This document shows, piece by piece, positions 1-64,000 of a DNA stretch of 64,000 nucleotides. The first letter of the stretch is position 1, and each line of letters begins with the position of its first letter. This DNA comes from Escherichia coli (GTDB taxonomy: Bacteria > Pseudomonadota > Gammaproteobacteria > Enterobacterales > Enterobacteriaceae). The notes under the pieces were generated by a model. The model searched no databases. It saw only the letters and a list, made by a program, of their open reading frames with translations, and was not told the origin of the DNA. The stretch lies in assembly GCA_002099625.1 (NCBI GenBank), contig GCA_002099625.1_4857.1; one strand, written 5' to 3'. A program made the translations under genes and the position numbers.

Positions 1-33
1 GTGTTCCAGCACTCGGGTAAGAGTTATTTCATG

Positions 34-180
34 TTAACTTTTGTTTAGTAGTATTTCACCTCCTAAACCCTTGATACGACGAACAGTGTTCTGCTTGGGC
101 GCAGTCAACTGTTGTACACGTTGGTTGAATTGGGTTTGCTTAACGTAATAGTTAAGTATTTGCGAACGTAGTTGTTCCAT
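34..180 (-). CDS. small basic protein (48 aa), tandem paralog A
   Basis: ATG at 180 preceded by AGGAGG; translation MEQLRSQILNYYVKQTQFNQRVQQLTAPKQNTVRRIKGLGGEILLNKS shares QLR..QQR..IKGLGG..NK pattern with the ORF at 293-439; it is the C-terminal part of the GTG-started track ORF 34-318. Confidence 0.5.
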   Translation of the reverse strand: MEQLRSQILNYYVKQTQFNQRVQQLTAPKQNTVRRIKGLGGEILLNKS

Positions 181-257
181 GTAGTGCCTCCTTAGGCAGG
201 TTGTTAATATATCGCTGCGCTGTGGTGGTACACAATGCACCGATATACTGTCACGGG

Positions 258-286
258 AGTTAAAAGGGGTGCTCGAACACCCCTGG
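258..286 (-). terminator. putative intrinsic terminator between the two small paralogs
   Basis: hairpin GGGGTG-CTCGAA-CACCCC flanked by an A-run on the plus strand (short U-run on the minus transcript). Confidence 0.35.
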
Positions 287-292
287 TTAGTG

Positions 293-439
293 TTACTTCT
301 TATTGAAGATGATGTCACCTCCTAGTCCTTTAATGGTACGGGTGGAAGTCTGCGTTGGGCGGCTAACCTCTTGCAGACGTTGTTGAAAAGCGACTTGTTT
401 CAGCTGTTGCTGACGCAGTTGTTGCATAAAGGTATTCAT
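293..439 (-). CDS. small basic protein (48 aa), tandem paralog B
   Basis: my own translation MNTFMQQLRQQQLKQVAFQQRLQEVSRPTQTSTRTIKGLGGDIIFNKK; AGAGGT Shine-Dalgarno ~6 nt upstream; not in the ORF track as a separate ORF (overlaps track ORF 34-318 in another frame). Confidence 0.45.
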   Translation of the reverse strand: MNTFMQQLRQQQLKQVAFQQRLQEVSRPTQTSTRTIKGLGGDIIFNKK

Positions 440-463
440 GTTAACCTCTAAGTGGATGTGAAT

Positions 464-505
464 AAGCTCTCTCCTTCGGGAGAGAGCGCCTTTTATTTTC
501 TTTTC
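464..505 (+). terminator. intrinsic terminator, plus-strand oriented
   Basis: hairpin GCTCTCTCC-TTCG-GGAGAGAGC followed by TTTTATTTTCTTTTC. Confidence 0.5.
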
Positions 506-506
506 G

Positions 507-547
507 GAAAATAAATATAAAACCCTCTTACCCGAAGGTAAGAGGGG
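507..547 (-). terminator. intrinsic terminator after gene 553-1413
   Basis: hairpin CCCTCTTACC-CGAA-GGTAAGAGGG; on the minus transcript it is followed by UUUUAUAUUUAUUUU. Confidence 0.6.
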
Positions 548-552
548 TACTA

Positions 553-1413
553 CTACGGTTTATAATCAACTTCGTTGATCTTGCCGCAAGCCGGACAAGC
601 AATGTTCATTGTCTGCGAAGTATAGCGATGGGTTCTCGGTACTGTAGCGACATGGTTGCGGTTACAGCCGGAACACGTCCAGCCAACCACTGGTGCCTTC
701 GATTGTTTCTGGGCAGGTGTGTCTTCTTTTAACAATGCGACTACCGCGTGAAATTTACGAAGCTCTGCGTTAACATGCGCTTCCCAGTCGGCGTCCAAAC
801 GCGCCGTGAACCAACGTTGAATCTTCTGGCCAAGTCCGTCTTGATTTTCTTCTTCATGGGACATCACAAACTTGAGATTTGCACGACCCCATTGCACGAC
901 GTTCTCTACTTTAATCCCGTCTACGGTGTCGCTGATTGGCGTATAGTTAAAAGTTGGATAGGTGAGATAACAAGCTTCAGCTGTTGCAAAGACAGTATTG
1001 CCTTCAAACAGTGCCATGGCCTCATCGCCCTTAGCATCCTTCTGTGCGGCTTCCAATCGTGGGCAATGGAAACCTTCAAGTTGCTGGATTTTGGTCGTTA
1101 GCACATTGATACCCTGTAGCACGGCAATGCGCTTTTTGCTGTCTGTGATCGTCGCCATTACCTTGCACAACGCGCGCGAGATAGCGCTATACATTGACGT
1201 TTTGCGGTTTTCATCGAGGAAACGCTCTTGCTGCTCCAGGTCGTAAGAAGACAGGCCGTAGCTCTGCCCTTCGACCAACACGACATAAGTACGACGTTTG
1301 TCGCGGTCCAGCTGGACAATGGCCGCATCGGTTAACGGATCGCTAGCCAATACTTCGTGGTTGGGAGGTAGGGGGAAATCCGAACTTTTGATAAAATCAG
1401 TAATGCTGTACAT
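553..1413 (-). CDS. hypothetical protein with C-terminal Cys4 zinc-ribbon
   Basis: 286-aa ORF, ATG start; C-terminus contains CSGCNRNH...CPACGK. Confidence 0.65.
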   Translation of the reverse strand: MYSITDFIKSSDFPLPPNHEVLASDPLTDAAIVQLDRDKRRTYVVLVEGQSYGLSSYDLEQQERFLDENRKTSMYSAISRALCKVMATITDSKKRIAVLQGINVLTTKIQQLEGFHCPRLEAAQKDAKGDEAMALFEGNTVFATAEACYLTYPTFNYTPISDTVDGIKVENVVQWGRANLKFVMSHEEENQDGLGQKIQRWFTARLDADWEAHVNAELRKFHAVVALLKEDTPAQKQSKAPVVGWTCSGCNRNHVATVPRTHRYTSQTMNIACPACGKINEVDYKP

Positions 1414-1416
1414 TTT

Positions 1417-1833
1417 TTAGTCCTTAAGAGAGTTAATAAAGTCATCTAAACTAATATCACGGAATGGGAAGTAAACACCTTCAAGCGGAATCGTGTAGTG
1501 TTCACTAATGGCACGTTGCCAATCCAGAACAGTTGCAGGGTAGTTCACAACCTCAAAGTTAGGATGCGTGATTGGCGGAATTGCGTTGTAAACATAGCCG
1601 TTAATATTTTTCGATGGGAACGCTGCACGGAACTTCGGCTCCATGTAGAACATTTCTTCTTTTACTTCCTGGCCTTCCCAGAAACGATAGCCACCCTTAC
1701 CGTCAGGAATATAAATCGCCTTGTCACGGGGTATAGGGGAATCCTTGGATAGCGGAACAAATCGCCCGTACTGGTCAAGAACCATCCAGTCAGTGTCATT
1801 CTTTAAATACTTTTGGAGCTTCTCATTAATCAT
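1417..1833 (-). CDS. hypothetical protein
   Basis: track ORF 1417-1914 starts at GTG; an internal ATG (MINEKLQ...) at ~1833 has an AAGGA SD at good spacing, so the start is probably there. Confidence 0.6.
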   Translation of the reverse strand: MINEKLQKYLKNDTDWMVLDQYGRFVPLSKDSPIPRDKAIYIPDGKGGYRFWEGQEVKEEMFYMEPKFRAAFPSKNINGYVYNAIPPITHPNFEVVNYPATVLDWQRAISEHYTIPLEGVYFPFRDISLDDFINSLKD

Positions 1834-1891
1834 TTTCATGTTCCTTAGGCAAAAAATAATACCACCCGTAGGTGGTATTAAATTATCTATA

Positions 1892-2080
1892 CTACTTCTT
1901 CCCGAGTTCCCCACGGAACTTCGCCAGCTCTTCTTTCCAGTCCGGCTTCGGTAGTGCGCTTTTCGGCCCCACGATAAACGTACGTTCTGAGGTTTGCGGA
2001 TTCACCTCTACTGTTTCGTTATCTTCCACTTCGCGAAGCACGATTCCGTTTTTACCATCGTAATTAACTAAAACGCCCAT
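1892..2080 (-). CDS. small hypothetical protein (62 aa)
   Basis: ORF with TAATG stop-start overlap with the upstream gene. Confidence 0.45.
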   Translation of the reverse strand: MGVLVNYDGKNGIVLREVEDNETVEVNPQTSERTFIVGPKSALPKPDWKEELAKFRGELGKK

Positions 2081-2262
2081 TAGTAAATCTCCTGCTGCAT
2101 TGGAAACACATTACCTGTCGGTGAGACGAGTAAGACTTGCGCGGTAACGTGAACAATTTCTTCTTCGTCCTGATGACGAACACCGTTAGTGAGATTATCC
2201 CACTCACGTTTAACACGAGGGTGAGATAAGAACTCGGCAAACTGCGTATCAGAAAAGTCCAT
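2080..2262 (-). CDS. small hypothetical protein (~60 aa)
   Basis: track ORF 2080-2280; likely start is the internal ATG (MDFSDTQ...) overlapping the TAA of the upstream small peptide gene (TAATG). Confidence 0.4.
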   Translation of the reverse strand: MDFSDTQFAEFLSHPRVKREWDNLTNGVRHQDEEEIVHVTAQVLLVSPTGNVFPMQQEIY

Positions 2263-2405
2263 TAGCCGCGACCTGTGCACATGGCAACAGAGTTACCGTT
2301 ATCGATGCATTTGTTGTAATCTTGAGTTACAGTGATAGACAGTACCGCGAAAGCAACAACAGCAACGATTGCGAAGATGGCACGTTTATGGTTACGAGTT
2401 AACAT
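2262..2405 (-). CDS. small hydrophobic peptide (47 aa), predicted membrane-spanning
   Basis: my translation MLTRNHKRAIFAIVAVVAFAVLSITVTQDYNKCIDNGNSVAMCTGRG; AAGGAG SD 8 nt upstream; absent from the ORF track (below length cutoff). Confidence 0.45.
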   Translation of the reverse strand: MLTRNHKRAIFAIVAVVAFAVLSITVTQDYNKCIDNGNSVAMCTGRG

Positions 2406-2457
2406 GGTAATACTCCTTTAGCTTAATAGTCGATTGAGTTGATAGATTGTCTTCTAT

Positions 2458-2490
2458 CACCTAGGTAATATATATCTGAAATTATTTTTA
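2458..2490 (-). promoter_or_regulatory. conserved promoter-like element (long form), copy 1
   Basis: plus-strand CACCTAGGTAATATATATCTGAAATTATT, near-identical to the copy at 10963-10992; ~55 nt upstream of the minus-strand start at 2405; minus-strand reading contains TATATTAC. Confidence 0.5.
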
Positions 2491-2512
2491 TTCAGAGTAC
2501 ACCCTCTATAAC

Positions 2513-2603
2513 GCTCTCAAACGCGTTTTGAGAGCTTTTATCACTTTAGAGGGTCGTTCTACCGTTAGAGTGGCTTTAGAAGGTTGTGTGTGCGTTTAGA
2601 GGG
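2513..2603. repeat. intergenic palindrome plus four direct repeats of TTTAGAGGG-like motif
   Basis: palindrome GCTCTCAAA-CGCGT-TTTGAGAGC at ~2513-2535; TTTAGAGGG / GTTAGAGTGG / TTTAGAAGG / TTTAGAGGG at ~2545, 2564, 2575, 2595. Confidence 0.5.
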
Positions 2604-2641
2604 CTAAAATAAAGAGACCTGGTCTCACAAGGAGACCAGGC
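2604..2641 (-). terminator. intrinsic terminator after gene 2648-3445
   Basis: hairpin CCTGGTCTC-ACAAG-GAGACCAGG; minus transcript followed by U-rich tract. Confidence 0.55.
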
Positions 2642-2647
2642 ACACTT

Positions 2648-3445
2648 TTACATCAAATCCAGGCTCTGAGAGACCGCAACTTCCGGTTCACTGATGCCGC
2701 TGGTCACTGACAATGTAAAGCGACGATCGTTAATCACTTCAACTGCCTCGCTCGCACGCAGTGAATACTTATCGGCGATTGGCAGTACACTGTTATCGTT
2801 CTGTGGCGGCAGAATCTGTGCCGGGAACGGAATGTACGAGTTGAAAGTGATATACGGACCGACTTGCATCATCGGGAACACTTCGTTCACGTTATTCGAC
2901 ATCCCTTCATCCGAAGAGATAACGGAGTGACGCAGACAGGCACGCAAGCCAACGGTGTACTCCGGATCGCGCGATTCGCCGATCAGTGCGAAACGGAACA
3001 CGTTGAAATCGTAGTCGTCTGCAGCGAAGTGTTCTGGCAGGATACGCTGTACGTATTCAGGGTAAGTGGTCACGTCACCCGGAATAACATTCACGGCGAG
3101 TTTCTGTGCCAGGAAATACGCATTCGCGAAACCGTACTGCCCCGCCAGCGCAGCTGATATCGGTGCAGTGGTTACGCAGTGCAGGAACAAGTGATAACCC
3201 AGCCCGCCTTTATCTTCGATTGCCAGGTCCTTCTTACTCTGCACACCGTCAGCAGTATAAATAACTGCCACTGTTTTATCCAACGTTGATGCCATGACAA
3301 AATCCAACTGCACCTCACCGCTTTGCGGCAGTACCTTAACCAGGCGATCCCAGAGCTTGGTCGGTTTGGTGAAGTTAGCGGCTTCGTACGCATCAATGTC
3401 GAGAACAGTTTGGCCGGTCATGCGAAAGGTGTGAATCGCTTTCAT
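2648..3445 (-). CDS. hypothetical protein
   Basis: 265-aa ORF with coding-like composition; no recognisable motif. Confidence 0.65.
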   Translation of the reverse strand: MKAIHTFRMTGQTVLDIDAYEAANFTKPTKLWDRLVKVLPQSGEVQLDFVMASTLDKTVAVIYTADGVQSKKDLAIEDKGGLGYHLFLHCVTTAPISAALAGQYGFANAYFLAQKLAVNVIPGDVTTYPEYVQRILPEHFAADDYDFNVFRFALIGESRDPEYTVGLRACLRHSVISSDEGMSNNVNEVFPMMQVGPYITFNSYIPFPAQILPPQNDNSVLPIADKYSLRASEAVEVINDRRFTLSVTSGISEPEVAVSQSLDLM

Positions 3446-3488
3446 TGCAATATTTTCCTTAAGGTTACTTACGGGTCATACTAGATGA

Positions 3489-4802
3489 CTAAGCTGTAAA
3501 TTTTTCATCTTTGAGCCAAAGACTCAGTTGTGATTGGGTGTTATAGCGTCCTGATGCCATCGTTTGACCGTCGACAGCAGACTGGAACACTTCACCCACC
3601 AACGTGCCGTAGCGGGTATAGACCCCATACTCGTTGGCAAAAACGTATTTTACTGGCATACCGGGATATAGGATGCCGTGCGTTGATCGGTTCCAGGTTG
3701 TTTGCACAATCGTACCCAGACCCATCTCCAGTTTAGACCGCTGTGGTTTATCGGTATCGCTAAAGTGCTTATCAGGATCGATTGGTGCGTTAACCACACC
3801 ACCTGGATACGCAGCAGGGTCGGCCTGTGCCACAAATTTATCAGGTGTGGTCATACTGATGTCGCCAGGCGTAAATGAACTACTACGCCCATCCAACACA
3901 CGTACAGACCCTACCCGGTAACCCGTACCCTGGTTAAGCGCGGCCTGGTCACGGTATTCCAAACTACTGGTGTCGCCGCCACAAATCAGATAGATAACAT
4001 TACCCGCGATATCGGTGGTGCGGTCAATGTGAGCAGCCTGTTCACGAGGCAAGTTATAAATGACCAGTTTAGGCTTCGTTGTGTTATTAAACTTCAACGA
4101 GTCCCAAGGTCGATACAGATACCATCGTTGTAGGTATTGGAAGACCCCAATACCTTTGCTGTAAACACCGTAATGGTTCTGCAGATAATCAAACACGCTT
4201 AAGAAGTCTTCGGAGTCTGGTATAACGATGTCCCGATATGCCTGCTGTTCTTCTTCATCGTATTCAATCCCTTTCAACTGCCCCTCTGCAGCCACCCCTT
4301 CCGGCAACGTATCCGCCAATATCGAGCGAGCCACTGTTAACCCATCTGTTTCGTGGTAGATGCCGCCCACTTGACGATTACGCAGGAACCACATCGACTC
4401 ATCCATCAGCTCCAATGTTACCAATGCGATAGATTTCTCATCAGACTGACTCAAGAACATCGTCGGTGATTCCGCGTTGTGGTCGCGGTTATTTATCACG
4501 ATGCCGCGGTAGTTAAAGACCCCTGCGATTTTCTGTCCACGACGCAGTAACAGCTTTACCTTCAAATCCCCTTCTGCGGACGATGTGATCATTCGCATGT
4601 GGCTGTAGGGGATAGCCAAGGTGAGATGTGTCAATAAACAGATATCACGCGTAAAGTGACCGGTGTGAATGATAGACAGCATCTTCAACACCGTCACTGG
4701 GGCACCGTGCACCGTGAGGAATATCCCGTAGTCGATAGCCGGTAACCCCCGAGCATTAGCGATGTGACCGTTCGCCATCTGTTGTAACCGACCAAACGAC
4801 AT
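3489..4802 (-). CDS. hypothetical protein
   Basis: 437-aa ORF; start-stop overlap with the downstream gene. Confidence 0.65.
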   Translation of the reverse strand: MSFGRLQQMANGHIANARGLPAIDYGIFLTVHGAPVTVLKMLSIIHTGHFTRDICLLTHLTLAIPYSHMRMITSSAEGDLKVKLLLRRGQKIAGVFNYRGIVINNRDHNAESPTMFLSQSDEKSIALVTLELMDESMWFLRNRQVGGIYHETDGLTVARSILADTLPEGVAAEGQLKGIEYDEEEQQAYRDIVIPDSEDFLSVFDYLQNHYGVYSKGIGVFQYLQRWYLYRPWDSLKFNNTTKPKLVIYNLPREQAAHIDRTTDIAGNVIYLICGGDTSSLEYRDQAALNQGTGYRVGSVRVLDGRSSSFTPGDISMTTPDKFVAQADPAAYPGGVVNAPIDPDKHFSDTDKPQRSKLEMGLGTIVQTTWNRSTHGILYPGMPVKYVFANEYGVYTRYGTLVGEVFQSAVDGQTMASGRYNTQSQLSLWLKDEKFTA

Positions 4803-5341
4803 TAGCGACCTCCTCGGGCTCTATAAGCGTACTCAATACGTTTCATAATCGTATCATTAAAACGGTGGAGTTTAGACTCCAGGCGGACCTGTCCAAATAA
4901 CGACTGAACACAGTCCGCCATCGTTGCGGTGGGTTTCTTGAAATACCCGTAGCGGTTAGCCACAGGAAACAGTTTCGAAGCCAGCACATTGAACTGACGC
5001 AACCCTTCGATAGGGACTTCCCGGTAAATCAGCGTCGGGTTCTCCAGATAGTTCAGCCAGTCCGCAAGGTGTTCCATAATCCACCCGTACACTTTAATCC
5101 CGTCATGCGGGTCGTGTACATCCAACGCACCACCTGTCGCTAAATACTCGGCAGCTTCTGAGGGGTGCAGATAGATAGGCTTCATGTTCAGTAACAACGC
5201 TTGTCGTTTCTTCGGGTCTTCTGGCAAGAACAATCCGTGTTCCTGACTGGCGTAGGTTGTGATGGTTGCGTATTCCGGTACCCGGAAGAACACCCACGCT
5301 TTAAACAGCATAAATGCTGCACTGCGCTTCTTCTCCGACAT
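4802..5341 (-). CDS. hypothetical protein
   Basis: 179-aa ORF in an overlapping minus-strand gene array. Confidence 0.6.
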   Translation of the reverse strand: MSEKKRSAAFMLFKAWVFFRVPEYATITTYASQEHGLFLPEDPKKRQALLLNMKPIYLHPSEAAEYLATGGALDVHDPHDGIKVYGWIMEHLADWLNYLENPTLIYREVPIEGLRQFNVLASKLFPVANRYGYFKKPTATMADCVQSLFGQVRLESKLHRFNDTIMKRIEYAYRARGGR

Positions 5342-5343
5342 TA

Positions 5344-6699
5344 CTACCTCGCGTATTTCAAAATCACGTAGACCATCGGGACGTAATAGAACTGACTGTC
5401 CTTCGGTAAAGCCAGCACCAATTCTGCTAAACGCGCAGCCACTTCACTAGGTACTGGTTGTTTGTTCAGATACAGGTACAAACAATGCTCCAGAACCGAG
5501 CTATACGAGCCGCTATAGAACGTTTCGCTTAACAGGTAGGGTTTATACGTCAACGGCAGAAAAGCCACCATATCCTCGCCTGCGTTGCCCTGATACTCAG
5601 GGAACATAACCGGTTCGAATGCTTCGAACTCTGGCCACTCCCCATCGTACGTTGCCAACTGACGAATCTGTGATGTAAAGTAACGCGTTGAACTGAACTG
5701 TGACCATGCGATGGTGTTGCGGGTCTGCATCGTTCTGAACGTGCGCGGGTTAACTGCGCTGCATTCTTTCTCGACGTAAGGTAGCAGTTCTGGCTGTTGA
5801 TTTAACAACACCGTGAACAGCGTTTCGATATCTTGCACGGGTTTCGGCGGGTGCGGGTAAATACGGATATCTTTACCAACGGTTCGAAGACCGATACCCT
5901 TCACAAACATCGCCAAGAAGACGTCGTAGTAGCCGCCTGCCTTTAACCCGTCGAGTTTCCAGTCGCGTGGATAAGCAAGGGTTTCTAAACTGGTATCGTA
6001 GAAGCGACGGACAAACGTCGTCTCAATGTCCTTAATGCGGTCTCCCAGCTCCAGGAACGTACGATATTCGTTGGGGGTCAGTAAGGTATCACCACCGGTC
6101 CACGCACGCTCACGGACGTAATGGAGCGTTCTGACGGTACACAGACGAATCGTCTCTGCAATCTGCGGCGTAATCTCGTACAACATCGTGTAACGTATTT
6201 GATACGTTGCAATTTTGTTGTTCGACATTCGGGTAACGGTAGTGATGTTAAACAGTCCGTGTCGATGATCACCTATTGGGGCAACGAAGAAGTCTCCTTC
6301 ATTCGGTGTAATCGATGCTACCAAGGTCGACGTCCCGGTCAGTTCGAAAGTCTTACGTTGTTCGTCCTGCGTACGGTCGAGCGGTGCGTTAACACGTAAT
6401 GACAGATTAACAATCTTAAGCAGCTGTTGCGTAGGGCTGTCATTCTGAGTATCGAACATCGTCTTCGGATCGTTACGACCCGACAACGCGTGATAAAAAT
6501 CAACCGGCCATTCAGAACCTTCGTTGTATTGCAGGAGATACTGTTTCGGAATCCTGTCGAAGTCCGTTACCGTGGTGCGGGTTGGAATCGTTACCAAGTT
6601 GCTGGCTTCTTTCACCCCGTCCTGCGGTTTATTGATAATCGGAATTTCAGGTTCAACAGGAACGAATTTAGTATCACCCCTCTTGTTCGCCTTGAGCAT
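5344..6699 (-). CDS. hypothetical protein
   Basis: 451-aa ORF; its start overlaps the 3' end of the upstream gene. Confidence 0.65.
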   Translation of the reverse strand: MLKANKRGDTKFVPVEPEIPIINKPQDGVKEASNLVTIPTRTTVTDFDRIPKQYLLQYNEGSEWPVDFYHALSGRNDPKTMFDTQNDSPTQQLLKIVNLSLRVNAPLDRTQDEQRKTFELTGTSTLVASITPNEGDFFVAPIGDHRHGLFNITTVTRMSNNKIATYQIRYTMLYEITPQIAETIRLCTVRTLHYVRERAWTGGDTLLTPNEYRTFLELGDRIKDIETTFVRRFYDTSLETLAYPRDWKLDGLKAGGYYDVFLAMFVKGIGLRTVGKDIRIYPHPPKPVQDIETLFTVLLNQQPELLPYVEKECSAVNPRTFRTMQTRNTIAWSQFSSTRYFTSQIRQLATYDGEWPEFEAFEPVMFPEYQGNAGEDMVAFLPLTYKPYLLSETFYSGSYSSVLEHCLYLYLNKQPVPSEVAARLAELVLALPKDSQFYYVPMVYVILKYAR

Positions 6700-8176
6700 T
6701 ATCGGCTCCTCTGATGGCTATAATCGTGGTATTAAATTGCGTCAACAGGACACGGCGATAGAACTTCGTGATTTCATCAATCACACTTGGTGGTAACACA
6801 GGTTTATCCCACCACCAATCCGGGCAATCCCAATCTGGGAATAACCACTCAATAAGCACTTTTGCCGCTTTTGGATAAAGATGCAGTGGCCATAAGTCCA
6901 GATTACGCCAGTCGTGTATTGCCGACTCTGTTAAGTAGTACGCTTTCTCGACATGAACTTCACGGTTACGTAGCGAGAAGACACCGTTTTCCCAATGGTA
7001 GAAACGTGGTTCAATGATTTGACCGTTCTCGAACAACTCCATACGGATAATGCCCGTCTGACCTGTCGGGTCTATCGTGCGGCAGTGTTCAATATAAGGA
7101 ACCACCTCAGCGTTCCAAACATACGGCAGGTCGTCAATGCTACAAACTTCAGGATCGGTCATGTTTTCTTCACCGAATGCTACATCGGTGCCGAACACAT
7201 GCAGAAGCTTTGCTTTTAGCGGCGAGTGTGTACGTTCAAACTGTTCTGTCGGTGACAGCAGATACGGTAGGCGTAAGAACTGGCGAGATTCATTAATCCA
7301 CCAAGTACCGTCAAGGTTCTTTTGCTGTTGGTGACGTTGCACGCCCTCTTCATTACTCACAAACGGTGGGTCTATCTCAGGCCACCATTCATCAGGCAAC
7401 GGTGTCTGGTTGATGATGTACGGGTAGGTAATCACCACCTCTTCGGGTCGCTGATATGAGAAGCGTATAACGAAGCTGGTCTCGTAATGGTTTTCGTCGT
7501 TATCCCAGGTAGGAGAGATAACATCGTAAACCGTCTCGATACGGGTTGGTGCGTAGCGTACCGCTAAGACATTCTGACCACCGGCGACATTACCTGTGGT
7601 GAAAACGTCTGGTGTGAAGTGCGCCTTTAGATAATCTTTAAAGTCGTCGTACTTCGGCACACGTGTCCCTGCGGCGATATAGCATTCGTTCAATAGCTTA
7701 AGCGCGGGCTTTGGAATCAGGTAGTACGCTTCGGATTCCGTCATGGTCGAATAGCGACCCATGTCGATAAGTGAATCCAGGCGGTTCGCCCAACGTAACA
7801 ATTCGTCGCGTGATGGGCCGACACGCCGGAGCGTGATGGTCACGTTATACATTACGCGGACAGGAGCAGCGCGTACTTGGTCTTCGGGATTATGGAAGAA
7901 TGGAATCTCTGCCGCTAACCCAACTTGACGGTTAATGCGTGCGCGTTCATCACGTTCTTCTTCCACTTCGACGTAGACACGGTTCGGTGCTGAATAGTCC
8001 ACCGGTGTCTCATCGCCGAGCGTAGAGCCTGGCTGATGGGCGGTGTTGAAGCTATCCGTGAAAACAACACTGGCACGTTCAATACCAGATTCGTTTAGCA
8101 CACGTTCTACGACGCCGTCGACCACAGCTTTGCGCATGGTCTTGTCCAACGACGGAATTTCAAAATACTGTTGCAT
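6674..8176 (-). CDS. hypothetical protein
   Basis: 500-aa ORF; no recognisable motif. Confidence 0.65.
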   Translation of the reverse strand: MQQYFEIPSLDKTMRKAVVDGVVERVLNESGIERASVVFTDSFNTAHQPGSTLGDETPVDYSAPNRVYVEVEEERDERARINRQVGLAAEIPFFHNPEDQVRAAPVRVMYNVTITLRRVGPSRDELLRWANRLDSLIDMGRYSTMTESEAYYLIPKPALKLLNECYIAAGTRVPKYDDFKDYLKAHFTPDVFTTGNVAGGQNVLAVRYAPTRIETVYDVISPTWDNDENHYETSFVIRFSYQRPEEVVITYPYIINQTPLPDEWWPEIDPPFVSNEEGVQRHQQQKNLDGTWWINESRQFLRLPYLLSPTEQFERTHSPLKAKLLHVFGTDVAFGEENMTDPEVCSIDDLPYVWNAEVVPYIEHCRTIDPTGQTGIIRMELFENGQIIEPRFYHWENGVFSLRNREVHVEKAYYLTESAIHDWRNLDLWPLHLYPKAAKVLIEWLFPDWDCPDWWWDKPVLPPSVIDEITKFYRRVLLTQFNTTIIAIRGADNAQGEQEG

Positions 8177-8211
8177 TAGCTGTCCCTCGTTGTAGTCATA
8201 TCACTGGCCTA

Positions 8212-8246
8212 AAACGCAAAAAAAAGAAAGGGAGCCGAAACTCCCT
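8212..8246 (-). terminator. intrinsic terminator after gene 8254-8583
   Basis: hairpin GGGAG-CCGAAA-CTCCC preceded on plus by GCAAAAAAAAGAAAG (U-tract on the minus transcript). Confidence 0.55.
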
Positions 8247-8253
8247 TCGTGTT

Positions 8254-8583
8254 TTAGTGGGCCAGCCAAGCTAGCTGCCACTTCTTACATTTTATTCCGC
8301 TGTGTCCAACCGGATTGCGGATAATGTCCATCGTTTTCCCGACAACGAATTCAATCATCTTGTCTGATAGCATTTTACCCATCGCGATAGAGAGGGCCGT
8401 AACCTGATCAGGGTCATCGATGTACGCATAGACCGGCTCATTACTGCCGAAGATAAGATAGAAGGAACCCTCGCAGGCCACGATTGAGGTCAGTGGCACG
8501 ATGCACCCGGTATACACTCTCGCCAGTTCAGCCGCTTTTGGGGTTACTTCCATTACGTAACCCTTAACAGATTTCTTTTCCAC
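8254..8583 (-). CDS. hypothetical protein
   Basis: 109-aa ORF directly downstream of the DHFR gene. Confidence 0.55.
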   Translation of the reverse strand: MEKKSVKGYVMEVTPKAAELARVYTGCIVPLTSIVACEGSFYLIFGSNEPVYAYIDDPDQVTALSIAMGKMLSDKMIEFVVGKTMDIIRNPVGHSGIKCKKWQLAWLAH

Positions 8584-8584
8584 T

Positions 8585-9136
8585 TTAAACTCCAGCGATA
8601 CGATTTAAAATTTGATACGTCCAACGGTGCGTGTGTTTCTGGCCGTCGGGTAAATGGGTCATGGTGTAGTCGACTTGAAAAACATCTCTGTCGATTTCTG
8701 GGAAGAAAGCATCGGCACCTTCAACAGCGATGTCAATACGCGATAGATAGATACGATCCACTCGAGCGAGGGTTTGATGATAAATTGATGCGCCACCAAT
8801 AATCATCACCTCTTGCTCTTTCCCGGTATCTTTCTCAATACGTTCCAGAGCTTTGATAGCTAAGTCAATACTCGTGTGATACGTCACCAAACGCATGTCC
8901 GTGTGTTCTTCCCGGCCACTAATATAAGCTTCTGGGTTACGAGTAACGATTAAGTTACCGCGGTTAGGCAAAGGACGACAACCTAACGATTCCCAGGTCT
9001 TACTACCCATGATAACGTTCTTCCCTGTGGTAATTGCCTTAAAGTTAGCCAGGTCGGCAGGCAGACGCCACGGCAGTTCATTGTTTTTACCGATGGCATT
9101 GTTGCGGTCCATCGCGACGATAATAGAGAGTTTCAC
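8585..9136 (-). CDS. folA: dihydrofolate reductase
   Basis: translation has the DHFR pattern: IIVAMDRNNAIGKNNELPWRLPADLANFK, VIMGSKTWESLG, RPLPNRGN, MIIGGASIY; GTG start; 183 aa. Confidence 0.9.
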   Translation of the reverse strand: MKLSIIVAMDRNNAIGKNNELPWRLPADLANFKAITTGKNVIMGSKTWESLGCRPLPNRGNLIVTRNPEAYISGREEHTDMRLVTYHTSIDLAIKALERIEKDTGKEQEVMIIGGASIYHQTLARVDRIYLSRIDIAVEGADAFFPEIDRDVFQVDYTMTHLPDGQKHTHRWTYQILNRIAGV

Positions 9137-9504
9137 GGTTTGCTCCTACGGGCTTTAGATAATTCTTTCATTGCGTGGCGTAAATGGCGACTAAATTCAA
9201 GACGGCTATACGAGAATGTCACCGGATAGTCCAGAATCACCGACAGTGATACCGTTCTGGCATCCACATCGACCAACAGACTGTTCGTACAGCAACCTGC
9301 AAACATCCCACCACCAACCAACGGCCTCTTAAGCCTAATAGTTAGCGTGCCAAGCCATTCCCTGTCGCCGAGCAGCAACAAGGCCTCTGCCAGGTCTTCT
9401 TCAACTATCGCTAGACAGTATTCGTCATCTCGTACACGGAGGCGAATCTGCGGTTCTACGTTTGCGGTTTCTGGCATCATCTCAAATTTAAATTTATCGG
9501 TCAT
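9133..9504 (-). CDS. hypothetical protein
   Basis: 123-aa ORF; 4-nt start-stop overlap with the DHFR gene. Confidence 0.55.
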   Translation of the reverse strand: MTDKFKFEMMPETANVEPQIRLRVRDDEYCLAIVEEDLAEALLLLGDREWLGTLTIRLKRPLVGGGMFAGCCTNSLLVDVDARTVSLSVILDYPVTFSYSRLEFSRHLRHAMKELSKARRSKP

Positions 9505-9551
9505 CTCACAATCCCAAAAAAGAAGGTGGCTTGTTAGGCCACCTTATTAAA

Positions 9552-10097
9552 TCATTGAACCATACGCTGCGCGTCGTAAGACGGTGCGAGGTTCACAACA
9601 CGACCATGTAGAGTTTGCTCTGCTTCGTCTAACAGGTCATCGCGTACGAGCGTCTGGCGAATGTAAAGCGTTGCCCGTATCCCCTCAGCGCTGTAAGGCG
9701 CGGTGACCATTTTGGTCTGGTAACCTTCAATCGTCACCGGAACACGCTCGCCATTACGACGAACAAAATGCTCCAGCTTACCGTAATCGTGACTGCAGAC
9801 TTTAGACATGTCAGACAATCCCGCATCGATTAAGTATTTCCAAAGACTGACGATGCCTTCTGAGCAATGTTTGTTAAGTTCACCTTCGACGACAAACTCG
9901 TACCCACCGTACGTTAGAATGTGCGTGCCTGCTGAACGACGGTCACATTCTAAAATGAACACGCCCAGACCAATCATAACCGGACGTGGGATTGTCATGA
10001 CACTGGTACTAAATTGCAGCGTAGTAACCTCATCCCAAAGGGGCGATGATTTGTCGTTGCTTACACTAATAACATCTTTGAGATTGACACGTTTCAT
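9552..10097 (-). CDS. hypothetical protein
   Basis: 181-aa ORF. Confidence 0.6.
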   Translation of the reverse strand: MKRVNLKDVISVSNDKSSPLWDEVTTLQFSTSVMTIPRPVMIGLGVFILECDRRSAGTHILTYGGYEFVVEGELNKHCSEGIVSLWKYLIDAGLSDMSKVCSHDYGKLEHFVRRNGERVPVTIEGYQTKMVTAPYSAEGIRATLYIRQTLVRDDLLDEAEQTLHGRVVNLAPSYDAQRMVQ

Positions 10098-10155
10098 TAT
10101 AAATACTCCTTACGATTAATGGTCGATTACATACGGTTTCAGGCTAACGTAATAT

Positions 10156-10917
10156 TTACGCTGCTGGTTCTTCAGCGGTTTTCACTTCAACTGGTTTCAT
10201 CAACGAGTTCGCACAGTCGAAGATAGCATCCAGGAAACCACGGAACGGCTTCATGGCTTCACGCTGGGCGTTCTGACGTTCTTCTTCAATTGCTTCTTCT
10301 TGCGCCTGAATTTCTTCAGCAGTCAGCTCTGGGTGTTCCGTCATGCTTTCTGCCAGGGTCATCACTTTCGGCTGCGCATTCAGAATCGGAATACGGCGGA
10401 TGACCTTGGTGATATTCCCGAGCTTCATGCCACCCAGCATGGTATCGAACAGCGTACCGAAATCTTGCAGTGGGTCTTCGCTGATTTCCAGTACCGCCGG
10501 AGTCGCAACCAGACCAAAGGCAATGACCAATTCAACGGCAGTGTCAGTGACGTGCGCAGCGAACGGGGTGTCTTCCATCTGCAGGTAATTGTTGCCATTA
10601 TAGGTCACCGGAATGAATTTGATTTCTTCCCCTTTCTTCAGTCGCAGTGTATCGACTGCGGCTTTGTACTGAACTTCGTACAGTTCCGGTTTAACACCGT
10701 CAACGTTATCCAGTGTAAAGAGCAGGTCACCAACCGCCATACGGCGCGGCAGTTTGCGTTTGTTGATTTCGCGCAGCCAGACTTGTAAGCCGGTGAATTG
10801 AATTGGGGACAGTCTAATTTTAAAGCCGTTGGTTGCTTGCAGGATAGCACCGTCGTCTTCGCTACGTTCGATAGAGCCATTAGCCAGAGTAAGCAGATTG
10901 ATAGTTTTCATTTTCAT
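10156..10917 (-). CDS. hypothetical protein, first gene downstream of a conserved promoter-like element
   Basis: 253-aa ORF; acidic C-terminal region; promoter-like element ~45 nt upstream. Confidence 0.65.
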   Translation of the reverse strand: MKMKTINLLTLANGSIERSEDDGAILQATNGFKIRLSPIQFTGLQVWLREINKRKLPRRMAVGDLLFTLDNVDGVKPELYEVQYKAAVDTLRLKKGEEIKFIPVTYNGNNYLQMEDTPFAAHVTDTAVELVIAFGLVATPAVLEISEDPLQDFGTLFDTMLGGMKLGNITKVIRRIPILNAQPKVMTLAESMTEHPELTAEEIQAQEEAIEEERQNAQREAMKPFRGFLDAIFDCANSLMKPVEVKTAEEPAA

Positions 10918-10962
10918 ATTCCTTAAGTAATGGTCAGTTAGTAAAGCAAATCATTGTTTGCT

Positions 10963-10992
10963 CACCTAGGTAATATATATCTGAAAATTATT
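10963..10992 (-). promoter_or_regulatory. conserved promoter-like element (long form), copy 2
   Basis: plus-strand CACCTAGGTAATATATATCTGAAAATTATT; ~45 nt upstream of the minus-strand start at 10917. Confidence 0.5.
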
Positions 10993-11001
10993 GTAATCGG
11001 A

Positions 11002-11045
11002 GACAAAAAAAGAAGAGGTAAATCCCCCACCGAAGTGGGGGATTC
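11002..11045 (-). terminator. intrinsic terminator after gene 11056-12315
   Basis: hairpin AATCCCCCAC-CGAA-GTGGGGGATT preceded on plus by an A-tract. Confidence 0.6.
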
Positions 11046-11055
11046 GCCAGTCTAA

Positions 11056-12315
11056 TTACTTAGACTTTTCATACGCACCGATACCAGCGCTGATGTAGCC
11101 GTTAACGCCGGCGATCAGGTTTTTCTGGCCAGTTGCAACGCAACGTTCGGTCCAGGAGATGTACTGGTTCGCAACGGTGATTGCACGACGCGCAACACGG
11201 ACGTTGGAAGTCAGTTCAGCATTGTCATCGATCTTCACGCCGTCGATACGTTTCAGCAGCGCCTCAATAGCCCGCTCGTACGATTCTTGAGCCTGGTTAT
11301 TTTTGTGGTACGCTTTCACGTTCTCTTCGACTGCTTTACCCAGCTGGTTGAAGAACGCAACCAGAGAAGACAGCGTCTGAGCAGACGGAGTAGAAACAGA
11401 TTTTTCTACGCTGCCTTCAGCATCGATAACGGTGAAGGAAGCTTCCAGGTCATCCCCGTTCACTTTCACGTCAGCTTTACCGATCTGGTTACCCAGCAGT
11501 TGAACTTCGCCCGCTTTGCCTGCAGTGGCTTTGTTAACCGCTGCTGCGAAGCCGCTGTTCAGTTTGCCGCCTTCAACTGCGCTGACCATGCTGGTTGCAG
11601 CTTTGACCACTGCATCCTGCTCGCCGTAGATGCTGCCGATAGTAGACAGAACACCTTTCAGTGCATTGATGTCGTCACCAACAAACTTACCACCGGTGGT
11701 CAGGTTCTTAATGAACCCACCGCTAATGGTGTCTTTCTTCTGCTTGCCCAGGCCACGCAGAGCCGCGTCATATTTCTTAGCGCGCGCCTGAATGGATTTA
11801 CCCTGGTTGCTGAACTTGAGCCAGCGATCTTTGATTTTACGGCCTTGTTCTTTCAGCCAGTCGAAGATACGCTGCAGGAACGCTTTGATGTCGTCCCACA
11901 GTGATTCGCGAGCAACCTGACGGCGTTTACGTGCGCCGTAAGATTCCTGCGCAACGCTTACGCGGTGATCAAATGCCCAACGTTTACGGATAGATTCCTG
12001 CGCAACGTCCAGCTGCTCAGCAGCTTCGTCAGGCATATCTTCTTCCACTTCCATTGGCTCTTCGCCATCTTCGCCTTCACCGTCAGCGGCGGCTTCAGCA
12101 GCATCAACTGCATCCAGCTGTGCATCAGTTTCGTCACCGTCTTCTGCCAGCACGTCTGCTTCTGCGTCCAGCTGGTCGATCGGTTTGGTGTCATGCTCGA
12201 TGTCAGCCAGAGTACCTTCCACGGACTCAGCCGGCAGCTCGATACCATCTGGAACGACAGTGCCTGCGCCTTCGACAGATTCACGAGCGAGTTTACTTTT
12301 TACAAAGTTTGCCAT
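11056..12315 (-). CDS. acidic protein, tandem paralog 1 (possible virion or inner-body type protein)
   Basis: 419 aa; N-terminus MANFVKSKLARESVE and C-terminus G.NGYI.AGIGAYEKSK shared with the 12393-13670 product; internal AQESIRKRWA shared; long D/E-rich N-terminal region. Confidence 0.7.
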   Translation of the reverse strand: MANFVKSKLARESVEGAGTVVPDGIELPAESVEGTLADIEHDTKPIDQLDAEADVLAEDGDETDAQLDAVDAAEAAADGEGEDGEEPMEVEEDMPDEAAEQLDVAQESIRKRWAFDHRVSVAQESYGARKRRQVARESLWDDIKAFLQRIFDWLKEQGRKIKDRWLKFSNQGKSIQARAKKYDAALRGLGKQKKDTISGGFIKNLTTGGKFVGDDINALKGVLSTIGSIYGEQDAVVKAATSMVSAVEGGKLNSGFAAAVNKATAGKAGEVQLLGNQIGKADVKVNGDDLEASFTVIDAEGSVEKSVSTPSAQTLSSLVAFFNQLGKAVEENVKAYHKNNQAQESYERAIEALLKRIDGVKIDDNAELTSNVRVARRAITVANQYISWTERCVATGQKNLIAGVNGYISAGIGAYEKSK

Positions 12316-12392
12316 CTTTTTCTATCCTCTAGGCGGTACGCCGTGTACCGCCATTAATGATTTGTCAACTGACGTTCAGTACGTAAAGCGGA

Positions 12393-13670
12393 TTAAGCTT
12401 TAGACTTTTCGTACGCGCCAATACCAGCACCGATGTAGCCGTTCAGGCCGCTGATAACAGTGTTACCAACGTGAGCCACAGCACGGTTCAGAGTCTGGTA
12501 GTTACGCACAGCCTGGTCAGCCGCAGTGCGTGCATTACGCAGCGCTTCCCACTCGCCTTCGTCGTTGGATTTTTTCAGAGCGGCAGCAGCTTTGGCAGCA
12601 GCCTCTTCCAGTTTCTCAACGTCAGCGTCGTAGCTGCGGAAGTCTTGCAGGACTTTCTCGAAGCCTTTACCGATAACGTCCAGGGCAGACGCAGCAGATG
12701 CCAGTGCAGAAATAGCCGGAGTAGCGATTTCTTTCGTTTCAGAAACGTCACCCGTCGACAGGAAGGCCACTGCGGTGAATTCCTGACCGCCTGCCAGAGT
12801 TTTGCTGCCGGTCTGTACATAGGCGTTGCCTGGCAGTGCCAGAACTTTCTGACCGCCTTCGCCGTCTTCGAATTGCGGCAGTGCGCGCAGTTTCTTCGCA
12901 GCGGTACCAAACAGGGCAACGTCAACAGCGCCTTTAGCAGCGGTTGCGGTACCGTCTGAAGTTTTGGTGATCGCTACAGCAGAGTCAGCCGCCTGAGAGG
13001 ACAGCTTGTTGATGGCATCTTTCGCTTTACCGCCGGTCAGCTCTTTCGCGATAGCGATAGAGTTGGCCACATCGAATTCACCTTCGATAGACAGTTTGCT
13101 AATAAAGCCACCAGAAATGTTTTCTTTCTTCTGTTTGCCGAGCTTACGCAGCATCTCCTGGTAAGCTTTCGCACGTTTCTGCGCGGACTTACCAACGTTG
13201 ATGTACTTCAGTTTCAGCTCTTTCGCTTTCGCGATAACTGCTTTACACAGTTCAACGAAGCGTTCGAACAGATCTTTCAGGGTTTCTTTCCAGCCTTCCT
13301 GAGCTGCTTTGGTCATGCCACGGCCGCGACGATAAGATTCGCGTGCCAGTTTGGTACGATCGATAGCCCAACGCTTACGGATAGATTCCTGCGCCACTTC
13401 GGTGTGAGCGATGGCTTCTTCAGGCATCTCTTCACCGTTTTCGATTTTTTCGTCAGCAGCGTCGATAGCAGCTTCGGTACGCTCGGTATCAGCAGCCAGG
13501 GTTTCCTGGTCACCATCGAGCTGTTCCAGCTGACCGTCGATAGACGCAACTTCTGCCAGCTGAACGTCGATGTTCTCTTCTGCCGGTTCAACGTTGCTCA
13601 GACCGTCGATTACGTCGCCGGTAGCTTCAACGGACTCGCGGGCGAGTTTACTTTTTACAAAGTTTGCCAT
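12393..13670 (-). CDS. acidic protein, tandem paralog 2
   Basis: 425 aa; same conserved N-terminal 15-mer and C-terminal GIGAYEKSK as the 11056-12315 product. Confidence 0.7.
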   Translation of the reverse strand: MANFVKSKLARESVEATGDVIDGLSNVEPAEENIDVQLAEVASIDGQLEQLDGDQETLAADTERTEAAIDAADEKIENGEEMPEEAIAHTEVAQESIRKRWAIDRTKLARESYRRGRGMTKAAQEGWKETLKDLFERFVELCKAVIAKAKELKLKYINVGKSAQKRAKAYQEMLRKLGKQKKENISGGFISKLSIEGEFDVANSIAIAKELTGGKAKDAINKLSSQAADSAVAITKTSDGTATAAKGAVDVALFGTAAKKLRALPQFEDGEGGQKVLALPGNAYVQTGSKTLAGGQEFTAVAFLSTGDVSETKEIATPAISALASAASALDVIGKGFEKVLQDFRSYDADVEKLEEAAAKAAAALKKSNDEGEWEALRNARTAADQAVRNYQTLNRAVAHVGNTVISGLNGYIGAGIGAYEKSKA

Positions 13671-13726
13671 TTGTTTCGGTTCCTTTGGTTATAACCCAAT
13701 TACACGCCCCTAGATAAGGGGCCCCC

Positions 13727-14284
13727 TTAGGGACGTGCGATTTTTAAAAACACTGCTAACGACGAGATCATATCGGATAACCCGTTCGGACGTGTCAACC
13801 AACGTGCCAGCAGTTCGTGGTCTGCATAAGATAATAGACGCCGGTCAGGCGTGTACGTCTGATGCGCAGTTCCCATACGGCGAACTTGCCCACTACGACC
13901 GTAAGCCGCAGCAAGAAGTCGTGAGCCCAGAGAACCAGTTCGCTCTACTTGCTTAGTAGAGTGGATATCGTTCATGTACGATACCAGAAGAACGGACCAC
14001 TGTCCTGTTGACACTGTACGGCGTTTACCGTCAAGTATGAACGATGCAGTTTCGTTATAGAACGTATTAAACGTAAAACCGACCTGCGGATATTCGTCAT
14101 ATAATACTTGTTGGACAGAGTCAGCGCCCATCATGCGGAAATACGGCAACACAACGGCTGCAGCTTCCAGGGTTTCATGTATCAGTTCGTCGTCATGAAC
14201 CAGCACGGGGTTTTGGGTCAGTTTCGCCATGTAGTTTTTAATCAACTTCTCGGCGAGGTTAAAATTCTGGTCATTGTCAAACAT
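13727..14284 (-). CDS. hypothetical protein
   Basis: 185-aa ORF. Confidence 0.6.
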   Translation of the reverse strand: MFDNDQNFNLAEKLIKNYMAKLTQNPVLVHDDELIHETLEAAAVVLPYFRMMGADSVQQVLYDEYPQVGFTFNTFYNETASFILDGKRRTVSTGQWSVLLVSYMNDIHSTKQVERTGSLGSRLLAAAYGRSGQVRRMGTAHQTYTPDRRLLSYADHELLARWLTRPNGLSDMISSLAVFLKIARP

Positions 14285-14307
14285 GAGACTCTCCTGATAA
14301 TACGGTC

Positions 14308-15240
14308 TTAGACCAGACCGTATTTTTTCTCCAGACGTTCACGTTTGTACTTGAGTTCCATCAAACGCTTTTCGTGCGCTTCGATGAGTTTCTCAATGTG
14401 CACGTCCCCTTCACCGGCAGCCAGTTGTTTCTTGTACAACAGAATACGCAGCTCAGTCGCTTTCGCGGCTTCCACGCACTCGTCGTAACGATCCATTTGC
14501 CATTCTGCAATGTTCAGACGCACGCGGTAAATAATCGACAGCGGGAACGGAACGGAGGACATACCCAGTGGGTCAGTGGTGTTCGAACCGAACTGCTGAA
14601 CCAATTGGCTATATGTCTCTTCGTCAAACACCGCTTCAGGTATCTCAGCGTAGTCTGCTTTCAGTTTGGTAATGGGGGTTGCCAGGACGCGCACCGCAAT
14701 ACAGAAAGACGTCTTACGAGTTTGCAGATACTGAAGGTCTTTCGGACCGATTCCCTTCACTGCAATGTTCGAGTCTTGTACAGCGGCAATCTCTTCGGCC
14801 GTGATGTAGTTAATCAGGGTGCTAGCGTAACCGACGAAGAATTCGATCATATCCAGCAACTGCAACACGGTTTGTTTGTTGAACGTTAGAGATGATGTCA
14901 CTAACGTCTTCCCGATGTCGCGGTCGATACACTGCTCCAGGAAAGGTCGCAGCGCCTGTACGTTCTGCATAGACGCGATGACGTACTCCAGCATACTTGC
15001 GTTACGTAACCCTTTAACTTCCAAACCGGAGCTATGCAGGTACTTAACGATTTCAGTAGAAAGGTCAGCAACAGGCTTCGCTTTAAATGGCTTACCCTGG
15101 ATACTTCCTACCAGTTCCTGGAGGTTCTGGAACTGTGGCTCTAACGCAGCAATCGAGTCGCAGTTAGATGACAGTTGGTTTTTTAAGTTCGTGGCTTCGA
15201 AGCTCGGCAGCAACATCGCCAACATATTCGGAATCGGCAT
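14308..15240 (-). CDS. hypothetical protein
   Basis: track ORF 14308-15285; probable start is the internal ATG (MPIPNM...) just after the stop of the upstream gene. Confidence 0.6.
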   Translation of the reverse strand: MPIPNMLAMLLPSFEATNLKNQLSSNCDSIAALEPQFQNLQELVGSIQGKPFKAKPVADLSTEIVKYLHSSGLEVKGLRNASMLEYVIASMQNVQALRPFLEQCIDRDIGKTLVTSSLTFNKQTVLQLLDMIEFFVGYASTLINYITAEEIAAVQDSNIAVKGIGPKDLQYLQTRKTSFCIAVRVLATPITKLKADYAEIPEAVFDEETYSQLVQQFGSNTTDPLGMSSVPFPLSIIYRVRLNIAEWQMDRYDECVEAAKATELRILLYKKQLAAGEGDVHIEKLIEAHEKRLMELKYKRERLEKKYGLV

Positions 15241-15250
15241 TCTTTTCCCC

Positions 15251-16369
15251 TTACAGTACCGGATTCGCGCCGACGCGATAGGCATCGATGATTTTGTTTA
15301 CATCGCCGCTACCGGACTTCGCCTTGCTAAAGTCTGATTTGTCGAGTTCTTGAGACCCGGTCTGACCACGCGTATAAATGGTTACACGGTTCCAGGTCTG
15401 GTCGACAACCACGTAGTAAACAGTCAGGGTGTCTTTGAACACACGCTGGCGGATATTGTAATCATCGAAGTCACCGCCCAGCTGAGCAGTCAGATCGTCG
15501 ATAGTTTCTTGAGAAACCACCATAACCGAAGACGCGTTGTTGATGGATGGGCTCAGCGTCAGCAGGCCAGACAGCCAGTTGGCGTTTTTCTTTTCCATCA
15601 TCTTACGGTAATAACCGGACTTATCACGGAAGCGGTTCTTACGGTATTCTTCAATGAGGTCATTACACAGCGCGATATCTTTCGCGTAGCTGAGAGAACC
15701 GACCTTCGCACGCAGCACACGTTCCCAGAAGGTTTTGGTTTGATCGCTGAACGCAATGAGCGTTTTCATTTCGTCGGTCGGCAGAGACTTCACATCAAGA
15801 CGCAGACGCATCGGCAGCTCGACTTTATTACCGTCACGTTCGAAGGTAACAGAGAACACTTTACCGTTGGACAGACCTTCTTGATCATGCAGGAGCTTCA
15901 GCGTGTTGTTCGGCAGCACAGAACCTGCGGACGATTCAGTCGCTACTTTGTTATCGGATTTCTGGCGACGGGATTCACCGACCGCAAGCCCGATTTTATC
16001 GTATGACGGCAGCGCGTGACGGGAGGACTCGCCGATTGCGAAAGACGCTAAGCGAGAACCCGAACGTGCAGCCGCGTCGAGGGCATTACGACGGGTGCTA
16101 ACCTGGTCAAGCGTACCAAGGATATCAACCTCAGGAACACCTACCAGAATTGAGATGGCGGTAAGTTGGTTGCCCGCGAGCAGGATTTGGATTTTCTCCA
16201 GAATACCTGGCAGGTAATCTAAGCCCAACAGACTTTGTTCAACCAGCGTGGTGTGCTCGTTGTACAGCACAGAGTTGAATTCTTCCGTCGATTCCGCCCG
16301 CTGGCGAAGCAGCATGGGAAACTTAGAAAGAAAGGAGACGAGCGATGTCTCAAATGTTTTTTCTGCCAT
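15251..16369 (-). CDS. hypothetical protein
   Basis: 372-aa ORF; divergent from the plus-strand gene at 16392 with only ~22 nt between the starts. Confidence 0.65.
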   Translation of the reverse strand: MAEKTFETSLVSFLSKFPMLLRQRAESTEEFNSVLYNEHTTLVEQSLLGLDYLPGILEKIQILLAGNQLTAISILVGVPEVDILGTLDQVSTRRNALDAAARSGSRLASFAIGESSRHALPSYDKIGLAVGESRRQKSDNKVATESSAGSVLPNNTLKLLHDQEGLSNGKVFSVTFERDGNKVELPMRLRLDVKSLPTDEMKTLIAFSDQTKTFWERVLRAKVGSLSYAKDIALCNDLIEEYRKNRFRDKSGYYRKMMEKKNANWLSGLLTLSPSINNASSVMVVSQETIDDLTAQLGGDFDDYNIRQRVFKDTLTVYYVVVDQTWNRVTIYTRGQTGSQELDKSDFSKAKSGSGDVNKIIDAYRVGANPVL

Positions 16370-16391
16370 TTTTAACTAAACTCCGGAGTTA

Positions 16392-17654
16392 ATGATGAGT
16401 AACGAGACCGATAAGAACGATCCGGGGTATGACCCGAATACCGACTACGACAATTCGTATCAAAACCCGAATAATATCGATGCAGTACCATCGGTCGCCG
16501 ACTACTTTGACCGTCGACTGTCCGATGCGAAACCCACCACGGCGTACAACGTTAATGATGAGTTATCGGGTTGGAATGACCGTATCCGTCTTACGTTAGG
16601 TTTGGGTCTGGCTGCGCAGCGTGTGACCAACCCCTACATGGGGTTCAACCATATGATGGCGTCGAACCCGACGCCTGTTAACCGTGAGTACGGTGGCCTA
16701 ACCTTCATTACCCGCCCTGACTTCAACTTGTGCTTTGACAACATTGCCAACTCGCGCAAGATGTCGAACATGGCTTCTCAGCCGAAATCGTCACTCGACT
16801 ATTCCATTCTGGCAGCGTTAGACCCAGATTTTGAATTGGGGTTCTCTGATTCACCGATGGAAGATGGACGAAGAAAGAACCGTTTGGGCACGCCATTCAT
16901 GAAGGACATTATGTTTGACAATCTTCAGGCATTCATACCATTGCTGAGTACGCAGATGCTGAGCCTCTCGGGGATGCCTGACCAGTCTGTCGATAACTGG
17001 ATGTCTGAAGAAGGTTTAATGCGCGAACAGTGGGGTATGGTTGACTCCACACATGAAATCAATAACCAGTACAGCATGTCAATGTCGCTGAACAACCCAT
17101 ACGGCAACCCTATCATGCGAATGATGGGCGTGTGGCTGGAATATATGTCCGGCATTAAGATGGGTAAGTTCAAACCGAAGATGCGTAATTCCATCCAACG
17201 TCGCATTGACTACCAGTCGAGGATGTACGGGTTTAAATACGACGCGCTCGGAAACATCACTCGTTTCTGGACAGCGTGTGTTTGTTGGCCAATGAACGAT
17301 AACGCCGGTCAAATGGCGAATGTCGATAACACCAAGCCTCAATTAAATGACGACACCACAATTAACCTCAACTGGCAATGCATCGGGGCGCGCTTCGATG
17401 ACCCATTGTACATGGAGATGTTCAACTTGACGGTGTCTATGTTTAACCCGGATATGATGCCGCAACCAGGGAGCGTTGCAGCGGGCAACTTTATCCCGAT
17501 TGCTGAAGACCAGCTTGTGCCGATTGCACCACAGCTACTACCGCTGTTCAACTACTACGGCTATCCGCACATCGACTCCCTGCGTCGTAAACTGACCTGG
17601 TATGTTTATCAGGCAGATTACCAATTCATCCTTAAACGAGCGGGCTTACTGTAA
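16392..17654 (+). CDS. hypothetical protein
   Basis: 420-aa ORF with GGAG SD; its stop overlaps the start of the 986-aa gene. Confidence 0.65.
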   Translation: MMSNETDKNDPGYDPNTDYDNSYQNPNNIDAVPSVADYFDRRLSDAKPTTAYNVNDELSGWNDRIRLTLGLGLAAQRVTNPYMGFNHMMASNPTPVNREYGGLTFITRPDFNLCFDNIANSRKMSNMASQPKSSLDYSILAALDPDFELGFSDSPMEDGRRKNRLGTPFMKDIMFDNLQAFIPLLSTQMLSLSGMPDQSVDNWMSEEGLMREQWGMVDSTHEINNQYSMSMSLNNPYGNPIMRMMGVWLEYMSGIKMGKFKPKMRNSIQRRIDYQSRMYGFKYDALGNITRFWTACVCWPMNDNAGQMANVDNTKPQLNDDTTINLNWQCIGARFDDPLYMEMFNLTVSMFNPDMMPQPGSVAAGNFIPIAEDQLVPIAPQLLPLFNYYGYPHIDSLRRKLTWYVYQADYQFILKRAGLL

Positions 17655-20614
17655 TGACTACGAAAACGTACGACGCATTATCGAAAGACTTGCTACTGAT
17701 GGCACATAACCCATCAGCAATGCAGTCATTAATGCTGAACCAGCTCCAAGACGTGCAGGACGCCGACGGGCAAATCCTGCTACGTGACCCGACCGACCCG
17801 GTGGTCTACATGACCGAAGTCGGAATTACGATGGGTCACACGATTATCCAGGGCGATCGGGACACCATTCCGAAAATGTTCCCCTCTATGGCACAAACTC
17901 ACGACGATCTGTTTCGCCATATGTCTGACGTGGATTATGTCGATGTTTTTGCCCAGCCATCACAAGCGACCTTACTGTTGCTTCTAGATGTCGACTCTCT
18001 ATTAGCGAAGGCGATGCCGTTAAACGTGGCAGGTATTCGTAAAGTCGTGATTCCACGGGATACCGTCTTTACTGTTTCAGGTTACAACTTTGCCATTCAG
18101 TATCCCATCGAAATTCGAGTGCTGCCGTATGGTACCGTTGATAATCCAGCCTTCCAGGTCTTGTGGATTACCGAAACCCAGTCACCGATATCGCCCGTAA
18201 CCACTAACGCGTTGGACTGGGAACTGACAAGTGTTCCTAGCACACCGTCGCAGATACTGGCTATCCGTATTCCGGTGATGCAGTACAGTGTAAAGGACGA
18301 GAACGATACGTTGTTGGGGCAGAACACGTTTGTGATGACGCGCACGTTCACCAACAAGTTCTTCTACGCACGGGTGTGGAATAAACCGTCCAATTCAAAC
18401 ACCTGGACAGAAATCCACCACACGCACAGTCGTGACGTTTACGATCCAAACACACCTACGGCGCTGATTCAAGTCGTTAACCAATCCATTCGCTGTACGA
18501 TACCGTCTATCTACATGGCGAAGAACCTGGTAAGTGGTGAAATCCGCATGGACGTATATACGACCATCGGGCCACTCGACCTCGACGTTTCTGCATTTCC
18601 GGCGGACGAATACACCTTCTCATTGCGCGACTTGAACGGTGAATACGACGCGGGATACATCAATCCGTTGAAATCATTCTCCATCAAAATGTTGGTTGCG
18701 GAAGAAGGCAGTTACGCCACCGGGGGGCGTACACAACTTTCGTTTGATGAGCTGCGTGACCGTGTGGTAAACAATGCAGTGGGGATTCGCAAACTGCCAG
18801 TAACAGAGAAACAGTTAGAAGCCACGGTATCGGATTACGGCCTGACCTTGTCCAAGCCGAACGATTACGTAACTGGGCGTACTTACTTCCTGACTGCGCC
18901 GATGCCGGAGTCCACGTTATCTAAAGTGAGTTCCCCTATCGGGACCATCACCGCCCCGCTGTACTTTAGCTGGGATGAACTGGTGAAACTGCCGACGGTC
19001 CGTATTAACGGCAACCGTTTGACGATTGAGCCGGATACGCTGTATCGCTTCACGGATACCAGTCTGCAAATCGATGCGGAGATGACCATCCTTGCGAAGA
19101 CCATGCGTAAAGAAGATTTGGTTAACGCGGGTAACACTAACCGTTACCTGTTCACGCCGTTCCATTACGTGGTGGACATTAACAACAAATCTTGCGATGT
19201 TCGTATTTACCAACTCGATAAACCGCAGTTGAACTCAAAACGTTTCGTTAGCACCAACGTGACAACGGAGCTGAGTGTTGTCACTGCAGATTATCAGATT
19301 GAGAAAACGAGCGAAGGTTATATCCTGCGCACTGTGACTAAGTCAGAACCGCCATACCAGGCGTTAAGTGATGACCAAGTCTTTGCACAGATTTCCTTCT
19401 CGCCACGCAACGCAGACGGTAAGTTGGCGTACATCAACGGCACCTTAGTGGGTCGTCAAGGTTCGGAGCGTGTATGGGAATTCTTGTTGAAAACCAATCT
19501 CGATGTTGACCGTAACGATGAGCTGATTATCAACAACACCCGAATCACCACCGAAGTGGATGTGGACACACCTGCACCGTTGTTAACCGAGTATAACGTG
19601 TTCTACGGCTGTACGGGTTACTACCCCGGTAATTACGAACGCGCTGAAATGGATACAATGATTGTACCGCCTGCACGCGATGGTATTGGGATTACTCATG
19701 AGATTTTCAAAATCGAGCTGGGTAAAGCCATGTCCTATTACTGGCGAAAAGCACGTGCAGTAACAGACAGCATCAACTACGAATACTACCAGAAGGATGT
19801 TCTGGCGTATTGGGAAAAGGATGTTATTAAAACCAAAGACGATGGTGTAACGCCTGAGTATACGTACGACCCTAATGCTGTTCCACCGTTGCAAATCACG
19901 TACCTGCATCGCAAAGGCGATCCGAAAATAGACCCGGCCACCGGTGAACAAGAAATCGCACACCACGTTGGGGAGCAAATCTTCGACGGGAACGGTCAGC
20001 CTATTATTGCGAAGCCGCGCAGTATTAAGTTCCGTAGTGAAATGGCTGTCTTTGATGCCCGTTATAAGTTCGCAACCACGAAAGCGGTTAAAACGTACCT
20101 TGATAGCGTAATTGACAACATCATCAACTATGTTACGGTGGTACTGCCTAATCTGAAACCGCTGCTGTTGGAGCAAACTGAAGGCTTCTTTGTTCCTATC
20201 ACCACGATGGGTTATATCGACGTACGTACCGAAGACGGGGTTGTGTCACCACTGCCTGCTGAAAACCAGTTCACTGTCAAATATTACCTCACGGCAGCGA
20301 ACCGCGCAAACAGCGAGCTTCTGGCACAAATCCGGAAACGGACTTCGCAAGTCATTAACGATTATCTGTCAACACATCTGACCGTTTCAGCAACCGAGAT
20401 TGGTAATGCGCTACGCACCACGCTTAACGATGCCATTATCGGTGTTGAACTCGACGACATGGGGCCAGATAAAGACCTGCGACTGTTCACTGTCATCACC
20501 GAAGCGGCACGTGCCACGATTGGTAAGAAGCTCGATATCGAAGCCAATGGCGACATCGGTTTGAAAGATGACATCGTACTGTCGTACAACCGTCACGATA
20601 CCGAAAAAGAATAA
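17654..20614 (+). CDS. large hypothetical protein (986 aa), possibly structural
   Basis: long uninterrupted ORF followed by a strong terminator; no catalytic motif recognised. Confidence 0.7.
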   Translation: MTTKTYDALSKDLLLMAHNPSAMQSLMLNQLQDVQDADGQILLRDPTDPVVYMTEVGITMGHTIIQGDRDTIPKMFPSMAQTHDDLFRHMSDVDYVDVFAQPSQATLLLLLDVDSLLAKAMPLNVAGIRKVVIPRDTVFTVSGYNFAIQYPIEIRVLPYGTVDNPAFQVLWITETQSPISPVTTNALDWELTSVPSTPSQILAIRIPVMQYSVKDENDTLLGQNTFVMTRTFTNKFFYARVWNKPSNSNTWTEIHHTHSRDVYDPNTPTALIQVVNQSIRCTIPSIYMAKNLVSGEIRMDVYTTIGPLDLDVSAFPADEYTFSLRDLNGEYDAGYINPLKSFSIKMLVAEEGSYATGGRTQLSFDELRDRVVNNAVGIRKLPVTEKQLEATVSDYGLTLSKPNDYVTGRTYFLTAPMPESTLSKVSSPIGTITAPLYFSWDELVKLPTVRINGNRLTIEPDTLYRFTDTSLQIDAEMTILAKTMRKEDLVNAGNTNRYLFTPFHYVVDINNKSCDVRIYQLDKPQLNSKRFVSTNVTTELSVVTADYQIEKTSEGYILRTVTKSEPPYQALSDDQVFAQISFSPRNADGKLAYINGTLVGRQGSERVWEFLLKTNLDVDRNDELIINNTRITTEVDVDTPAPLLTEYNVFYGCTGYYPGNYERAEMDTMIVPPARDGIGITHEIFKIELGKAMSYYWRKARAVTDSINYEYYQKDVLAYWEKDVIKTKDDGVTPEYTYDPNAVPPLQITYLHRKGDPKIDPATGEQEIAHHVGEQIFDGNGQPIIAKPRSIKFRSEMAVFDARYKFATTKAVKTYLDSVIDNIINYVTVVLPNLKPLLLEQTEGFFVPITTMGYIDVRTEDGVVSPLPAENQFTVKYYLTAANRANSELLAQIRKRTSQVINDYLSTHLTVSATEIGNALRTTLNDAIIGVELDDMGPDKDLRLFTVITEAARATIGKKLDIEANGDIGLKDDIVLSYNRHDTEKE

Positions 20615-20660
20615 AAAGCACTACCCTCTCCTTCGGGAGAGGGTAGCCTTTTATTTTATT
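20603..20660. terminator. bidirectional intrinsic terminator between convergent genes
   Basis: hairpin CTACCCTCTCC-TTCG-GGAGAGGGTAG flanked by an A-tract upstream and TTTTATTTTATT downstream. Confidence 0.65.
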
Positions 20661-22389
20661 CGCCGTCAAGCATGTTTTTGCGATTATTGCCTTTCACCAA
20701 CGGGTTACGTTTGGCCAGGTTCAGTATCGTCTGCAGTGTAGCGGCAGCACCGCAACAACGACGCACCAACGACAGGTTACGTCGCAAGCCGACGAAGAGG
20801 TCTTCATCCCCGTCTGGGGAGAATAACACCATCGAGAGTTCACGACCGTCGGTACGCAGGCCAGAAGGCTGATTAAGCTCATTCATGATGACTTCGCTAA
20901 TCAGGTTAACGTATTCAACGTTATCCTTGGTTGCTTTCTGGAACTGCTCCAACACTTTAATCGTGTTGTTAACCGCCTTATCCAGCGCACTGTAACGATT
21001 CAGGTTAGTCGCAGCGGTGTCGTTGGTAAAGCCTTGTTTACCTAACGTTACCACTACAGCCAGCAACTCACGTTCGTCACCAACCGATAACGTGCCTGCC
21101 TGGCGCATTTGCTCTAAGCACTCGCGTCCCAAGAACGCAGATGCTTGTGCGTTGACCAATACCTTACCAGGCACGAAGTCCACACCATCATCATGACCCA
21201 CTAAACCACGAACTTTGTTTTCTGGGATAACGACCAAAGGTGCAGTAGCGTATTCGAATCCTTTGCGGGAAACGTCGCTGATGATGAAGTTCATCGTGGT
21301 GTTCAGCTGCGCTAACGCCTGACCGAAAATAAGCGCGGTGTCGTGTGCTGCTTTGTTAACTTGCTTACCGTTGTGCGTGGTGGTTGAACCTTGCTGATTC
21401 TTAAAACCTTCGGCGACGCTTGGGTCAATCATCGCTTTAAAGGCACTCTGGAGCGAGCCAAAGTAGCCGATAAGTTCGCTGGCAACATTCGACATCTGAT
21501 GGAAGTTCAACAGGTTCGGAATACGCACACCGGCTTCGCGAGCAGACTTCGGTAACGCCTGCCAGGCTTTCTTACCCACTTCAATCGGGTAGATACCGTA
21601 CGTCACGTTATGTTGTAACAGGGTATCTAACAGATCGTGAATAACCTGCTGGCTTGACTGACGTTTCTTAGTGTAGCCTTTGAACAACTCAGTGAACGGC
21701 GAACGACCCAGTGCGCTGCTCAAGTCGTTCAGATACTCTTCCGCGTTCATGTTCGTAAACACTTCGTCGGCCATCGCGATAGCCAAGTTCAGGTTTTCCA
21801 GGTCACGACCTTTCAGACCCTTAGAGGCTTCGATGTATGCATCTTTCACTGCGCTGATTTTCAGCTGACCGATGATAGTGTTTTCGGTCTGGGAGAAACT
21901 CTCTGCTTTTTCGCCGACTTTCTCAGCGTAACCTTCGCCGTCGAATTCGCCATTACCAGCAAACCCGTTACCATTGCTGATAATCCAACCGATGATTTTG
22001 ATAATCGCGGTCATGATTAACACAACCAATCCCACTTTACCTGCATTTGCCCAGGATTCGAGCGCAACAATAGTCTCTTTCTGGTGCGTGCGGGTATAGT
22101 TCGAGGTCAGGATTTTGCGAACGGCTTCGGGAATTGTACCTGGGCGAGAAGATTCAACCGCGACGGCGACATCTTTCGACAGACCTGCGCGACGAACTTC
22201 GTCAAGAATCGCTTCAATTTGCAGAATCAGTCGAGAGCCGTAGATTAAGTCGGCTTCGTTGCGTTGCATGTACAGATTGAGCTGGTTGACAGAATCAATA
22301 CGCTCGGCCATACGTGAACGCAGGACTTCACCGATCTCCCCCAAACGCCATTTGGGGTGGGTGGCGTTACCTGTCATTTCCATGCTCAT
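20656..22389 (-). CDS. hypothetical protein with one predicted transmembrane helix
   Basis: 577-aa ORF; hydrophobic segment VGLVVLIMTAIIKIIGWII. Confidence 0.65.
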   Translation of the reverse strand: MSMEMTGNATHPKWRLGEIGEVLRSRMAERIDSVNQLNLYMQRNEADLIYGSRLILQIEAILDEVRRAGLSKDVAVAVESSRPGTIPEAVRKILTSNYTRTHQKETIVALESWANAGKVGLVVLIMTAIIKIIGWIISNGNGFAGNGEFDGEGYAEKVGEKAESFSQTENTIIGQLKISAVKDAYIEASKGLKGRDLENLNLAIAMADEVFTNMNAEEYLNDLSSALGRSPFTELFKGYTKKRQSSQQVIHDLLDTLLQHNVTYGIYPIEVGKKAWQALPKSAREAGVRIPNLLNFHQMSNVASELIGYFGSLQSAFKAMIDPSVAEGFKNQQGSTTTHNGKQVNKAAHDTALIFGQALAQLNTTMNFIISDVSRKGFEYATAPLVVIPENKVRGLVGHDDGVDFVPGKVLVNAQASAFLGRECLEQMRQAGTLSVGDERELLAVVVTLGKQGFTNDTAATNLNRYSALDKAVNNTIKVLEQFQKATKDNVEYVNLISEVIMNELNQPSGLRTDGRELSMVLFSPDGDEDLFVGLRRNLSLVRRCCGAAATLQTILNLAKRNPLVKGNNRKNMLDGE

Positions 22390-22829
22390 GAAATTTGCCC
22401 TTTCAATTCTGCCATGTAGAAACCAACCACTTCCATAAAGCGGCTAATCCACAGACCGACGGTTTCCCAGATATCTTCCCCGAGTGCCTGGTTGAAAATC
22501 TCACGAACTGAGAAACTTTCCAGAGCTTTAGCGCCACCATACACGTTGCAGTAACGATTGCAGTACAGACCCACGGTCATGTCCTCAATCACGCCCAAAT
22601 CAACACAGTACAGCTCGTTAACGTCAGAGACGATGTTACGCATTACCGGACGTAAAAACGTCCCAGCGGCCTCTGCAGCGCCATATTGGCCATTATCAGC
22701 CAGTACCGCGTTATACGCCAGTGAGAAAGCAACCAGGCCGGTCAAAGCACGTTGGGCGTGTACACCTTTCCCTTCGTTGGTACGTTTGAAATCCAGTACC
22801 AGGTTATTTAAAGAAACTTTATGCGTCAT
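22386..22829 (-). CDS. hypothetical protein
   Basis: 147-aa ORF; 4-nt overlap with the downstream gene. Confidence 0.6.
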   Translation of the reverse strand: MTHKVSLNNLVLDFKRTNEGKGVHAQRALTGLVAFSLAYNAVLADNGQYGAAEAAGTFLRPVMRNIVSDVNELYCVDLGVIEDMTVGLYCNRYCNVYGGAKALESFSVREIFNQALGEDIWETVGLWISRFMEVVGFYMAELKGQIS

Positions 22830-22844
22830 GTTAAGTACCCTTAC

Positions 22845-24197
22845 TTAGGAAGAAGTCGCCTGACTAAGCTTCGCAGAAGCCACACGCAGGTCATTAGAAA
22901 GATAGCGTTCCATCGTACGCTGATAATCCACCCCAGCACGTTCACGACGACCACCAGGGGTCAACGTTTTCATGATGAAGCTAAAGACGTTGTCTTTGTC
23001 TTTCACGGTTTTCAGTAATTCGTCGATAGACGCAATGCCCTGCAGAATACGTTTACGATGTTCGTTCGCTTCTTTCGTGGTGCTACCTTTTAAGGTGTTC
23101 AGCTCCTCCACTAAGTTACGACGCATCGTCTCAAAACGTTCCTGCGGCGGATCGTAGATGGTGTTGCGTGGGTCGTTCACAATCAGGCCGAACGCGACTG
23201 AGATAGTCGTGAAGAACAGGCCGACTGGGTTGGACGATGCCACAATCAGCAGCGAAACGTTAAGCATTTCCAGCATCAGATGCACACCGTAGTTCATGTA
23301 CGACGCGTTCCGGCAGAGATAGAATTGAGACGTTTCGATTTTGTACAGGGCTGACGCCAGGTACGGGGCTGCACCAAAGCGAGCTGCGAAGTCATCTGCA
23401 GCACGTTCCCAGGTACGGTTAGCGAACCCTTCCGAACCGGTAACAAACGGACGCTCAAGCAGAATGTCTGTCACCAGATGCATGTAGATGTTCTCTTTAG
23501 ACATCTCTTTGCAGATAGTTTCCGGCTGATTCACTTTGGTGTTCAGCATACGTTCAACGTCTTTTACGACTTTCAAACGCACAGTCGGGTCTTCGGTTTG
23601 CATCATGCGGTTCGCTGCAGCATCCGCAATCAGGTTCGTTACTACCGTACGCATCAAGGTACGGAAATAGTAATAGACGTGGCCGACTTCATGTAGAATA
23701 ATCGCCGCGACTTCTAAATCCGTTAACTCGATACCGGTCAGTAGTTTCGGGGTCAGCCAAAGTGGGGACGGCACCTTGCTGAGTTCGCCTGAAAGCTTCG
23801 CATTTTTATCGTCGAACTCGCCGTTCAGCTCGTTCTCTTTTAAGAACTTACTGTAGACATCCAGGTCGGTGTTGCCCTGCACCATCTTGCGTTGCAGGTC
23901 GGCGATGATTGGGTTGTTCGCGTCGAGCTTCGGTGGCTCCACACCCGCAAACACAACGTCCGCCACACCTAAGTCGGACCCGTTACGAGGCAGGACTGTA
24001 ATACCGTTGTTGTCAAAGACCCAGGCAGCAATACCAGAACTCTGATAACCCGCTGGCGAGAAGTCGCCCGCATCACGGAACTTACGTACCACTTCCGCCA
24101 AAGAGGCGAGTTTCTTTTTATCTTGGAATCCGATGGACTCCGAGGCCACGGCTTTCGCGTCGGCCAACGAGGTTATGTGCTTTTGCCAGTGTCCCAT
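22845..24197 (-). CDS. putative zinc metallopeptidase (HEXXH motif)
   Basis: 450-aa ORF containing AIILHEVGHVYYY; hydrophobic stretch near the C-terminus. Confidence 0.4.
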   Translation of the reverse strand: MGHWQKHITSLADAKAVASESIGFQDKKKLASLAEVVRKFRDAGDFSPAGYQSSGIAAWVFDNNGITVLPRNGSDLGVADVVFAGVEPPKLDANNPIIADLQRKMVQGNTDLDVYSKFLKENELNGEFDDKNAKLSGELSKVPSPLWLTPKLLTGIELTDLEVAAIILHEVGHVYYYFRTLMRTVVTNLIADAAANRMMQTEDPTVRLKVVKDVERMLNTKVNQPETICKEMSKENIYMHLVTDILLERPFVTGSEGFANRTWERAADDFAARFGAAPYLASALYKIETSQFYLCRNASYMNYGVHLMLEMLNVSLLIVASSNPVGLFFTTISVAFGLIVNDPRNTIYDPPQERFETMRRNLVEELNTLKGSTTKEANEHRKRILQGIASIDELLKTVKDKDNVFSFIMKTLTPGGRRERAGVDYQRTMERYLSNDLRVASAKLSQATSS

Positions 24198-24267
24198 TTA
24201 GACGTTCCTTTTAGAAAATACGTTACCCACAAATCAGTATAGCAGACACCATATTTGAGAGTAGACC

Positions 24268-26052
24268 ATGGAAATCAATACCTATTACGCACCCGAGGAT
24301 GTCATCGCTAAAGAGTGCAAGCACGTCGCTTATGCGACGGACGAAGAAAAAGAAAATGACTTTGTCCTCATCAAAGAGGTCATCCATACTAAGGATGGCA
24401 GGCTTATCCCGCGCTTGGTAATGCGTGAGAATTTAAAGCGTCCGGTGTACGTTACCCGTGAAGAATATCGTAACCACCAGGAGAAAAAAGAGTTCGAAGA
24501 AAAAGGAAAATGTCAAGAACTCTGGACTACTGATGCGCAGATGGCGAAGACGTTGCAGATGGGTTTAGGTGCGCGTTTCCCTGACCCGAAAAAGAACCTG
24601 CGGCGTGTTTGTACTAGCCCGTACGTTTATTGGGCCGACTTACCGATTACCAGCTGGATTAAACAGAAATACTTAAAACGCTGGCCGAACAACATCAGTC
24701 CTAACCGTCTTTGCGTATACGACGTGGAGACCAACGAAAAGGACGGCACGAAGGAACCCTGGATCGTGTCATTTATCTTAGATGATGAAATCCATTTCTT
24801 TGGTGCTAAGAACTATATGGACCGTATCGGTAAAAACGCGGAAGAAGTCATTCTCAAAAAAGCACAGGAACTGTTAAGCAAAATCGAGTTCGACGAGAAA
24901 GACAAAAAGACTGGCGAGAAGGTGACAAAGACCAAAGACATTATCAGTGGTTATAAAATCTTCACCTATACCTGCGCTACAGCAGGGCAGTGTATCGTCA
25001 GGATGTTCGAAGAGATTCATCCGCGTCTTCCTGATTTGCTGGTCGCATGGAACCACCAGTTCGATATTTCACGCATGTTAGAAACCTTGCAGAAAGAAGG
25101 TATCGATCCGCTGGGTGTCTTTAACCATCCGGATGTGCCGGAGAAATACCGTCGTCTGTGGTTTAAAGAAGACCAGGCGAACAAAAAGACGGAATCCAAG
25201 TCACTCACCAAAGCACCGTCTCAACAGTGGCACGTACTCTACTGTACTGCGTCTTTCTACTGTGTGGATGCCATGGTGCTGTTTCGTTCGTTGCGTGTCC
25301 ACGAAGGGCAACGTCCTTCGTACAAGTTATCTGCCATACTGTACACCGAACTCGGTTTACACAAACTCGACATTCCTGGACTGCCGTATGAAGATAACCT
25401 GCAATGGCACATAAAAGCACAACGGGACTACCCTGCCGAATATGCCGTATACAACATGATGGATAACTTGTTAATCGTGTTGCTGGATAAGAAGACGAAC
25501 GACCTGTCTTCAGCAATATCCATTCTGGCAGGTTTCTCAATGTACGATATCTTCCCGTCGCTACCAAAACGTATCTGCGTGGCCTTTACCTATTATCTGT
25601 ATGACAAAGGATACGTCATCGGTTCCGTAGGGTCTGCAATGCGTAACGATTACGATGAAGAGGTTATCGGTACAGACGGTTGGATTGTTACCCTGACGGC
25701 ATGTATGAATGCTGAGAACGGTCTGAATAACATTCTGGAGGAGATTGACGAATATTACTCTGCGTTCCGTGGTCAAACTGCGGATGCGGACTTAACCCAG
25801 GCTTACCCATCGGCCACAAACATGATGAACCAGTCTCGTGAGACCACACTCATTGAGCTGCTATCCATCAATGGGGTTAGTGAAGAGATTCGACGTCGCA
25901 CGGGCGTCAACTTAACTGCTGGGCGAGTTAATGCCATGGAAATAGCGACAGACTTCTTCTGCTTACCGGACAAAGACACTGTCCTGTCTACGTTCTTACG
26001 TAAGCAAGGGGAAGTAGTGACAGAGCCTATGGAGTACATCTGCGGGTTCTAA
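24268..26052 (+). CDS. family-B DNA polymerase, N-terminal 3'-5' exonuclease part (split gene)
   Basis: 594 aa; exonuclease-like motifs in order: LCVYDVETNEKDG (Exo I, D.E), VAWNHQFDISRM (Exo II, N...FD), YAVYNMMDNLL (Exo III, Y...D); no polymerase motifs in this ORF. Confidence 0.5.
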   Translation: MEINTYYAPEDVIAKECKHVAYATDEEKENDFVLIKEVIHTKDGRLIPRLVMRENLKRPVYVTREEYRNHQEKKEFEEKGKCQELWTTDAQMAKTLQMGLGARFPDPKKNLRRVCTSPYVYWADLPITSWIKQKYLKRWPNNISPNRLCVYDVETNEKDGTKEPWIVSFILDDEIHFFGAKNYMDRIGKNAEEVILKKAQELLSKIEFDEKDKKTGEKVTKTKDIISGYKIFTYTCATAGQCIVRMFEEIHPRLPDLLVAWNHQFDISRMLETLQKEGIDPLGVFNHPDVPEKYRRLWFKEDQANKKTESKSLTKAPSQQWHVLYCTASFYCVDAMVLFRSLRVHEGQRPSYKLSAILYTELGLHKLDIPGLPYEDNLQWHIKAQRDYPAEYAVYNMMDNLLIVLLDKKTNDLSSAISILAGFSMYDIFPSLPKRICVAFTYYLYDKGYVIGSVGSAMRNDYDEEVIGTDGWIVTLTACMNAENGLNNILEEIDEYYSAFRGQTADADLTQAYPSATNMMNQSRETTLIELLSINGVSEEIRRRTGVNLTAGRVNAMEIATDFFCLPDKDTVLSTFLRKQGEVVTEPMEYICGF

Positions 26053-26104
26053 AACAAAAAAAAGAAAGGCCTCTCTACCCTAGGGTAGAGAGGTACTTTT
26101 ATTT
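26052..26104. terminator. intrinsic terminator (bidirectional)
   Basis: hairpin CCTCTCTACCC-TAG-GGTAGAGAGG with an A-tract upstream and TACTTTTATTT downstream. Confidence 0.6.
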
Positions 26105-26603
26105 AGCCGCCGAAGGCGTGCATAACCAGCGAACGCAGGTCCGGGTCGTTCAAGCGACGGGCCAGGCGGTCAACGTCGTTGGTATCACGGAAACGGCCTT
26201 TATCGGCGCAACGTGCGTAACGAATCAGCATGTTAATAAAGATAACGAAGACTTCACGTTCGTCACGATTCGGGAAGTTCTCACTGATACGGTTATTAGC
26301 AGCCGGTGCGTAGAAAATACCGTTACGGTGCTTATTAGCCGCTTCTACAAAGGCGTAGAAACCATCCAGGAAGGCCTGACCGCGCAGTTTAAACAGCTCA
26401 CGGAAAGAGTGATGCAGCTTATTATACGCATCTTTCTCAGCCTGGGTACCAGATGGTTTACGTGGGCCGGCATTGTTACCTGCTTCATCGAGCATCGTGG
26501 TGATCAGTTTAACACGATATTGGTCGTCGTTGCTGTAAGAAGCGCTATCACGGACCACGCCTTCTGTACGCGGGTCAAGGGTAGTAGTGTCTTTCTTAGT
26601 CAT
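26103..26603 (-). CDS. hypothetical protein
   Basis: track ORF 26103-26678; probable start at internal ATG (MTKKDTT...) with AAGGA SD, 11 nt after the upstream stop. Confidence 0.55.
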   Translation of the reverse strand: MTKKDTTTLDPRTEGVVRDSASYSNDDQYRVKLITTMLDEAGNNAGPRKPSGTQAEKDAYNKLHHSFRELFKLRGQAFLDGFYAFVEAANKHRNGIFYAPAANNRISENFPNRDEREVFVIFINMLIRYARCADKGRFRDTNDVDRLARRLNDPDLRSLVMHAFGG

Positions 26604-26616
26604 GAGGAAACAATCC

Positions 26617-27915
26617 TTAGGTGATGTGGAATTTAGGGATGTACTCTTTAACCACGGTTTCACGACCGTGCATCGCACCCATTGCAGTGGTCATAACGTT
26701 CGAGAAGCCGGAAGAGATATCCGCAGCGATTGCCCGTGGCTCTTCTGCTTTGTGTGCAGAGGCGCACGCCGCACAACAGTCTACGTGACCTTGCTGACAT
26801 AAGATGGGTCGGCGGAGTCGAACAACTTTACCAAATTGAGTTTTCAAATACTCTTCAGTAAGTTGGGTAACTTTACCGTTAATCATCGCGTTCATGCCAA
26901 CATAACGCTTGTAGTTATACTGGTTAATTACAAGTGCATGTGTCAGTTTTGTCCCGCAATCTCCAGGCACGATTTTGTGGTTCTGGAAGATCATCTGGAT
27001 GATACGTACTTGCTCCCCGCCCTTGGCAGTTTCTGCACCACGCATGAAGGAACCTTCTCGCGTATCATTGAATTTCTCTACCAGATACTTCATCCCGGTC
27101 TGATCAACTTCCATCAGACTCGTTGGGATTAAGGTAAAATCTGCCCCTTCTTTAAAAGCGGTCTGAATACCGTACATCAGCATCAGCTTACGGCGACGCA
27201 TACGCGCTTTAGGCGAGCTGTAGAACTCAACGGACTGGTCGCCACTCAACCACTCTTTATCAAGTTCGTCGAGAGCTTTTTCAATCATAACGATAACCGC
27301 AGGGTTATCCAGCTCGTCTTTATGCTTCAACAGCAACGCATCACGTACCTTATACGCGTCAGGATGCGTTGTAAGGCTTCTAATAGTACCGGTTGGGGCT
27401 ATCCCACGACACAACGGGGCAAGCTCGTGTAGACCCCCTACAAAGCGTCCTATCATGTATGGTCGAATCGCGTCTTCGTTGTCTGGATCGGTGTCATCAT
27501 ATTCCACACAACGTTCGTACATCTCTTTACGGTAGGCTAGCGGGTCACGAGACTCTGCCAGATACGGGAGACGGGTACCGAAAGCGTAATAGATAGCAAT
27601 CCAGTTAAAGACATAGCGACCCACGGTAGTCGGAATAGGACCAGCTAAACCTGGGTACATCTCAGGACGCAATTCAAACTGCTCTTCCGGCACGAACAGC
27701 TCTTCATCTTTTTTGCACCCTTCAATCGGCACCCACTTGGTTTCTTCGTTTTCCCAGTAATGGGGCAAGCCGTCAATGTAGTTCAGGTCGTATTGCTCAG
27801 GTGGCTCACCTTTTTCATTAAAGATAGCCACGTTGAAAACCGCAATACGCCACACCAGTCTACGCCAAGCTTCTGCTTTACACGCAGCGACCAGATAATC
27901 AATCTTGTTCATCAT
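26617..27915 (-). CDS. hypothetical protein
   Basis: 432-aa ORF; cysteine cluster DCCAACASAH near the C-terminus. Confidence 0.65.
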   Translation of the reverse strand: MMNKIDYLVAACKAEAWRRLVWRIAVFNVAIFNEKGEPPEQYDLNYIDGLPHYWENEETKWVPIEGCKKDEELFVPEEQFELRPEMYPGLAGPIPTTVGRYVFNWIAIYYAFGTRLPYLAESRDPLAYRKEMYERCVEYDDTDPDNEDAIRPYMIGRFVGGLHELAPLCRGIAPTGTIRSLTTHPDAYKVRDALLLKHKDELDNPAVIVMIEKALDELDKEWLSGDQSVEFYSSPKARMRRRKLMLMYGIQTAFKEGADFTLIPTSLMEVDQTGMKYLVEKFNDTREGSFMRGAETAKGGEQVRIIQMIFQNHKIVPGDCGTKLTHALVINQYNYKRYVGMNAMINGKVTQLTEEYLKTQFGKVVRLRRPILCQQGHVDCCAACASAHKAEEPRAIAADISSGFSNVMTTAMGAMHGRETVVKEYIPKFHIT

Positions 27916-28783
27916 CTACCTCCGCGTCCCCACTAGCGTATATGACTTTCAACGCTTCCAATCCTTTCCGCAAGATTTCTCCAGGCGGGACGTTGTCGAC
28001 GTTCAACAGGGCAAGGTTCTTTTCTAAGTCACCGTAAGCCCCGTCAAACTCCGCATGAGGAATAATCGATAAGCCCACTGCATACATTGTCAGCAAATCA
28101 ATTTCGCTAATGTCTTCTACGCGAAACTCTAACGACTGCTGCACTACCGTTAAGTCTGGCTCAGCAGGCAGATTCATAAAGACAAACGCTGACGGGTTCT
28201 CAGGGAACAACCGCAAGTAAGTGACGATACGCTCTTGGCGCACATCATCGCTGTTTCGTTTCTGGCTTTCCAACGACTCTGCTGCTAAGAAGTTTTCCAT
28301 CACGGTAAGCACGCGTGGACTTACAACAGTAATCAGGTCTTCAAAGTGCAGGTTTTCGTCACCGTAAACATAACGACACATGTTCTCCAGGATATACTCT
28401 GGTGTCTCACCAGAGGAGACGATCCCGTAAAGAGCGTCGCTATCTTCAAACTCTTCGAAGGCTTCCAACACACCGTGAAGGATACGTACGGTTTCTTTCG
28501 GTTTCTGGAAGACGATTTGTGGATTAAGTCCGATACCGAGGCGGTTGCCTAATCCAACCGCTACCTTCACGATAATGGATTCCAGACGGACAGTTTCGTC
28601 CGCGGGGTCAGACAACGGGTTGCTATAAACATCGGATAACGCCACATCGTAACCGTAATCCATACCGAGCGTCACTAAATCTAGCATCGGTGCTGCACGA
28701 CCTTCGTGACGGTTGACTGTCAATACAGCCGCATAGTCGGTATAAATATCAATCATGGCTCTGTTCCATAGTGAAAAGGGCAT
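27899..28783 (-). CDS. hypothetical protein
   Basis: 294-aa ORF. Confidence 0.6.
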   Translation of the reverse strand: MPFSLWNRAMIDIYTDYAAVLTVNRHEGRAAPMLDLVTLGMDYGYDVALSDVYSNPLSDPADETVRLESIIVKVAVGLGNRLGIGLNPQIVFQKPKETVRILHGVLEAFEEFEDSDALYGIVSSGETPEYILENMCRYVYGDENLHFEDLITVVSPRVLTVMENFLAAESLESQKRNSDDVRQERIVTYLRLFPENPSAFVFMNLPAEPDLTVVQQSLEFRVEDISEIDLLTMYAVGLSIIPHAEFDGAYGDLEKNLALLNVDNVPPGEILRKGLEALKVIYASGDAEVDDEQD

Positions 28784-28795
28784 TCATACCAAGGC

Positions 28796-28830
28796 GAATA
28801 AAAAAAGAAAACGGGGCCGAAGCCCCGAAT
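28796..28830 (-). terminator. intrinsic terminator after gene 28836-29207
   Basis: hairpin CGGGGC-CGAA-GCCCCG preceded on plus by AAAAAAAGAAAA. Confidence 0.6.
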
Positions 28831-28835
28831 TTCTA

Positions 28836-29207
28836 TTAATGTCCCGTCAGATCTTTCTCCAGCTCCTTTAACGCACGTTCACCTGCCACCTGTTCGCCGG
28901 CTTTGGCGATAATCGCTTTGCGACGACGGATGTTGTCGAGCATCAGGAGTATCTGCCAGCGAGGGCGGTCGAGGAACTCGTCTATCGACATCCGGTAGTT
29001 TTCACCGACCTCTTCACGTAAGTAAGTGGCGTACCAGATATCGTAAAGACTACCGTATACCGGGTTTTCAAAATCCGACAACCCTACCTGATGGTCGCCG
29101 GTATTAAGAGCCAGTGTACGGTCATACGCTTCCAGAAGCTCGTTATGGGCTTCCTGATACGTAATAGGACGTGTGCTACGCTGCTTGAAGAGAGAGGTGG
29201 TATCCAT
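28836..29207 (-). CDS. hypothetical protein
   Basis: 123-aa ORF. Confidence 0.6.
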   Translation of the reverse strand: MDTTSLFKQRSTRPITYQEAHNELLEAYDRTLALNTGDHQVGLSDFENPVYGSLYDIWYATYLREEVGENYRMSIDEFLDRPRWQILLMLDNIRRRKAIIAKAGEQVAGERALKELEKDLTGH

Positions 29208-29251
29208 CTTGAGCGTTGTGATGATTTGCTCGGACGGAACGTCTTCCTGGT

Positions 29252-31222
29252 CTAGCCAATATCGGCGTATTGATCCAGCAAGAATTTCTGAATCTCGGAC
29301 ACCACTCGAGAGAGCACGAAAAAAACCCTGTCCGGTGAGATGGTAACAATACCACGATACAGACCGTCTTTCTCGCCGTGTGTTTTACCGCACGCCGGGC
29401 AGCGTTTACCCATGTAACCGAATACCGCTAAACGTGTACGTTCGTTGTATTCAGCAATTGCGTTTTCAAACTGGCCAACGTAGATACGGTCGGAAGACAG
29501 CTCTTCTAGCATCTCAACGATTTTCGCTGTGTCGGTTTCAGTTTGTGGGATAACCTGCATTTCACCGTTTACTTCACGTTGCTCGTTAACAGTGATAGAT
29601 TTCACCATGTGAGCATAGCGCGTTAAGCGACGGGCTTCCGCAGTTAAACGCATATGGGATTCACGTTCACGCTCGGTAGCAAATTCAGACAGCGCTGCCG
29701 TAGTTGACGCGTTAACATCTTCAATCCACTTCTCAGTGGAGTCAAAGAAGCTACCCAGGGTAGAACGGCCAAATTCAACACGCACGTCGTGGTATTCAAA
29801 TACCGAGGATGGGTCAACCTGATGCGCCGCGATATATTCGCGCTGTTCAGCAATGGAAATCACTGGACGCTCAGTACCGCGTTGACGTGCCCACAGTTGT
29901 TTCTGCAGGTCGCTAAACAGACCGGAACCGAAACGGATACAGCGTGCGATATTCAGCTTCACATCTTCCTGCTGAGTACAACCGTCCTCACCGCACATCA
30001 GCGTCCATGGAATACCAGACGGCCATTTCGCTTGCAGCGGACCCAGAATTACCAGCCAGTAGTCAGCCAGATCAATGGTATCCAACAGCACAGTACGCAG
30101 ATCGTTACCCGCGCAGTCGATGGTTGCTTCAGTAACAAACTGAAGTGCGAATTCAACCATGTGACGCATGTACACACCAGAAGACGACGACAGCATCAAA
30201 CCGTAGGTCTGCATACCGATGGTCGCAGTTTCCAGTGTGAGGCGCATGTCGAAGTCACAAAGGTCACGTTCATGCGGTGCGCGGAAGCCCACGTAGATAC
30301 CTGTGGCCGGCAACCAAACCATATTCGGAATACCCGACTTACGTACACGGCGCAAAGCAGCCAGCGCGCCAGTGTGCATATTGTCACGCGGTGCAATAGC
30401 ACCAGAAGCCTTACCGTCCGGCAACATCACACGCTGTTCCCAAGCGGTGTCGCCACGGTCCAGTGCACCCGCGAATGCTGGTACGCCGTCCTGTAGACGT
30501 GGCGGGGTCATGTTCAAAGCACGATAGATGTCGTCGTATACCTGTTGCTGTTCAGGGCTTTCGAATAGCAGCCGGCCGTCTTTCGGTGAACGTTTAATAT
30601 TACCGAGGAACTTTTGCAGGGAGTCTGCAATGATGTTAGGGTCTTGTTTCAGACCAATCAACATCTTCGACTGTGTCAGAATACGATCAGCTTCGTCTTC
30701 ACCCATTTCGGCAGTTTCAGCTAAATGGGTATTACCGAAGTTAATCTCACGCACCTGTTGTTGTTCCGGAACCTTCGGTGCTGCATCTTCCATTTCTTTT
30801 ACAGCCGGCTGGGCCGGTGCAACCGCTTCCGGAGCTTTTGGCTGCGGAGCAGGTTCTACCGCAGGCGCTTTCTCTACTACCGGTTCCGGGGCACGATGTA
30901 GGTGCTCCTGCACCTGTTCAGCAAAAGTCTGAGGTGCCGGTGGTACAGGCGCAGCAGGTTCAGGCAACGCCTCTTCTACAAACGTCGGACGCTCAAGCTT
31001 AGGCTCAGGACGATGATAGTGTTGGTGATAAACTTCTTCTGCACGGGCAAAAGAAAAATCGGGATTGGCTTGTTTAATAGCCATGATGATTGCATCCGAG
31101 GTCGCGTCATCAGGCACGGTCGGAAGAATCATCTCTTGTTGGGTAGCAGCCGCCACAGGGGCTGGCTGGTCGGGATTAGGGCGACGGGCATTACCCGGAC
31201 GCTGATCTTGGATCTCAGACAT
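29252..31222 (-). CDS. hypothetical protein with Pro/Ala-rich low-complexity N-terminal region
   Basis: 656-aa ORF; residues ~10-170 rich in P/A/E (PAPQPKAPEAVAPAQPAVKEMEDAAPKVPEQ); C-terminal CPACGK motif. Confidence 0.65.
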   Translation of the reverse strand: MSEIQDQRPGNARRPNPDQPAPVAAATQQEMILPTVPDDATSDAIIMAIKQANPDFSFARAEEVYHQHYHRPEPKLERPTFVEEALPEPAAPVPPAPQTFAEQVQEHLHRAPEPVVEKAPAVEPAPQPKAPEAVAPAQPAVKEMEDAAPKVPEQQQVREINFGNTHLAETAEMGEDEADRILTQSKMLIGLKQDPNIIADSLQKFLGNIKRSPKDGRLLFESPEQQQVYDDIYRALNMTPPRLQDGVPAFAGALDRGDTAWEQRVMLPDGKASGAIAPRDNMHTGALAALRRVRKSGIPNMVWLPATGIYVGFRAPHERDLCDFDMRLTLETATIGMQTYGLMLSSSSGVYMRHMVEFALQFVTEATIDCAGNDLRTVLLDTIDLADYWLVILGPLQAKWPSGIPWTLMCGEDGCTQQEDVKLNIARCIRFGSGLFSDLQKQLWARQRGTERPVISIAEQREYIAAHQVDPSSVFEYHDVRVEFGRSTLGSFFDSTEKWIEDVNASTTAALSEFATERERESHMRLTAEARRLTRYAHMVKSITVNEQREVNGEMQVIPQTETDTAKIVEMLEELSSDRIYVGQFENAIAEYNERTRLAVFGYMGKRCPACGKTHGEKDGLYRGIVTISPDRVFFVLSRVVSEIQKFLLDQYADIG

Positions 31223-31835
31223 TAGCCGCTTCCTCGGTTTCTACTACAACGTCGTTGTGATCGACGATGGCGTTTTTAGGGAGTTCTTTCGAATTATTAG
31301 CCAAAGCTTCGGCCAACAGAACTTCGGCTTGTTCCACGGTATGACCGTTATTCAGCGCCTGCTTCACGAACTTCACTTTCGCGTTATACGTGGAGAAGAT
31401 TTCGATACTGGTGCCCTGAATATCCATCGCAAGCATGTTTGCCCGCTGGTCAATCAGGGACAGTTCGGTGTGGTCGACGTGGAACTGGTCTTTGATTTCT
31501 TTCCACGTTTTGCTGTTATCGTTCAGCATGTCAAACACCGGCACCGCCTTAGCGTCTGCCTCAACAATCAGTTTACCGAACAGCTCTTTGCCCTGTTGGC
31601 ACATGCCAAGGAAAGCCGCCTGTGCTTCATCCAGCGCTTTCAATGTGAAAGCTTTCAGCTCTTCGTGCGCAATGGCTTCAGTTACTTCACGCTCCCGATC
31701 GATTTTGCCTGACAGGAATTCGGTACTTTCGATAAACACAGCTTGTTTTTTCAACACAGACTGCATCATCGCCTTGACGAAATCGCGTGCGTCTTTACGT
31801 GGGTTATAAGCGGGTTTCTTTTTGCGACGACTCAT
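31215..31835 (-). CDS. hypothetical basic protein
   Basis: track ORF 31215-31877; probable start at internal ATG (MSRRKKKPAYN...) with AAGGA SD. Confidence 0.6.
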   Translation of the reverse strand: MSRRKKKPAYNPRKDARDFVKAMMQSVLKKQAVFIESTEFLSGKIDREREVTEAIAHEELKAFTLKALDEAQAAFLGMCQQGKELFGKLIVEADAKAVPVFDMLNDNSKTWKEIKDQFHVDHTELSLIDQRANMLAMDIQGTSIEIFSTYNAKVKFVKQALNNGHTVEQAEVLLAEALANNSKELPKNAIVDHNDVVVETEEAANV

Positions 31836-31862
31836 CGTAATAATCCTTTTGAAATTAGGGGT

Positions 31863-31887
31863 TGGGTGTATACACAATATACACCCA
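31863..31887. repeat. perfect 10-bp inverted repeat (palindrome)
   Basis: TGGGTGTATA-CACAA-TATACACCCA between two minus-strand genes, without a convincing U-tract. Confidence 0.5.
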
Positions 31888-31895
31888 AAACGTGA

Positions 31896-32279
31896 TTAAC
31901 TTGCATCGTGTGGAACAGTCACCCAATCGTGCCATTTTTCAGAGTAAAGCCGATAAGCCATCTTTGGATTCTGATCGACGCTACCGGCCGGGTTCTCATT
32001 CCACAACACGTACGTATATAACTCGTACGACGAAGTGTTACGGATACTTGACGTGCGGGTGACGTAGTACGTCAACCCGCGTTGGTTAAGGAACAGGCCG
32101 CTGTAATGTTCAGTGACCATGTAGTAGTGAAACGCCTGGTTGATAGTGGCGTCGGTGCAGAGTTTCTTAGCGACGTCTTCTACGCCGGGATACGCCTTTA
32201 GAATGTTTTCGAGAAAACTTGCTAAAGTCATTCCGATGTAGGGTGGCAGCGGCTCTGCTGGACGCGGCGGAGTGAGCAT
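31896..32279 (-). CDS. hypothetical protein
   Basis: 127-aa ORF; overlaps the 3' end of the helicase gene, true start uncertain. Confidence 0.45.
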   Translation of the reverse strand: MLTPPRPAEPLPPYIGMTLASFLENILKAYPGVEDVAKKLCTDATINQAFHYYMVTEHYSGLFLNQRGLTYYVTRTSSIRNTSSYELYTYVLWNENPAGSVDQNPKMAYRLYSEKWHDWVTVPHDAS

Positions 32280-33930
32280 GTGATTTCCTTACAACGTAGG
32301 GGGATGTCGCGATACGGAACGACAATACGACATCCTTGAGTGATTTCTGGCGGGCATTCAGGTAATTGCAATGCTTCGGTACGTTATACGCATGGAATAA
32401 CCACACCGTTGGGTCTATTTCACCCCATTCGTTGTGGAGAATCTTACGTGGACGACCGGCCATCTGTTCGTTCAGTTGCTGGTCTTCTACCGGGGTTGAA
32501 ATGTACATGTGTACCAACCCAGGTTTATCGACCGCAGTCCCCGCTTTCCCCGGTGTGGAGATAGAGAAGTCTGCTTGGATAAAGTCGTCATACGAATCGC
32601 CTGCATTATATTTCGCCACCATCAACGGATGGAATACAGGGTCACGCGATAACTTATCTTTCACATACTCGGTAAAGAACTCACACATCGCTACCGTAGC
32701 AAAGAGTATCAAACATTTTTGGCCAGGTTGATACCGTTTAAGGAACGATTTCTCAACCACATCCCAGATCATGTTCGCGTATTCTAAATGCAAGTTCTCT
32801 TTAATCAGCTTCCCTTCGAAGAGTTTGTGGTTATACGGCGTCATCTTCGACGCCCACCACGCAAACTTCTTATCATCCAGTCGATAGTACAACGCCTTCA
32901 CGTCAACCACCGGAATGATTGGAATACTGATTCGGTACTCCATTGGGAAACGTTCTAAATACCGCTCCGCGATAAAGGCTTTACTGCTACCCGGCTTAAG
33001 GGTTGCAGACATCTCTATCGATGCCGGAGGGTTCAACATTATACCAGCCATGTAAACGAGGTGAAAATGCTCGTGCACCTCATCCATCGCCACCAGACCC
33101 ACACCCAGAACATCATAAAACGTATCCAGGTCCACAGGGTTAGTCGCAGCAGTGTTAATGTACTCCTTCAGGAAACGCTGTAGAGAGACCGTGGGGAGGA
33201 TTATTACCTTAATACCACGACTATCTAACTCTCCCGACTTACCCATCTCCAGCGCGTCGTAAATCGCCTGTACGCCTGTACAAACTAACACCTCGTCACG
33301 AAGTATACGAAGTCCTGTTTCATCATCACAGACGTCAAACAGCCATTTGGGAACGTACGACGGACGGTGAATCAATGCGGTACGGGTTCCCCGTTTAACC
33401 ATCGACTTCATACACGACTTCGTCTTCCCACGACCTGTCTGAATGGCGAAGATTGTCTGTGGTCGGTTTGGATCGGACGCTGCATCCACAACCTCGTTCT
33501 GATAGTAGAAACGCGACTCCGGATCGCTTTCTACCATCGAGAAGCCGTAGTTATCAAATGTACAGCAGTAAGGTGTTCCTCGCTCAGGATGGTGCTCTGT
33601 CAGCTTGTACTGAAAAGCATATTCAATTGCTGCTCGTTGGAGGATATGTTTAATCTTCTCAGCGAACACTTTATGGAAAATGAACGTCCTTAAAGACGGA
33701 ATGTGGGCGTAGTACGCGTCACCGCGTTCCGTAGTTATTCGTCCATGTTGCTTGCCCATCTTTGGGGCGTGCATATTCTCTTCGGCCCACGCGAGTATGG
33801 CCCTTTCAGCCTGGCGGATAGGGACTTCAACCCGTACCCCCATACTCGTGTAAGTCATTTGAATTTCTACCATGCTGCCCCTCTTCGCACAAAAAAAGAG
33901 GGGCGCAAGGCCCCTCGGTTTACAACTCAA
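32167..33930 (-). CDS. SF2 (DEAH-type) helicase
   Basis: 587 aa; Walker A-like IQTGRGKTKS, motif II VAMDEVHEHFH, motif III-like MSATLKP. Confidence 0.7.
   Translation of the reverse strand: MSCKPRGLAPLFFCAKRGSMVEIQMTYTSMGVRVEVPIRQAERAILAWAEENMHAPKMGKQHGRITTERGDAYYAHIPSLRTFIFHKVFAEKIKHILQRAAIEYAFQYKLTEHHPERGTPYCCTFDNYGFSMVESDPESRFYYQNEVVDAASDPNRPQTIFAIQTGRGKTKSCMKSMVKRGTRTALIHRPSYVPKWLFDVCDDETGLRILRDEVLVCTGVQAIYDALEMGKSGELDSRGIKVIILPTVSLQRFLKEYINTAATNPVDLDTFYDVLGVGLVAMDEVHEHFHLVYMAGIMLNPPASIEMSATLKPGSSKAFIAERYLERFPMEYRISIPIIPVVDVKALYYRLDDKKFAWWASKMTPYNHKLFEGKLIKENLHLEYANMIWDVVEKSFLKRYQPGQKCLILFATVAMCEFFTEYVKDKLSRDPVFHPLMVAKYNAGDSYDDFIQADFSISTPGKAGTAVDKPGLVHMYISTPVEDQQLNEQMAGRPRKILHNEWGEIDPTVWLFHAYNVPKHCNYLNARQKSLKDVVLSFRIATSPYVVRKSHAHSAASSRAAATLHRNDFSKFSRKHSKGVSRRRRRR
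33888..33920 (-). terminator. intrinsic terminator after the beta'-C gene
   Basis: hairpin GAGGGGC-GCAA-GGCCCCTC preceded on plus by ACAAAAAAAG. Confidence 0.55.
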
Positions 33931-36025
33931 TTACCACAGCGGCTCCTAGGTCATCGTACAACGATGCCGGGATTTTGTACTCGGTATAAAAACCAACGCG
34001 ATCGATATTCCCCTGCTGTCCTTCAAACAACAACATCGGAATTGCCGAGCGCAAACTAATGAGCGTGTTGTGATCGACAAACCGTTTCCCGGTGGCATTA
34101 GTAGAATCCTCACTGTCAAATCCTACTGCCGGGAACGGATTGGTTGGCGACTCTACACGAGATATCGCCAACATAATCGCAATATGCGTCATCGGTATAC
34201 CACTCAGCTTACGCTGGATATACTTAAACGTGTCCATCAACGCATAAGTACACTGTTTCTCTGTAGCACCACCCATCTCAACCAACGTCACTGGTTTCAC
34301 ACGACCTTGTTTCTTGTTCAGCTTCACAGTCGATGCCGTGTTGATGATTTCCACAATGTCTTCGTTCTTATCGGCAGCAATCGAACGGAGCTTGGTTTCT
34401 AAGCCGGCTACGAACTCTGCCATCGATTCAGAACGGTTGGTGTAGACCAGGACCGGGTGTTTCGGGTTCCATCCTTTTAAGGGGATTTCTACTGTCTTCT
34501 TCTCGATACGAATGTTCGCTCGTTGTTTCAAGAAGTAGTGCAGGAACGGTTTAGAGAAGTTCCCACAAACACCCATTCGCACATCGATAGAATCCGCAGC
34601 GATTATCTGCCCATCTTCTAAACGACGTTGGAAAGTTAAGTCGGTGATTTCTGGTAATGCCGTTTCATCAATTGCATCGAGATCTTCATGATACGCAATC
34701 TGGCTCAGCTCCGAATAAATTTTGTCGGTAACAACCAACTCGTATTCTGACCAATTCCCACGCTGTGGTTTTGGCAGCAAGCACAACCCTTTCAGAGAGT
34801 TATGTTTGTATTCGGTCATATACTCACGCATACGTGGGGTGAGTACCAGGTTGAGCAGATAACGCAAGAAGTCAAGGTGCTTGGTAGAGAGAATTCCCTG
34901 TGTACCCTTTTCCGAGATGGACGTGGACGCCAGGTGACCTGGTGACGTACCTTCAGAGAGGTTATAAATCAAATCCCCCATACAGGTCGCACAGATGGAC
35001 TGATTCGCCATCTCTTTACAGGTCATGGCACTACGGAAGACCAGCGGTTTGCCAACCAGGTCTGCGTATCCACCTTTCTCAAATCTCAACCACGGACCAT
35101 TATCGCCTTCTAAACGATAACGCATCCCCACCATCGCTTTATAGGCACGCTCATCCAGCTGCGTATCCTTAAACGTGTAGCGGTGTGCGTGAGTTGTACC
35201 GCAGTCGTCGTACGTGAAATACATCAGTACGTTTGCTGCCAACTGCAGTTTACGTGAGGCGTATTCTGCTTCGGCAATCTTGTCAGTGTTGTACAAGTGG
35301 GAACGTGAAGTTGCACCGGATTCTTTCAAACGCGAAATAACCGAGTGCATTCCGGTAAAGAAGCCTTCCCACACCTGATTGGTGTATACACGTGAGTCAA
35401 TTTCTGACGTTTTACCACGCACGAAGGCTTGCAGTACCTGGTTCATCTTCACAGTACCGTCCAGTACCGACATCACGACCGGGTTATACCGTAGCGCAGG
35501 GTCTTTGAAGATTTTCTCGATAAGCTTGTACGCTTCTTCAACCATATCCTGACCATCTTCATCGTAGCCAGTAGGGTATTGCACTTCCCACTGACGGATG
35601 AGTTCGAAGTTCGGGTGGTCGTAGATCTCCATCATCGTATCAAAGTCGATTGTCGTACAATAGGACAGCAAGTTCTTCACTGTCATGTTGAACGCATCGG
35701 CGTAGACATGTTGACTCAGGATATAACGCGTTTCAGCAAGGTCGACACCTGCTTTACGGGCCAGTACCGCTGCTTCCGACATAAAGTCCAGATGCAGGTC
35801 ATCTGTTGCTACCTGACCTGGACGATACGCCATGGTCGATGGAGTGGGCACCTGCGGATACAGACGCGACACACCCCAATACGGCCAGCTGAGTTTGATG
35901 TGGCGACTAGACATTTCCAACGACTTACCATCGTCGAATGTCACGTAATAACGCCCGCGTAGTTTCCACACCTGATCAGAGTTAAGCATACGCAAATCAC
36001 GTACGTGTACAGAACGACCCGCCAT
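33920..36025 (-). CDS. multisubunit RNA polymerase beta'-like subunit, C-terminal fragment
   Basis: 701 aa; RSAMTCKEMANQSICATCMGDLIYNLSEGTSPGHLASTSISEKGTQGILSTKHL resembles the bacterial beta' segment RSV.TC...GVCA.CYG.DL...SIGEPGTQLTMRTFH; no DFDGD motif, so not the N-terminal half. Confidence 0.65.
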   Translation of the reverse strand: MAGRSVHVRDLRMLNSDQVWKLRGRYYVTFDDGKSLEMSSRHIKLSWPYWGVSRLYPQVPTPSTMAYRPGQVATDDLHLDFMSEAAVLARKAGVDLAETRYILSQHVYADAFNMTVKNLLSYCTTIDFDTMMEIYDHPNFELIRQWEVQYPTGYDEDGQDMVEEAYKLIEKIFKDPALRYNPVVMSVLDGTVKMNQVLQAFVRGKTSEIDSRVYTNQVWEGFFTGMHSVISRLKESGATSRSHLYNTDKIAEAEYASRKLQLAANVLMYFTYDDCGTTHAHRYTFKDTQLDERAYKAMVGMRYRLEGDNGPWLRFEKGGYADLVGKPLVFRSAMTCKEMANQSICATCMGDLIYNLSEGTSPGHLASTSISEKGTQGILSTKHLDFLRYLLNLVLTPRMREYMTEYKHNSLKGLCLLPKPQRGNWSEYELVVTDKIYSELSQIAYHEDLDAIDETALPEITDLTFQRRLEDGQIIAADSIDVRMGVCGNFSKPFLHYFLKQRANIRIEKKTVEIPLKGWNPKHPVLVYTNRSESMAEFVAGLETKLRSIAADKNEDIVEIINTASTVKLNKKQGRVKPVTLVEMGGATEKQCTYALMDTFKYIQRKLSGIPMTHIAIMLAISRVESPTNPFPAVGFDSEDSTNATGKRFVDHNTLISLRSAIPMLLFEGQQGNIDRVGFYTEYKIPASLYDDLGAAVVIEL

Positions 36026-38262
36026 TATTTATCCTCCCGAATTGGACGCACTAATTCAAAACCTTCACAGCGATGGATGTTACGTATCATCCTGTCAATC
36101 TGCGAATCACCCATTGGTAGTTTCTTACGATCGACCAGCACCCCTGGATTGGTTGGTGTTGGCGAGTTATACAGCCCCGTTACGATCGCACGGTGTACCG
36201 CTGGGTTATTAGCGCGGTCATGAGTTTCGGGGAAGTTGCCCGGACCAAAGCCGTCGGTAAGACGCTGCTCGGAAGGACCACCCCACTTCAACCCTTTCAG
36301 GTTAATCGGATATGAACCACGTCCTTGGTTGGATGCATCAATACAACCCAAATAGTTCGTGTACATCGACGAGATACTGGAGAACTCACGACCGGTTTTA
36401 TCCAGGCGCAGAGTCTCTACCATGCCGACGTAGAACTGGTTCTTCGTCCACTCTTTCTCACCCTGATAGTTAGTAATCAGTAGCTTAGACTTGCGTGGTG
36501 CATACTCGCCTAGAGCACGGCAGATTTCTACCTGGGTGGCATTCAATTCGTGGGGAAGCCAGATACGAATCGTGAAGTCGTAAATCTCTTTAAAGAGTTC
36601 CAGACGTGACCCAGTATCCGGGTGACTGGCATTGAGATAGAATGTCCAGCGTGGGTTATAGCGATCGATATAGTCCATCAGGATTTCCCAGGCTTCATCA
36701 ACCTGGTTGGCGGCAAGTAATGGTTTCAACCGCATCTTCAACTGCTCGGATGCAGCAGACCAATACATGTGGAACAGCGCAGCATAAGTCGAACGACGAA
36801 TTACGGCGTTCATGGAACGAATGACATGCACACGTTCTCCGAACTCGTTAATCGGCATTTCTTCATCAGGCCGCACTGCGCCCACGATACCTTTTGTACC
36901 TGAACGGTCGGTGATTTTCGATGAGACGGTAACTGGGATTGGATAACGTACCACGATGCGTATCGTGTAACTACCAATTGGGTCCCAGAGACCACGCTGA
37001 ACCGGCTGCGCCAGTTTGTTCAACACGTTCTTATCAGCAGAACGGTTATACTCGCCTTTGCGCATGGCTTCATCGTATTCACGACCAATCTCTTCACGGA
37101 AGTCGTTATAGACTTCATACGTCTCAGAACAGAACGCCTTGTCGAGAATCTCAAACGCTTTCGGTGACCAGACAATATTCTTGTCCTTGGACATCGCAAA
37201 ATAGAACCGCACGATATCATTGTAAAAACGTTTCAAAGCGTTCGCGTAGTGATCTAACTCGCGTTTGTTCTCTTCGGTACATGCGATATTGTTAACACCA
37301 CGATCGCATTTGGTTTCGTCCCGCCATACCTGAATATCAACGACACGAGAACCAGTACGTTCCATCTTTTCAAAGTCGCCAGCCTGACGCGCTTTGTAAT
37401 GCTCAGGGTCGGCATCAACATACTCACAACGGTCGAAGTGCGGAGAGATATGTTGTGTTTCGCCCACGTGTGAGTCAATAGCCGCCCACAGCTTATCGAA
37501 ACGACGCGCGGCTATAACCAACCCATCATCGCGAATTGCCTGTCCTTTATTGGGCAGGTACTGTGGTCGACGAACGCCATCAATACCCGTTGTCCCATAC
37601 GTATCAAGCAGGTACTCGTCGTCGCGCAAGGTAAAGTCGATTGCACGCAAACCATAAGCGTGCATCGCCTTCGCTGCAGTTTCGGAGATGGTGTACGAGT
37701 CCTCGATAATGTCCGGGTGCGACATTGTCACAGTGTGCAGGTTGACCCCATCGACAAACTCACCGTCTTTCTGTGCCGGCAGCACGGTAAGCATTTCATC
37801 TTTTTCCAGGTGCTGAGTCTGCCCGCGCAGCAACGCCTGAAGTTTCCCAGTAGCCTCTTTCTTAGACGAGAAAATGTTATCGTGGTTGGTGTAATACTTG
37901 ATATCGATTACATCAATCATCACTTTGCGCTGGTTGGTTAAATCTGCGCGCGTGAAGAAGATAACATGTTGGAGCGGATCGTGATCCCCTTCACGACCAT
38001 AGCGTGCAAAAACAGCTGCACGAGTAACACCTTCTTTGGTTGTGTAACTGCACACGGTACCACTATCTTCCACGATATCGTTAAAACAATAATCGTGGTA
38101 GTTCACATCAGCGCCGGTAAAATGGATAGTCGGGTCTGGATTGTCCAGTGGTACCGCCGACTTCATATGTCCACCCACCATTGAGGCACGTGCCCCAGAT
38201 ACGCCAGTGATATTCACCTCACGGTCAGCAACGCTTGACATGAGTTCGACTGGTGTTTTCAT
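36025..38262 (-). CDS. multisubunit RNA polymerase beta-like subunit (C-terminal two-thirds)
   Basis: 745 aa; DRSGTKGIVGAVRPDEEMPINEFGERVHVI resembles the bacterial beta active-site segment GRHGNKGVISKI.PIEDMP; start overlaps the stop of the beta'-C gene. Confidence 0.65.
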   Translation of the reverse strand: MKTPVELMSSVADREVNITGVSGARASMVGGHMKSAVPLDNPDPTIHFTGADVNYHDYCFNDIVEDSGTVCSYTTKEGVTRAAVFARYGREGDHDPLQHVIFFTRADLTNQRKVMIDVIDIKYYTNHDNIFSSKKEATGKLQALLRGQTQHLEKDEMLTVLPAQKDGEFVDGVNLHTVTMSHPDIIEDSYTISETAAKAMHAYGLRAIDFTLRDDEYLLDTYGTTGIDGVRRPQYLPNKGQAIRDDGLVIAARRFDKLWAAIDSHVGETQHISPHFDRCEYVDADPEHYKARQAGDFEKMERTGSRVVDIQVWRDETKCDRGVNNIACTEENKRELDHYANALKRFYNDIVRFYFAMSKDKNIVWSPKAFEILDKAFCSETYEVYNDFREEIGREYDEAMRKGEYNRSADKNVLNKLAQPVQRGLWDPIGSYTIRIVVRYPIPVTVSSKITDRSGTKGIVGAVRPDEEMPINEFGERVHVIRSMNAVIRRSTYAALFHMYWSAASEQLKMRLKPLLAANQVDEAWEILMDYIDRYNPRWTFYLNASHPDTGSRLELFKEIYDFTIRIWLPHELNATQVEICRALGEYAPRKSKLLITNYQGEKEWTKNQFYVGMVETLRLDKTGREFSSISSMYTNYLGCIDASNQGRGSYPINLKGLKWGGPSEQRLTDGFGPGNFPETHDRANNPAVHRAIVTGLYNSPTPTNPGVLVDRKKLPMGDSQIDRMIRNIHRCEGFELVRPIREDK

Positions 38263-38292
38263 TCGTAAATGCTCCTTTTGGTTACCTCGGTA

Positions 38293-38307
38293 AGATAATA
38301 TCTATCT
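38293..38307 (-). promoter_or_regulatory. conserved promoter-like element (short form) upstream of the RNAP beta-like gene
   Basis: plus-strand AGATAATATCTATCT ~35 nt upstream of the minus-strand start at 38262; also ~20 nt upstream of the plus-strand gene at 38329. Confidence 0.5.
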
Positions 38308-38328
38308 GTTTTATTTTAAGGAGAGACG

Positions 38329-38652
38329 ATGCTAGATAAATTTGCTACCTTATCCGAAATAATACCTTCGCCTGATTCGACCAAGTATAAGGTGTTGCAT
38401 GACTATACAGACTTCCTTCGCAAACACCCAGATACTACAGAAGAAGTTGTTGACCCAAAATATGCCTACCCAGAGGTACACAGTTTCTACGCGTACTGTC
38501 GTCTCAAACAGTACGATAATAGTATTATTTATCCGATGATGTTAATGAACGGAATTTCTACTCCGTTTGATTTCACGCCAGAGATAAGGACCTTATTGGT
38601 TCCTAGTGTCGGTGTGGTAAGTAACATCTTATCGACTATCGTAGAATCTTGA
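38329..38652 (+). CDS. hypothetical protein
   Basis: 107-aa ORF with AAGGAG SD, followed by a terminator. Confidence 0.6.
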   Translation: MLDKFATLSEIIPSPDSTKYKVLHDYTDFLRKHPDTTEEVVDPKYAYPEVHSFYAYCRLKQYDNSIIYPMMLMNGISTPFDFTPEIRTLLVPSVGVVSNILSTIVES

Positions 38653-38685
38653 AAAAAAGAAGGGACGCCCAGTCCCTTCTTTCTA
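38650..38685. terminator. bidirectional intrinsic terminator
   Basis: hairpin GAAGGGAC-GCCCA-GTCCCTTC with A-tract on one side and T-tract on the other. Confidence 0.6.
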
Positions 38686-38689
38686 ACGC

Positions 38690-40057
38690 TTAACGTAAAT
38701 TAGCTGATGAGAATGGTAGGTTGCCTAAACTGCTGCTACTTCCGCCACCTAAACCACCCAGACCACCTAACACGTCACTACTCCCTCCTAAGAGGTTGGT
38801 GCTACCGCCGCCCAACTGCGTGCTACCCCCCAAGAGATTATTACTACTTCCCAGCAAACCAGAACCCAGACCACTTTCTTTCGTCACCGCATTACCACGC
38901 AGCGCCTCACCGAGAGACAGTTCTTTAATTGTCCCTTTCGGTAAATGGCCGTTGTTCTCACGCAGCGCTTCCTGAATCTTCGGTGCTAACGCATTGAAGC
39001 TATTAGCTGAAGACGCCTGTTGCGCTTTCTTCGCACGGAAATAGTTTACCGGATCGTTGAGATCAAGATTTTCCTGCGGAGCTTGTTGAGAAGCTAAAGC
39101 AACGACCGGCTTTGTGCCGGCAGGTGTACGCCCGATACGGAAATCCGTTGCGGTGGTGTCTGTTGCCTGATCGGTGCGTGGGCCGGTATTATACGGCAGA
39201 GTTTGGATAACGTTATCATAAACGCTCATGTTATCCAGTTGGCCAATCCATTCTTCTTCTAACGGACGCAGTGGAGTGTGGTCACGCAGACCACGAACCA
39301 CTTGATTGTAGTTGGTCACGTATTGTGCCCAACCGCGTGCCAAAGAACCGAAGTACGGACGCGGATCGTTAGAACCCGTAACCGAAGGATACCAACCAAA
39401 CACTGCAGTGAGCAGGTTAAAGATAATGACCTTATCCTGCTTACGCTGGAGCTTGGCACCGAAGAATGTTGCCGTACCATCCAGCGACTCTTCTTCAAAC
39501 ATGTGTTTGTAGTTCGCCACACGGATATATTTGATACCTTCAATGGTCATATCGCTGGAGATGAAGATACTGGTGATCTTTGTCTTTTTATCTTCTTCCA
39601 GCAACCCGTAAACGTAGTTCTTCACTGCGTGCCAGCTCTGAACCAGTTTCTTATCCATCGTTGGATCTTTCAGGTCAGCACAAACCACATCGCTTAAAAA
39701 CTTCTTGTACGCTGCCAGACGGATATTTTTTCCTTCGGCTGCTGTTTCCAAAATCGCATCGATTAACTCGAAGCTTTTCAGGAAGAGGTTCGCGTTGATG
39801 GCTTTCTTCAGGAAACGAATCGTTCCAGATTCGCCAGCCAGTACCGATTCACACAGTGGGTGGAACGCATGACATTCACTACCTTCGTCATCTTCCAACC
39901 CACGCTTAATCATCGCTGCAGTTGGAAGCACCAAGCGGCGCTTCACTTTGTTGTAGGTGAACATTGCCGGATGACCATCATCGATAGTCAGCATGTCACC
40001 TTCGAATCCGTATCCGAGCGAGGTCAGAAACGAACGGTAGAATTCAATCAATTTCAT
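38690..40057 (-). CDS. hypothetical protein with Gly/Leu/Ser-rich low-complexity C-terminal tail
   Basis: 455 aa; C-terminal ~60 aa GLGSGLLGSSNNLLGGSTQLGGGSTNLLGGSSDVLGGLGGLGGGSSSSLGNL. Confidence 0.65.
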   Translation of the reverse strand: MKLIEFYRSFLTSLGYGFEGDMLTIDDGHPAMFTYNKVKRRLVLPTAAMIKRGLEDDEGSECHAFHPLCESVLAGESGTIRFLKKAINANLFLKSFELIDAILETAAEGKNIRLAAYKKFLSDVVCADLKDPTMDKKLVQSWHAVKNYVYGLLEEDKKTKITSIFISSDMTIEGIKYIRVANYKHMFEEESLDGTATFFGAKLQRKQDKVIIFNLLTAVFGWYPSVTGSNDPRPYFGSLARGWAQYVTNYNQVVRGLRDHTPLRPLEEEWIGQLDNMSVYDNVIQTLPYNTGPRTDQATDTTATDFRIGRTPAGTKPVVALASQQAPQENLDLNDPVNYFRAKKAQQASSANSFNALAPKIQEALRENNGHLPKGTIKELSLGEALRGNAVTKESGLGSGLLGSSNNLLGGSTQLGGGSTNLLGGSSDVLGGLGGLGGGSSSSLGNLPFSSANLR

Positions 40058-40069
40058 GGTTAATAATCC

Positions 40070-41770
40070 TTAATCAATGAGACCGTTGCCGAGTCCGTTT
40101 CCGCCTATACCGCCTAAGCCACCACCCAGGTCAAGACCTCCAAGAGGATCTAAGCCACCTGTGTTAGTTGGAATGTTAGATAGCATTCGACCCCGGCCTT
40201 GGCCTTTCTCGAATTCTGTATAACCTTCTTCCACGGCTTTCAACAGCGTTGCGGTGTTCTGTGCCAGCTCACCAACGTATTTGAGATCGGTGGTGTTGCC
40301 GGTATGGAGACGGAATTGCATAAACGACGCGTAGGTGTAATATTCCAGCGGTTCGTCGTCGACACGGATTTCAATACGAGTAACGGTCCCCAACAATGCG
40401 GTGACCAGCATGTGGCAGCGAATATGGTTATGTTTAGTAACCTGAACCATCGCTTCTTTCATGTTCTGCAAGAAACGACGACCTAATGCAGCAGGTAACT
40501 GATGGTGCGTGATGCTGCTGACTGAGTTAGGAATAACTTCCAACGTAGGCTCTATCATGATATCTGTGTTGCGGTTATCAAAGACAAAGCTCACTTCACC
40601 AATCAGGTTACGTGACATAATCGGCCCGATAGACATAGCCAGATCATACGCAACTAGACTACCCTGCGTGGAGAAGCCATTACGTCCAATCCAGTGGTCG
40701 GTTTGGTTAACCAGCCCTGCACCCAACCCACGGCGACTTGCCAGCGCCAGCGATTCACGGATACATTCATCCAACCGCATTGGGTTGACAATCGCATTAC
40801 GCAAATCAGCCAAACGGAACGTCGCCTTACTGGTTGCTTTCCAACCGCCAGATACATCAGACATCCCGTTCTGGAGTGCTTGACGCATCGCAGCAATCAG
40901 TTCGTGGTTGCTGTAGTTACGGATAACACCACGCTGCTTCAATTCAGATTCAACGCCGATGGAGTTATTACCTGCAAAGAAGCTTTCCACGCTACCGAGT
41001 TCGGTATCTACCCCAGAGCTTGCCAGATACGCATTACTGATGGCAGATACGTAGTTTTCTGGACGCTGGAGTTGGGATACCATCAACTGTGGTGCAGAGC
41101 TACTGGTTGCGGATAGCACAGAGTCGCTCGTTGGGACGAACTTCTCACCGCTATTCATTTCAATACGTTTTACCATGTCCGCTGCTTTCGCGATCGAAAT
41201 GATATCTACCGTACTTTCTGTTTGACCTTCAACAGACAGCGCTTTCGATAAAACGTAGTTATCCAGTAGACGGAATGAGTCTGGGTTCAATGTTTTGCCG
41301 CCCAGGGCATCGTGTGTATACGTTGCCTGTAAGCCGTAGATGTCGTTAATGTACAACACCATATCGTCCGGCAGCAGGCTACCCAGGCTGGTTTCTGCCT
41401 GACTGGTATAACCGGATACGATGTATTGCGTTTCCTGAGTGCGTGTTGCATTCAGAGGTTTAGCAATAAACACCGCCACGAAGTTAAAGATACCGGTATC
41501 ACGTGATTCCCATTGGAACTGTACAGGACGATTGTCATCATCGGACACGTTGATGAATGGACGCTCAAAACCATTCTGGGTGCCATCGAAGCCCACGATG
41601 GCAGATAATGCTTCTTGATACTGCTGTGTTCCCACAGCTTTTTCCCCGCCCAGTTCAACCGCTGCTGCTAAGTCATCCAGTGCACCCGTCGATGCGTTAA
41701 AGCCGATGCGGCGACGAACTTGCTCTGGAACATCGTAGACCGGATACATCAGTAGATTTACAAGCTGCAT
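40070..41770 (-). CDS. hypothetical protein with Gly-rich C-terminal tail
   Basis: 566 aa; C-terminus NTGGLDPLGGLDLGGGLGGIGGNGLGNGLID. Confidence 0.65.
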   Translation of the reverse strand: MQLVNLLMYPVYDVPEQVRRRIGFNASTGALDDLAAAVELGGEKAVGTQQYQEALSAIVGFDGTQNGFERPFINVSDDDNRPVQFQWESRDTGIFNFVAVFIAKPLNATRTQETQYIVSGYTSQAETSLGSLLPDDMVLYINDIYGLQATYTHDALGGKTLNPDSFRLLDNYVLSKALSVEGQTESTVDIISIAKAADMVKRIEMNSGEKFVPTSDSVLSATSSSAPQLMVSQLQRPENYVSAISNAYLASSGVDTELGSVESFFAGNNSIGVESELKQRGVIRNYSNHELIAAMRQALQNGMSDVSGGWKATSKATFRLADLRNAIVNPMRLDECIRESLALASRRGLGAGLVNQTDHWIGRNGFSTQGSLVAYDLAMSIGPIMSRNLIGEVSFVFDNRNTDIMIEPTLEVIPNSVSSITHHQLPAALGRRFLQNMKEAMVQVTKHNHIRCHMLVTALLGTVTRIEIRVDDEPLEYYTYASFMQFRLHTGNTTDLKYVGELAQNTATLLKAVEEGYTEFEKGQGRGRMLSNIPTNTGGLDPLGGLDLGGGLGGIGGNGLGNGLID

Positions 41771-41782
41771 TTTAAATACTCC

Positions 41783-43417
41783 TTAAGAATTAAACCATTC
41801 AACTTCTTCTAACTTGCGACGTGCATTCAACACCATAAACTCCGCCAGGCTATTGTGCAGTGACAAGTGAGGTATATAGTTTGGCTGATCCGTCTCACAC
41901 TTCAGCAGCGCAGCTGCTTCTGGTGTAGCCCTGAGATGGAACAGATACGGGTTGATGTGATCCTTGTGTAACAAGGTCAGTGATTCCCGTGGTGTAGATT
42001 GCGGTTCGAGATTACGCGGGTTGCGATACTCCTGAAGATAATATCTATCTAAATCTGCTTTGAGTTCAGATCGAATTGGGTCGGCTGCATAACCGGCAGA
42101 CATCTCAGAACGCACCATATTGCAACTTAACAGTTGCGCAACGTCATACATTCCATAATTGAGATAAGTTGCCTGTGCCAACGCCATACCGTAGCGAAAC
42201 GCTTCTGGCCCACATTCAGTATACGTCTTATAATGCGCGCTACGATGGAGTGCTAATGCGACTAACCATTCGTGCAACGTATAGACAGGACCGTCATGTG
42301 TTGCCAGTTGCGAATCAATCAATAACTTAACATCTGCTGGAGCGGCATTATCCAGACGCATTGTTTTCAAGAAAGAGCGGTATTCTTTAAATACGTACTC
42401 GGTACGGACGTATTCTTTCATCTGTGCAGGAGAACGTGCCTGCACCAAATCCATGGCGTTTATCTTACCCTTTTCGCCATTGAATACCACACTTTCCGGA
42501 TGCGCTTTTAACAGCACCGGCTGGTTAGAGATTTTGTTTGCAAAACCTGTTTCAATCTCTTGTTTAACCAGAAAATACATGCCGGTGACGATATTGTTGT
42601 TAACCATGATTTCAACCGGTAATTCACCACCGACTTCACGGACAGCCAACAATTTAATAATAGCATACGCCAGGATATAATCTTCCATCATATCCGTGCC
42701 ATAGCCCCGCACCGTAGCCAGTACCGACAAACTGGTGCTGTTCGTACCTTTGTTTGCCAGTTCTTTTTCTACCTTTTCCATCACTGTCTGTAGGAACCCA
42801 CGCAGTTTCGGAATAGCAGGTAAAGACATGACTTCCGTGTCTTGAAGCATCTCCAGACAGTATGTCAGATTGTACACCATTTTCCGGTGTGTTTCGATTG
42901 GCAAGTTCTTACCTATCGGGAACGTCCCCATGGTGAGGAACACCGGAATATACGGTTTAATCATCAGAACCAGTATCAACAACTCGTAATAGTCCGGACG
43001 AATGTACGTCATCGCTTCCGGATAATTACTGTTCATTTCATCGTGCGTATCTTCCATGTTCTGCGGAATCCACAGCTTATCGATGGGATACAGCTTACGA
43101 TACACTTCGGCCTTGTGGAACTTCGCAATCGTCTGCACAATCTTCGGCATGTGCTTACGCTGCGTTTCCGTCGATTCGTTTGCCAGCTCGTCCAGCATCA
43201 GATACGCCATGAACAGTTCATCTTGTTCGTCTGGCGTTAAATAATCCCACACGCGTTGTAATTCCATGAAGAGAATGTTGTCGCGTGCAATCTGTTTACC
43301 TTTAACAGTGATGTAGTCGGGTGCGTTGTTATCCTTCCGATAACGTAAGCCAATAAATGTGACCTCTTGACCGTGATGCTCGATTGTCATCCGGTCTTTA
43401 ATCTTCGTAATTTTCAT
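41783..43417 (-). CDS. hypothetical protein
   Basis: 544-aa ORF, first gene downstream of a promoter-like element. Confidence 0.65.
   Translation of the reverse strand: MKITKIKDRMTIEHHGQEVTFIGLRYRKDNNAPDYITVKGKQIARDNILFMELQRVWDYLTPDEQDELFMAYLMLDELANESTETQRKHMPKIVQTIAKFHKAEVYRKLYPIDKLWIPQNMEDTHDEMNSNYPEAMTYIRPDYYELLILVLMIKPYIPVFLTMGTFPIGKNLPIETHRKMVYNLTYCLEMLQDTEVMSLPAIPKLRGFLQTVMEKVEKELANKGTNSTSLSVLATVRGYGTDMMEDYILAYAIIKLLAVREVGGELPVEIMVNNNIVTGMYFLVKQEIETGFANKISNQPVLLKAHPESVVFNGEKGKINAMDLVQARSPAQMKEYVRTEYVFKEYRSFLKTMRLDNAAPADVKLLIDSQLATHDGPVYTLHEWLVALALHRSAHYKTYTECGPEAFRYGMALAQATYLNYGMYDVAQLLSCNMVRSEMSAGYAADPIRSELKADLDRYYLQEYRNPRNLEPQSTPRESLTLLHKDHINPYLFHLRATPEAAALLKCETDQPNYIPHLSLHNSLAEFMVLNARRKLEEVEWFNS
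42035..42049 (-). promoter_or_regulatory. intragenic copy of the conserved promoter-like element
   Basis: AGATAATATCTATCT inside the coding region of gene 41783-43417. Confidence 0.3.
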
Positions 43418-43451
43418 TATAGTTGAACTCCGCGAATAGTCGATTGCACTG

Positions 43452-43466
43452 AGATAATATCTATCT
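43452..43466 (-). promoter_or_regulatory. conserved promoter-like element (short form)
   Basis: AGATAATATCTATCT ~35 nt upstream of the minus-strand start at 43417. Confidence 0.5.
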
Positions 43467-43511
43467 CAATCTTCTTACAGTGTGTGTTGCAGGACCACGC
43501 ATAAGCGTTAA

Positions 43512-43550
43512 TAGCCCAAGGTTTCCCTTGGGCGTATTTTTTATTTTGTT
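43512..43550. terminator. intrinsic terminator after the SSB-like gene
   Basis: hairpin GCCCAAGG-TTTC-CCTTGGGC; strong T-tract on the plus side, A-rich on the other. Confidence 0.5.
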
Positions 43551-43552
43551 TC

Positions 43553-44206
43553 TTAGAGGAATTCGTCGTAAGAATCAGTGGTTGCTGGAGGTGCAGATTG
43601 TTGCTGTTGATAACCGCCGCTACGCTGACCGCCACCCTGGCCACCGCCGTATCCGCCACGACCGAAGCTACCACCACCTTGCTGGAATTCACGCGGCTTA
43701 TATTTCTCTTCCAGGTTCTGTAAGAACTTCTCGAAGTTAGTGATAAACGCACGTGCACAGCGCTCAGCAAGTTCTAAATCAGAAACCTGCTGGCCGTCGC
43801 GGAAAATACGGAAACCTTTCGGGTAGGAGAAGTAGAACTTCTTCTGGCGGGCACCAACGCCCTGGATTTCACCGGCAATAGCGATGAACGGTACCAGGTT
43901 GTCTTCACGGCCAACAATCAGACTAACGGGCGGTTTGTTGCCGTTTTCGTTAGTAAACTTCAGCATACTCTTTTCGCTCTTACGCAGACAATCCTGCAGA
44001 GCTTCGATAATGGTACGGCAAACCGTAATCGGCGCAGAGAAATAGAGACCTTCGCCCTTACCAAAGGAGTAGCTAAACTTCATAGTTTCAACATCACCGT
44101 TGAAATCATTCGGTTCGATGTTGAGTTTACGCGTACGGTTTTGCTGATCCGGTTCGGTCTGCGGGTAAAGCCATTTGTCTTTGAAAATTTCTTGGTTAAT
44201 CATCAT
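43553..44206 (-). CDS. putative single-stranded DNA-binding protein
   Basis: track ORF 43553-44245, probable start at internal MMINQ with AAAGGA SD; C-terminal tail GGGSFGRGGYGGGQGGGQRSGGYQQQQSAPPATTDSYDEFL (Gly/Gln-rich with acidic tip, as in SSB proteins); OB-fold not verified. Confidence 0.35.
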   Translation of the reverse strand: MMINQEIFKDKWLYPQTEPDQQNRTRKLNIEPNDFNGDVETMKFSYSFGKGEGLYFSAPITVCRTIIEALQDCLRKSEKSMLKFTNENGNKPPVSLIVGREDNLVPFIAIAGEIQGVGARQKKFYFSYPKGFRIFRDGQQVSDLELAERCARAFITNFEKFLQNLEEKYKPREFQQGGGSFGRGGYGGGQGGGQRSGGYQQQQSAPPATTDSYDEFL

Positions 44207-44271
44207 TTCATCCTTTTCGGAAAAGCAGTCTAGTGGTTCACACATGATGTCCCACTAACGTAAATTTTAAC

Positions 44272-45108
44272 TTACTTCATAAGCCTGCGGAGCAGTTCAA
44301 TTACAAATGGCTCATTCACCAGTTTTAGACAGTTATAAATACGGTCCATTGTGGTATCCTGTTTCCAGCTGTACTTCTCTGCGGTTTTTAACACCACCCC
44401 ACGCGTTTTGCGATCGAGGGGTGAAAACATTATCCCGTCGCCAAACAACGTCAGGAACGCTTTGTTAAACGGAATATGTTGGGGTTTCCCGTTAAGTTTG
44501 GTGTACCACTCCAGTTGCGTTTTCACTTTACCGGTGTGTGATTCCAACAAACCCAGTTTAGGGAAATCTTTACGTGCCAGGAGATCAGCTGGCATGTGGG
44601 TCAGTAACAGTGTGTCGCGGCTACCCTCTGGGAAAACATCGAATTGACGGAAGTCATTTTCGTGTTTCTCACCGTACATTTTTAAGGTGTCGTGTTCCAG
44701 TGCATTATAGTGCAGCTGGTTTGGCGTCATCTTATCCTGCCCGCCTGCGATGTTTTTGAACGAGGCTTCGGGAAACACTTTGTTAGCGCTACGATAGCTA
44801 CAAAGGTACGGAACGCATAACACCGAAGGGGCTACCGCTCTCGCGGTAGCCGTAAGATTATTAATATCTTCTTCAATCGATGTTAGCATCACGTCGGGTG
44901 TTAACCGTTCTCTATTCTCTTCAAACGCATAGAAGGCGTTACGGAACAATGTCCGGAGATTCAGGTATATTTCCTGATAGGAATGGATAGGCAATTCGCC
45001 TTTCCAGTCGGCGTATTCGCCGGTATGCAGCAGACCTTCAAACGCCAGCGAACTGGCGATTGACACTGAATAGAACCCGAAAGTGCGATCAACACTGATT
45101 GGATTCAT
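44272..45108 (-). CDS. hypothetical protein
   Basis: 278-aa ORF; ATGA overlap with the upstream gene. Confidence 0.6.
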   Translation of the reverse strand: MNPISVDRTFGFYSVSIASSLAFEGLLHTGEYADWKGELPIHSYQEIYLNLRTLFRNAFYAFEENRERLTPDVMLTSIEEDINNLTATARAVAPSVLCVPYLCSYRSANKVFPEASFKNIAGGQDKMTPNQLHYNALEHDTLKMYGEKHENDFRQFDVFPEGSRDTLLLTHMPADLLARKDFPKLGLLESHTGKVKTQLEWYTKLNGKPQHIPFNKAFLTLFGDGIMFSPLDRKTRGVVLKTAEKYSWKQDTTMDRIYNCLKLVNEPFVIELLRRLMK

Positions 45109-46256
45109 TCTATTTTCCTAATGATTGCAGTAACAACATCAGGGTCGTACTTCACTGATGTTAGCTCTTCGAGAACCAACCGTTCGAAGTTCTCAGGAGT
45201 AGGTTTTTCGTACACTGGGGCTTCGTTCGAAAAACTCTTCACTAACAACTCCTCTTCTTCAGAGGAGCGCACACGCTCTCCAGAAATGTGGAACGTGTAT
45301 TCTTTTTTCCACCGACTGACGTATTCGGCCATCGGTGAACCTGCGTAATACTCGACCTCAAATCGCCCAATAGCGGACGAGGGATGATTGTCGATGTATT
45401 CTAATGCAGAAAGACAAGCTGCTAACTGCGCATCAAAGTCTTCCTGTGCCCGAATCTTTTTCTGCGGGCACGCGCGTGGGTTAACCAGGAAATAATCCCT
45501 GGCAACCGTATCGGTGAAATCGACAAGAGCTACGCCTTTGTCCTCCTCTTCACCTTGAGATAGCCGCTCAGGACTACCTACAACTCTTATCTTGTCTAAT
45601 TCTTTAGGTCGATGGTCGTGCCCGATAAATATCAGGTGCTTGACTCTCGGCAACCAGAACTCCTCGTGGAAAGAACGAGGGGACTCGACAGGGAGTTGAA
45701 ACTGGAAGCAGCCGTGCATGAAGATAAAGTCTAACTTCTCCAGGCCTCGTGTCGCCATCAGTTCTGCCATTTCTGCCTCAGTGGCAGCGGCATTAATTTC
45801 ATCGACGCCAGCAGCTTTATATTCGTCCTGCACCCAACCTACCATCGCATCGAGAGCCGGATCGTAAAATATCCCGATTCCTGCCAAATACAAACAGTCT
45901 GCGCCTATACTGATGTTCAGCGACTCAACTATTTTGGACTGGCCATGGTCATGGGACGGTGTTCCCTCAACGATGCGAACGGCGGTATTAGTGGCCTTAG
46001 ACCACTGGAGCAACCACGTCAAGAAGCCCACAGCTTCTTGAGAATCTTCCTGGCGAAGATGTCGGGAATCATCAAATAAATCCCCTGCTATATAAAAGGC
46101 GTCAAGCGTATTTTCGCAGCTAATGAGTATCTCACGTATCACATCCACGATGTGCCATGTGGGCACACGTTTATGCAACAAATGGATATCGTTAGTGTTC
46201 AAAAGGCGCTTAACACCTTCTGGTTTCTTAGGAGGTTTAGTAATCTTCTCCATCAC
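45105..46256 (-). CDS. calcineurin-like metallophosphoesterase, Mre11/SbcD-like nuclease candidate
   Basis: 383 aa; phosphoesterase motifs in order: NTNDIHL (D.H), IAGDLFDD (GD..D), GTPSHDHG (GNHD-like), MHGCF, IGHDHRP (GH.H). Confidence 0.55.
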   Translation of the reverse strand: MMEKITKPPKKPEGVKRLLNTNDIHLLHKRVPTWHIVDVIREILISCENTLDAFYIAGDLFDDSRHLRQEDSQEAVGFLTWLLQWSKATNTAVRIVEGTPSHDHGQSKIVESLNISIGADCLYLAGIGIFYDPALDAMVGWVQDEYKAAGVDEINAAATEAEMAELMATRGLEKLDFIFMHGCFQFQLPVESPRSFHEEFWLPRVKHLIFIGHDHRPKELDKIRVVGSPERLSQGEEEDKGVALVDFTDTVARDYFLVNPRACPQKKIRAQEDFDAQLAACLSALEYIDNHPSSAIGRFEVEYYAGSPMAEYVSRWKKEYTFHISGERVRSSEEEELLVKSFSNEAPVYEKPTPENFERLVLEELTSVKYDPDVVTAIIRKIE

Positions 46257-46911
46257 CGATCCCTACGATTGGCTGCGTTTGAGCTGGGGCTTGCACCGAA
46301 GTCTCTGCAGCTGTCGCCGTGTTTTTACCGCCGGTAATTTTATCGACGTATTCAACCAACCCTTCCGGATATGGCAATTGACCACCCACACCGTAGCGTC
46401 GGAAAATCCAGTTCAGCAAGTCAATAATGTATTTCGCACGAACTGAATTTTCAGCCAGAGACATATTTTCGATCCCGGTTAAGGTGTAATCGATCATCTT
46501 GTACATCTGGGTTTCACCGACGGTTGCAATCACATCAACCTGACGACGGATGTACTCAGTCTCATCGGAGAGGGAAGGTTCGCCGTCAACGGTGATTAAC
46601 GAGCGGCCGGTGTTCAGCAGAGCAGGGATGGTAAATAGCAGTTTGCTGTTATCAGCATCGTCCACAATCTGTAGGGGTACAAATGGACTTCCTACGTAAG
46701 CCGTCCAGGTCTCTTCGTTAAAAGTACCATCAAGCATCCCGGACAGCAGTGGTAAGCCCTGTCGACGGAACTGTGCTTCGGTGAACACACTGCAAACGTT
46801 CTGGCTTTCCGCCAAATCGTTTTCAATCTCTTTGAGTTTGTTATACTCAAAGCGCATCTGCTCATTCATCTGACTTAACGGTACACCGTTAAATGTAGGT
46901 TCCTGGCTCAT
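46237..46911 (-). CDS. hypothetical protein
   Basis: 224-aa ORF. Confidence 0.6.
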   Translation of the reverse strand: MSQEPTFNGVPLSQMNEQMRFEYNKLKEIENDLAESQNVCSVFTEAQFRRQGLPLLSGMLDGTFNEETWTAYVGSPFVPLQIVDDADNSKLLFTIPALLNTGRSLITVDGEPSLSDETEYIRRQVDVIATVGETQMYKMIDYTLTGIENMSLAENSVRAKYIIDLLNWIFRRYGVGGQLPYPEGLVEYVDKITGGKNTATAAETSVQAPAQTQPIVGIGDGEDY

Positions 46912-47297
46912 TACATATCCTCAATCGCACTCGACTCGGTATCCACGTACCGCTCAACATCGTACCATTCACCGTCTACAACTTCTTGCACACGGACACT
47001 AATGAAGATGCGGTAACGCACATCTGAATCTTTTAAAAACTCCCAGCTGGTTTCAACTTCAACGCCAGCAGGAAATACGTTCCCGTAGAGGTTCTCCAAA
47101 TCCATTTTAATCTGGGCAACCATCCCGTCGGGATCTTGTGCAAACACAGCTTGCGTATACGCAAGTGATTTAATGTTCCCACGATAAACCACCGATTGGC
47201 TATAGCCAGACTCGGTGTAATGGTTCATCAACTCACGCGCCTTTTCCTGGGGTGTACGTGCCCAGCCACGTGTGGATAAGGTTCCTACCGCAATCAT
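46911..47297 (-). CDS. hypothetical protein
   Basis: track ORF 46911-47417 runs through a terminator hairpin; probable start at internal ATG (MIAVGTL...) with AGGAG SD at 5-nt spacing. Confidence 0.55.
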   Translation of the reverse strand: MIAVGTLSTRGWARTPQEKARELMNHYTESGYSQSVVYRGNIKSLAYTQAVFAQDPDGMVAQIKMDLENLYGNVFPAGVEVETSWEFLKDSDVRYRIFISVRVQEVVDGEWYDVERYVDTESSAIEDM

Positions 47298-47346
47298 GTT
47301 AGCTCCTGTCAAATTCAAGGTAGGATGCTGCATACAGCCCCCAGTG

Positions 47347-47383
47347 AAGAAAAAAAGAGGGGCCGAAGCCCCATCTTTTTTAA
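47347..47383. terminator. bidirectional intrinsic terminator
   Basis: hairpin GGGGC-CGAA-GCCCC flanked by AAAAAAAG and ATCTTTTTT. Confidence 0.6.
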
Positions 47384-47961
47384 CACGTCGCGCCAAGTTC
47401 CGAACAGGGATCACCATCTTCCCAGTCGAAAGCTGACATGCGTGCCCAGTTAAGTTGAATATCCACTTTATCGATTCGACTCAGTCGTACTGCACGATCT
47501 TCATTGGTAGCCCATTGCCAAATCTTATCTTCATCGTACTTCGTCGAAATGCCCGATGTTGCTTCGCGGAAGTGGTCATCGGTACGCATATACGCATTGC
47601 CTTTGAACACATCCAACCGAGAAAAGCCGTTCTCATAACCAGTCGCCATACCGTCATTATACAACTTACGATATTCCGGCATGGCAACGAGGAATGGCTG
47701 TAAAGCAGCATTGGCGAACTGGAATTCACCCAACTCTTCGATCTGTCTTACCATCTCTACCGCATCGCTATAACGTAATTTACGTGCGGTACTGAATGTT
47801 TCACGGAAACGCTCCAGTGAGATTAAGTCCTGACAATGTTCTTTTACACGGTCAACGAGATCGGGTGCCAGGCTAGACAGCGAAAACGATTCTTTGAATA
47901 CGCTGAGTGCCCCGCTACCTTCGGTCTGTTTCGTCCACACCGTGCTACCTTGTAGCCACAT
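47380..47961 (-). CDS. hypothetical protein
   Basis: 193-aa ORF with AGGAG SD 8 nt upstream; begins right after the stop of the beta'-N exon 2. Confidence 0.6.
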   Translation of the reverse strand: MWLQGSTVWTKQTEGSGALSVFKESFSLSSLAPDLVDRVKEHCQDLISLERFRETFSTARKLRYSDAVEMVRQIEELGEFQFANAALQPFLVAMPEYRKLYNDGMATGYENGFSRLDVFKGNAYMRTDDHFREATSGISTKYDEDKIWQWATNEDRAVRLSRIDKVDIQLNWARMSAFDWEDGDPCSELGATC

Positions 47962-47974
47962 TACAATACTCCTA

Positions 47975-48247
47975 TTAGCCCATCACCGCTTCCAACGGAA
48001 TGCCTTCTTCATCATCCTCATCTGCTTCAATAAGGAACTGGTTCTGCATACTGATTAGCTCGTTATGTAAAACCATGCCGTGTTCTACGCGGTCCACATC
48101 AGTAGAAGACATAAAGCCGTTATCTGGACGGAATTGGAGCGCCAACTTCATCTCAGTTTCATCGACTGGCAAACGTACCTGGAACTGGTCGCCATCAAAA
48201 TCCTGTTTGTCCACTCCAATCCTTTTGGAGCAGGTGTGTAGTAACAC
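47975..48247 (-). CDS. RNA polymerase beta'-N, exon 2 (carries the catalytic DFDGD motif)
   Basis: translation ...LLHTCSKRIGVDKQDFDGDQFQVRLPVDE... matches bacterial beta' ...[24 protein letters not shown]; track start is GTG with no properly spaced SD, consistent with a spliced exon. Confidence 0.65.
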   Translation of the reverse strand: MLLHTCSKRIGVDKQDFDGDQFQVRLPVDETEMKLALQFRPDNGFMSSTDVDRVEHGMVLHNELISMQNQFLIEADEDDEEGIPLEAVMG

Positions 48248-48249
48248 CC

Positions 48250-49660
48250 TCCCTAACTTTCATTAGGGCACAGACCATACCTTAGCCATGAGCTTTCGCT
48301 TTTAGGCTCCTCCCCACTTCGGCGCTATTCTAAGCACCTACGAGCATTTCAGCTCCGGTCGTTGAACGTTCCTCTTACGAGGCTTCGCTGCTGATTACCC
48401 ATTGTTAAAACCCTTAGCAGTATTGTTTAGCATAGGTCATCTCATTACTTGTTTCCGACTTTCGTCTCCACATGGGCAAATGAGCTTTAGGGGTTCCCAG
48501 CAATTCAGGGAGATACACATCAGAGGTTTCCCGTCTGATGGGGCAAGGTTATTCTGCTGTTAAATATTGAACTTCAAATTGTTTGTACTTTCCAGTTTGT
48601 GAGACTGCTTTGGCCACAGTGTTTCTTTTCACACCAATCGCGTTTGAAAACTCTTGTAGAGAATTCCAAATGGTTTTGATATTAGTGGTCGTATCAGTCA
48701 CACGCACCATCGATGGTACACGTTTTGGCATTTGTGATTGTGGTCTGGGTTTGCGGAGATCGATCATGTCGGTTATGGCAACATCGATATCCACCATATA
48801 CCACGCCTCATATCCAAACTTAGTCAAATCGACGGTACCGCCGTTGAGGTGAGAATAGATGAGGTGTGGTTTTATACCCACGTATTCGGCTGCTGCCGGT
48901 ACAGACGAGAACAGGAAATATGGTTCCTTACCAACCTTTCTGATGACCAGTCCTTTATTACCTGGTCCTGAGTTCTTGCCAATAGAATTCTTGGTGAGAA
49001 TCCAGTCGTCTGCCGGTAGCTTGACTTCAAACACATCATTTAGCGTGTATTGACGATTAAGTCCACGCGTGATCGAGCTTGAAACCAAGTGCCGATTAAC
49101 GCCGATATACTCAGCTGCCTTAGCCATGCTACGGAACTGAACTATATCGCCGGTCTCGAGATTTCTGACATCGACAATAATGTTGTCAGTTCTTAGACCA
49201 GTATCGAAAGCATGATTAACATTTTCCTTTCGATAACACCACTCAAGGTTTACCACAGATGGATTACTCTTAACACCATCACGATGGTTAACCTCGTCAC
49301 CACATTTATCCAGGAACACAGTCGCAACAATTCGATGTAAATGGGTTTCGTCTTTACAACCGCGCACTCCCAGGTATCCACTTTTGAGAATGAAGACCGG
49401 TAGCGGCATGACCATACCTTTTACTTTACAGTCACCCAATGCATCAACAAAGAGATCACGATAGACTGGGTGTCTGTAATACCCCTTAAAAACATACGAG
49501 GGCTCTAAATCATCGCGTAGTTTCCTACTCAACTTTTCAATAATCACAATTTATTCCCTATTACCAGTCACCGACTAAGAATAAGGAATAGCAGAATAAC
49601 ACTTTTACCGTTAGCCATCTTGATCACACGGTCAGAGATACGCAGCGAACACTGGTTAAC
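48250..49660 (-). mobile_element. putative group I intron with embedded HNH homing endonuclease, interrupting the beta'-N gene (boundaries approximate)
   Basis: conserved beta' sequence is interrupted between ...NPTLVQLSIQ... (exon 1) and ...DFDGDQ... (exon 2); between them an HNH ORF and ~300 nt of hairpin-rich non-coding sequence (48250-48548). Confidence 0.55.
48549..49547 (-). CDS. HNH homing endonuclease with NUMOD-like DNA-binding repeats
   Basis: 332 aa; HNH motif ETHLHRIVATVFLDKCGDEVNHRDGVKSNPSVVNLEW; three repeats of the type AAEYIGVNRHLVSSSITRG / AAEYVGIKPHLIYSHLNGG / FSNAIGVKRNTVAKAVSQTG. Confidence 0.85.
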   Translation of the reverse strand: MIIEKLSRKLRDDLEPSYVFKGYYRHPVYRDLFVDALGDCKVKGMVMPLPVFILKSGYLGVRGCKDETHLHRIVATVFLDKCGDEVNHRDGVKSNPSVVNLEWCYRKENVNHAFDTGLRTDNIIVDVRNLETGDIVQFRSMAKAAEYIGVNRHLVSSSITRGLNRQYTLNDVFEVKLPADDWILTKNSIGKNSGPGNKGLVIRKVGKEPYFLFSSVPAAAEYVGIKPHLIYSHLNGGTVDLTKFGYEAWYMVDIDVAITDMIDLRKPRPQSQMPKRVPSMVRVTDTTTNIKTIWNSLQEFSNAIGVKRNTVAKAVSQTGKYKQFEVQYLTAE

Positions 49661-50974
49661 ATCGGTAACAACTTCATCGATGTACAGCGTTTGAATAGAC
49701 AACTGTACCAGCGTTGGGTTACGTAACGGTATGACCATGATCCCAAGACCGCCTGGGGATTCACGAATCAGTTCTTTAAAGATTTCATCTACAAGCGGGT
49801 CATACTGCATTGCCGCTTTTGCAACGATACGTTCACATTGCCGTGACGAATAACCCCGTCGTAGCAGTTTGTTCTCGATGTGGGTCGACATCAACCCAAC
49901 CATCCAACGCCATGGTGCTTTTAACTTCCAGGCATCGTGTGGTTCTGAGATAGGTGAGATGGTTGCACGACCACCGAACGGGATATGGGTAGAACCCAAT
50001 TTCGCACGATAGTCACCCGGTTTACCTTCCATAGACTCACGACGGAAGTCCATGTGGAAGTATGTTAACTGACGGTTGGCTTTCAAAGCGCGACTAATCA
50101 GAAAACGTGGTTCGATCGCTTTACGCCGCGTATAAAGTAACGCGATATTTTTCACCGCATCGATAGCACCCGTGAACACTGGGTCTACCATGACACCACG
50201 ACGACCTTCCTCAGTAACGATAAGCTTAGAGGAGATTAGCGGTAAGTGTCTTGGGAAGAATGCATGGCGTTGCGTTTCGAATAGCTCCTTCCATTGTAAA
50301 CGTAAGCGTTCACCTTCAGCGGCGTTATGCCGATTAGGTGCGAAGATTTCCTTCCAGGCTTCCGGCGTGGTAAGGATGTTAAAGATACTAACGTGGTTAT
50401 CAACCAGATTGCGCAAGCCACGAACGAAACCGTGTTCTTCCAATACACGTTTCACAGCATGTGCGCGTTTACCGTCTGGTTCTTCTATACGGTAATACGG
50501 GTCAATCATCCACATCATCAAGTCATTACCGCGTTCGATAGTGACCTTGTTACGTTCAAACTTCTTCAACTTGCTATTAAAGAAAGCATTGAACATTGCC
50601 CAGAATCGTGGGTTGACGAAGTTACCCATTTCATCAGGTGCACGTAACCAGACATCGGATTCAATTCGATATTCAGTTACAACATAGCCACACGTCGGAC
50701 ACTTACAACCGAGATTGTAACGATGCGCGATCGGTGCCGGACAATCCAAACTACAAATCGGTGCAGAGTTCAGTTCTTCGTCAACGATTCTGTTCTGTAC
50801 CATGCGATCGATAAGTTCAGCAACTTCGATCGCATCCCCGTTAACGGCGACATCGTTAATAATAGTGGGTGGTTTAATACCTTTGGCAGCAGCTTCTATT
50901 TGCAAATCGGACAAATAGTTATCCTGACTAACCAACCGGCCGGATATTCCGTAGAATTTTGGTACCTTTCTCAC
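49568..50974 (-). CDS. RNA polymerase beta'-N, exon 1 (3' end of the ORF runs into the intron)
   Basis: N-terminal zinc finger CSLDCPAPIAHRYNLGCKCPTCGY; IPLRNPTLVQLSIQ resembles bacterial NRAPTLHRLGIQ; the last ~30 codons of the track ORF are probably intron sequence read in frame. Confidence 0.75.
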   Translation of the reverse strand: MRKVPKFYGISGRLVSQDNYLSDLQIEAAAKGIKPPTIINDVAVNGDAIEVAELIDRMVQNRIVDEELNSAPICSLDCPAPIAHRYNLGCKCPTCGYVVTEYRIESDVWLRAPDEMGNFVNPRFWAMFNAFFNSKLKKFERNKVTIERGNDLMMWMIDPYYRIEEPDGKRAHAVKRVLEEHGFVRGLRNLVDNHVSIFNILTTPEAWKEIFAPNRHNAAEGERLRLQWKELFETQRHAFFPRHLPLISSKLIVTEEGRRGVMVDPVFTGAIDAVKNIALLYTRRKAIEPRFLISRALKANRQLTYFHMDFRRESMEGKPGDYRAKLGSTHIPFGGRATISPISEPHDAWKLKAPWRWMVGLMSTHIENKLLRRGYSSRQCERIVAKAAMQYDPLVDEIFKELIRESPGGLGIMVIPLRNPTLVQLSIQTLYIDEVVTDVNQCSLRISDRVIKMANGKSVILLFLILSR

Positions 50975-50987
50975 TCTGTCAACCTCA

Positions 50988-51030
50988 ACAAAAAAAGAGG
51001 GAAGGACGGAGGCGTTAGCCCCCGTCCGTT
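50988..51030 (-). terminator. intrinsic terminator after the 617-aa gene
   Basis: imperfect hairpin GGACGG...CCGTCC preceded on plus by CAAAAAAAGAGGG. Confidence 0.45.
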
Positions 51031-51056
51031 TCCTAACTACTCAGTAACCGATTCGA

Positions 51057-52910
51057 TTACAGTTTGAAGTTGCTCAGAGACACGCCCAGACCGAAATCGG
51101 AACCGCTTGCAGACAGGCCGTTGCCAGACAGCGTGAAGTCTTCCCCACCGTTGTTGAAGAACAGAGAGGTCGCCATCGTGTTGTAGGCATTTACACCAGT
51201 CATAGACCAGGTGCAGTTGTTACGGACGAAGTCCAGCAGGCATTTACCGAAGATCGGGTTGATAGCCATATCCAGAGATTCACCGGTAGCTTGCGGTGCT
51301 TTGGATGCGAACAGAGAAGCGGCCAGTTTCAGCATGTAGATACGCTGTTGACGCTCGTTCAGTTCACGGTGGCTGTAGGACTGTGCGTTCAGGTAGCTAT
51401 AGACGTCGTTCGCGTTATCACCCAGTTTGGTAACAACGGAAATCAGGTCCATATCCTGGAAGCTACGTTTCTGTGCAGTACCGGTGTAAACACCGGAAAC
51501 AGTCGGTACGGCTGCTTTCACGATGTGGCTGCAATGGATGGTACCATTGAAGGCATCGCCCAGCTGTGCTTTCAGTGCAGAAGCAAATACTGCAGTGAAG
51601 CTGGTCGCTGCAACAACTTCGCCGTTCTGATCACGCGGGGACATGGAATTCAGAATAGCGAGCAGCTGTTTCAGAGAGTTGTCGTAACCGACCGCAATTT
51701 CAGACAGCATAGTAGACAGACCACCCAGACCGTTACCGGCACGATGGCTAACTACCAGTGCTGCTTCACGCGGTGCGAACATATCCAGGCAACCTTCGAT
51801 AGCTTCACGGCTACCGTCGATTTTGGATACATCAGGACGAGCGTCAGCACCCCAGGACAGGTATTCTGCCACACGGGAGAACTTGCGATCTTGTTTGTTC
51901 AGACGTTTCACAAACAGGTCACGCCAGCCACCGATTGCCGCGATTTCTGCAAATGCAGCCAGCAGCAGCAGTTGACGTTCATACGGTGCCATTGCACCTT
52001 CAGTTTGAGAATCGACCAGACTTACTACGATTTCAGCCTGCAGCTGTTTCAGGTCGTAGACGCCGTTAACGACAGGCTTCTGACCGGTGAAACGCATGTT
52101 GACGAAACCAGTACCGGATACACGCGGATACACCTGTACCTGATTGGTGTCCAGCAGAGTCGGAGTGGCGTCGGATACGTTGCTTGGGCTGTGCTCAACG
52201 GTGATTGCGAAATCAGCACGTTGTGCGTGGCCGTTAGCATCCACAACCGCACCATCTTCCAGCGGCATTACTGCAGCCTGATAACGGTCATGCTTACGCA
52301 GGTTCAGCGTACCCAGGTAGCCTGCGATACGACCGAAGATGCCCATCATCATCTGACCCATCAGAGTACGTGCCCACTCAGCATCCAGAACTTTACCCAG
52401 GTCTGGTACGGAGTTGATGATCATGAAGTTCGCATTGGTCAGACCATGCGCTTCCATGATGTTTTTCTGTACTACTGCCAGCACGTCTTTGTTGAACAGT
52501 TCAGTGATGGTGTAGTAGTCTTCCTGGCCGTTGTTGGTAGTTTCTTTCAGACGCAGAGACTGACCGCGTTCAAAGAAGATAATACCGTACAGCCAGTGGC
52601 CCTGCCATTGGCCTGCGACATACGCCGCGGAACCCATTTCGTTACCCACGCCGGCGATGGTGCCCCAGCGGAACGCGTTGAGGTATTCGTTGCTTTTCTT
52701 CAGCTCGTCCAGGAGGTTGACGAAGTGCATTGCATAGGTGCTGATGTTGCGGATGCCAAATGCGTTATCGAATTGGCTGACAGTAGAAGTACCCGGCACA
52801 GCAGTTTGCACTTTTACAGTCTCGTTGCCCAGACCGCCCAGTGGTGCGGTGTCTTGAGTCTGAGTGTTGTTCTGCTGAGCGTTGTTGTTAGAGTCAACGA
52901 TTTTTACCAT
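51057..52910 (-). CDS. hypothetical protein; candidate phage-nucleus shell protein (chimallin-like), speculative
   Basis: 617 aa; low-complexity N- and C-termini; own promoter-like elements and terminator; lies immediately upstream of the beta'-N gene, the arrangement I recall for phiKZ gp54-gp55; no sequence-level verification possible here. Confidence 0.3.
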   Translation of the reverse strand: MVKIVDSNNNAQQNNTQTQDTAPLGGLGNETVKVQTAVPGTSTVSQFDNAFGIRNISTYAMHFVNLLDELKKSNEYLNAFRWGTIAGVGNEMGSAAYVAGQWQGHWLYGIIFFERGQSLRLKETTNNGQEDYYTITELFNKDVLAVVQKNIMEAHGLTNANFMIINSVPDLGKVLDAEWARTLMGQMMMGIFGRIAGYLGTLNLRKHDRYQAAVMPLEDGAVVDANGHAQRADFAITVEHSPSNVSDATPTLLDTNQVQVYPRVSGTGFVNMRFTGQKPVVNGVYDLKQLQAEIVVSLVDSQTEGAMAPYERQLLLLAAFAEIAAIGGWRDLFVKRLNKQDRKFSRVAEYLSWGADARPDVSKIDGSREAIEGCLDMFAPREAALVVSHRAGNGLGGLSTMLSEIAVGYDNSLKQLLAILNSMSPRDQNGEVVAATSFTAVFASALKAQLGDAFNGTIHCSHIVKAAVPTVSGVYTGTAQKRSFQDMDLISVVTKLGDNANDVYSYLNAQSYSHRELNERQQRIYMLKLAASLFASKAPQATGESLDMAINPIFGKCLLDFVRNNCTWSMTGVNAYNTMATSLFFNNGGEDFTLSGNGLSASGSDFGLGVSLSNFKL

Positions 52911-52955
52911 TTTAAATATTCCTTAATAGTGATTGCAATCATAGTTCGGTTCGCA

Positions 52956-52972
52956 GAGATAATATCTGCCTA
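52956..52972 (-). promoter_or_regulatory. conserved promoter-like element (variant) upstream of the 617-aa gene
   Basis: AGATAATATCTGCCTAT ~45 nt upstream of the start at 52910. Confidence 0.45.
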
Positions 52973-53049
52973 TAATTTCATGGAATGCAAGTACGCCGTC
53001 GCTTACTTACAAGGCACATAGTCCAGACATTTCTCAGGAACTGTCACAT

Positions 53050-53064
53050 AGATAATATCAATCT
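53050..53064 (-). promoter_or_regulatory. conserved promoter-like element (variant), second copy in the same intergenic region
   Basis: AGATAATATCAATCT; ~140 nt upstream of 52910 and ~50 nt upstream of the plus-strand gene at 53117. Confidence 0.35.
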
Positions 53065-53116
53065 GAGATATTTTTGACTGTGACTGACTTCCTATGTGGA
53101 ATCTAAGGAGTCTGCC

Positions 53117-54184
53117 ATGTTCAGCCAAGCCGAGTTAAACCAAGTGGCCATAAAGGGTCACAGCACGGACCCCTCCGCTATAACATTAGCGGCTCACGTA
53201 AAAAACAACAGCCAGCGTATACGCAACTACTACGAACAGCTTAATCGCAGTGCTGGTAATGGCCATTTGTTGCAACAGGTGTTGTCTGCCATCGGCTATG
53301 CCGGTGAACCAGAGTACGAAGACATCGAATGGGCTTGCCGTCGCAAGCTTGTTCAGATTGGTAACGCCTTACGCTTGACGTCTGTTGGTGAGTACGGTCA
53401 AATCTTTAATAGCAAGTTTATCCAGGGCCAAGATGAGGTAATCTCTCTCGTAGCCCGCCCAGTAAATCCAGACCTTTCGTTCCGCGACTACACCCCCGCC
53501 CGTTACCTCTACCATGAGTATACCAACCTCAATTGGAAGTTCGGTGACGGACGGCCCCGAGGTGTTACGGTGATCGAAATCAACCTGGTTGCTTTGCTTT
53601 GGCAATATGTCAAAGGTCAGCAACACTACAGTCGCGGTACCGAACCTATTGCCACACCTGTGTATCTCCAACGACATGTGATCTCTCGCATGTTGCCGAG
53701 CTACATGGATATCGCCTTTGTAAATATACATCGTGCGATAGCCTTCGGGAAAGAGATTGAACCGGATGAAACATTACGTGTCATTCCTGTTCCACCGCTT
53801 CAAGCTTTAGCTGTGAAGCACGCAAAAGGCATCCGTAGTAAACTACTGGCTGCCAACCCGTTACCGGGACAAGTCTTAAACAACATCCCATTGTTCTTCC
53901 AACACCCTGATGAAGAAGGCCACACAGCACTGGAACTGATTGTCTTTCGAGAACCAGGTCAAACACTGCAGAACACCTGGCACCAGAACATGGTGAACTG
54001 GTACTGGGCACTGTTTTGTCTTCAATACAACCAGGGGAATATGGAAAAACATAAACGTACGATGTTGGTTGATTTGGCGCGTTATGTGGACTCTAAAGTC
54101 CTCACACGTTTGACCAAATCCTTCTATAACTTTATCCAACGGGATTTGATTATCCCGTTGACGACAGAGCTAGAAGAAAAATAA
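53117..54184 (+). CDS. hypothetical protein
   Basis: track ORF 53096-54184 starts at GTG; ATG at 53117 (MFSQAELN...) has an AAGGAG SD; followed by a strong terminator. Confidence 0.65.
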   Translation: MFSQAELNQVAIKGHSTDPSAITLAAHVKNNSQRIRNYYEQLNRSAGNGHLLQQVLSAIGYAGEPEYEDIEWACRRKLVQIGNALRLTSVGEYGQIFNSKFIQGQDEVISLVARPVNPDLSFRDYTPARYLYHEYTNLNWKFGDGRPRGVTVIEINLVALLWQYVKGQQHYSRGTEPIATPVYLQRHVISRMLPSYMDIAFVNIHRAIAFGKEIEPDETLRVIPVPPLQALAVKHAKGIRSKLLAANPLPGQVLNNIPLFFQHPDEEGHTALELIVFREPGQTLQNTWHQNMVNWYWALFCLQYNQGNMEKHKRTMLVDLARYVDSKVLTRLTKSFYNFIQRDLIIPLTTELEEK

Positions 54185-54234
54185 GACTTACTCTCTCCTC
54201 GCGAACACTCTTTCGAGTATTCATACTATATACA

Positions 54235-54277
54235 AAAACTACACACTTCGGTGTGTAGTTCTTTTTTTATTTTTTGT
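54235..54277 (+). terminator. intrinsic terminator after gene 53117-54184
   Basis: hairpin AACTACACAC-TTCG-GTGTGTAGTT followed by CTTTTTTTATTTTTTG. Confidence 0.7.
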
Positions 54278-54281
54278 CTGT

Positions 54282-54482
54282 CTAGTATTTTATCGTCTCC
54301 GTGAAGTCACTTGCGTATGGTTTACCCCACACGGTGATTTTGCGTTTACGTTTGGCGTCCAATGCCGTGATGTGCACTGTTTCGCCTGCTTGATGTAACT
54401 CAATATCCACACAACCCCGTTCTTCGAGGTCGCGACGGATTGTGGTTATCATCTCTGTGGATTTCCCGCTATTGCGATACAT
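54282..54482 (-). CDS. small hypothetical protein (66 aa)
   Basis: ORF downstream of the polymerase gene on the same strand; coding status uncertain. Confidence 0.35.
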   Translation of the reverse strand: MYRNSGKSTEMITTIRRDLEERGCVDIELHQAGETVHITALDAKRKRKITVWGKPYASDFTETIKY

Positions 54483-54574
54483 ACCCTTCCACCCGAATGT
54501 TCATCCCGCCCACTAAAGACCGATCTTCAAACGTAAAGGTTATCGCTTGCGGCTCTGGCTTCCGTGGAACAGAT

Positions 54575-56854
54575 TTATTCTTCCGCCTCTTCCCCATCTT
54601 CTTCCTCTCCATCACGTTCAGATTTCTTAACGTACTCACCGCTACCTAATTCTTCCTTGACCGAGTCTACAGATTCGCCGTAGTAATCCGAAAGCAGACG
54701 AGTTCTATTCTTGTCCATCATGAACACACCCAGACATTCCAGGATGTGATAGTAAGGTTCTACTGTGGAGAATGCGCTTCGGCGTGTGTCTGCAGCATCA
54801 ATCAGCTCCGGCGGAATACCGAAGTTTTCCACCAAGAACTCTGGCAGTATCAGAGTACGATAGGTACGATAGTTGTTTTCTTCGAACCACCGTGTTGCAG
54901 TGGTCTTAATCATCGGGTCTTTAATGTTTTCCAGCCACTCTTTAACGGCTGTTTTGTTCTCCAGGTTTACCGGAAGCTTCACGGCGTCATAAGGCGGTTC
55001 GTCCAGGTAGCCGTACTTCGGTCCAAAGATGGCGTTGTACATGCGGTGGTAGTGGTAGCTCTTTTCATCATCTTCAGAGTACGCACTACGGTCTTTGACG
55101 TTGGTTGTTTTCAGGTAGCCTGCTTTACCAGCACGAATAGAGTCCACCACAACGTGCTCAATTGCAGCAACCTTTTCCAGCAGAGGCAGAATCTTAATCT
55201 TATCGCCGCGCGCTACAATCTCACAGAGTTCTTTAATCGTGCGTTTGAACTCTTTCATGACCACAGGCGGTATGTTTGACGTACGTAGAGACACACCTTT
55301 AACTTCTAACTCAGGGTCGGACTTCAATTGTCCTTCCTGACCAGTGATGATGGAGAAGTAGTGTTTTGCTTTTGTGGTTAACGCAAAGGAGTCGAACTTA
55401 AATTCGTTCTTCATTGCGTACAAGAACAAACGCTCTTTCGCCACGCCAATGTTCGCCGACATGCTCGCCATCAGATGACGTAAGTGCTGGGTTGCAATAT
55501 AAATCATCGCATCCGATACGCGCGTAGCTTCACGACCGTAATGTTGACCGGTATACCACTGTGCCCACCACTGTGCAGTCATCATCGTGGAGTCGGTATC
55601 AGATACCACACCGACACGACGAACCACGTCAGGCATCCTGGCAATGTTAATCGGCAGGTTTTTGGTAGTCAGGATATTGCGAATCAAGCACGCGTACTTA
55701 CCGATGGTTTTCTGCAGATACACAGCTGAGCGAATCAGCTCTTTGTATTTTTCCTGCTTATCCCACGGTTCCGCTTTGTTCGTGTTTTCGTCTTTGAGTT
55801 TAACGTCAGAGAACGACTTACCTAACGGCACGATATCAGTACGGAACTGCGAGATAATGATCTGCATGTCACCGTCGATAGAGCGCTCAGCAGCATCCCA
55901 ATCGGTGATCTCGTCTTCCATCTCCTCGGCAATCAGCGCACCGATAAACCCACGCATGAATTCATCGTTGTATTTCGCCAGGTGGTAGAAGTCACCCATG
56001 TAGACAAACGCTGCACGTACCAGCGGGCTACAATTACCGACGTAGTGACGAATGAACTCCAGCCCTTCGTCGTTACGGAAGTAAAACTCTGCAGAGTACA
56101 TAACCACTTCCATAACCTCGTCCACTGTTGGGTAGTGGAGGTTATAGAGTTCCATACACTTCTTGAACTCCGCAAAGTTAGTCAGTGTACCAATAGACAG
56201 TAAGTGGTCGATAACACGGGACGGCGTGTCGTAGTGACGATTACCGCCCAGTAGACGTTCGTTGCCCGCGTTACCGAACGATGTAGCCGTACGGCAGGTT
56301 GACGTCAATACAGAGTGCGAAGACTGGTTAAAGATTACCGTGTACGGTGATGAGAATGCACCCGACATCCCGTTGTTCAACGTCTTAACAGCGTTCTGTT
56401 CGTTCTTTTTGTTAATACGCAGAACTTCATTACCCGCAGCACCTGCTGCGTACATCTCTTTCTTAACAACCGCACGCTTACGCACGTTCTCTGCGGTAAA
56501 TTCAGCAAGCTTAGAGCGCTTGACGTGCTCAGGCAGATAAAAGGTCAGCGACGGTGCAGAAATAATCTGCTTATCAATCACTGTACGGAACAGTTTATCT
56601 ACCGTGGTGTATTTTTCTTCGCGATCGCCGGTCTTTTGATTGCGCACCCACATCTTACACACGGGGAATTCGTGTACTAACTCACCACCAGGTTGGAACA
56701 TTTCTTCGACCTGCTGTCGACAGAACTCCAAAGAATATTTCCCGTTGGTGACGGTATGAATGTAGAGCGCCAGTTGTTCGTAGTACGCATCGATAACGTC
56801 AATGTCGCGATGATACTCGTCTTGACTAAGACGAAATGGTGAATTGTAGTCCAC
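54575..56854 (-). CDS. family-B DNA polymerase, polymerase (palm/thumb) part (split gene)
   Basis: 759 aa; VGVVSDTDSTMM (motif C, DTDS) and KTLNNGMSGAFSS (motif B-like K...N.G.SG); no exonuclease motifs in this ORF; spacing between motifs is atypical. Confidence 0.5.
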   Translation of the reverse strand: MDYNSPFRLSQDEYHRDIDVIDAYYEQLALYIHTVTNGKYSLEFCRQQVEEMFQPGGELVHEFPVCKMWVRNQKTGDREEKYTTVDKLFRTVIDKQIISAPSLTFYLPEHVKRSKLAEFTAENVRKRAVVKKEMYAAGAAGNEVLRINKKNEQNAVKTLNNGMSGAFSSPYTVIFNQSSHSVLTSTCRTATSFGNAGNERLLGGNRHYDTPSRVIDHLLSIGTLTNFAEFKKCMELYNLHYPTVDEVMEVVMYSAEFYFRNDEGLEFIRHYVGNCSPLVRAAFVYMGDFYHLAKYNDEFMRGFIGALIAEEMEDEITDWDAAERSIDGDMQIIISQFRTDIVPLGKSFSDVKLKDENTNKAEPWDKQEKYKELIRSAVYLQKTIGKYACLIRNILTTKNLPINIARMPDVVRRVGVVSDTDSTMMTAQWWAQWYTGQHYGREATRVSDAMIYIATQHLRHLMASMSANIGVAKERLFLYAMKNEFKFDSFALTTKAKHYFSIITGQEGQLKSDPELEVKGVSLRTSNIPPVVMKEFKRTIKELCEIVARGDKIKILPLLEKVAAIEHVVVDSIRAGKAGYLKTTNVKDRSAYSEDDEKSYHYHRMYNAIFGPKYGYLDEPPYDAVKLPVNLENKTAVKEWLENIKDPMIKTTATRWFEENNYRTYRTLILPEFLVENFGIPPELIDAADTRRSAFSTVEPYYHILECLGVFMMDKNRTRLLSDYYGESVDSVKEELGSGEYVKKSERDGEEEDGEEAEE

Positions 56855-56901
56855 GTCTGGCCCCTTGGTTTTTTACTCAGCTATAAGACTTGCGGGATAC
56901 G

Positions 56902-56942
56902 TGAAAAAAGAAAAAAAAATAACCCACTCCGAAGAGTGGGCT
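56902..56942 (-). terminator. intrinsic terminator after gene 56947-57357
   Basis: hairpin CCCACTC-CGAA-GAGTGGG preceded on plus by CGTGAAAAAAGAAAAAAAAA. Confidence 0.6.
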
Positions 56943-56946
56943 TACT

Positions 56947-57357
56947 TTAACCGGCAATACTCTCAACGATTTCAAAATCGACGTCATTGAAACCATTGGC
57001 AGCCAGGGCACGTTTAAGGTCGTCAATCTCCTGTTTGTTATCCAGGGTGACGGTGAAGCGCACCTTCGTGTTTTCGATAATCTGAACATCACGAATCCAG
57101 GCATCGGCAGCGACTTTTGGTTTGCCGTCAACACCTTTGAAAATCAGATACGTGTATTTGTTCACATTATCTTCTGGCTGAGAAACAATGGAAGAGTAGA
57201 TATTCTTCTGCTCCGCCATCACATCCATATAACTTTTGGCCATCTCGTAGCCAACGCCGGTTGCCAGAATAATTACACGCGTCTCTTGCCCTTTCAAAGG
57301 GGTGTCGTAAACAATGTTAACTTTTTGCCCAGCGACCAGTGTGCGTAAATCGAACAT
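56947..57357 (-). CDS. hypothetical small protein
   Basis: 136-aa ORF, last gene of a translationally coupled array. Confidence 0.55.
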   Translation of the reverse strand: MFDLRTLVAGQKVNIVYDTPLKGQETRVIILATGVGYEMAKSYMDVMAEQKNIYSSIVSQPEDNVNKYTYLIFKGVDGKPKVAADAWIRDVQIIENTKVRFTVTLDNKQEIDDLKRALAANGFNDVDFEIVESIAG

Positions 57358-57956
57358 TATTCCTCCTCAGGAACATCAATAAGCAGCCTCATATCCAAAG
57401 CATTGGTCACTGGTGTTTTCGGGAAGTCCACCTTGAGAACCAACGTACGGATAGCGCCATTATGCGCCTCTAAGAACATCTTCACCGGCTCAACATAATG
57501 CGCCATAACTGCCTCCGTTACGGCGGTCGCCATTAGATCCAACGTGTAGTGCTTGAGCGTGGCCCAGTGTGAGCTGTCTTGCTCTTTGTACATCAACGCT
57601 AAATCTAACAATGGTGTCAGCCCGTTAAAATGTGACTCGGTGCTGGCTTCCATTGCAACATTAAACTTCCACCGACGGTACTCGTCAGTCAGTAACGTAA
57701 AGAAGTCGTGCAAGAACGTAAGGTCGGTGCGAGGCAACATGCAACGAAACTCGTACGTATAGCTAGTCAGCGTTTCACGTATAAGTTCGTGTATCTCGTC
57801 CTGGTCCAATTCTTTTACGGGTATCTCCACGGTGATACGCGGCAGGCGGACTACGGTGTCAACCACCAAATCCAAAAACCGCATACCGTCCGGAAGATAC
57901 CCCACGACCCCCAAGTCCACATTAATCAAGTGGTTGGCGATCACCTTGTAGATCAT
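57357..57956 (-). CDS. hypothetical protein
   Basis: 199-aa ORF; 1-nt start-stop overlap with the downstream gene. Confidence 0.55.
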   Translation of the reverse strand: MIYKVIANHLINVDLGVVGYLPDGMRFLDLVVDTVVRLPRITVEIPVKELDQDEIHELIRETLTSYTYEFRCMLPRTDLTFLHDFFTLLTDEYRRWKFNVAMEASTESHFNGLTPLLDLALMYKEQDSSHWATLKHYTLDLMATAVTEAVMAHYVEPVKMFLEAHNGAIRTLVLKVDFPKTPVTNALDMRLLIDVPEEE

Positions 57957-57965
57957 TCGTACTCC

Positions 57966-58397
57966 TTAACATTCAACACAGATGAGTGCGTTGCCAATTT
58001 CATTCATAAGGAGTGAAACCTTTGTCTTTTTTGCTCCGTCTTCTGGAGTCAAGCCAGCCATGCCCCACACACGTTCTATCACGGAAAGGATTTCATAGAA
58101 CCGAACATCATCCTTAATCCCACTGCTCATGCTGTAGCAGTTTAGAGGCAGTACCTTTTCAGTACCCCACATCCCGCGCAACTGTTCCAGTATCAACGCA
58201 GGGTCTGGGGGAATAAAAGTAAGAAAGTTCTTACCCTTACCTAGCCCATTAACAATAGAACGAACCGTTAATTCGGCGTAACTGGCCAGAAACAAATAAG
58301 CGACAGCGGGCTCGATCTCGCTAGTATCAGCAATCTCGGCCCGTGCCAACAACGACTCATATTTGAAGACTTCGCCTATGGTCATGTACAGTTTCAT
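57966..58397 (-). CDS. hypothetical protein
   Basis: 143-aa ORF. Confidence 0.55.
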   Translation of the reverse strand: MKLYMTIGEVFKYESLLARAEIADTSEIEPAVAYLFLASYAELTVRSIVNGLGKGKNFLTFIPPDPALILEQLRGMWGTEKVLPLNCYSMSSGIKDDVRFYEILSVIERVWGMAGLTPEDGAKKTKVSLLMNEIGNALICVEC

Positions 58398-58882
58398 TCG
58401 CAGATTAACACCACATCGTTAAAACTATCACCTACATACGTTTGATATCGACCCGGATACAGCGACTCTATCAATCCAGCGAAACCAGTTAAGTTTGTTA
58501 ACTCCTCGACCAACAAACTTACCGCAGCGCCGAAGGCAGCTTGATGTTGTTCGGGCGAACCTTGTGCTGCCAGAAACGTCGTATCGACAGACGTTTCTTT
58601 AGCGAACTGGTCAACGGACAGACCATCGGTCACCAACTCCCAATTGCCCAGAGGTTCAAGCGTGTCTTCCTGTAACAAATCAACCATTGTCGATGGGTCA
58701 CGAGTTTTCACACCGATGATATACGCAAACGCAAAACGTTGATAAAAATCACGTATCTGCGTTTCATCAATCTCCAGGTTACTGGCTTCCAATACACGCA
58801 ATGCTGCTTCGCGAACGTGCTCGTAAAACCGAGTCGCGCTATATTGGTTCGCAATATCCGCCACATCAAACAGAACACTCAT
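58394..58882 (-). CDS. hypothetical protein
   Basis: 162-aa ORF; ATGA-type overlap. Confidence 0.55.
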   Translation of the reverse strand: MSVLFDVADIANQYSATRFYEHVREAALRVLEASNLEIDETQIRDFYQRFAFAYIIGVKTRDPSTMVDLLQEDTLEPLGNWELVTDGLSVDQFAKETSVDTTFLAAQGSPEQHQAAFGAAVSLLVEELTNLTGFAGLIESLYPGRYQTYVGDSFNDVVLICE

Positions 58883-59388
58883 ACACGGCCTCCGAGATTA
58901 CCGATAAGCAAATCGATAACAGGCAGAAGCTGTGGGGTAATGCGCTCGTACGCTTCCTGGCTGGCAAACTGTGGGAATTTATCACCACCATTATAGTCTA
59001 ATAAGAATTCGACATCCGCCGGATTGCGCGTTGTGTATTGTGCACCGACCCAACGACCGTAGTGAGTAAACCAATAAGGAGACTGCGATACGGCGGTCAT
59101 ATACGCACGACCGATGTTTTGAATTGCGGTGCCGTAGGTGATTACTTGCTCATTTTCCAACACAACACCATGGGCGTTCAGTGTACGAGAAACAAACCCA
59201 AAGGTATTGTTCATCATAAACTTTAACTCACTACCAATGGTTCCACGTTCCACGAAGCTCATGGCGGTATTGATTATCGAGTTCAAATCGTCATTCACTT
59301 CGCGGAGCACATCGTTTGGCGAAAACTCCGTTAACGGCCCAGCCAATAACTGATAGCCGGGGATATAAAAATGAGATCGCTCAATCAT
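58879..59388 (-). CDS. hypothetical protein
   Basis: 169-aa ORF; ATGA-type overlap. Confidence 0.55.
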   Translation of the reverse strand: MIERSHFYIPGYQLLAGPLTEFSPNDVLREVNDDLNSIINTAMSFVERGTIGSELKFMMNNTFGFVSRTLNAHGVVLENEQVITYGTAIQNIGRAYMTAVSQSPYWFTHYGRWVGAQYTTRNPADVEFLLDYNGGDKFPQFASQEAYERITPQLLPVIDLLIGNLGGRV

Positions 59389-59788
59389 TGTAAGTAACCC
59401 CTGTAGTTAACATTTTCCAGACACCGTCTCCTACATGCCAGAGGAGAAAGTCGGATTGTGGTAAAAAAGTCATGTCCTCGTCGATTGCTTGCCAGATGCA
59501 ATCGGTGTCCCGTATCAACAACTCAAATCGACAAAGAGCCCAGTATTTTGCCGACGTGGTTGGGGTAATGATTGGGTTATCGTGAACATACTCCATAAAG
59601 AACTGACGTATCATGCTATCGATAACGCCATATTTTTTCCGCAGAACATGCAACCGAACAATTTGCTCGATATAGTCGTCAAGCTCTACCGCAGCATCCT
59701 GGTAATCGATGCCGAGATTCTCTTTGACGAGTGCGGTGAGTCGGCAAGTCAATCGCACGAACTCAGTATAAACCGTCATCATAGACAT
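59381..59788 (-). CDS. hypothetical protein
   Basis: 135-aa ORF. Confidence 0.55.
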   Translation of the reverse strand: MSMMTVYTEFVRLTCRLTALVKENLGIDYQDAAVELDDYIEQIVRLHVLRKKYGVIDSMIRQFFMEYVHDNPIITPTTSAKYWALCRFELLIRDTDCIWQAIDEDMTFLPQSDFLLWHVGDGVWKMLTTGVTYND

Positions 59789-60071
59789 CTGTTACCTTAC
59801 GTGGAATGAAACGGAGAATTCTGTCTGCTTGATTATAATGATACCGATACCCTTTTGGAGGAATGCCCATTTCCTCACAGATAGCACGATGAACGTGTGA
59901 CGCGATGGTGTGGATTTCCCGCGAATGACTTCTGGGACGATAACACCTAACAATCAGTGAGACTGTTTCTGTGTCCCACGCACCGTGTTCTGTAAATGTC
60001 GGAATCATGTATTCGAGCATACAGAGAATGATATGCTTCAACCCCGTGTTAACATCATACATGCTGAACAT
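59763..60071 (-). CDS. hypothetical protein
   Basis: track ORF 59763-60230; probable start at internal ATG (MFSMYDV...) 13 nt after the upstream stop. Confidence 0.45.
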   Translation of the reverse strand: MFSMYDVNTGLKHIILCMLEYMIPTFTEHGAWDTETVSLIVRCYRPRSHSREIHTIASHVHRAICEEMGIPPKGYRYHYNQADRILRFIPRKVTDVYDDGLY

Positions 60072-60084
60072 GATGTCGCTGGGG

Positions 60085-60648
60085 TCATTCAATATCCTGA
60101 CGTATGCCGTCGAGGCAATGTGATCGATCAGTACCAGACGGACGATATCGTTTGTTTGGGAAGCATTGGCGGTAGTGGATGAATCTGATGTCTTCTCCAA
60201 TTTGTAACTCCAGAGATTGCACCTGCCCACGACGGGTTATGTGTGGTTCCAGTTTAATCGTCGCATAACGATTAAACGGGTGTTTGGCGGCTTTCACAGC
60301 ATTCTCCACAAGTGCATGGATACTGTCCAGGAAACTGTTGTAACAGTCTTCGAATGCCAATCCGATAAGATATTCGGTAGAACGTAAAATCGCTACGGTC
60401 TCCTTCGTCTTATTAACCGGAGTACCCAAACCGCCACTGGAAACGTGTGTACGTTCCACAGGAACTGTTTTCGGTGGAAGTATGATCTGGTCAGCCACCA
60501 ACATCATCGTGAGATTAAAAGCGTCAGTATAAGGTTCCAGCAAAGGTTCCATACGTGCATTAGGCATTTCCGGAACGGAGTAAAAGATATCTTCGAGCGC
60601 AGTGTGTAACAGTTGTACAGTTAACATCTCGCGTTCTTTTTGGCTCAT
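60085..60648 (-). CDS. hypothetical protein
   Basis: track ORF 60085-60846; probable start at internal ATG (MSQKEREML...) that overlaps the TGA of the upstream gene (ATGA). Confidence 0.5.
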   Translation of the reverse strand: MSQKEREMLTVQLLHTALEDIFYSVPEMPNARMEPLLEPYTDAFNLTMMLVADQIILPPKTVPVERTHVSSGGLGTPVNKTKETVAILRSTEYLIGLAFEDCYNSFLDSIHALVENAVKAAKHPFNRYATIKLEPHITRRGQVQSLELQIGEDIRFIHYRQCFPNKRYRPSGTDRSHCLDGIRQDIE

Positions 60649-60965
60649 CCGCAGAGCGGTAGCGTACTGGGAAGCATCGACAGGCCCCCAGAAGCTAGAA
60701 TGAACCGCAGCTGGTTCGAGGTATATTCTGACCACGTTTGCACAACTCCATTTTTGTAATGAAAGGGATAGCGATGGTTTCGGCCCAACGCCGAAATAAC
60801 AAACCACGCTTCCGTGCCAAAATAACTTTCGGCAATGCGTATCCACTCACGTGGAAACTCATGCGTGCCGGGATAAATGACTTCTTGTATCGCGCACAGT
60901 AACATGTCCGCAGGCACAATCAGTTCATTTGTCCCTGGAGAGAAATTAAAGAACATGCGCGTCAT
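60645..60965 (-). CDS. hypothetical small protein, first gene of the array
   Basis: 106-aa ORF ~30 nt downstream of a promoter-like element. Confidence 0.55.
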   Translation of the reverse strand: MTRMFFNFSPGTNELIVPADMLLCAIQEVIYPGTHEFPREWIRIAESYFGTEAWFVISALGRNHRYPFHYKNGVVQTWSEYTSNQLRFILASGGLSMLPSTLPLCG

Positions 60966-60995
60966 CGAGAAATGCTCCTTAAGGATAATTCACGA

Positions 60996-61009
60996 AGATA
61001 ATATCTATG
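60996..61009 (-). promoter_or_regulatory. conserved promoter-like element (variant)
   Basis: AGATAATATCTATG ~30 nt upstream of the minus-strand start at 60965. Confidence 0.45.
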
Positions 61010-61128
61010 CAAAATTTCTTCGAGTATGGTGCGCACATAAAGGTCGTAAAACGTATTTTAATGTCAGGTAATGCTATCCCATTACCCGATGGTATGAGTT
61101 GTCCTACGAGCTTCATAGGAGCCTTAGA

Positions 61129-61941
61129 ATGAATGTTATCGACTACTGCCTGCGTAAAATCAGACAGCATATCCCTGCCCCGATTCTACAGGCGGCTTTT
61201 GTTCCAGAAAACCTCAAGTTACTGGGAATTGCAAGCTCTGTAGATAACGAAATTCAACAACGCGTTATTCGTGAAATTCTGGTCCCTGAAATCTCCAGAA
61301 TGGGGCAGTATCAAGAAGTAGATTTGCAAGGTGTTCCTTGGGATAACGACACGCAAGATTATTTCAGTCGCGTGTATTATCTCGACGACATCAAAACAGG
61401 TGGTCGCCCAATTCTGGACGCCCATATCTCTGTAACACCTGTTGCCGGACAGGCGTACACCATGCCACCCGCGGGTTCGTATCTGGACGGTGCAACCTCT
61501 GGCGTACTGGCGTCCACTCAACAAGTGGTTGATAGTCAATCCGCGATGCCGCGTATCGCCTCACCAGAAGTTGAAGTGCTCGGTCCGAATACCATTCGTA
61601 TCAAAGACCCAGGCATGTTCGTTTACTCTACCAAACTCGTGGTGAAGTACGAACTGTCCCAGGAGATGAACGAAATCAAACCAGCATTCTATCCGGTTGT
61701 AGGTGAGCTGGCAGTCATGGCTGTTAAGCAATATATCTACAACACCATGATCTTCGACATGGATTCCGGTAAACTGGAAAATGGTATGGAGTTCGGTGCC
61801 TTCAGAAACGTTATTGAAGGTTACTCGGACGCCGGTCAAATGTTCGAAGACACCTTGCCGAAAATGCAACGTTGCCTGGTCCACAACGACAACATCGGAA
61901 ACCGTTGGAACTACATGAACGGTGGACGCTTCAAGTCGTAA
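61129..61941 (+). CDS. hypothetical protein
   Basis: track ORF 61099-61941; ATG at 61129 (MNVIDYC...) has AGGAG SD at 7-nt spacing; followed by a terminator. Confidence 0.65.
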   Translation: MNVIDYCLRKIRQHIPAPILQAAFVPENLKLLGIASSVDNEIQQRVIREILVPEISRMGQYQEVDLQGVPWDNDTQDYFSRVYYLDDIKTGGRPILDAHISVTPVAGQAYTMPPAGSYLDGATSGVLASTQQVVDSQSAMPRIASPEVEVLGPNTIRIKDPGMFVYSTKLVVKYELSQEMNEIKPAFYPVVGELAVMAVKQYIYNTMIFDMDSGKLENGMEFGAFRNVIEGYSDAGQMFEDTLPKMQRCLVHNDNIGNRWNYMNGGRFKS

Positions 61942-61997
61942 CAAAAAAAGAAAGATTCCGTACCTCTACTCGCGTAGAGGTACTTCTTCTTTTTTAA
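61942..61997. terminator. bidirectional intrinsic terminator
   Basis: hairpin GTACCTCTAC-TCGC-GTAGAGGTAC flanked by CAAAAAAAGAAAG and TTCTTCTTTTTT. Confidence 0.65.
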
Positions 61998-62383
61998 CCG
62001 GCAACACCCAACACATCCTTAAGATGGTGGGTAATGCCTGACGTCCACGCTTCACCTTCACGCACGATTTCTGGTTGAGCGTTAACCAGTCGGCGGAGAG
62101 AAATTGTGTGTTCCGCTAAACCCGCTACTGGGAACACAGGCGGAACGGTGGCTTGTTTAACATAATCGACGACATCATCAAAGCCTTCGTTAGAAGACCA
62201 ATCGATTTCTACGCCGTCGCAGACATCTAATTGACGCGTGTTGTTCTCTTCATCGGGGTGGAAAGTAAAACCCCATTGAATAGTATCCAGGAGACCACGG
62301 TCAAGTTCGTTGACCACTTTAATTTTCTTGAGGGTATCCGGATGCGCCATAATCACGTCCAGCGGACGCAGTTTGTTTTTCAT
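61994..62383 (-). CDS. hypothetical protein
   Basis: 129-aa ORF. Confidence 0.6.
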   Translation of the reverse strand: MKNKLRPLDVIMAHPDTLKKIKVVNELDRGLLDTIQWGFTFHPDEENNTRQLDVCDGVEIDWSSNEGFDDVVDYVKQATVPPVFPVAGLAEHTISLRRLVNAQPEIVREGEAWTSGITHHLKDVLGVAG

Positions 62384-62450
62384 CGAGCATCTCCTTTGGA
62401 ATCTATTACAGCACAGACTCCCTACAAGATAGGTGCCTGCCGTAAAAAAG

Positions 62451-62867
62451 TCAGTGTAAGGTTCCGAGGGTTTTATAGTGTTTGTAATTCATTGCGTGGA
62501 TGCTGTCTAACACAATGGCGAATACTTCCTCATAAGGTAGTCGTTTCTGCATAACTGCAGCGCACATCGAATCGAATAAAGAAGGCATTAGCTGCGGCAT
62601 TTCATTTATCGCCGACGATTCGCTACGGGATAAACACTCGCTTGTATTTATTGTTGGTGTGTCTGACCCAGTGTAGATAGCCACAACATCTACCACATCT
62701 AGCGAGTCGAGCCACGGTTGGAATTGAGGCAACTGCATTAGCACTGGAAAAACCTCACTTGCAAGTATTCTCGAATAACTGCACTGCGGTCTTAAAGTCG
62801 TGGGTAACTTATTTTCTTCCAATGCTTTAAATAAATCTTGCGTCTGGTAATAGCACTGCGTAATCAT
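62451..62867 (-). CDS. hypothetical protein
   Basis: 138-aa ORF. Confidence 0.6.
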   Translation of the reverse strand: MITQCYYQTQDLFKALEENKLPTTLRPQCSYSRILASEVFPVLMQLPQFQPWLDSLDVVDVVAIYTGSDTPTINTSECLSRSESSAINEMPQLMPSLFDSMCAAVMQKRLPYEEVFAIVLDSIHAMNYKHYKTLGTLH

Positions 62868-62901
62868 GGTAACTTCCTCCTATAAGATTCTGAGGCAGTC
62901 G

Positions 62902-62940
62902 TGAAAAAAGAAAAAAAAGAGGGAACCGAAGTTCCCTCAA
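62902..62940 (-). terminator. intrinsic terminator after gene 62953-63900
   Basis: hairpin GAGGGAAC-CGAA-GTTCCCTC preceded on plus by CGTGAAAAAAGAAAAAAAAGA, same leader as the terminator at ~56902. Confidence 0.6.
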
Positions 62941-62952
62941 AAGCATCGACTA

Positions 62953-63900
62953 CTAACCAAACTGATTTTCATACGCACGGAGCCATTGCTCATGCGGGAA
63001 TAAATTATAGACCTCTTCGGGAACGTGTAACATCAACCACCTCACGCCAATACTGCTCGCGTACCACGAAGCGTATGGATAGATTGAATCCTTCGGTGGT
63101 GCTAACGGTGATGGTAACTGTTGAACATCGGTGACAGGGTTACCGATAACTTCACCGCCGGGTAGTACAGCCGCTAGCATCCAGGTCGTTGGGTAGTAAT
63201 TACCGCTATCTGTTTTAGCCAGATAACGTAAGTCTAAGTTTTCTGGCTCGAGCTGTTTGCGTAACGTTAAGAACAGGCACAACTCAAACGGTGCGATGTT
63301 CAATCTGGTGTTCGGAAGACTGTGCTCTTTATACCAGTTTGCATAGCCTGCCTGGAGAGCATGGATTGCCAGAATCGGTCTATCCACATCCACAGGTAAC
63401 TGGAGCGGTGTAATGTTCAAATCAGCTACAGTTGGAAACATTACCGGTTCAGGATTGATAAGTTGGTTATACGCTTCCCGTAAACGATTCATCTTGATGC
63501 GCAATGCACCGTTCGTTAACATCAGCCTACGTCCGTGGTTTTCATCTGTAGCCCGTTCCGTAAAGAGTGCATCGCCGAAATGGCGAACGAATTCGATACT
63601 TAAGAACCTGGTGTGGTACGTAGGTGAGGTATACTCAATAAACTCGTTCTGTTGGAATCCGAAGTAGTGGAGCAATTCGCCGTTGCCCCATTTGAACACA
63701 AATCGGAATTCGAAGTTCTTGTACTGCAGTGCATCTTTTACAGCACGTATCGCTTCCCAAGCGTCGAAGTTCGTTCTGTATAACGAACCGAAAGGGAAGA
63801 ATCTGCGAGGTAAGAAAGGTCGAATGCGGGTTGCTTCTGCGAGGCTGAAGCCATCCTGGTTTAATCCTTCAATAGCGCTAGGATTACTTGGTCTGTACAT
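62953..63900 (-). CDS. hypothetical protein
   Basis: 315-aa ORF ~55 nt downstream of a promoter-like element. Confidence 0.65.
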   Translation of the reverse strand: MYRPSNPSAIEGLNQDGFSLAEATRIRPFLPRRFFPFGSLYRTNFDAWEAIRAVKDALQYKNFEFRFVFKWGNGELLHYFGFQQNEFIEYTSPTYHTRFLSIEFVRHFGDALFTERATDENHGRRLMLTNGALRIKMNRLREAYNQLINPEPVMFPTVADLNITPLQLPVDVDRPILAIHALQAGYANWYKEHSLPNTRLNIAPFELCLFLTLRKQLEPENLDLRYLAKTDSGNYYPTTWMLAAVLPGGEVIGNPVTDVQQLPSPLAPPKDSIYPYASWYASSIGVRWLMLHVPEEVYNLFPHEQWLRAYENQFG

Positions 63901-63958
63901 GATGCTTACCTTTTATAGTCGAGTTGGGGGAATTCAGATGAGGCTTTCTCATCTCACT

Positions 63959-63974
63959 TAGATAATATCTATCT
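63959..63974 (-). promoter_or_regulatory. conserved promoter-like element (short form)
   Basis: TAGATAATATCTATCT ~58 nt upstream of the minus-strand start at 63900. Confidence 0.5.
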
Positions 63975-64000
63975 GCGAATATTTGGAATACAAAAAAAAA

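Follow-up and report, generated by a model that had tools for sequence, protein, structure and literature searches.

An adjacent gene pair of an SPN3US-like jumbo phage very probably specifies the C-terminal halves of beta and beta-prime in its non-virion RNA polymerase

The window analysed here, a whole stretch of 64,000 nucleotides, carries on its minus strand two adjacent genes (Table 1), referred to below as beta C and beta-prime C, that overlap by a single base, the TAA stop of the upstream gene meeting the ATG of the downstream gene as TAATG in ...GATAAATAATGGCG.... A first-pass annotation had placed two overlapping RNA polymerase (RNAP) genes at precisely these coordinates on the basis of beta and beta-prime C motifs, and both the layout and the motifs are found as described. 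RNAP homology was recovered by PHROG, phmmer and profile searches. Among the RNA-polymerase families of PHROG, the beta-C protein matched phrog_3295 with an E-value of 6e-268 and the beta-prime C protein matched phrog_3015 with an E-value of 8e-241.

Table 1. Polymerase genes, motifs and candidate signals in the 64-kb window
Feature	Coordinates	Strand	Remarks
Virion RNAP (vRNAP) beta-prime fragment gene	26617..27915	-	432 aa; equivalent of SPN3US gp42 'beta-prime M' and phiKZ gp80
Terminator-like hairpin GAGGGGC-CTTGC-GCCCCTC + T7	33891..33916	-	putative, from a consensus scan
Beta-prime C gene	33920..36025	-	701 aa, ATG start, intact ORF
Trigger-loop/helix segment SISEKGTQGILSTKHL	34874..34921	-	aa 369-384 of beta-prime C
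Zinc-binding cysteines C275, C336, C345, C348 of beta-prime C	34970..35209	-	includes CATCMGDL
Beta-C gene	36025..38262	-	745 aa, ATG start, intact ORF
Beta double-psi beta-barrel (DPBB) motif SSKITDRSGTKGIVGAVRPDEEMP	36853..36924	-	holds lysines K449 and K457
Candidate early (virion-RNAP-read) promoter element AGATAGATATTATCT	38293..38307	-	proposed from its pattern
gp68-like fifth (sigma-like) subunit gene of the non-virion RNAP (nvRNAP)	41783..43417	-	544 aa; equivalent of SPN3US gp30
Beta-prime N exon 2	47975..48202	-	starts DFDGDQ..., catalytic Mg-binding aspartates
Group I intron	48203..49606	-	1404 nt; ribozyme core 48251-48579
HNH/NUMOD homing-endonuclease ORF inside the intron	48549-49547		
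Beta-prime N exon 1	49607..50974	-	equivalent of SPN3US gp23 and phiKZ gp55; ends ...MANG (GGT)

The likeness of both products to RNAP beta and beta-prime goes far beyond chance. With single sequences, phmmer matched the beta piece to chain 7OGP_C of the phiKZ nvRNAP at 1.8e-29 and the beta-prime piece to chain 7OGP_D at 1.2e-38, while the family profiles reached the same chains at 3.4e-94 and 3.9e-111. Profile positions 8-724 of beta C aligned with residues 14-694 of the 700 in 7OGP_C, and positions 6-691 of beta-prime C with residues 4-671 of the 677 in 7OGP_D, so that phiKZ gp71-73 and gp74 are both matched over their full length. By blastp, the beta piece was covered by two phiKZ proteins, gp71 at query residues 8-354 and gp73 at residues 469-737. 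Both profiles extended to the nvRNAP of phage AR9 and to bacterial, archaeal and eukaryotic beta and beta-prime. In the PDB search E. coli beta was found at 4.3e-20 and bacterial beta-prime at 7.7e-12, profile positions 179-385 covering E. coli beta-prime residues 716-937. The alignments of other bacterial beta chains to the beta-C profile ran from residue ~658 to ~1250, and the gene formerly described as beta-like can be specified as the C-terminal half of beta, E. coli residue ~658 onwards. Single-sequence Pfam models gave marginal results, Rpb2_6 scoring 24.1 bits on beta C, a narrow margin over its gathering score of 23.4, and Rpb1_5 only 17.1 bits on beta-prime C, below its gathering score of 28.5.

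Predicted folds ranked the matches as the sequence profiles did, with phiKZ chains C and D first, AR9 nvRNAP second and bacterial beta and beta-prime next. The AF2 model of beta C (pLDDT 82.2, pTM 0.72) had 8QUE_C as its top match (E 1.9e-42, TM 0.67/0.71), followed by AR9 chain C (TM 0.59/0.68) and bacterial beta at a TMq of ~0.47. The beta-prime C model, of moderate confidence (pLDDT 74.6), ranked 8QUE_D first (E 2.1e-30, probability 1.0), then AR9 nvRNAP chain D and bacterial beta-prime; its global TM to 8QUE_D was only 0.33-0.35, as is expected because an extended multi-domain chain was modelled without its partners. Below AR9 nvRNAP, both models matched hundreds of bacterial RNAP chains, each of the expected subunit.

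The catalytic elements were located by comparison with the phiKZ structure, and their conservation was counted over 33 homologues of beta C and 31 of beta-prime C, with identities down to 21%. In beta C, DRSGTKGIVGAVRPDEEMP occupies residues 452-470 of the protein (36853-36909), and the DPBB motif aligns with ...fKMTDFHGGKGVICKV... of phiKZ gp71-73. K449, K457, G458 and M469 are invariant in all 33 homologues, and the two lysines stand, with the same 8-residue spacing, opposite phiKZ K386 and K394, the conserved DPBB lysines of the solved structure (PMC8287921). In beta-prime C, CATCMGDL lies at residues 345-352 (34970-34993), and C275, C336, C345 and C348, invariant in 31/31 homologues, align with C288, C341, C350 and C353 of gp74, which form the Zn site of the phiKZ structure (PMC8287921). 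Downstream of them, SISEKGTQGILSTKHL aligns with ...KITSAVLSTKHTD of gp74, which falls in the trigger helix region of that structure (PMC8287921); Q376, S380, K382 and H383 of this segment are likewise invariant (31/31), and the family profile carries the trigger region onto E. coli beta-prime as far as residue 937. The bridge-helix region can be aligned as well (E. coli 716-937), with low pLDDT there, at residues 203-247. By these alignments, the beta piece carries one of the two catalytic DPBBs, and the beta-prime piece has the zinc site along with the trigger loop and the region of the bridge helix.

Such motifs might in principle arise by chance, or belong to decayed, inactive RNAP paralogues that have taken on another role, for instance a structural one, and the very low identity to cellular beta and beta-prime (12-15% in structural alignments) together with the marginal Pfam scores would fit that idea. 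We nevertheless regard it as highly improbable, in view of E-values between 1e-29 and 1e-111 to an active enzyme of known structure, the invariance of the DPBB lysines, the Zn cysteines and the trigger-loop histidine even among distant homologues, open reading frames that are intact in all relatives compared, and phiKZ orthologues that sit in a biochemically active polymerase (PMC8287921).

The first-pass annotation had held that membership in the virion-packaged or the non-virion enzyme could not be told from sequence, which is too pessimistic. In SPN3US, virion mass spectrometry identified the vRNAP as gp42, gp218, gp240, gp241 and gp244, and gp35 was named the nvRNAP beta-prime C subunit (PMC5105663). 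Split beta and beta-prime fragments build both enzymes, only 6 kb separate the pair from a genuine vRNAP gene (26617-27915), and beta-prime C gave short, weak paralogous matches to virion phiKZ gp80 (1.5e-4 over 92 aa) and to the virion-enzyme family phrog_2962 (1.7e-06); the pair could be imagined as subunits of a vRNAP, the enzyme that enters with the injected DNA to transcribe early genes. However, beta-prime C matched phiKZ gp74 at 5e-41 over 701 columns, and neither beta C (the SPN3US gp34 equivalent; E<0.1) nor beta-prime C (the gp35 equivalent) gave any match to virion gp178 or gp149. nvRNAP and vRNAP genes also sort into separate PHROG families, and the order of genes is that of the phiKZ nvRNAP region: beta-prime N with an HNH gene, SbcD, gp66, gp68, one further gene, gp70, beta C, beta-prime C and a helicase, and later a virion beta-prime gene and DNA polymerase. 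Since the full-length matches are to phiKZ gp71/73 and gp74 and not to virion subunits, both genes are assigned by orthology to the non-virion enzyme, and with these tests the virion alternative is largely refuted and now seems very unlikely.

On these grounds we identify the upstream gene, by its sequence, as the C-terminal half of a beta-like nvRNAP subunit, orthologous to SPN3US gp34 and phiKZ gp71-73, and the downstream gene as the C-terminal half of a beta-prime-like nvRNAP subunit, orthologous to SPN3US gp35 and phiKZ gp74. That the two are the beta C and beta-prime C halves of the nvRNAP of an SPN3US-like (Seoulvirus, phiKZ-related) jumbo phage is a reading to which we give a probability of about 95%, and no observation speaks against it. 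The split-subunit organisation of phiKZ-like jumbo phages, proposed in the first-pass annotation, agrees with both the orthologues and the gene order, and comparison with the phiKZ subunit set recovered counterparts of gp71/73, gp74, gp55 and gp68, as well as one of virion gp80.

The earlier count of at least three RNAP fragments in the window holds as a minimum, the actual set comprising four beta/beta-prime-like genes and a gp68-like fifth subunit. One of the four, at 26617-27915, encodes a protein that matches phrog_2962 at 1.3e-175 and phiKZ gp80 at 1.1e-39; its SPN3US equivalent, gp42, was found in virions and disappeared along with the remaining vRNAP subunits when gp241 carried an amber mutation (PMC5105663). 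This virion-enzyme gene has no part in the polymerase that the pair encodes, which means that fragments of two distinct polymerases occur together in the window. The gp68-like gene has the same relative position as in phiKZ, and its product matched phiKZ gp68 at 3e-12 over residues 13-434 (blastp) and 7OGP_B at 2.8e-06, more weakly than the catalytic subunits matched theirs; the role of phiKZ gp68 has been described (PMC8287921). A tblastn search found no homologue of beta N (phiKZ gp123) within the 64-kb window, and the SPN3US beta N, gp77 (PMC5105663), is encoded beyond the stretch that corresponds to it.

The beta-prime N gene, said in the first-pass annotation to lie 12 kb away, has its first exon ~11.3 kb from position 38262. 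That exon, whose boundary was set by alignment to the intron-less SPN3US gene, matched phrog_2987 at 2.3e-154 and phiKZ gp55 at 3.4e-41. We observed that the gene is split inside its catalytic DFDGD motif by a 1404-nt group I intron with an HNH endonuclease, which had gone unmentioned. The intron matched Rfam RF00028 with 53.4 bits (gathering score 50; E 2.9e-12), its junctions are GGT| and ...CAG|, the 5' exon ending in U and the intron in G, and its ORF matched the phrog_59 HNH endonucleases (3e-28), Pfam NUMOD1 (1e-14) and phiKZ gp56 (2e-17). Removal of the intron restores the reading frame, and splicing is predicted: the predicted spliced coding sequence of 1596 nt is collinear with SPN3US gp23, equal in length and free of indels, the junction region shown being identical, and the 531-aa product gave a 2.1e-38 match to 7OGP_A (a PHIKZ055-PHIKZ056.1 fusion as deposited) in an alignment that spans ...NGDFDGDQ (...NADFDGDQ... 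in the chain). Among relatives, SPN3US is without the intron and others carry it without the ORF.

Candidate transcription signals flank the pair. The element AGATAGATATTATCT sits in a divergent intergenic region of 66 nt, at 31-45 nt before the start codon of beta C. The coding (minus) strand of the window has seven exact copies of GATATTATCT and the other strand none, and allowing one mismatch gives 17 matches against 3.0 expected, a number reached in none of 100 shuffles; further copies precede the gp68-like gene, and also the gene before beta-prime N, by 44-56 nt. AT-rich motifs of ~10 nt mark early promoters in such phages (review PMC7598289), and AGATAGATATTATCT is a candidate early promoter element that might be read by the virion RNAP. 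At the other end, a hairpin of 7 pairs, 6 of them G-C, begins 4 nt past the beta-prime C stop and is followed by TTTTTTT. The consensus scan returned 6 terminator-like sites in the region against 5.0 in shuffles, which is no enrichment, so it is on position and quality that the hairpin is called a terminator; it probably marks the end of a two-gene transcription unit.

By analogy with the biochemistry and structures of the phiKZ and AR9 enzymes, beta C and beta-prime C would join the product of the spliced beta-prime N gene, the source of the DFDGD Mg site, and beta N (the SPN3US gp77 equivalent, encoded beyond the window) and the gp68-like sigma-like subunit would complete a five-subunit enzyme with no need of alpha or omega. 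The pair might be transcribed early as a two-gene unit by the injected virion RNAP, from AGATAGATATTATCT to the hairpin, and translation of the two could be coupled through the TAATG overlap. Once assembled, the enzyme would transcribe the middle and late genes of the phage with no involvement of the host polymerase, much as the literature describes an nvRNAP, itself an early-gene product, that transcribes late genes (PMC7598289, PMC8287921).

The pair is real and has already been annotated and described in the literature, which makes the finding an ordinary one. The closest known systems are SPN3US, whose group also includes SEGD1, EC001 and the SPFM phages, and Proteus phage 7, with 98.9-99.0% nucleotide identity over 4343 bp and genes annotated there as RNAP beta and beta-prime. 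SPN3US gp34 and gp35 have the lengths, the order and the one-base overlap of the pair, from which they differ at about 1% of nucleotides; of the two phages, only that of the window has beta-prime N interrupted by the group I intron and its HNH ORF. The phiKZ nvRNAP (PDB 7OGP, 7OGR, 8QUE, 9RJS) offers full-length orthologues in gp71-73 and gp74, with the same split points and flanking genes; the DPBB lysines, the trigger helix and the Zn site are conserved and the predicted folds agree, although identity is only ~22-26%. In phiKZ the beta C gene is interrupted within its GGKG lysine motif by a group I intron (gp71, gp72, gp73; Rfam 87.6 bits), whereas the gene in the window is continuous. The nvRNAP of Bacillus phage AR9 (PDB 7S00, 7S01, 7UM0) has in common the split-subunit architecture that lacks alpha and omega, but is far more distant, at 13-17% identity in structural alignments; AR9 reads uracil-containing template-strand promoters (PMC7598289), a type of recognition to which nothing points in the window phage. 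With cellular enzymes the catalytic core elements are shared, the beta piece corresponding to RpoB from residue ~658 to ~1250 and beyond, and the beta-prime piece covering the bridge-helix to trigger-loop region of RpoC (E. coli 716-937) and, according to published work on SPN3US, the C-terminal clamp regions (PMC5105663). In contrast to bacterial RNAP, sequence identity to which is near the detection limit of single-sequence Pfam models, the phage enzyme has each large subunit divided between two genes and lacks alpha and omega, whose place in assembly is taken by a fifth subunit that is integral, divergent and sigma-like (PMC8287921).

Both long minus-strand reading frames delimited by the first-pass annotation are present with exactly those ends, and encode proteins of 745 amino acids (beta C, the orthologue of SPN3US gp34 and phiKZ gp71-73) and 701 amino acids (beta-prime C, the orthologue of SPN3US gp35 and phiKZ gp74). 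The genes overlap by one base, the TAA stop codon of the upstream gene sharing a base with the ATG of the downstream one (…GATAAATAATGGCG…). The motifs on which the polymerase interpretation had been founded were also recovered, the beta motif DRSGTKGIVGAVRPDEEMP at residues 452-470 of the 745-residue protein and the beta-prime motifs CATCMGDL and SISEKGTQGILSTKHL at residues 345-352 and 369-384 of the 701-residue protein. Over its full length, the 4343-bp region is 98.9-99.0% identical to Salmonella phage SPN3US, Proteus phage 7, SEGD1, EC001 and about 30 further Seoulvirus records. In SPN3US, whose minus strand corresponds to the plus strand of the window, the counterparts are annotated as 'putative DNA-directed RNA polymerase beta subunit 2' (SPN3US_0034) and '… beta' subunit' (SPN3US_0035).

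The assignment of both products to the RNA polymerase (RNAP) beta and beta-prime subunits is supported by PHROG, PDB, profile and Foldseek matches. PHROG RNA polymerase families match end to end (E-values of 6e-268 for beta C and 8e-241 for beta-prime C), and the best PDB sequence matches are two chains of the phiKZ non-virion RNAP (nvRNAP), 7OGP chain C (PHIKZ071, 1.8e-29) and chain D (PHIKZ074, 1.2e-38), respectively. Pfam Rpb2_6 narrowly passes its threshold on beta C (24.1 bits versus 23.4), and Rpb1_5 stays under threshold on the single beta-prime C sequence (17.1 versus 28.5 bits). When family alignments of 33 (beta C) and 31 (beta-prime C) homologues, with identities down to 21%, were used as profiles, the phiKZ nvRNAP chains were matched over their full length (3.4e-94 and 3.9e-111). 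The nvRNAP subunits of AR9 were reached at 1.4e-51 and 3.2e-17. The beta C profile also reaches E. coli beta (4.3e-20) and the archaeal, eukaryotic and poxviral second-largest subunits, while that of beta-prime C reaches bacterial beta-prime (7.7e-12). According to the aligned ranges, beta C spans the equivalent of bacterial beta residues from about 658 to 1250 or beyond, and beta-prime C aligns with residues 716-937 of E. coli beta-prime, a stretch running from the bridge helix to the trigger loop; regions a17-a20 at the C-terminus of beta-prime have been described as having their counterpart at the end of gp35 (Thomas et al., PMC5105663). AlphaFold models built from the family alignments (pLDDT 82.2 and pTM 0.72 for beta C; 74.6 and 0.51 for beta-prime C) retrieved 8QUE_C (E 1.9e-42, TM 0.67/0.71) and 8QUE_D (E 2.1e-30) as top Foldseek matches, followed in both cases by the AR9 nvRNAP and then by hundreds of chains of the corresponding bacterial subunit. 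That the beta-prime C model reaches a global TM of just 0.33 is no surprise, since its extended, multi-domain chain was modelled in isolation from its partners.

The structures of the phiKZ orthologues place K386 and K394 of gp71-73 as the DPBB lysines and C288, C341, C350 and C353 of gp74 as a Zn site, the bridge and trigger helices being named in gp74 as well (PMC8287921). K449 and K457 of beta C align to the two lysines, and C275, C336, C345 and C348 of beta-prime C to the four cysteines; all six residues, as well as the trigger-loop H383, are invariant across every aligned homologue. On the basis of this alignment and invariance, the motifs noticed at first reading can be named: that of beta is the DPBB lysine motif, and those of beta-prime are a portion of the Zn site and the trigger loop.

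The first-pass annotation had held that the virion-packaged and non-virion enzymes cannot be told apart from sequence, but orthology and synteny do allow the assignment, and it is to the non-virion enzyme. The comparison with the phiKZ subunit set that it had proposed was run with all phiKZ RNAP subunits against the window, and the focal genes match non-virion subunits. The 701-residue protein aligns with non-virion gp74 at 5e-41 over 701 columns, versus just 1.5e-4 over 92 residues with virion gp80; the N part of the 745-residue protein matches phiKZ gp71 and its C part gp73, with no match to virion gp178 or gp149 in this comparison. Gene order is likewise common to the window and phiKZ, running from beta-prime N with its HNH gene through SbcD, gp66, gp68, an unmatched gene, gp70, beta C, beta-prime C and a helicase to the virion beta-prime gene (gp80) and a DNA polymerase (gp82). 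In SPN3US, gp35 has been assigned as nvRNAP beta-prime and gp77 as the nvRNAP beta N fragment, while the virion enzyme (vRNAP) comprises gp241, gp218, gp240, gp42 and gp244, a composition established from mass spectrometry of virions and from an amber mutant of gp241 (Thomas et al. 2016, PMC5105663). A role of the focal genes as virion-enzyme subunits was rejected on the strength of the reciprocal phiKZ comparison together with this literature.

The finding on the focal genes is therefore real and correctly interpreted, but already known, since they are near-identical to published, annotated genes (gp34/gp35) of a model jumbo phage type whose phiKZ orthologues have been solved by cryo-EM. They offer no scope for novelty; only an intron polymorphism in a partner gene is mildly new, and the practical use of the analysis lies in a complete map of the polymerase genes within the window and in the correction of inconsistent public annotations. 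Labels for the focal genes differ between records, including 'beta subunit' for both, 'beta subunit 1'/'beta subunit 2' and 'hypothetical protein', and 'RNA polymerase alpha subunit' is used in those of Proteus phage 7 and MET_P1_082_240. The alpha label is wrong, because both genes match beta/beta-prime chains and no alpha or omega homologue has been reported for these enzymes (PMC8287921).

The claim of at least three RNAP fragments also held, as, of the five nvRNAP genes, four lie in the window, together with one gene of the vRNAP (see table); the beta-prime N gene noted 12 kb away is of the SPN3US gp23/phiKZ gp55 type, and no gp123-type beta N gene occurs within the 64 kb. The virion beta-prime M gene is a fourth beta/beta-prime-like gene, belonging to a different enzyme from that of the focal genes. 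DNA-polymerase PHROG matches (phrog_3011 and phrog_2927) fall in two separate genes, 24268-26052 (+), which is the phiKZ gp82 homologue, and 54575-56854 (-); both also weakly match phrog_262 and may represent a family B DNA polymerase that is split or duplicated. A 617-residue gene (51057-52910, -) sits where phiKZ has the shell protein gp54, with neither a BLAST match to gp54 nor a PDB sequence match, and a 566-residue gene (40070-41770, -) where phiKZ has gp69 (PicA), with no significant pairwise similarity to it (E>2), so that these two putative identities are a matter of synteny only. The window yielded no tRNA in a tRNA scan, and an intron was the sole match in an Rfam scan of its whole length.

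Polymerase genes and associated elements in the window, with the intron regions of phiKZ
Feature	Coordinates	Strand	Remarks
Beta-prime M fragment, gp42/phiKZ gp80 type (vRNAP)	26617-27915	-	phrog_2962 1.3e-175; gp80 1e-39
Beta-prime C	33920-36025	-	701 aa
Beta C	36025-38262	-	745 aa
gp68-like, sigma-like fifth nvRNAP subunit	41783-43417	-	gp68 3e-12; 7OGP_B 2.8e-06
Beta-prime N exon 2	47975-48202	-	begins DFDGDQ
Group I intron, 1404 nt	48203-49606	-	ends in G; RF00028 core 48251-48579, 53.4 bits versus gathering score 50
HNH/NUMOD homing-endonuclease ORF, 332 aa	48549-49547	-	inside intron; homologous to phiKZ gp56 (2e-17)
Beta-prime N exon 1	49607-50974	-	ends …MANG, GGT
GATATTATCT copies, first bases	38302, 42045, 43461, 52966, 53059, 61005, 63969	-	exact match
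phiKZ intron regions	4160-5540 and 19460-20710 of L002 (phiKZ locus)		beta-prime N motif and beta C GGKG motif

Regarding transcription, a motif of the form (A/C)AGATAGATATTATCT occurs in seven copies in the window, each on the coding strand; GATATTATCT likewise has seven exact copies, all on the coding strand and the majority extended to AGATAGATATTATCT. Allowing one mismatch, the motif gave 17 matches versus 3.0 expected, a count reached in none of 100 shuffles. Six of the seven GATATTATCT copies are intergenic and precede gene starts, among them those of beta C, the gp68-like gene and the gene before beta-prime N, by 40-160 nt. The copy at 38293-38307 has its end 31 nt before the start codon of beta C; further copies precede the gp68-like gene (by 44 nt) and the gene ahead of beta-prime N, at distances of 44-56 nt. 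We consider the motif a candidate early promoter element, read by the virion RNAP, in keeping with the AT-rich elements of about 10 nt reported for such phages (PMC7598289). At the other end of the gene pair, a G+C-rich 7-bp hairpin followed by T7 (33891-33916, -) begins 4 nt past the stop codon of beta-prime C and has the appearance of an intrinsic terminator. The terminator scan showed no overall excess (6 versus 5.0 in shuffles), with good quality only directly after that stop codon, and when the 51-nt region was folded, the z-score reached only -1.9 and an alternative hairpin competed. Taken together, the motif, the hairpin and the TAATG overlap suggest that the two genes could constitute a translationally coupled early operon. 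The downstream helicase most likely starts at ATG 33873, as in the SPN3US annotation, rather than at the mechanically listed TTG 33930, and therefore does not overlap beta-prime C. A scan for sigma-70-type promoters around the focal genes was uninformative (7 sites versus 7.8 expected); to our knowledge, the host RNAP is not used by these phages.

The orthology, the intact catalytic elements and the partner genes come from the present analysis, and for the remaining steps we draw on work on phiKZ and AR9. By analogy, the injected virion RNAP would transcribe the early genes, those of the nvRNAP among them, whose five polypeptides would form the enzyme in the absence of alpha and omega. The gp68-like protein would have an integral part in assembly, in DNA binding and in the recognition of promoters, and the resulting enzyme would transcribe middle and late genes inside the phage nucleus.

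The beta-prime N gene of the window is 1404 bases longer than that of SPN3US, and its catalytic motif is interrupted by the intron at NG/DFDGD (the slash marking the splice site). Removal of the intron leaves a 1596-nt coding sequence collinear with SPN3US gp23, equal in length and differing at few residues in the protein, and the predicted spliced product matches, across the NADFDGD motif, chain 7OGP_A, which was deposited as a gp55/gp56.1 fusion. The exon 2 reading frame gave no BLAST match to annotated phiKZ gp56.1, because the annotated gp56.1 ORF starts downstream of DFDGD; in-frame translation upstream, together with the 7OGP_A fusion, resolves the discrepancy.

Among Seoulvirus isolates with 97-99% identity, this site exists in three allelic states. 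SPN3US has no intron; EC001 carries an ORF-less intron of about 357 nt, confirmed by Rfam (69.4 bits), and JN03, SPLA5c, SPLA3, Lh1B and 1252 resemble it in their 81% coverage pattern; the intron with the HNH ORF is present in the window, Proteus phage 7 and SaP7, the extra 1062 bp of the window being exactly the ORF block. Of the public records with the intron, two were examined, EC001 and Proteus phage 7; in both, the exons are annotated as separate proteins and the intron is unannotated, and our literature search found no paper on introns in Seoulvirus. In PhiPA3, the HNH endonuclease of a vRNAP-gene intron (gp210) nicks the homologous phiKZ gene (gp178), which confers a competitive advantage (Birkholz et al. 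2024). By analogy, the HNH protein encoded here might act as a weapon of interference competition that nicks the intron-less allele in co-infecting SPN3US-like phages, the allelic states then recording an ongoing contest and not the neutral drift of a selfish element; we regard this as a tentative and rather doubtful reading, with perhaps three chances in ten. If it were true, an essential polymerase gene of intron-less co-infecting phages would be the HNH target. Since the DFDGD intron is polymorphic among nearly identical jumbo phages and unannotated in EC001 and Proteus phage 7, it could be a convenient natural system for studying competition through intron endonucleases.

The beta-prime N gene of phiKZ carries a comparable group I intron (Rfam 75.6 bits) in the same motif. 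An identical insertion site is ruled out by the nucleotides, as the phiKZ splice site, AAT/GCT (N/ADFDGD), lies one codon upstream of that of the window, GGT/GAT. In addition, the beta C gene of phiKZ is split by an intron in the GGKG lysine motif (gp71/gp72/gp73), whereas that of the window is continuous.

What the first reader, a model, noticed from the sequence alone, without database searches (positions are those of the whole stretch)
38690..41770. Two adjacent proteins with glycine-rich low-complexity C-terminal tails, directly upstream of the RNAP genes
Gene 38690-40057 ends with ~60 residues of GL/GS/LLGG repeats and gene 40070-41770 ends with GGLDPLGGLDLGGGLGGIGGNGLGNGLID. The N-terminal globular parts are not obviously related. 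Flexible Gly-rich tails on consecutive genes next to the transcription machinery are unusual and could mediate multivalent or mesh-like interactions. Function is unknown.
Basis: seen in the sequence. Interest (0 to 1): 0.5.

Follow-up and report, generated by a model that had tools for sequence, protein, structure and literature searches.

The report
Matching sticky tails on phage-nucleus proteins
The two genes are a jumbo phage's nuclear import factor (PicA/Imp1) and a neighbouring nuclear-shell protein, and their floppy glycine-rich tails carry a phage-specific "sticker" motif shared with the shell protein chimallin, probably an address or adhesion code for the phage nucleus that has not been described.

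Summary
The window is a SPN3US-like Salmonella/E. coli jumbo phage. Gene 40070-41770 (gp31) is the orthologue of PicA/Imp1, the essential importer of the phage nucleus. Gene 38690-40057 (gp32) is the orthologue of PhiPA3 gp64/phiKZ gp70, a nuclear-shell-associated protein of unknown function. Neither is a tail fibre or an RNAP accessory. Both tails are predicted disordered, nearly uncharged, and built of Leu/Ile "stickers" in Gly/Ser/Asn spacers.

All 125 retrieved gp32-family proteins have such a C-terminal domain, but the sticker residue changes by clade (L, F, M, Y/W, or an R/D-rich version). Some orthologues carry FG, NPF or xLFG repeats that resemble FG-nucleoporins.

The sticker type changes together, in the same genomes, in five places: the PicA tail, the gp32 tail, both termini of chimallin (ChmA) and a fourth protein, gp78. 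The ChmC tail and the folded domains do not follow.

The best reading is a phage-specific shell-addressing or cohesion code that imitates chimallin's own docking tails. A nucleoporin-like barrier is possible but unproven. I found no paper describing this.

The parts
40070..41770 (-). gp31 (566 aa): orthologue of PicA/Imp1 (phiKZ gp69, PhiPA3 gp63, Goslar gp174), the essential selective protein importer of the phage nucleus
   Evidence: 100% identical to SPN3US_0031 / YP_009153325. That accession is listed as the PhiPA3 gp63 homologue in PMC10643120. hhalign against known PicA/Imp1 proteins: probability 97.5%, E 6.9e-12, 453 columns. Conserved gene order. PHROG 3141.
40073..40159 (-). gp31 C-terminal tail, residues 538-566: disordered L/I-Gly sticker tail GGLDPLGGLDLGGGLGGIGGNGLGNGLID
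   Evidence: pLDDT below 40. 14 G, 9 L/I, 8 sticker clusters. A tail is present in all SPN3US-like orthologues after a conserved SNIPT motif, with a clade-specific sticker.
38690..40057 (-). gp32 (455 aa): orthologue of PhiPA3 gp64 / phiKZ gp70 / Goslar gp173, a nuclear-shell-associated protein of unknown function
   Evidence: About 99.5% identical over residues 1-394 to SPN3US_0032 / YP_009153326. That accession is listed as the gp64 homologue in PMC10643120. tblastn reaches pVa-21 (1e-17), Phabio (3e-10), Goslar gp173 (1e-8) and phiKZ-like phages (5e-7). PHROG 3520, 3e-134.
39182..40057 (-). gp32 folded N-terminal domain (residues 1-~292), alpha/beta, with no informative structural relative
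38876..39181 (-). gp32 linker (residues ~293-394), mostly disordered with three weak helices
   Evidence: pLDDT 36-78; helices at 336-349, 359-367 and 382-386.
38693..38875 (-). gp32 C-terminal low-complexity domain, residues 395-455: 12 Leu stickers in G/S/N spacers (LLGG, LGG, GLGG)
   Evidence: pLDDT below 40. Composition and spacing. An equivalent domain is present in 125 of 125 family members.
43553..44245 (-). gp29: orthologue of ChmC/Imp6 (RNA-binding Whirly protein). Its tail has its own G/Q/Y/R-rich grammar plus an acidic-aromatic tip (…DSYDEFL). It serves here as the internal control because it does not follow the sticker switches.
   Evidence: YP_009153323 is listed as the PhiPA3 gp61 homologue. 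The ChmC disordered tail drives condensates (PMC11077065). The tail does not co-vary.
41783..43417 (-). gp30: orthologue of phiKZ gp68 by gene order, a non-virion RNAP subunit (sigma-like). It lies between ChmC and PicA.
   Evidence: Gene order matches phiKZ, Goslar and SPN3US. PHROG 3209. Role of gp68 and PMC13282480.
51057..52910 (-). Chimallin (ChmA, 617 aa), the nuclear shell protein. Its N-tail carries APLGGLG and its C-terminal segment reads …SGNGLSASGSDFGLGVSLSNFKL.
   Evidence: It equals SPN3US_0022 = RefSeq ACQ60_gp244, which Laughlin et al. 2022 named the SPN3US chimallin homologue (PMC9365700). It sits in the diagnostic position between the DNA polymerase and the first nvRNAP beta gene. 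Sequence-only links to solved chimallins were weak.
33920..38262 (-). The two large non-virion RNAP subunit genes (beta-like 36025-38262, beta'-like 33920-36025), downstream of the pair
   Evidence: Pfam RNA_pol_Rpb2_6 and Rpb1_5; PHROG RNA polymerase beta subunit.
38329..38652 (+). Small conserved opposite-strand gene (gp33, 107 aa) between gp32 and the RNAP genes; function unknown
   Evidence: PHROG 3455. A gene in the same position and orientation is present in Goslar (gp172), RAY, Phabio, PA1C, Noxifer, pVa-21 and Proteus phage 10.

Best explanation
gp31 is the phage-nucleus importer PicA/Imp1. gp32 is the conserved nuclear-shell-associated protein of the PhiPA3 gp64 / phiKZ gp70 family. 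Their Gly-rich tails are intrinsically disordered, almost uncharged sticker-and-spacer modules: a hydrophobic residue every 3-5 positions in a G/S/N/Q matrix. I propose that they act as a phage-specific shell-addressing and cohesion code. The same short motifs occur in the flexible N- and C-terminal segments of chimallin, and chimallin's terminal segments are known to build the lattice by docking onto neighbouring protomers. By presenting chimallin-like motifs, PicA (about 8 stickers), gp32 (about 12) and gp78 would be held on or in the chimallin lattice and against each other. That would concentrate them at one site, the single import punctum described for PicA. What is shown here: the identities of the genes, the disorder and grammar of the tails, the conservation of the feature, and the co-variation. 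What is inferred: that co-variation reflects physical contact, with chimallin grooves or tails, with each other, or both, and that this contact localises or clusters the proteins.
For: Identity: plus PMC10643120, the bioRxiv preprints 10.1101/2024.03.27.586873 and 10.1101/2024.03.21.585822, and PMC9365700. Published localisation: PhiPA3 gp63 and gp64 localise to the shell, were recovered in ChmB pull-downs, are expressed early and are not in virions. [quoted passage not shown] Disorder. Conservation under constraint: in 125 family members the last 70 residues are 3.5% charged against 24% in the N-domain, and 70% G/S/N/Q/P/T/A against 38%, with 12.4 +/- 2.2 sticker clusters. Co-variation of the PicA and gp32 tails within genomes: mean-centred composition similarity is 0.39 for matched genomes against -0.01 for mismatched (p = 5e-5 with 35 or 21 clade representatives; p = 0.02 with 12). 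The ChmC tail and the folded domains used as controls are not significant. There are at least three independent concurrent switches on the tree: two L<->F and one to R/D. Whole motifs are shared, for example Caitlin (loci L015/L038) SGNSILD and SGNSILG. Chimallin follows the switches: the aromatic-versus-aliphatic index of the ChmA C-tail against the PicA tail gives rho 0.94 (n = 14) and 0.92 (9 clade representatives, p = 4e-4). The ChmA N-tail motif is APLGGLG in L-type phages, APSFGGVG in F-clade 1 and GFSVG in F-clade 2. ChmA and PicA have near-identical tips in L042 (SSFNF and DSFNF) and L044 (NSFTL and DNFTL). Fifth carrier: the internal segment of gp78 follows the code in 17 of 17 genomes, including both F-clades, and shares motifs with gp32 (RLGGLGG, SLLGGG). 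Across the whole family the last 3-5 residues of PicA and the gp70-family protein match within genomes (p = 5e-5, and still about 1e-3 with 8 deep clades; the ChmC control is not significant). It is not recent gene conversion and not DNA slippage. It is not set by the host: E. amylovora ATCC 29780 supports both L-type and F-type phages. Chimallin's terminal segments dock on neighbouring protomers and are needed for self-assembly.
Against: No binding was measured here, so everything after 'co-variation' is inference. In E. coli co-expression, phiKZ gp70 did not co-purify with Imp1. This argues against a stable 1:1 complex, though weak multivalent contacts would be lost in such an assay. That paper lists phiKZ gp70 among nuclear rather than shell proteins. 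In SPN3US itself the three extreme tips differ (ChmA NFKL, PicA GLID, gp32 ANLR), so tip mimicry holds only in some lineages. In Pseudomonas phages the shared PicA/gp64 tip (LGL[LIV]) is not the chimallin tip (…GFY and …TWY), so the receptor there must be something else, possibly ChmB. PicA of Goslar, RAY and Proteus phage 10 has no low-complexity tail, so the PicA tail is not needed for import in every lineage. The permutation tests only partly control for phylogeny. The rank correlation of the gp32 index with the ChmA and PicA indices is not significant (rho 0.4-0.5) because the gp32 index is bimodal. The sticker motif in the ChmA N-tail lies in the region that was dispensable for 201phi2-1 chimallin assembly.
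Confidence: 0.5

Rival explanations
1. Nucleoporin-like selective barrier. The gp32-family C-terminal domain forms a cohesive hydrophobic-sticker mesh, the functional analogue of FG-nucleoporin domains, in or around an opening of the chimallin lattice. PicA carries cargo and passes or partitions into this phase through its own matching tail, so the tails belong to the translocation step rather than only to anchoring.
For: The grammar resembles cohesive FG domains (comparison from own knowledge): low charge, G/S/N/Q/T spacers and regularly spaced hydrophobic stickers. Many orthologues carry FG, GFG, SFGG, NPF or xLFG repeats, for example P0005, P0031, Phabio 'QGLFGAQP…TLFGNT…SLFGGP', and P0125 'PTLFGQP…SMFGQPQQLF'. 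The sticker can be exchanged among F, L, M, Y and W while spacing and charge depletion are kept, as expected for a material property rather than a lock-and-key site. The whole tail grammar co-varies in PicA, even in the R/D-type clade. PicA forms a single punctum and import occurs at one site; the physical route through the shell is unknown.
Against: No pore containing gp32 has been seen. The SPN3US tails are Leu-Gly, not Phe-Gly. One tail of 60-150 residues per protein is short compared with nucleoporin FG domains. Chimallin itself carries the motif, which fits lattice docking better than a pore plug. The R/D-type tails of pVa-21/L023 follow a different physical principle. phiKZ gp70 was scored as nuclear, not peripheral. 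There is no homology to nucleoporins.
Confidence: 0.18
2. The low-complexity stretch is only a flexible spacer. The functional element is a short C-terminal docking peptide (the last 3-6 residues) that PicA and the gp70-family protein both insert into one receptor pocket, on ChmB, ChmA or another hub protein.
For: The tips match strongly and significantly within genomes across deep clades: DDII/GDII, SGSL/TGSL, DSGLL/DSGRL, LGLL/LGLL, LGLV/LGLV. 113 of the 125 gp70-family proteins end in a hydrophobic residue (L, I, W, V, F or M). gp63 and gp64 were both recovered in ChmB pull-downs in PhiPA3, and ChmB is restricted to the Pseudomonas phages in which the LGL[LIV] tip is found.
Against: It does not explain why the whole repeat region is charge-depleted and keeps about 12 stickers, nor why internal motifs co-vary. 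It does not explain why gp78 carries the code internally. In SPN3US-like phages, including this window, the PicA and gp32 tips do not match (6 representatives, not significant).
Confidence: 0.17
3. There is no specific function. The tails are tolerated low-complexity appendages such as entropic bristles or solubility tags, and their similarity within a genome reflects lineage-specific mutational or compositional drift acting on all low-complexity regions.
For: The sequences are not alignable between clades, low-complexity regions evolve fast, and Leu<->Phe is a single-nucleotide change.
Against: The domain is present in 125 of 125 family members over very deep divergence. The ChmC low-complexity tail in the same operon and genome does not follow the switches, and neither do the folded domains. 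There are no DNA repeats. The same host carries both types. The C-terminal tips match at single-residue level.
Confidence: 0.08
4. One reading: the tails mediate contacts with the non-virion RNA polymerase encoded next door, for example recruiting or tethering RNAP at the shell.
For: The genes are interleaved with nvRNAP subunit genes. gp78, the other carrier, is encoded next to another putative RNAP-subunit gene. nvRNAP import requires Imp1 according to the abstract of the 2026 preprint 10.64898/2026.09.21.753271.
Against: No RNAP subunit in the window carries the motif. Published cargo recognition by PicA uses folded surfaces of PicA and of the cargo, not terminal peptides. The co-variation partner identified here is chimallin, not RNAP.
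Confidence: 0.05

Closest known systems
PicA / Imp1 (phiKZ gp69, PhiPA3 gp63, Goslar gp174), protein importer of chimalliviruses
   Same: gp31 is a true homologue (hhalign 97.5%, E 7e-12) in the same gene position and in a chimallin-encoding phage. It has a large folded body with no relatives outside the family.
   Different: The SPN3US-like clade adds a 30-50-residue Gly-rich sticker tail. Goslar, RAY and Proteus phage 10 lack it, and in Pseudomonas phages it is replaced by a Q/P-rich stretch ending in …DLGL[LV]. I found no description of any of these tails in the accessible papers.
PhiPA3 gp64 / phiKZ gp70 / 201phi2-1 gp126 / Goslar gp173, a nuclear-shell-associated protein of unknown function
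   Same: gp32 is a homologue with the same position and the same two-part architecture: a folded N-domain of about 290 residues, a linker, and a low-complexity C-terminal domain.
   Different: The sticker residue is Leu in this phage. It is Met in phiKZ, PhiPA3, RAY and Psa21; Phe in the Phabio group, Derbicusvirus and F-clade 1; Tyr/Trp in others; and an Arg/Asp repeat in pVa-21. The universality and grammar of this domain appear not to have been reported.
ChmC / Imp6 C-terminal disordered region (PMC11077065)
   Same: It is a disordered, Gly-rich C-terminal tail on a shell-associated protein of the same gene block, and the ChmC tail is shown experimentally to drive condensate formation. This is the precedent for functional disordered tails at the phage nucleus.
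   Different: The ChmC tail is N/G/Q/Y/R-rich with an acidic tip and acts together with an RNA-binding Whirly domain. It keeps this grammar in all clades and does not take part in the L/F/M switches.
Chimallin NTS/CTS1/CTS2 docking segments (PMC9365700)
   Same: They are short hydrophobic motifs on flexible linkers at protein termini that bind neighbouring shell subunits. The chimallin termini in this clade contain the same sticker motifs and switch together with the PicA, gp32 and gp78 tails. In L042, L043 and L044 the PicA tip nearly copies the chimallin tip.
   Different: Chimallin has two or three defined segments, whereas gp32 has about 12 degenerate repeats. Binding of non-chimallin tails to chimallin grooves has not been shown. 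In Pseudomonas phages the tips differ from those of chimallin.
Eukaryotic FG-nucleoporin domains (GLFG, FxFG, PSFG types); comparison from own knowledge
   Same: Both are disordered, charge-poor and G/S/N/Q/T-rich with regularly spaced hydrophobic stickers. Some orthologues have literal FG or xLFG repeats. Both are associated with a selective nucleus-like boundary.
   Different: There is no homology. The tails are much shorter. The sticker is often Leu, Met or Tyr rather than Phe. No pore scaffold or transport-receptor interaction is known. This is an analogy only.

Membership tests
PicA / Imp1 family (for gp31) | Sequence homology to phiKZ gp69 / PhiPA3 gp63 / Goslar gp174 | tested here: met
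   hhalign A7 against A10: probability 97.5%, E 6.9e-12, 453 collinear columns. jackhmmer from gp31 reaches PhiPA3 gp63 and 201phi2-1 gp125. Plain tblastn did not reach them. YP_009153325 is listed as the homologue in PMC10643120.
PicA / Imp1 family (for gp31) | Position in the conserved block: after the gp68-like nvRNAP subunit, before the gp70-like gene and the nvRNAP beta/beta' genes, in a chimallin-encoding genome | tested here: met
   The gene order is the same in phiKZ, Goslar, SPN3US, RAY, Phabio, Psa21, PA1C, Noxifer, pVa-21 and Proteus phage 10. Chimallin lies at 51057-52910.
PicA / Imp1 family (for gp31) | Essential for selective protein import; forms a punctum at the nuclear shell | not testable with these tools
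   Shown for phiKZ, PhiPA3 and Goslar in the literature, not for SPN3US-like phages.
PhiPA3 gp64 / phiKZ gp70 family (for gp32) | Sequence homology of the N-terminal domain | tested here: met
   Single-sequence tblastn: pVa-21 1e-17, Phabio 3e-10, Goslar gp173 1e-8, phiKZ-like 5e-7. PHROG 3520, 3e-134. A profile search finds 205 family members, including PhiPA3 gp64 and 201phi2-1 gp126. YP_009153326 is listed in PMC10643120.
PhiPA3 gp64 / phiKZ gp70 family (for gp32) | Localisation to the nuclear shell, early expression, absence from virions | not testable with these tools
   Reported for PhiPA3 gp64. phiKZ gp70 was listed as 'nuclear'. There are no data for SPN3US gp32.
PhiPA3 gp64 / phiKZ gp70 family (for gp32) | C-terminal charge-poor low-complexity domain (a feature proposed here) | tested here: met
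   Present in 125 of 125 members. The window protein has 61 residues with 2 charged.
FG-nucleoporins | Multiple Phe-Gly motifs in a disordered, low-charge domain | tested here: not met
   The window tails contain one Phe in all; the stickers are Leu/Ile. Orthologues in F-clade 1, Derbicusvirus and the Phabio group do have FG, NPF or xLFG repeats.
FG-nucleoporins | Homology to, or anchoring in, a nuclear-pore scaffold; binding of transport receptors | tested here: not met
ChmC-type RNA-condensate tail | N/G-rich disordered region followed by an S/D/E acidic tip, attached to an RNA-binding Whirly domain | tested here: not met
   gp29 has this architecture (tail …GGYGGGQGGGQRSGGYQQQQ…DSYDEFL). 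gp31 and gp32 have no acidic tip, a different grammar and unrelated folds.
Tail-fibre / collagen-like structural proteins | G-X-Y periodicity or a fibre fold; presence in virions | tested here: not met

The most novel reading that the evidence does not exclude
Chimalliviruses have evolved, independently of eukaryotes, a nucleoporin-like system. A shell-anchored protein family (gp64/gp70/gp32) would have a cohesive hydrophobic-sticker disordered domain that forms the selective phase of the import/export site. The importer PicA, the shell protein chimallin and other factors such as gp78 would carry matching stickers, giving each phage lineage a private, co-evolving 'nuclear pore code' (L, F, M, Y/W or R/D). 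That code could also isolate co-infecting phages from each other's nuclei.
Probability: 0.15. Interest if true: 0.95.

Novelty: new variant of a known kind. Interest (0 to 1): 0.68.

Why it matters
How proteins cross the chimallin shell is the main open question about the phage nucleus. The importer PicA/Imp1 is known, but neither a pore nor the way it is held at one site has been found. These results single out the uncharacterised gp64/gp70/gp32 family. They also give a concrete, sequence-encoded handle: a lineage-specific sticker motif shared by the importer, a shell-associated protein, the shell protein itself and a fourth protein. Direct experiments follow: tail deletions, L-to-F tail swaps between related phages, peptide binding to chimallin, and co-condensation assays. 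If the tails are an address code, they could explain how minor components are woven into the lattice and why import is species-specific. They could also offer a tag for targeting proteins to the shell. If they form an FG-like phase, this would be a striking case of convergent evolution with the eukaryotic nuclear pore.

Tried and rejected
1. Tail-fibre or virion structural protein: rejected. There is no fibre fold or periodicity, and the homologues are early, shell-localised and non-virion.

2. RNAP accessory role: no support. No RNAP subunit in the window carries the motif.

3. Pfam has no family for either protein, and PHROGs lists only 'unknown function'.

5. Gene conversion between the two tails: the DNA local-alignment scores are only as long as the shared peptide motifs.

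6. Replication slippage: only a 9 bp x 2.6 trace was found.

7. A host-specified motif: rejected, because E. amylovora ATCC 29780 hosts both L-type and F-type phages.

8. The chimallin tip as the universal template for the PicA and gp32 tips: rejected for Pseudomonas phages (ChmA ends …GFY or …TWY against …LGLL) and for SPN3US itself.

9. Sequence-only proof that ORF 51057-52910 is chimallin was weak (hhalign probability 1.5%, E 0.033, although collinear). Its identity rests on the RefSeq tag gp244 named by Laughlin et al. and on its position.

10. The first attempt to fetch gp78 orthologues of F-clade 1 failed because the search patterns were too strict. It was solved by anchoring on the neighbouring RNAP-subunit gene.

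11. Literature searches for 'phage nucleus' with 'FG repeat', 'nucleoporin', or 'PicA' plus 'disordered' returned nothing relevant. The library is incomplete, so prior description cannot be excluded.

12. The exhaustive representative-protein search and the metagenome and genome collection scans were not used.

Full report
**1. What the window is**

The region is 99.5% identical to Escherichia phage EC001 and to Salmonella phage SPN3US and its relatives (Seoulvirus). These are nucleus-forming jumbo phages (chimalliviruses). The two ORFs exist exactly as described, on the minus strand. ORF 40070-41770 (566 aa) is SPN3US gp31. ORF 38690-40057 (455 aa) is SPN3US gp32.

**2. The observation**

- The gp32 tail (residues 395-455) is 61 residues long, with 19 G, 14 S, 14 L and only two charged residues. 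It has 12 hydrophobic clusters separated by 1-7 residues (mean 3.8).
- The gp31 tail (residues 538-566) is 29 residues long, with 14 G and 9 L/I.
- AlphaFold2, run with family alignments, gives confident folded bodies: gp32 residues 1-~290 have pLDDT above 90, and gp31 residues 1-~532 give pTM 0.75. Both tails have pLDDT below 40.
- The two globular parts are unrelated (hhalign probability 0.2%).
- In a scan of the window plus the rest of SPN3US, Gly-rich, low-charge sticker-spacer segments occur in only four proteins with this grammar: gp29, gp31, gp32 and gp78. The other hits in that scan were spurious antisense ORFs or weak matches in large structural proteins.
- The tail-coding DNA is not a tandem repeat.

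**3. What the genes are**

The gene order is SbcD, gp28, gp29, gp30, gp31, gp32, a small opposite-strand gene, nvRNAP beta and beta', then a helicase. This is the conserved chimallivirus block: phiKZ gp65-75 and Goslar gp178-164, and also RAY, Phabio, Psa21, PA1C, Noxifer, pVa-21, Proteus phage 10 and PhiPA3.

- **gp32.** It reaches Goslar gp173, phiKZ-like gp70 and others by plain tblastn.
- **gp31.** It does not reach phiKZ by tblastn. A profile-profile comparison with phiKZ gp69, PhiPA3 gp63, Goslar gp174 and five others gives probability 97.5%, E 7e-12, over 453 collinear columns.
- **Published homologue lists.** Enustun et al. 2023 (PMC10643120) list YP_009153323, YP_009153325 and YP_009153326 as the SPN3US homologues of PhiPA3 gp61, gp63 and gp64. 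These accessions are gp29, gp31 and gp32.
- **gp32 belongs to the gp64/gp70 family.** The PhiPA3 GFP fusion localises to the nuclear shell, the protein was recovered with gp63 in ChmB pull-downs, it is expressed early and it was not found in virion proteomes. Its function is unknown.
- **Caveats from phiKZ.** gp70 did not co-purify with Imp1 in E. coli and was listed among nuclear proteins.
- **gp29 is ChmC/Imp6**, whose N/G-rich disordered tail drives RNA condensates.
- **Chimallin.** ORF 51057-52910 is SPN3US_0022, which is RefSeq ACQ60_gp244. Laughlin et al. 2022 name that gene the SPN3US chimallin homologue.

**4. Are the tails conserved?**

They are not conserved as sequence, but they are strongly conserved as a feature. 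Across 125 gp32-family proteins from a 5.8-billion-protein collection:

| Measure | Last 70 residues | N-domain |
|---|---|---|
| Charged residues | 3.5% | 24% |
| G/S/N/Q/P/T/A | 70% | 38% |

The last 70 residues hold 12.4 +/- 2.2 hydrophobic clusters. The dominant sticker differs by clade: L in 55 proteins, M in 31, F in 24 and Y in 15. pVa-21, L023 and L024 have an Arg/Asp-rich variant.

Some members look very much like FG-nucleoporin repeats:

- P0005: 'GFGDVGGFG…SFGGGSSFGGSSFGSQPQFGSSSGFGS'
- Derbicusvirus: 'NNNPFTS…SSNPFAA…NNNPFTGGGNNNPFGG'
- Phabio: 'QGLFGAQP…TLFGNT…SLFGGP…GFGNT'
- P0125: 'PTLFGQP…AMFQQQ…PTLFGQPQQQSMFGQPQQLF'

PicA tails are clade-specific. They are present in all SPN3US-like phages after a conserved SNIPT motif. 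In Pseudomonas phages they are Q/P-rich and end in …DLGL[LV]. Goslar, RAY and Proteus phage 10 lack them.

**5. Co-variation**

- **PicA tail against gp32 tail.** Within a genome the two use the same sticker. It is L/L in SPN3US, phiEaH2, Asesino, Wellington and the Caitlin group; F/F in two separate clades; R/D with R/D in pVa-21 and L023. Whole motifs are shared: SGNSILD and SGNSILG in Caitlin (loci L015/L038), TGNSLLD and DNSLLG in L014.
- **Permutation test.** On mean-centred composition, matched genomes score 0.39 and mismatched genomes -0.01 (p = 5e-5 with 35 or 21 clade representatives; p = 0.02 with 12; not significant with 8). The ChmC tail and the folded domains show no signal.
- **Independent switches.** On a neighbour-joining tree of the folded domains, the two F-clades are separate. 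One is sister to phiEaH2/Asesino inside the L-type phages; the other is Derbicusvirus. With the R/D lineage this gives at least three independent concurrent switches.
- **Gene conversion.** Recent conversion between the tails is not the cause.
- **Chimallin follows.** Its N-tail motif is APLGGLG in SPN3US, APSFGGVG…ANAFG in F-clade 1 and GFSVG in Derbicusvirus. Its C-terminal segment is SDFGLGVSLSNFKL in SPN3US, against NSFGSDYNMSFASGNYSPV and SAFDFAQQSGYFSM in the F-clades.
- **Chimallin statistics.** The aromatic-versus-aliphatic index of the ChmA C-tail correlates with that of the PicA tail (rho 0.94, n = 14; rho 0.92, p = 4e-4, 9 clade representatives) and with that of the ChmA N-tail (rho 0.83). 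gp32 is bimodal in the same genomes. ChmC is not positively correlated.
- **Near-identical tips.** In L042 and L044 the ChmA and PicA tips nearly match: SSFNF and DSFNF; NSFTL and DNFTL.
- **A fifth carrier.** gp78 (SPN3US_0078) lies outside the window, next to the gp77 gene (PHROG 'polymerase', annotated as an RNAP subunit in Wellington). Its internal disordered segment follows the code in 17 of 17 genomes: L-G in all L-type phages, NPF in Derbicusvirus, FG/YG in F-clade 1. It shares motifs with gp32 of the same phage, such as RLGGLGG in Caitlin and SLLGGG in L042.
- **Tips across the whole family.** The last 3-5 residues of PicA and the gp70-family protein match within genomes: DDII/GDII, SGSL/TGSL, DSGLL/DSGRL, LGLL/LGLL, LGLV/LGLV. 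The test gives p = 5e-5, and still about 1e-3 with eight deep clades; the ChmC control is not significant. In SPN3US-like phages, including this window, the tips do not match.
- **Host.** E. amylovora ATCC 29780 hosts both L-type and F-type phages, so the code is set by the phage, not the host.

**6. Mechanism**

Chimallin's NTS, CTS1 and CTS2 are short segments on flexible linkers. They dock on neighbouring protomers, and deleting NTS or CTS abolishes self-assembly in vitro. The simplest account of five co-varying carriers, one of which is chimallin itself, is a shared interaction code. The tails of PicA, gp32 and gp78 would present chimallin-like stickers that hold these proteins on or in the lattice and against each other. 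That would concentrate them at one site, which would fit the single PicA punctum.

I give this a probability of about 0.5. Three alternatives are not excluded:

- the gp32-family domain forms a nucleoporin-like cohesive phase that takes part in translocation itself (about 0.18);
- only the C-terminal tip matters, as a docking peptide for a common receptor such as ChmB (about 0.17);
- the tails are functionless (about 0.08).

The main counter-evidence:

- no binding data exist;
- the phiKZ Imp1-gp70 pull-down was negative;
- the PicA tail is absent in some lineages;
- the tips do not match in SPN3US itself;
- the Pseudomonas-phage tips differ from the chimallin tip.

**7. Novelty**

The genes and their families are already known, and the SPN3US homologues are listed in a published supplementary figure. 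Several things were not found in the accessible literature:

- the universal low-complexity domain of the gp64/gp70 family and its FG-like grammar;
- the PicA tail;
- the multi-protein co-variation with the chimallin termini and gp78.

The library is incomplete, so prior description cannot be excluded. I rate this a new variant of a known kind (functional disordered tails on phage-nucleus proteins, as shown for ChmC). It leads to experiments on an open question: how proteins are positioned at, and cross, the chimallin shell.

Noticed in passing
window 48251-48579 (-), with ORF 48549-49547 (-): A group I intron (Rfam RF00028, 53.4 bits, above the gathering score, E 7e-12) and an adjacent HNH endonuclease ORF (PHROG 59) interrupt the first non-virion RNAP beta gene. 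The long part of that gene is at 49568-50974, and EC001 annotates a small 3' piece as 'beta subunit 2', at about window 47976-48215. SPN3US itself has one uninterrupted gene (gp23). phiKZ has a similar arrangement (gp55, gp56 HNH, gp56.1).
   Followed up: partly
outside the window: SPN3US JN641803 75564-77240 (SPN3US_0078); loci L079-L095: gp78 is a 558-aa hypothetical protein (PHROG 8185) specific to the SPN3US-like clade. It is encoded next to gp77, a PHROG 'polymerase' annotated as an RNAP beta subunit in Wellington. It has an internal disordered segment carrying the same clade-specific sticker motif as gp31, gp32 and ChmA: LGG in L-type phages, NPF in Derbicusvirus, FG/YG in F-clade 1. Its function is unknown; it may be a further shell or import component.
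   Followed up: partly
window 38329-38652 (+): A small gene (107 aa, PHROG 3455) sits on the opposite strand between gp32 and the RNAP genes. A gene in the same position and orientation is present in Goslar (gp172), RAY, Phabio, Psa21, PA1C, Noxifer, pVa-21 and Proteus phage 10. Such strict conservation of an antisense-oriented small gene inside an otherwise co-directional block is unexplained.
   Followed up: no
gp70-family tails of Pseudomonas-type phages (P0077-P0166; L050-L062): Inside the low-complexity domain there are two conserved short motifs, '[LM]PW[QE]QQ' and 'NP[FY][AM]xA', in addition to the C-terminal G[LM]GL[ILV] tip. This suggests discrete binding sites embedded in the repeat region.
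   Followed up: no
window 43553-44245 (-), gp29/ChmC: The ChmC tail ends in an acidic-aromatic tip in every clade: DSYDEFL here, and elsewhere FDD[FY]V, FDDII, YDEMF or DDIPF. This resembles the C-terminal tip of bacterial SSB (own knowledge) and may be a separate docking peptide.
   Followed up: no
window 29252-31222 (-): A 656-aa protein (PHROG 8054, unknown function) contains a Pro/Ala/Glu/Val-rich low-complexity segment, APEPVVEKAPAVEPAPQPKAPEAVAPAQPA. This is a different kind of low-complexity region, unrelated to the sticker code.
   Followed up: no
LR5359xx records (Salmonella phages SPFM5-SPFM15): Several SPFM genome records give fragmented, low-identity matches to gp31 and gp32 (many pieces, 50-88% identity) where the sister records are 99-100% identical. 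This looks like local sequence or assembly errors in those deposits rather than real divergence.
   Followed up: no
L047-L049 (IMG/VR contigs), ChmC orthologue: In one uncultivated clade the ChmC orthologue is about twice the usual length (465-476 aa against 210-270 aa) and lies further upstream, which suggests a duplication or fusion of the Whirly-domain protein.
   Followed up: no

Follow-up and report, generated by a model that had tools for sequence, protein, structure and literature searches.

How does a phage RNA polymerase subunit come to be encoded without its catalytic motif? The 64-kb stretch of DNA analysed here (the window) derives from an SPN3US-like (Seoulvirus) jumbo phage of the giant Salmonella type. 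On its minus strand, as for all features below, a 468-aa open reading frame (49568..50974) encodes, besides the segment PLRNPTLVQLSIQ, a zinc-finger cysteine cluster (CSLDC...CKCPTC); the DFDGD motif is absent from this frame. The motif lies in a 90-aa ORF with a GTG start (47975..48247), as part of KQDFDGDQFQV, and between the two are an HNH/NUMOD endonuclease ORF and a stop-rich, hairpin-rich stretch of about 300 nt. The initial annotation had described all of these elements, each of which is present as it said, and had read them as a self-splicing intron with a homing endonuclease inside an RNA polymerase beta' gene. Is the gene interrupted, or is it truly in pieces? We find it very probable that the gene for the beta'-N subunit of the non-virion RNA polymerase (nvRNAP) is split by a presumably mobile group I intron of type IA that also encodes a homing endonuclease.

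The interrupted gene and the limits of the insert

By homology, the host gene encodes the nvRNAP beta'-N subunit, the counterpart of phiKZ gp55 and SPN3US gp23; the beta'-N identity first proposed thus stands, refined to the non-virion enzyme. In a PDB sequence search, phiKZ gp55 is the best match (7ogp chain A, E 2e-38), followed by the AR9 nvRNAP beta' (2e-8), and exon 1 matches the RNA polymerase subunit family PHROG 2987 with an E value of 4e-179. The gene corresponds to SPN3US_0023 and not to the virion-RNAP paralogue, and its homology to gp55 includes the NADFDGD catalytic loop. In SPN3US the virion enzyme (vRNAP) has gp240 as beta'-N and gp42 as beta'-C (PMC5105663).

The initial annotation held that the exact splice sites could not be fixed. 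In fact they can, because intron-less alleles are known from SPN3US and about 20 sister phages: exactly 1404 nt are missing in SPN3US, MET_P1_082_240, SPLA1a, SEGD1 and SPFM19, which sets the junctions at 49607/49606 and 48203/48202. This block is the sole insertion of more than 100 nt relative to SPN3US in the whole window. It sits between codons Gly456 and Asp457 (...KMANG/DFDGDQ..., the slash marking the site), just before the catalytic motif. Exon 1 starts at a GTG, following the SPN3US annotation, and ends ...AAG ATG GCT AAC GGT; exon 2 opens GAT TTT GAT GGC GAC (DFDGDQFQV...) and aligns to phiKZ gp55/56.1. Conceptual splicing yields a protein of 531 aa, and when it is aligned to intron-less homologues, a check that had been proposed at the outset, it is identical to the uninterrupted SPN3US gp23 at 529/531 positions; it also aligns across the junction (peptide MANGDFDGDQFQVR) to phiKZ gp55/56.1.

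The sites obey the rules of group I introns. At the 5' splice site, the last exon base is a U (49607) that pairs with a guide-sequence G; at the 3' end, ...ACAG closes the intron, its terminal G (48203) being invariant in 10/10 aligned homologues. Only one other offset, -1 at both sites, would preserve the protein (GGG GAT), but it breaks both the U(-1) and the terminal-G rules and was rejected. An intein is excluded because the exon frame meets stops 12 codons into the insert. Both flanking ORFs are in part artefacts: the 468-aa frame runs 12 codons into the intron, so that its product would end ...GKSVILLFLILSR, and the 90-aa frame begins 45 nt inside it, where GGGAGG abuts the GTG with no spacer, within ribozyme helices P9/P9.1.

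Table 1. Features of the interrupted nvRNAP beta'-N gene, in window coordinates; helices and pairings are predicted.
Feature	Position	Strand	Description
Exon 1, nvRNAP beta'-N	49607..50974	-	456 codons, collinear with SPN3US_0023 codons 1-456
Group I intron	48203..49606	-	1404 nt; starts AAAAGUGUU..., ends ...GGACAAACAG; exact block missing from intron-less alleles
P1, 5' strand	49605..49609	-	exon GGU + intron AA, pairs with UU+GCC at 48546..48542
Closing stem of P1 loop, 5' arm	49590..49600	-	GUUAUUCUGCU; top-ranked inverted repeat of the intron, perfect 11-bp core
Hairpin	49552..49590	-	UAUUCCUUAUU...AAUAGGGAAUA; Shine-Dalgarno-like AGGGA of the endonuclease in 3' arm
Homing endonuclease ORF	48549..49547	-	predicted I-HmuI-like HNH + NUMOD1; 332 aa, GTG start
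Closing stem of P1 loop, 3' arm	48548..48558	-	formed by last codons of the endonuclease and its TAA stop
Internal guide sequence GCC (P1, 3' strand)	48542..48544	-	complementary to exon GGU, G.U at splice site
Ribozyme core	48203..48541	-	RF00028 + consensus fold
P2	48540-48531/48526-48518	-	
P3	48513-48507/48315-48309	-	
P4	48502-48497/48394-48389	-	
P5 with P5a-c	48492-48399	-	
P6 and P6a	48388-48366	-	
P7	48360-48356/48277-48273	-	
P7.1	48355-48342	-	hairpin; 3 compensatory pairs
P7.2	48338-48321	-	hairpin; 4 compensatory pairs
P8	48308-48284	-	
P9	48268-48251	-	
P9.1	48249-48232	-	
P9.2	48231-48213	-	
Exon 2	47975..48202	-	75 codons + stop, collinear with SPN3US_0023 codons 457-531

A predicted ribozyme supported by covariation

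The stop-rich stretch upstream of exon 2 matches the group I intron model RF00028 (48579..48251, E 9.7e-11 for 64 kb), the only Rfam match within the window. This covariance-model scan, which the initial annotation had suggested, gives 53.4 bits, above the curated gathering score of 50, although part of that score comes from a misaligned element, because Rfam's placement of P1 at 48579-48560 cannot be real: the actual 5' strand lies about 1 kb upstream and must contain the splice site, and the model's P1 fell on the 3' arm of the stem that closes the P1 loop. Homologues that occupy this site reach 58-76 bits (SPLA3 68.9, phiKZ 75.6).

In the P1 that we propose, an invariant U.G pair marks the splice site, and the two pairs after it change in concert with the exon across five lineages. 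The exon and guide triplets are GGU/GCC in the window and SPLA3, GCU/GGC in L022 and VB_ZK_P1, GAU/GUC in Vibrio phage 2 TSL-2019 and AAU/GUU in phiKZ; the exon portion of P1 is just 3 bp, the same length in all five lineages. For the core we derived a consensus fold with RNAalifold, entering P7 by hand as a pseudoknot and discarding two artefacts, a small J8/7 hairpin and a long-range pairing of columns 3-4 with 402-403. Across 10 homologues the 87 pairs of P2-P9.2, including the P3/P7 pseudoknot, P7.1 and P7.2, are 94.9% paired, and 45/87 show compensatory changes on both sides. Controls with slid partners are 37-43% paired, with both-side changes in 10-18 pairs, and none of 500 shuffles matched or exceeded the observed values. 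P7 itself has undergone a compensatory C-G to U-A swap in the window lineage only, and the minimum-energy fold of the single core sequence contains the same helices (z = -2.77). With P7.1 and P7.2 between P7 and P3', the predicted fold is that of subgroup IA. Together, the 1404-nt block, the splice-site rules and the covariation of P1 and core support the reading as a putatively self-splicing intron with a homing endonuclease.

A predicted endonuclease in the P1 loop

The endonuclease ORF, which is not in the reading frame of exon 1, occupies the P1 loop, on the 5' side of the ribozyme core. Two stretches of its product, C-terminal to the nuclease, match NUMOD1 (Pfam, 54.4 bits; cut-off 22.8), and the product also matches the PHROG 59 HNH endonucleases (E 3e-28). 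The Pfam HNH_3 score, 20.1 bits, falls under its 24.8 cut-off, and the I-HmuI_NUMOD-like match is weak at 18.8 bits. The only PDB sequence match is I-HmuI (1u3e), which is weak (E 0.003) and confined to the catalytic domain, where the H...N...N residues align (EVNHRDG...NLEW...ENVNH in the window, VVDHKDG...NLRW...INVEN in I-HmuI). A dN/dS of 0.14 indicates purifying selection on the gene. The intron ORF of L022 aligns with it from end to end at 64% identity; that ORF has an ATG at the aligned start and lies at the same intron position even though the host proteins are just ~71% identical; identity to phiKZ gp56 and to the phiKp_32 ORF is 21-26%.

Two structures frame this ORF. The closing stem is kept in structure, not in sequence, in four lineages: it is UUUAUUCUG/CAGAAUAAA in L022, and equivalent stems of other sequence bracket the ORFs of phiKp_32 (14 bp, 100%) and phiKZ (18 nt, 89%). 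The hairpin at 49552..49590, with a fold energy of -17.2 kcal/mol (z = -2.97), is retained in L022, where a U-A replaces a U.G. In T4, I-TevI is controlled by a hairpin over the ribosome-binding site of its ORF; by analogy, the hairpin here may regulate the start of endonuclease translation.

To explain these observations we propose that P1 forms when GGU, the final exon triplet, pairs with the guide GCC, that an external guanosine bound in P7 would attack after the U at 49607, and that the freed exon would then attack after the terminal G at 48203, joining GGU to GAU. The resulting mRNA would read ...KMANG-DFDGDQ..., with the Mg-binding catalytic loop restored. Meanwhile, the endonuclease would be a free-standing gene in the P1 loop, translated from its own GTG with a ribosome-binding site inside the hairpin. 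In a co-infecting relative whose allele lacks the intron, the enzyme would make a nick close to the insertion site, and repair would copy the intron and a few flanking exon bases into the relative's genome. Self-splicing, like the cleavage activity and target of the endonuclease, is what we infer from the sequence.

Relatives, rival readings and meaning

The wider census of this intron rests on GenBank phages. Among 30 listed Seoulvirus records, 3 have intron and endonuclease, 6 have an intron alone and 21 have none. SaP7, Proteus phage 7 and SPFM1, which are independent isolates, share the window intron at 98-99% identity with unbroken helices. The intron without ORF, 356 nt at the same site, occurs in SPLA3, SPLA5c, 1252, EC001, Lh1B and JN03 and is divergent, its core being 75.6% identical to that of the window. 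Relatives lacking the endonuclease are also found in Vibrio and Photobacterium phages, and a search of viral contigs gave only 12 close relatives, one of which (L022) has the intron. The exon flanks are mosaic, with polymorphisms reshuffled to within 16 nt of the junction, and the junction-proximal changes track the presence of the intron, not of the endonuclease. Together with the presence/absence polymorphism, these changes would fit, indirectly, a nicking of intron-less alleles that promotes inheritance of the intron. Every surviving intron-less allele differs by three synonymous substitutions (GCA AAT GGA before the junction, against GCT AAC GGT). Several SPFM records come in many BLAST pieces, presumably from sequencing indels, and SEGD1 shows an indel of 1 nt; site-by-site counts exclude these records where relevant. 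Relative to the window insertion point (0), other chimalliviruses are interrupted at -3 (phiKZ), +3 (Vibrio phage) and +12 (the second insert of VB_ZK_P1).

Could the gene simply be split, with polypeptides of ~468 aa and ~75-90 aa, the latter bearing DFDGD, assembling without splicing around a free-standing endonuclease gene? Jumbo-phage beta and beta' subunits do naturally come in several polypeptides (PMC7598289, PMC5105663), and several GenBank records list the two pieces as separate CDSs. Yet the gap between them is a group I ribozyme with covariation, and the interruption is exactly missing in sister phages whose exons are 98% identical. The downstream piece has no ATG, its in-frame GTGs fall only in P9.1/P9.2 without a spaced ribosome-binding site, and the upstream ORF would finish with 12 intron-encoded residues. 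Moreover, the cut would interrupt the double-psi beta-barrel within its catalytic loop, whereas the known split site comes after that loop (PMC7598289). We consider a split gene very improbable. Slightly less credible still is a decayed intron that no longer splices, in a polymerase pseudogene or through an assembly artefact. The Rfam score, just 3.4 bits over threshold and below those of SPLA3 and phiKZ, would fit such a relic, but every helix is intact in the window sequence, the three independent isolates share the intron without helix-breaking changes, and the host gene has a dN/dS of 0.02. It is also a single-copy gene with the polymerase catalytic motif, expected to be essential from the phiKZ-family literature.

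A third possibility concerns the endonuclease rather than the intron: it could be an independent mobile element that entered a pre-existing, otherwise immobile intron, the two not forming one homing unit. The ORF-less intron at the same site in six Seoulvirus phages and the endonuclease-less relatives in Vibrio and Photobacterium phages are what one would then expect. However, deleting the ORF from the window intron would not yield the 356-nt intron, given how far the cores have diverged. In phiKZ, phiKp_32 and L022, the P1 loop likewise houses homologous endonucleases (21-64% identity), which argues for a long joint history with the intron, and the linkage of junction-proximal exon changes to the intron also speaks against independence, so that we hold this reading to be unlikely. 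Since endonuclease-less introns exist, the ribozyme can persist without the enzyme, and the intron need not be mobile at present.

An intron that carries a homing endonuclease and splits an RNA polymerase gene is an arrangement already known from phiKZ gp55/gp56/gp56.1, and the locus described here is a new, unannotated example of it that brings no new principle. PMC11512511 cites introns in phiKZ gp55 and gp56. The phiKZ order is gp55, the HNH gene gp56, an RF00028 core and gp56.1, and the chain in the solved nvRNAP structure (7ogp_A) was deposited as PHIKZ055 fused to PHIKZ056.1. Both phages share the host gene, the succession of exon 1, endonuclease in a P1 loop with its long-range closing stem, core with P7.1/P7.2 and short exon 2 from DFDGD, homologous endonucleases of predicted HNH type with NUMOD repeats, and a locus beside the position where phiKZ has its annotated nuclear shell protein gene. 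They differ in the insertion point, 3 nt upstream in phiKZ (N/ADFDGD, against NG/DFDGD here), in the guide (GUU against GCC), in core (~54%) and endonuclease (~26%) identity, and in that the 3' end of the phiKZ ORF extends into the guide sequence and P2. As for the upstream neighbour in the window (51057..52910), BLASTP against phiKZ gp54, a PDB sequence search and Pfam gave no match to a nuclear shell protein; only its position and size (617 vs 626 aa) agree with the phiKZ shell protein.

Other systems resemble parts of this one. PhiPA3 gp210, in the vRNAP beta gene gp211/209, is likewise an HNH endonuclease in a putative group I intron that interrupts a jumbo-phage multisubunit RNAP at conserved catalytic residues, and related phages able to co-infect the same host carry an intron-less allele (Birkholz et al. 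2024, PMC11620839). It differs in splitting the virion beta subunit, after two conserved Asp residues, and in that nicking and a competitive advantage have been demonstrated by experiment (PMC11620839). The I-HmuI and I-BasI introns of the Bacillus phages SPO1, SP82 and Bastille share the endonuclease family, NUMOD-like DNA-binding modules, a phage group I intron in an essential polymerase gene (for DNA polymerase) and co-conversion of flanking markers; what differs is the host gene, the family of the phage and where in the ribozyme the ORF lies. The T4 td, nrdB and sunY introns (group IA2) are also IA-type, with a short P1, P7.1/P7.2 and a looped-out endonuclease ORF, but their endonucleases are GIY-YIG or another HNH type, lie in P6 or P9 loops, and the host genes serve nucleotide metabolism.

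The intron is unannotated in all the carrier GenBank records that we fetched (SaP7, Proteus phage 7, SPLA3, 1252, EC001, JN03). There, the catalytic nvRNAP subunit is filed as two CDSs, a truncated CDS or a hypothetical protein, and the DFDGD exon is therefore lost from protein sets. A literature search for Seoulvirus together with intron found no paper. More speculatively, and by analogy with PhiPA3 gp210 in Pseudomonas, intron and endonuclease might be an active weapon with which near-identical nucleus-forming phages compete when they co-infect Salmonella, E. coli or Proteus. The synonymous substitutions of intron-less alleles could then be resistance mutations in the recognition site, and the neighbouring insertion points could reflect the repeated retargeting of one lineage round the catalytic loop with its guide co-evolving; we rate this as less likely than not.

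As a model, SPN3US-like phages lend themselves to genetics, and amber mutants exist in Salmonella. Their three-state polymorphism (intron with endonuclease, divergent intron without it, no intron) on a background that is ~98% identical is ideal material for studying, in a nucleus-forming phage of enterobacteria, homing, the length of co-conversion tracts and the competition-weapon idea, of which PhiPA3 and PhiKZ are the demonstrated cases. The locus also offers a case in which to ask how a group I intron would splice inside a phage nucleus, where transcription is kept apart from ribosomes.

Intron boundaries and the interrupted polymerase gene

The window shares ~98% identity with Salmonella phage SPN3US and related Seoulvirus phages, and the genes of its polymerase region lie on the minus strand. 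The three open reading frames (ORFs) that the initial annotation had described there, of 468, 332 and 90 aa, were all found in place (see table). The splice sites, which could not be fixed by eye, are now exact at both ends, as intron-less alleles combined with group I rules determine them. When region 47900-51100 is compared by megablast with the phages in GenBank, the Seoulvirus records fall into three classes: full-length matches (SaP7, Proteus phage 7, SPFM1), phages without ~1048 nt (SPLA3, SPLA5c, 1252, EC001, Lh1B, JN03) and phages without 1404 nt (SPN3US, SEGD1, MET_P1_082_240, SPLA1a and the remaining SPFM isolates). On the sense strand SPN3US reads ...AAG ATG GCA AAT GGA GAT TTC GAT GGT GAC..., and the window reads ...AAG ATG GCT AAC GGT [1404 nt] GAT TTT GAT GGC GAC.... 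The same protein would also result from an offset of -1 and from no other, but the base ahead of the 5' splice site would then be G and the intron would end in A; we adopted the offset with a U at -1 and a terminal G, as group I introns require.

Coordinates of the interrupted gene, its intron and the neighbouring ORF
Feature	Position	Strand	Remarks
617-aa ORF	51057-52910	(-)	directly upstream of polymerase gene
468-aa ORF	49568..50974	(-)	Cys cluster and PLRNPTLVQLSIQ; without DFDGD
332-aa ORF	48549..49547	(-)	endonuclease ORF
90-aa ORF	47975..48247	(-)	GTG start; has KQDFDGDQFQV
Exon 1	50974..49607	(-)	sense-strand alignment to intron-less alleles
Intron, 1404 nt	49606..48203	(-)	sense-strand alignment to intron-less alleles
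Exon 2	48202..47975	(-)	sense-strand alignment to intron-less alleles
RF00028 match	48579..48251	(-)	stop-rich stretch
P1 closing stem, 5' arm	49600-49590		GUUAUUCUGCU
P1 closing stem, 3' arm	48558-48548		AGCAGAAUAAC
P1 guide GCC	48544-48542

The predicted ligated exons read ...AAGATGGCTAACGGT joined to GATTTTGATGGCGAC..., with MANGDFDGDQFQVR as the junction-spanning tryptic peptide, and unspliced translation of exon 1 would end in ...GKSVILLFLILSR. At the DNA level, the intron-deleted window allele would be GCTAACGGTGATTTT and the SPN3US-type allele is GCAAATGGAGATTTC. Aligning the conceptual spliced protein with an intron-less homologue, as the initial annotation had proposed, bears the reading out: 529 of its 531 aa are identical to SPN3US_0023. 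Among solved structures its best match is the phiKZ non-virion RNA polymerase (nvRNAP) chain A (7ogp, E 2e-38), a chain deposited as "PHIKZ055 ... PHIKZ056.1". The alignment runs continuously over the exon junction (spliced segment KMANGDFDGDQFQV), and the next PDB matches are AR9 nvRNAP beta' and bacterial beta'. In SPN3US this gene carries locus tag 0023, upstream of nvRNAP genes 0034/0035, and the virion-RNAP beta' is split over gp240, gp42 and gp244 (PMC5105663). Because SPN3US_0023 is distinct from these virion genes and best matches phiKZ nvRNAP, the host gene encodes the nvRNAP beta'-N subunit. The intron sits directly 5' of its Mg-binding DFDGD loop.

This intron is the sole insertion >100 nt relative to SPN3US in the 64-kb window. 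At ~8240-8252 the window is without ~630 bp of SPN3US that hold SPN3US_0060 (196 aa, PHROG 23313, unknown function), and at 54511-54574 64 nt replace ~344 nt around SPN3US_0019. Downstream of its polymerase gene SPLA3 contains a further hypothetical CDS of 141 aa (L002, the SPLA3 sequence, 510-935), absent from the SPN3US and SaP7 loci and without a Pfam match. The 617-aa ORF shares its position with phiKZ gp54 (617 vs 626 aa) and with a Vibrio phage "nuclear shell protein"; BLASTP against gp54, a PDB sequence search and Pfam gave no similarity, and its sole match is PHROG 8316 (unknown function).

A predicted group I ribozyme with an endonuclease gene in its P1 loop

The stop-rich stretch is matched by the group I intron family RF00028 with 53.4 bits (threshold 50; E 9.7e-11), so that the covariance-model scan suggested earlier is positive; the whole window has no other Rfam match at gathering threshold or at E <= 0.1. 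Ten distinct cores, each running from the guide sequence to the terminal G, were aligned (window, SaP7, Proteus phage 7, SPLA3, EC001/1252, JN03, Raoultella phage VB_ZK_P1, Klebsiella phage phiKp_32, Vibrio phage 2 TSL-2019/Photobacterium phage PDCC-1 and phiKZ). RNAalifold returned P2, P3, P4, P5 with three sub-helices, P6, P7.1, P7.2, P8, P9, P9.1 and P9.2; to this structure we added P7 as a pseudoknot and took out two spurious elements. Standard pairs fill 94.9% of cells over the 10 cores, and sliding the 3' partners by 1-3 columns lowers this to 37-43%; both sides change in 45 of 87 pairs, against 10-18 when slid; none of 500 shuffles attains the observed values. P7 shows a lineage-specific swap (C-G in the window type, U-A in all others), the presence of P7.1 and P7.2 places the intron in subgroup IA, and the window sequence folded alone gives the same helices. 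The family match, the covariation and the exact absence in sister alleles support the group I reading of the initial annotation, which we hold with high confidence, splicing itself being predicted.

In the SPLA3 intron, which has no endonuclease, P1 forms a simple hairpin, GGU/UC-GAAAA-GA-GCC (slash, insertion point). In the window the exon GGU pairs with the guide GCC across a P1 loop of 1 kb, closed by an 11-bp perfect stem that ranks first among the inverted repeats of the intron and whose 3' arm is made of the last codons and TAA stop of the endonuclease ORF. Stems of very different sequence bracket the ORFs of phiKp_32 (14 bp, 100%), phiKZ (18 nt, 89%) and L022, an IMG/VR contig with intron and endonuclease ORF. 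The "P1" that the Rfam alignment puts at 48579-48560 is a misplacement. Exon and guide triplets are GGU/GCC in the window and SPLA3, GCU/GGC in L022 and VB_ZK_P1, GAU/GUC in Vibrio phage 2 TSL-2019 and AAU/GUU in phiKZ. The insertion NG/DFDGD or NA/DFDGD is common to the window, L022 and VB_ZK_P1, whereas that of phiKZ lies 3 nt upstream (N/ADFDGD) and that of the Vibrio/Photobacterium phages 3 nt downstream (NAD/FDGD). Thus IA-type relatives occupy neighbouring catalytic-loop positions with a guide matching the local exon triplet in each case, and this match in every lineage supports both the P1 model and the splice sites.

For the 332-aa protein, proposed to be an HNH/NUMOD endonuclease, NUMOD1 is above the Pfam cut-off with HNH_3 just under it. 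PHROG 59 "HNH endonuclease" matches (E 3e-28), and I-HmuI, a homing endonuclease that nicks DNA (PDB 1u3e), aligns over the catalytic motif, with His87 in ...EVNHRDG... as the HNH histidine. The ORF uses another frame than exon 1, whose own frame meets a stop 12 codons inside the intron. The GTG that starts the endonuclease ORF aligns to the ATG of the L022 ORF (64% identical) and the N-terminal region is kept in phiKZ gp56; SaP7 and Proteus phage 7, annotated from a later ATG, are thus probably given too short a protein. Eight bases 5' of the GTG, an AGGGA forms part of the 3' arm of a hairpin of 11 bp (-17.2 kcal/mol, z = -2.97), which L022 retains with a single change, U.G to U-A; by analogy, this hairpin may limit endonuclease translation. 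Over the window, SaP7 and Proteus phage 7, dN/dS is 0.14 for the endonuclease ORF and 0.02 for the host gene; the endonuclease is thus maintained by selection rather than decaying. The enzyme is fairly likely to be active at present. On this reading, self-splicing of the IA-type intron would restore the nvRNAP beta' catalytic loop, and the I-HmuI-like HNH endonuclease encoded in the P1 loop would mobilise the intron.

Polymorphism and intron history

Twelve Seoulvirus alleles were compared, 7 with the intron and 5 without. Their 74 variable exon sites are mosaically reshuffled, and only three, -7, -4 and -1 (counted from the insertion point), segregate perfectly with intron presence, all synonymous: intron-bearing alleles read GCT AAC GGT and intron-less ones GCA AAT GGA before the insertion point (window 49600-49613, 48197-48202). 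The intron-less SPLA1a matches the window perfectly between -145 and -16, after which it departs from it at these three sites and no others, and the intron-bearing SaP7 is SPN3US-like up to -16; from these patterns, less than 16 nt of 5' exon travels with the moving intron. The linked sites could mark a minimal co-conversion tract, P1 requiring a U at -1, or endonuclease resistance of the surviving intron-less alleles. In more distant relatives that lack the intron, this position reads AAC GGT, GGC or GCC, so the SPN3US-type AAT GGA is a derived state.

The cores of the window and of the endonuclease-less Seoulvirus intron are only 75.6% identical, against ~98% for the exons, and the latter is thus not a deletion derivative of the former. 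The window core is nearer to that of L022 (81.9%), though the L022 host protein is only ~71% identical. Intron history therefore differs from phage history, as expected of a horizontally moving element. The three Seoulvirus states match the classical cycle in which invasion is followed by loss of the endonuclease, then of the intron, and by re-invasion.

In VB_ZK_P1 (PV662128; L005, its sequence here, 2484-3185) and phiKp_32, the homologous gene has two inserts, which flank a 12-nt micro-exon, GATTTTGACGGT (D-F-D-G). The first is a relative of the window intron (RF00028, 63.8 and 58.6 bits). The second (~310 nt; AAACGTATTGCC...GTAATGATG, then GATACC; fold z = -3.9) has no Rfam match at E <= 10, and a ~90-nt block of it recurs in stretches without annotation in the Aeromonas jumbo phages CF8, ZPAH34, PS1/PS2, AhC3_1 and ACP1. 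By eye it shows group I topology (P1, P3/P7 pseudoknot, P8), and it is thus probably a group I intron too divergent for the Rfam model to detect.

Known relatives and annotation

An intron with an HNH endonuclease in a jumbo-phage RNAP gene is a well-established kind of element. phiKZ has, within its positions 47800-52500, the same gene and arrangement: gp55, gp56 (annotated HNH endonuclease), an RF00028 core (75.6 bits) and gp56.1, which begins ...ADFDGDQ. Where PMC11512511 refers to Mesyanzhinov 2002 and Ceyssens 2014, phiKZ introns are given as involving gp55, gp56, gp72, gp179 and gp180. PhiPA3 gp210, an HNH endonuclease in a virion-RNAP beta gene intron, nicks the PhiKZ allele and confers a competitive advantage on PhiPA3 (PMC11620839, PMC12908238). 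New here are the Seoulvirus member, the three-state polymorphism and the clustering of insertion sites of different phages around the catalytic loop; among the papers searched, none mentions this intron in the Seoulvirus group. In six GenBank records (OM456492, MT679221, OR413581, PP695294, MN445185, MT799840) the polymerase gene is variously two "beta subunit" CDSs, an "alpha subunit" or hypothetical proteins, exon 1 is in some annotated into the intron, the endonuclease is called hypothetical, and none has an intron feature. The value of the finding lies mainly in correcting such annotation and in offering a tractable natural system.
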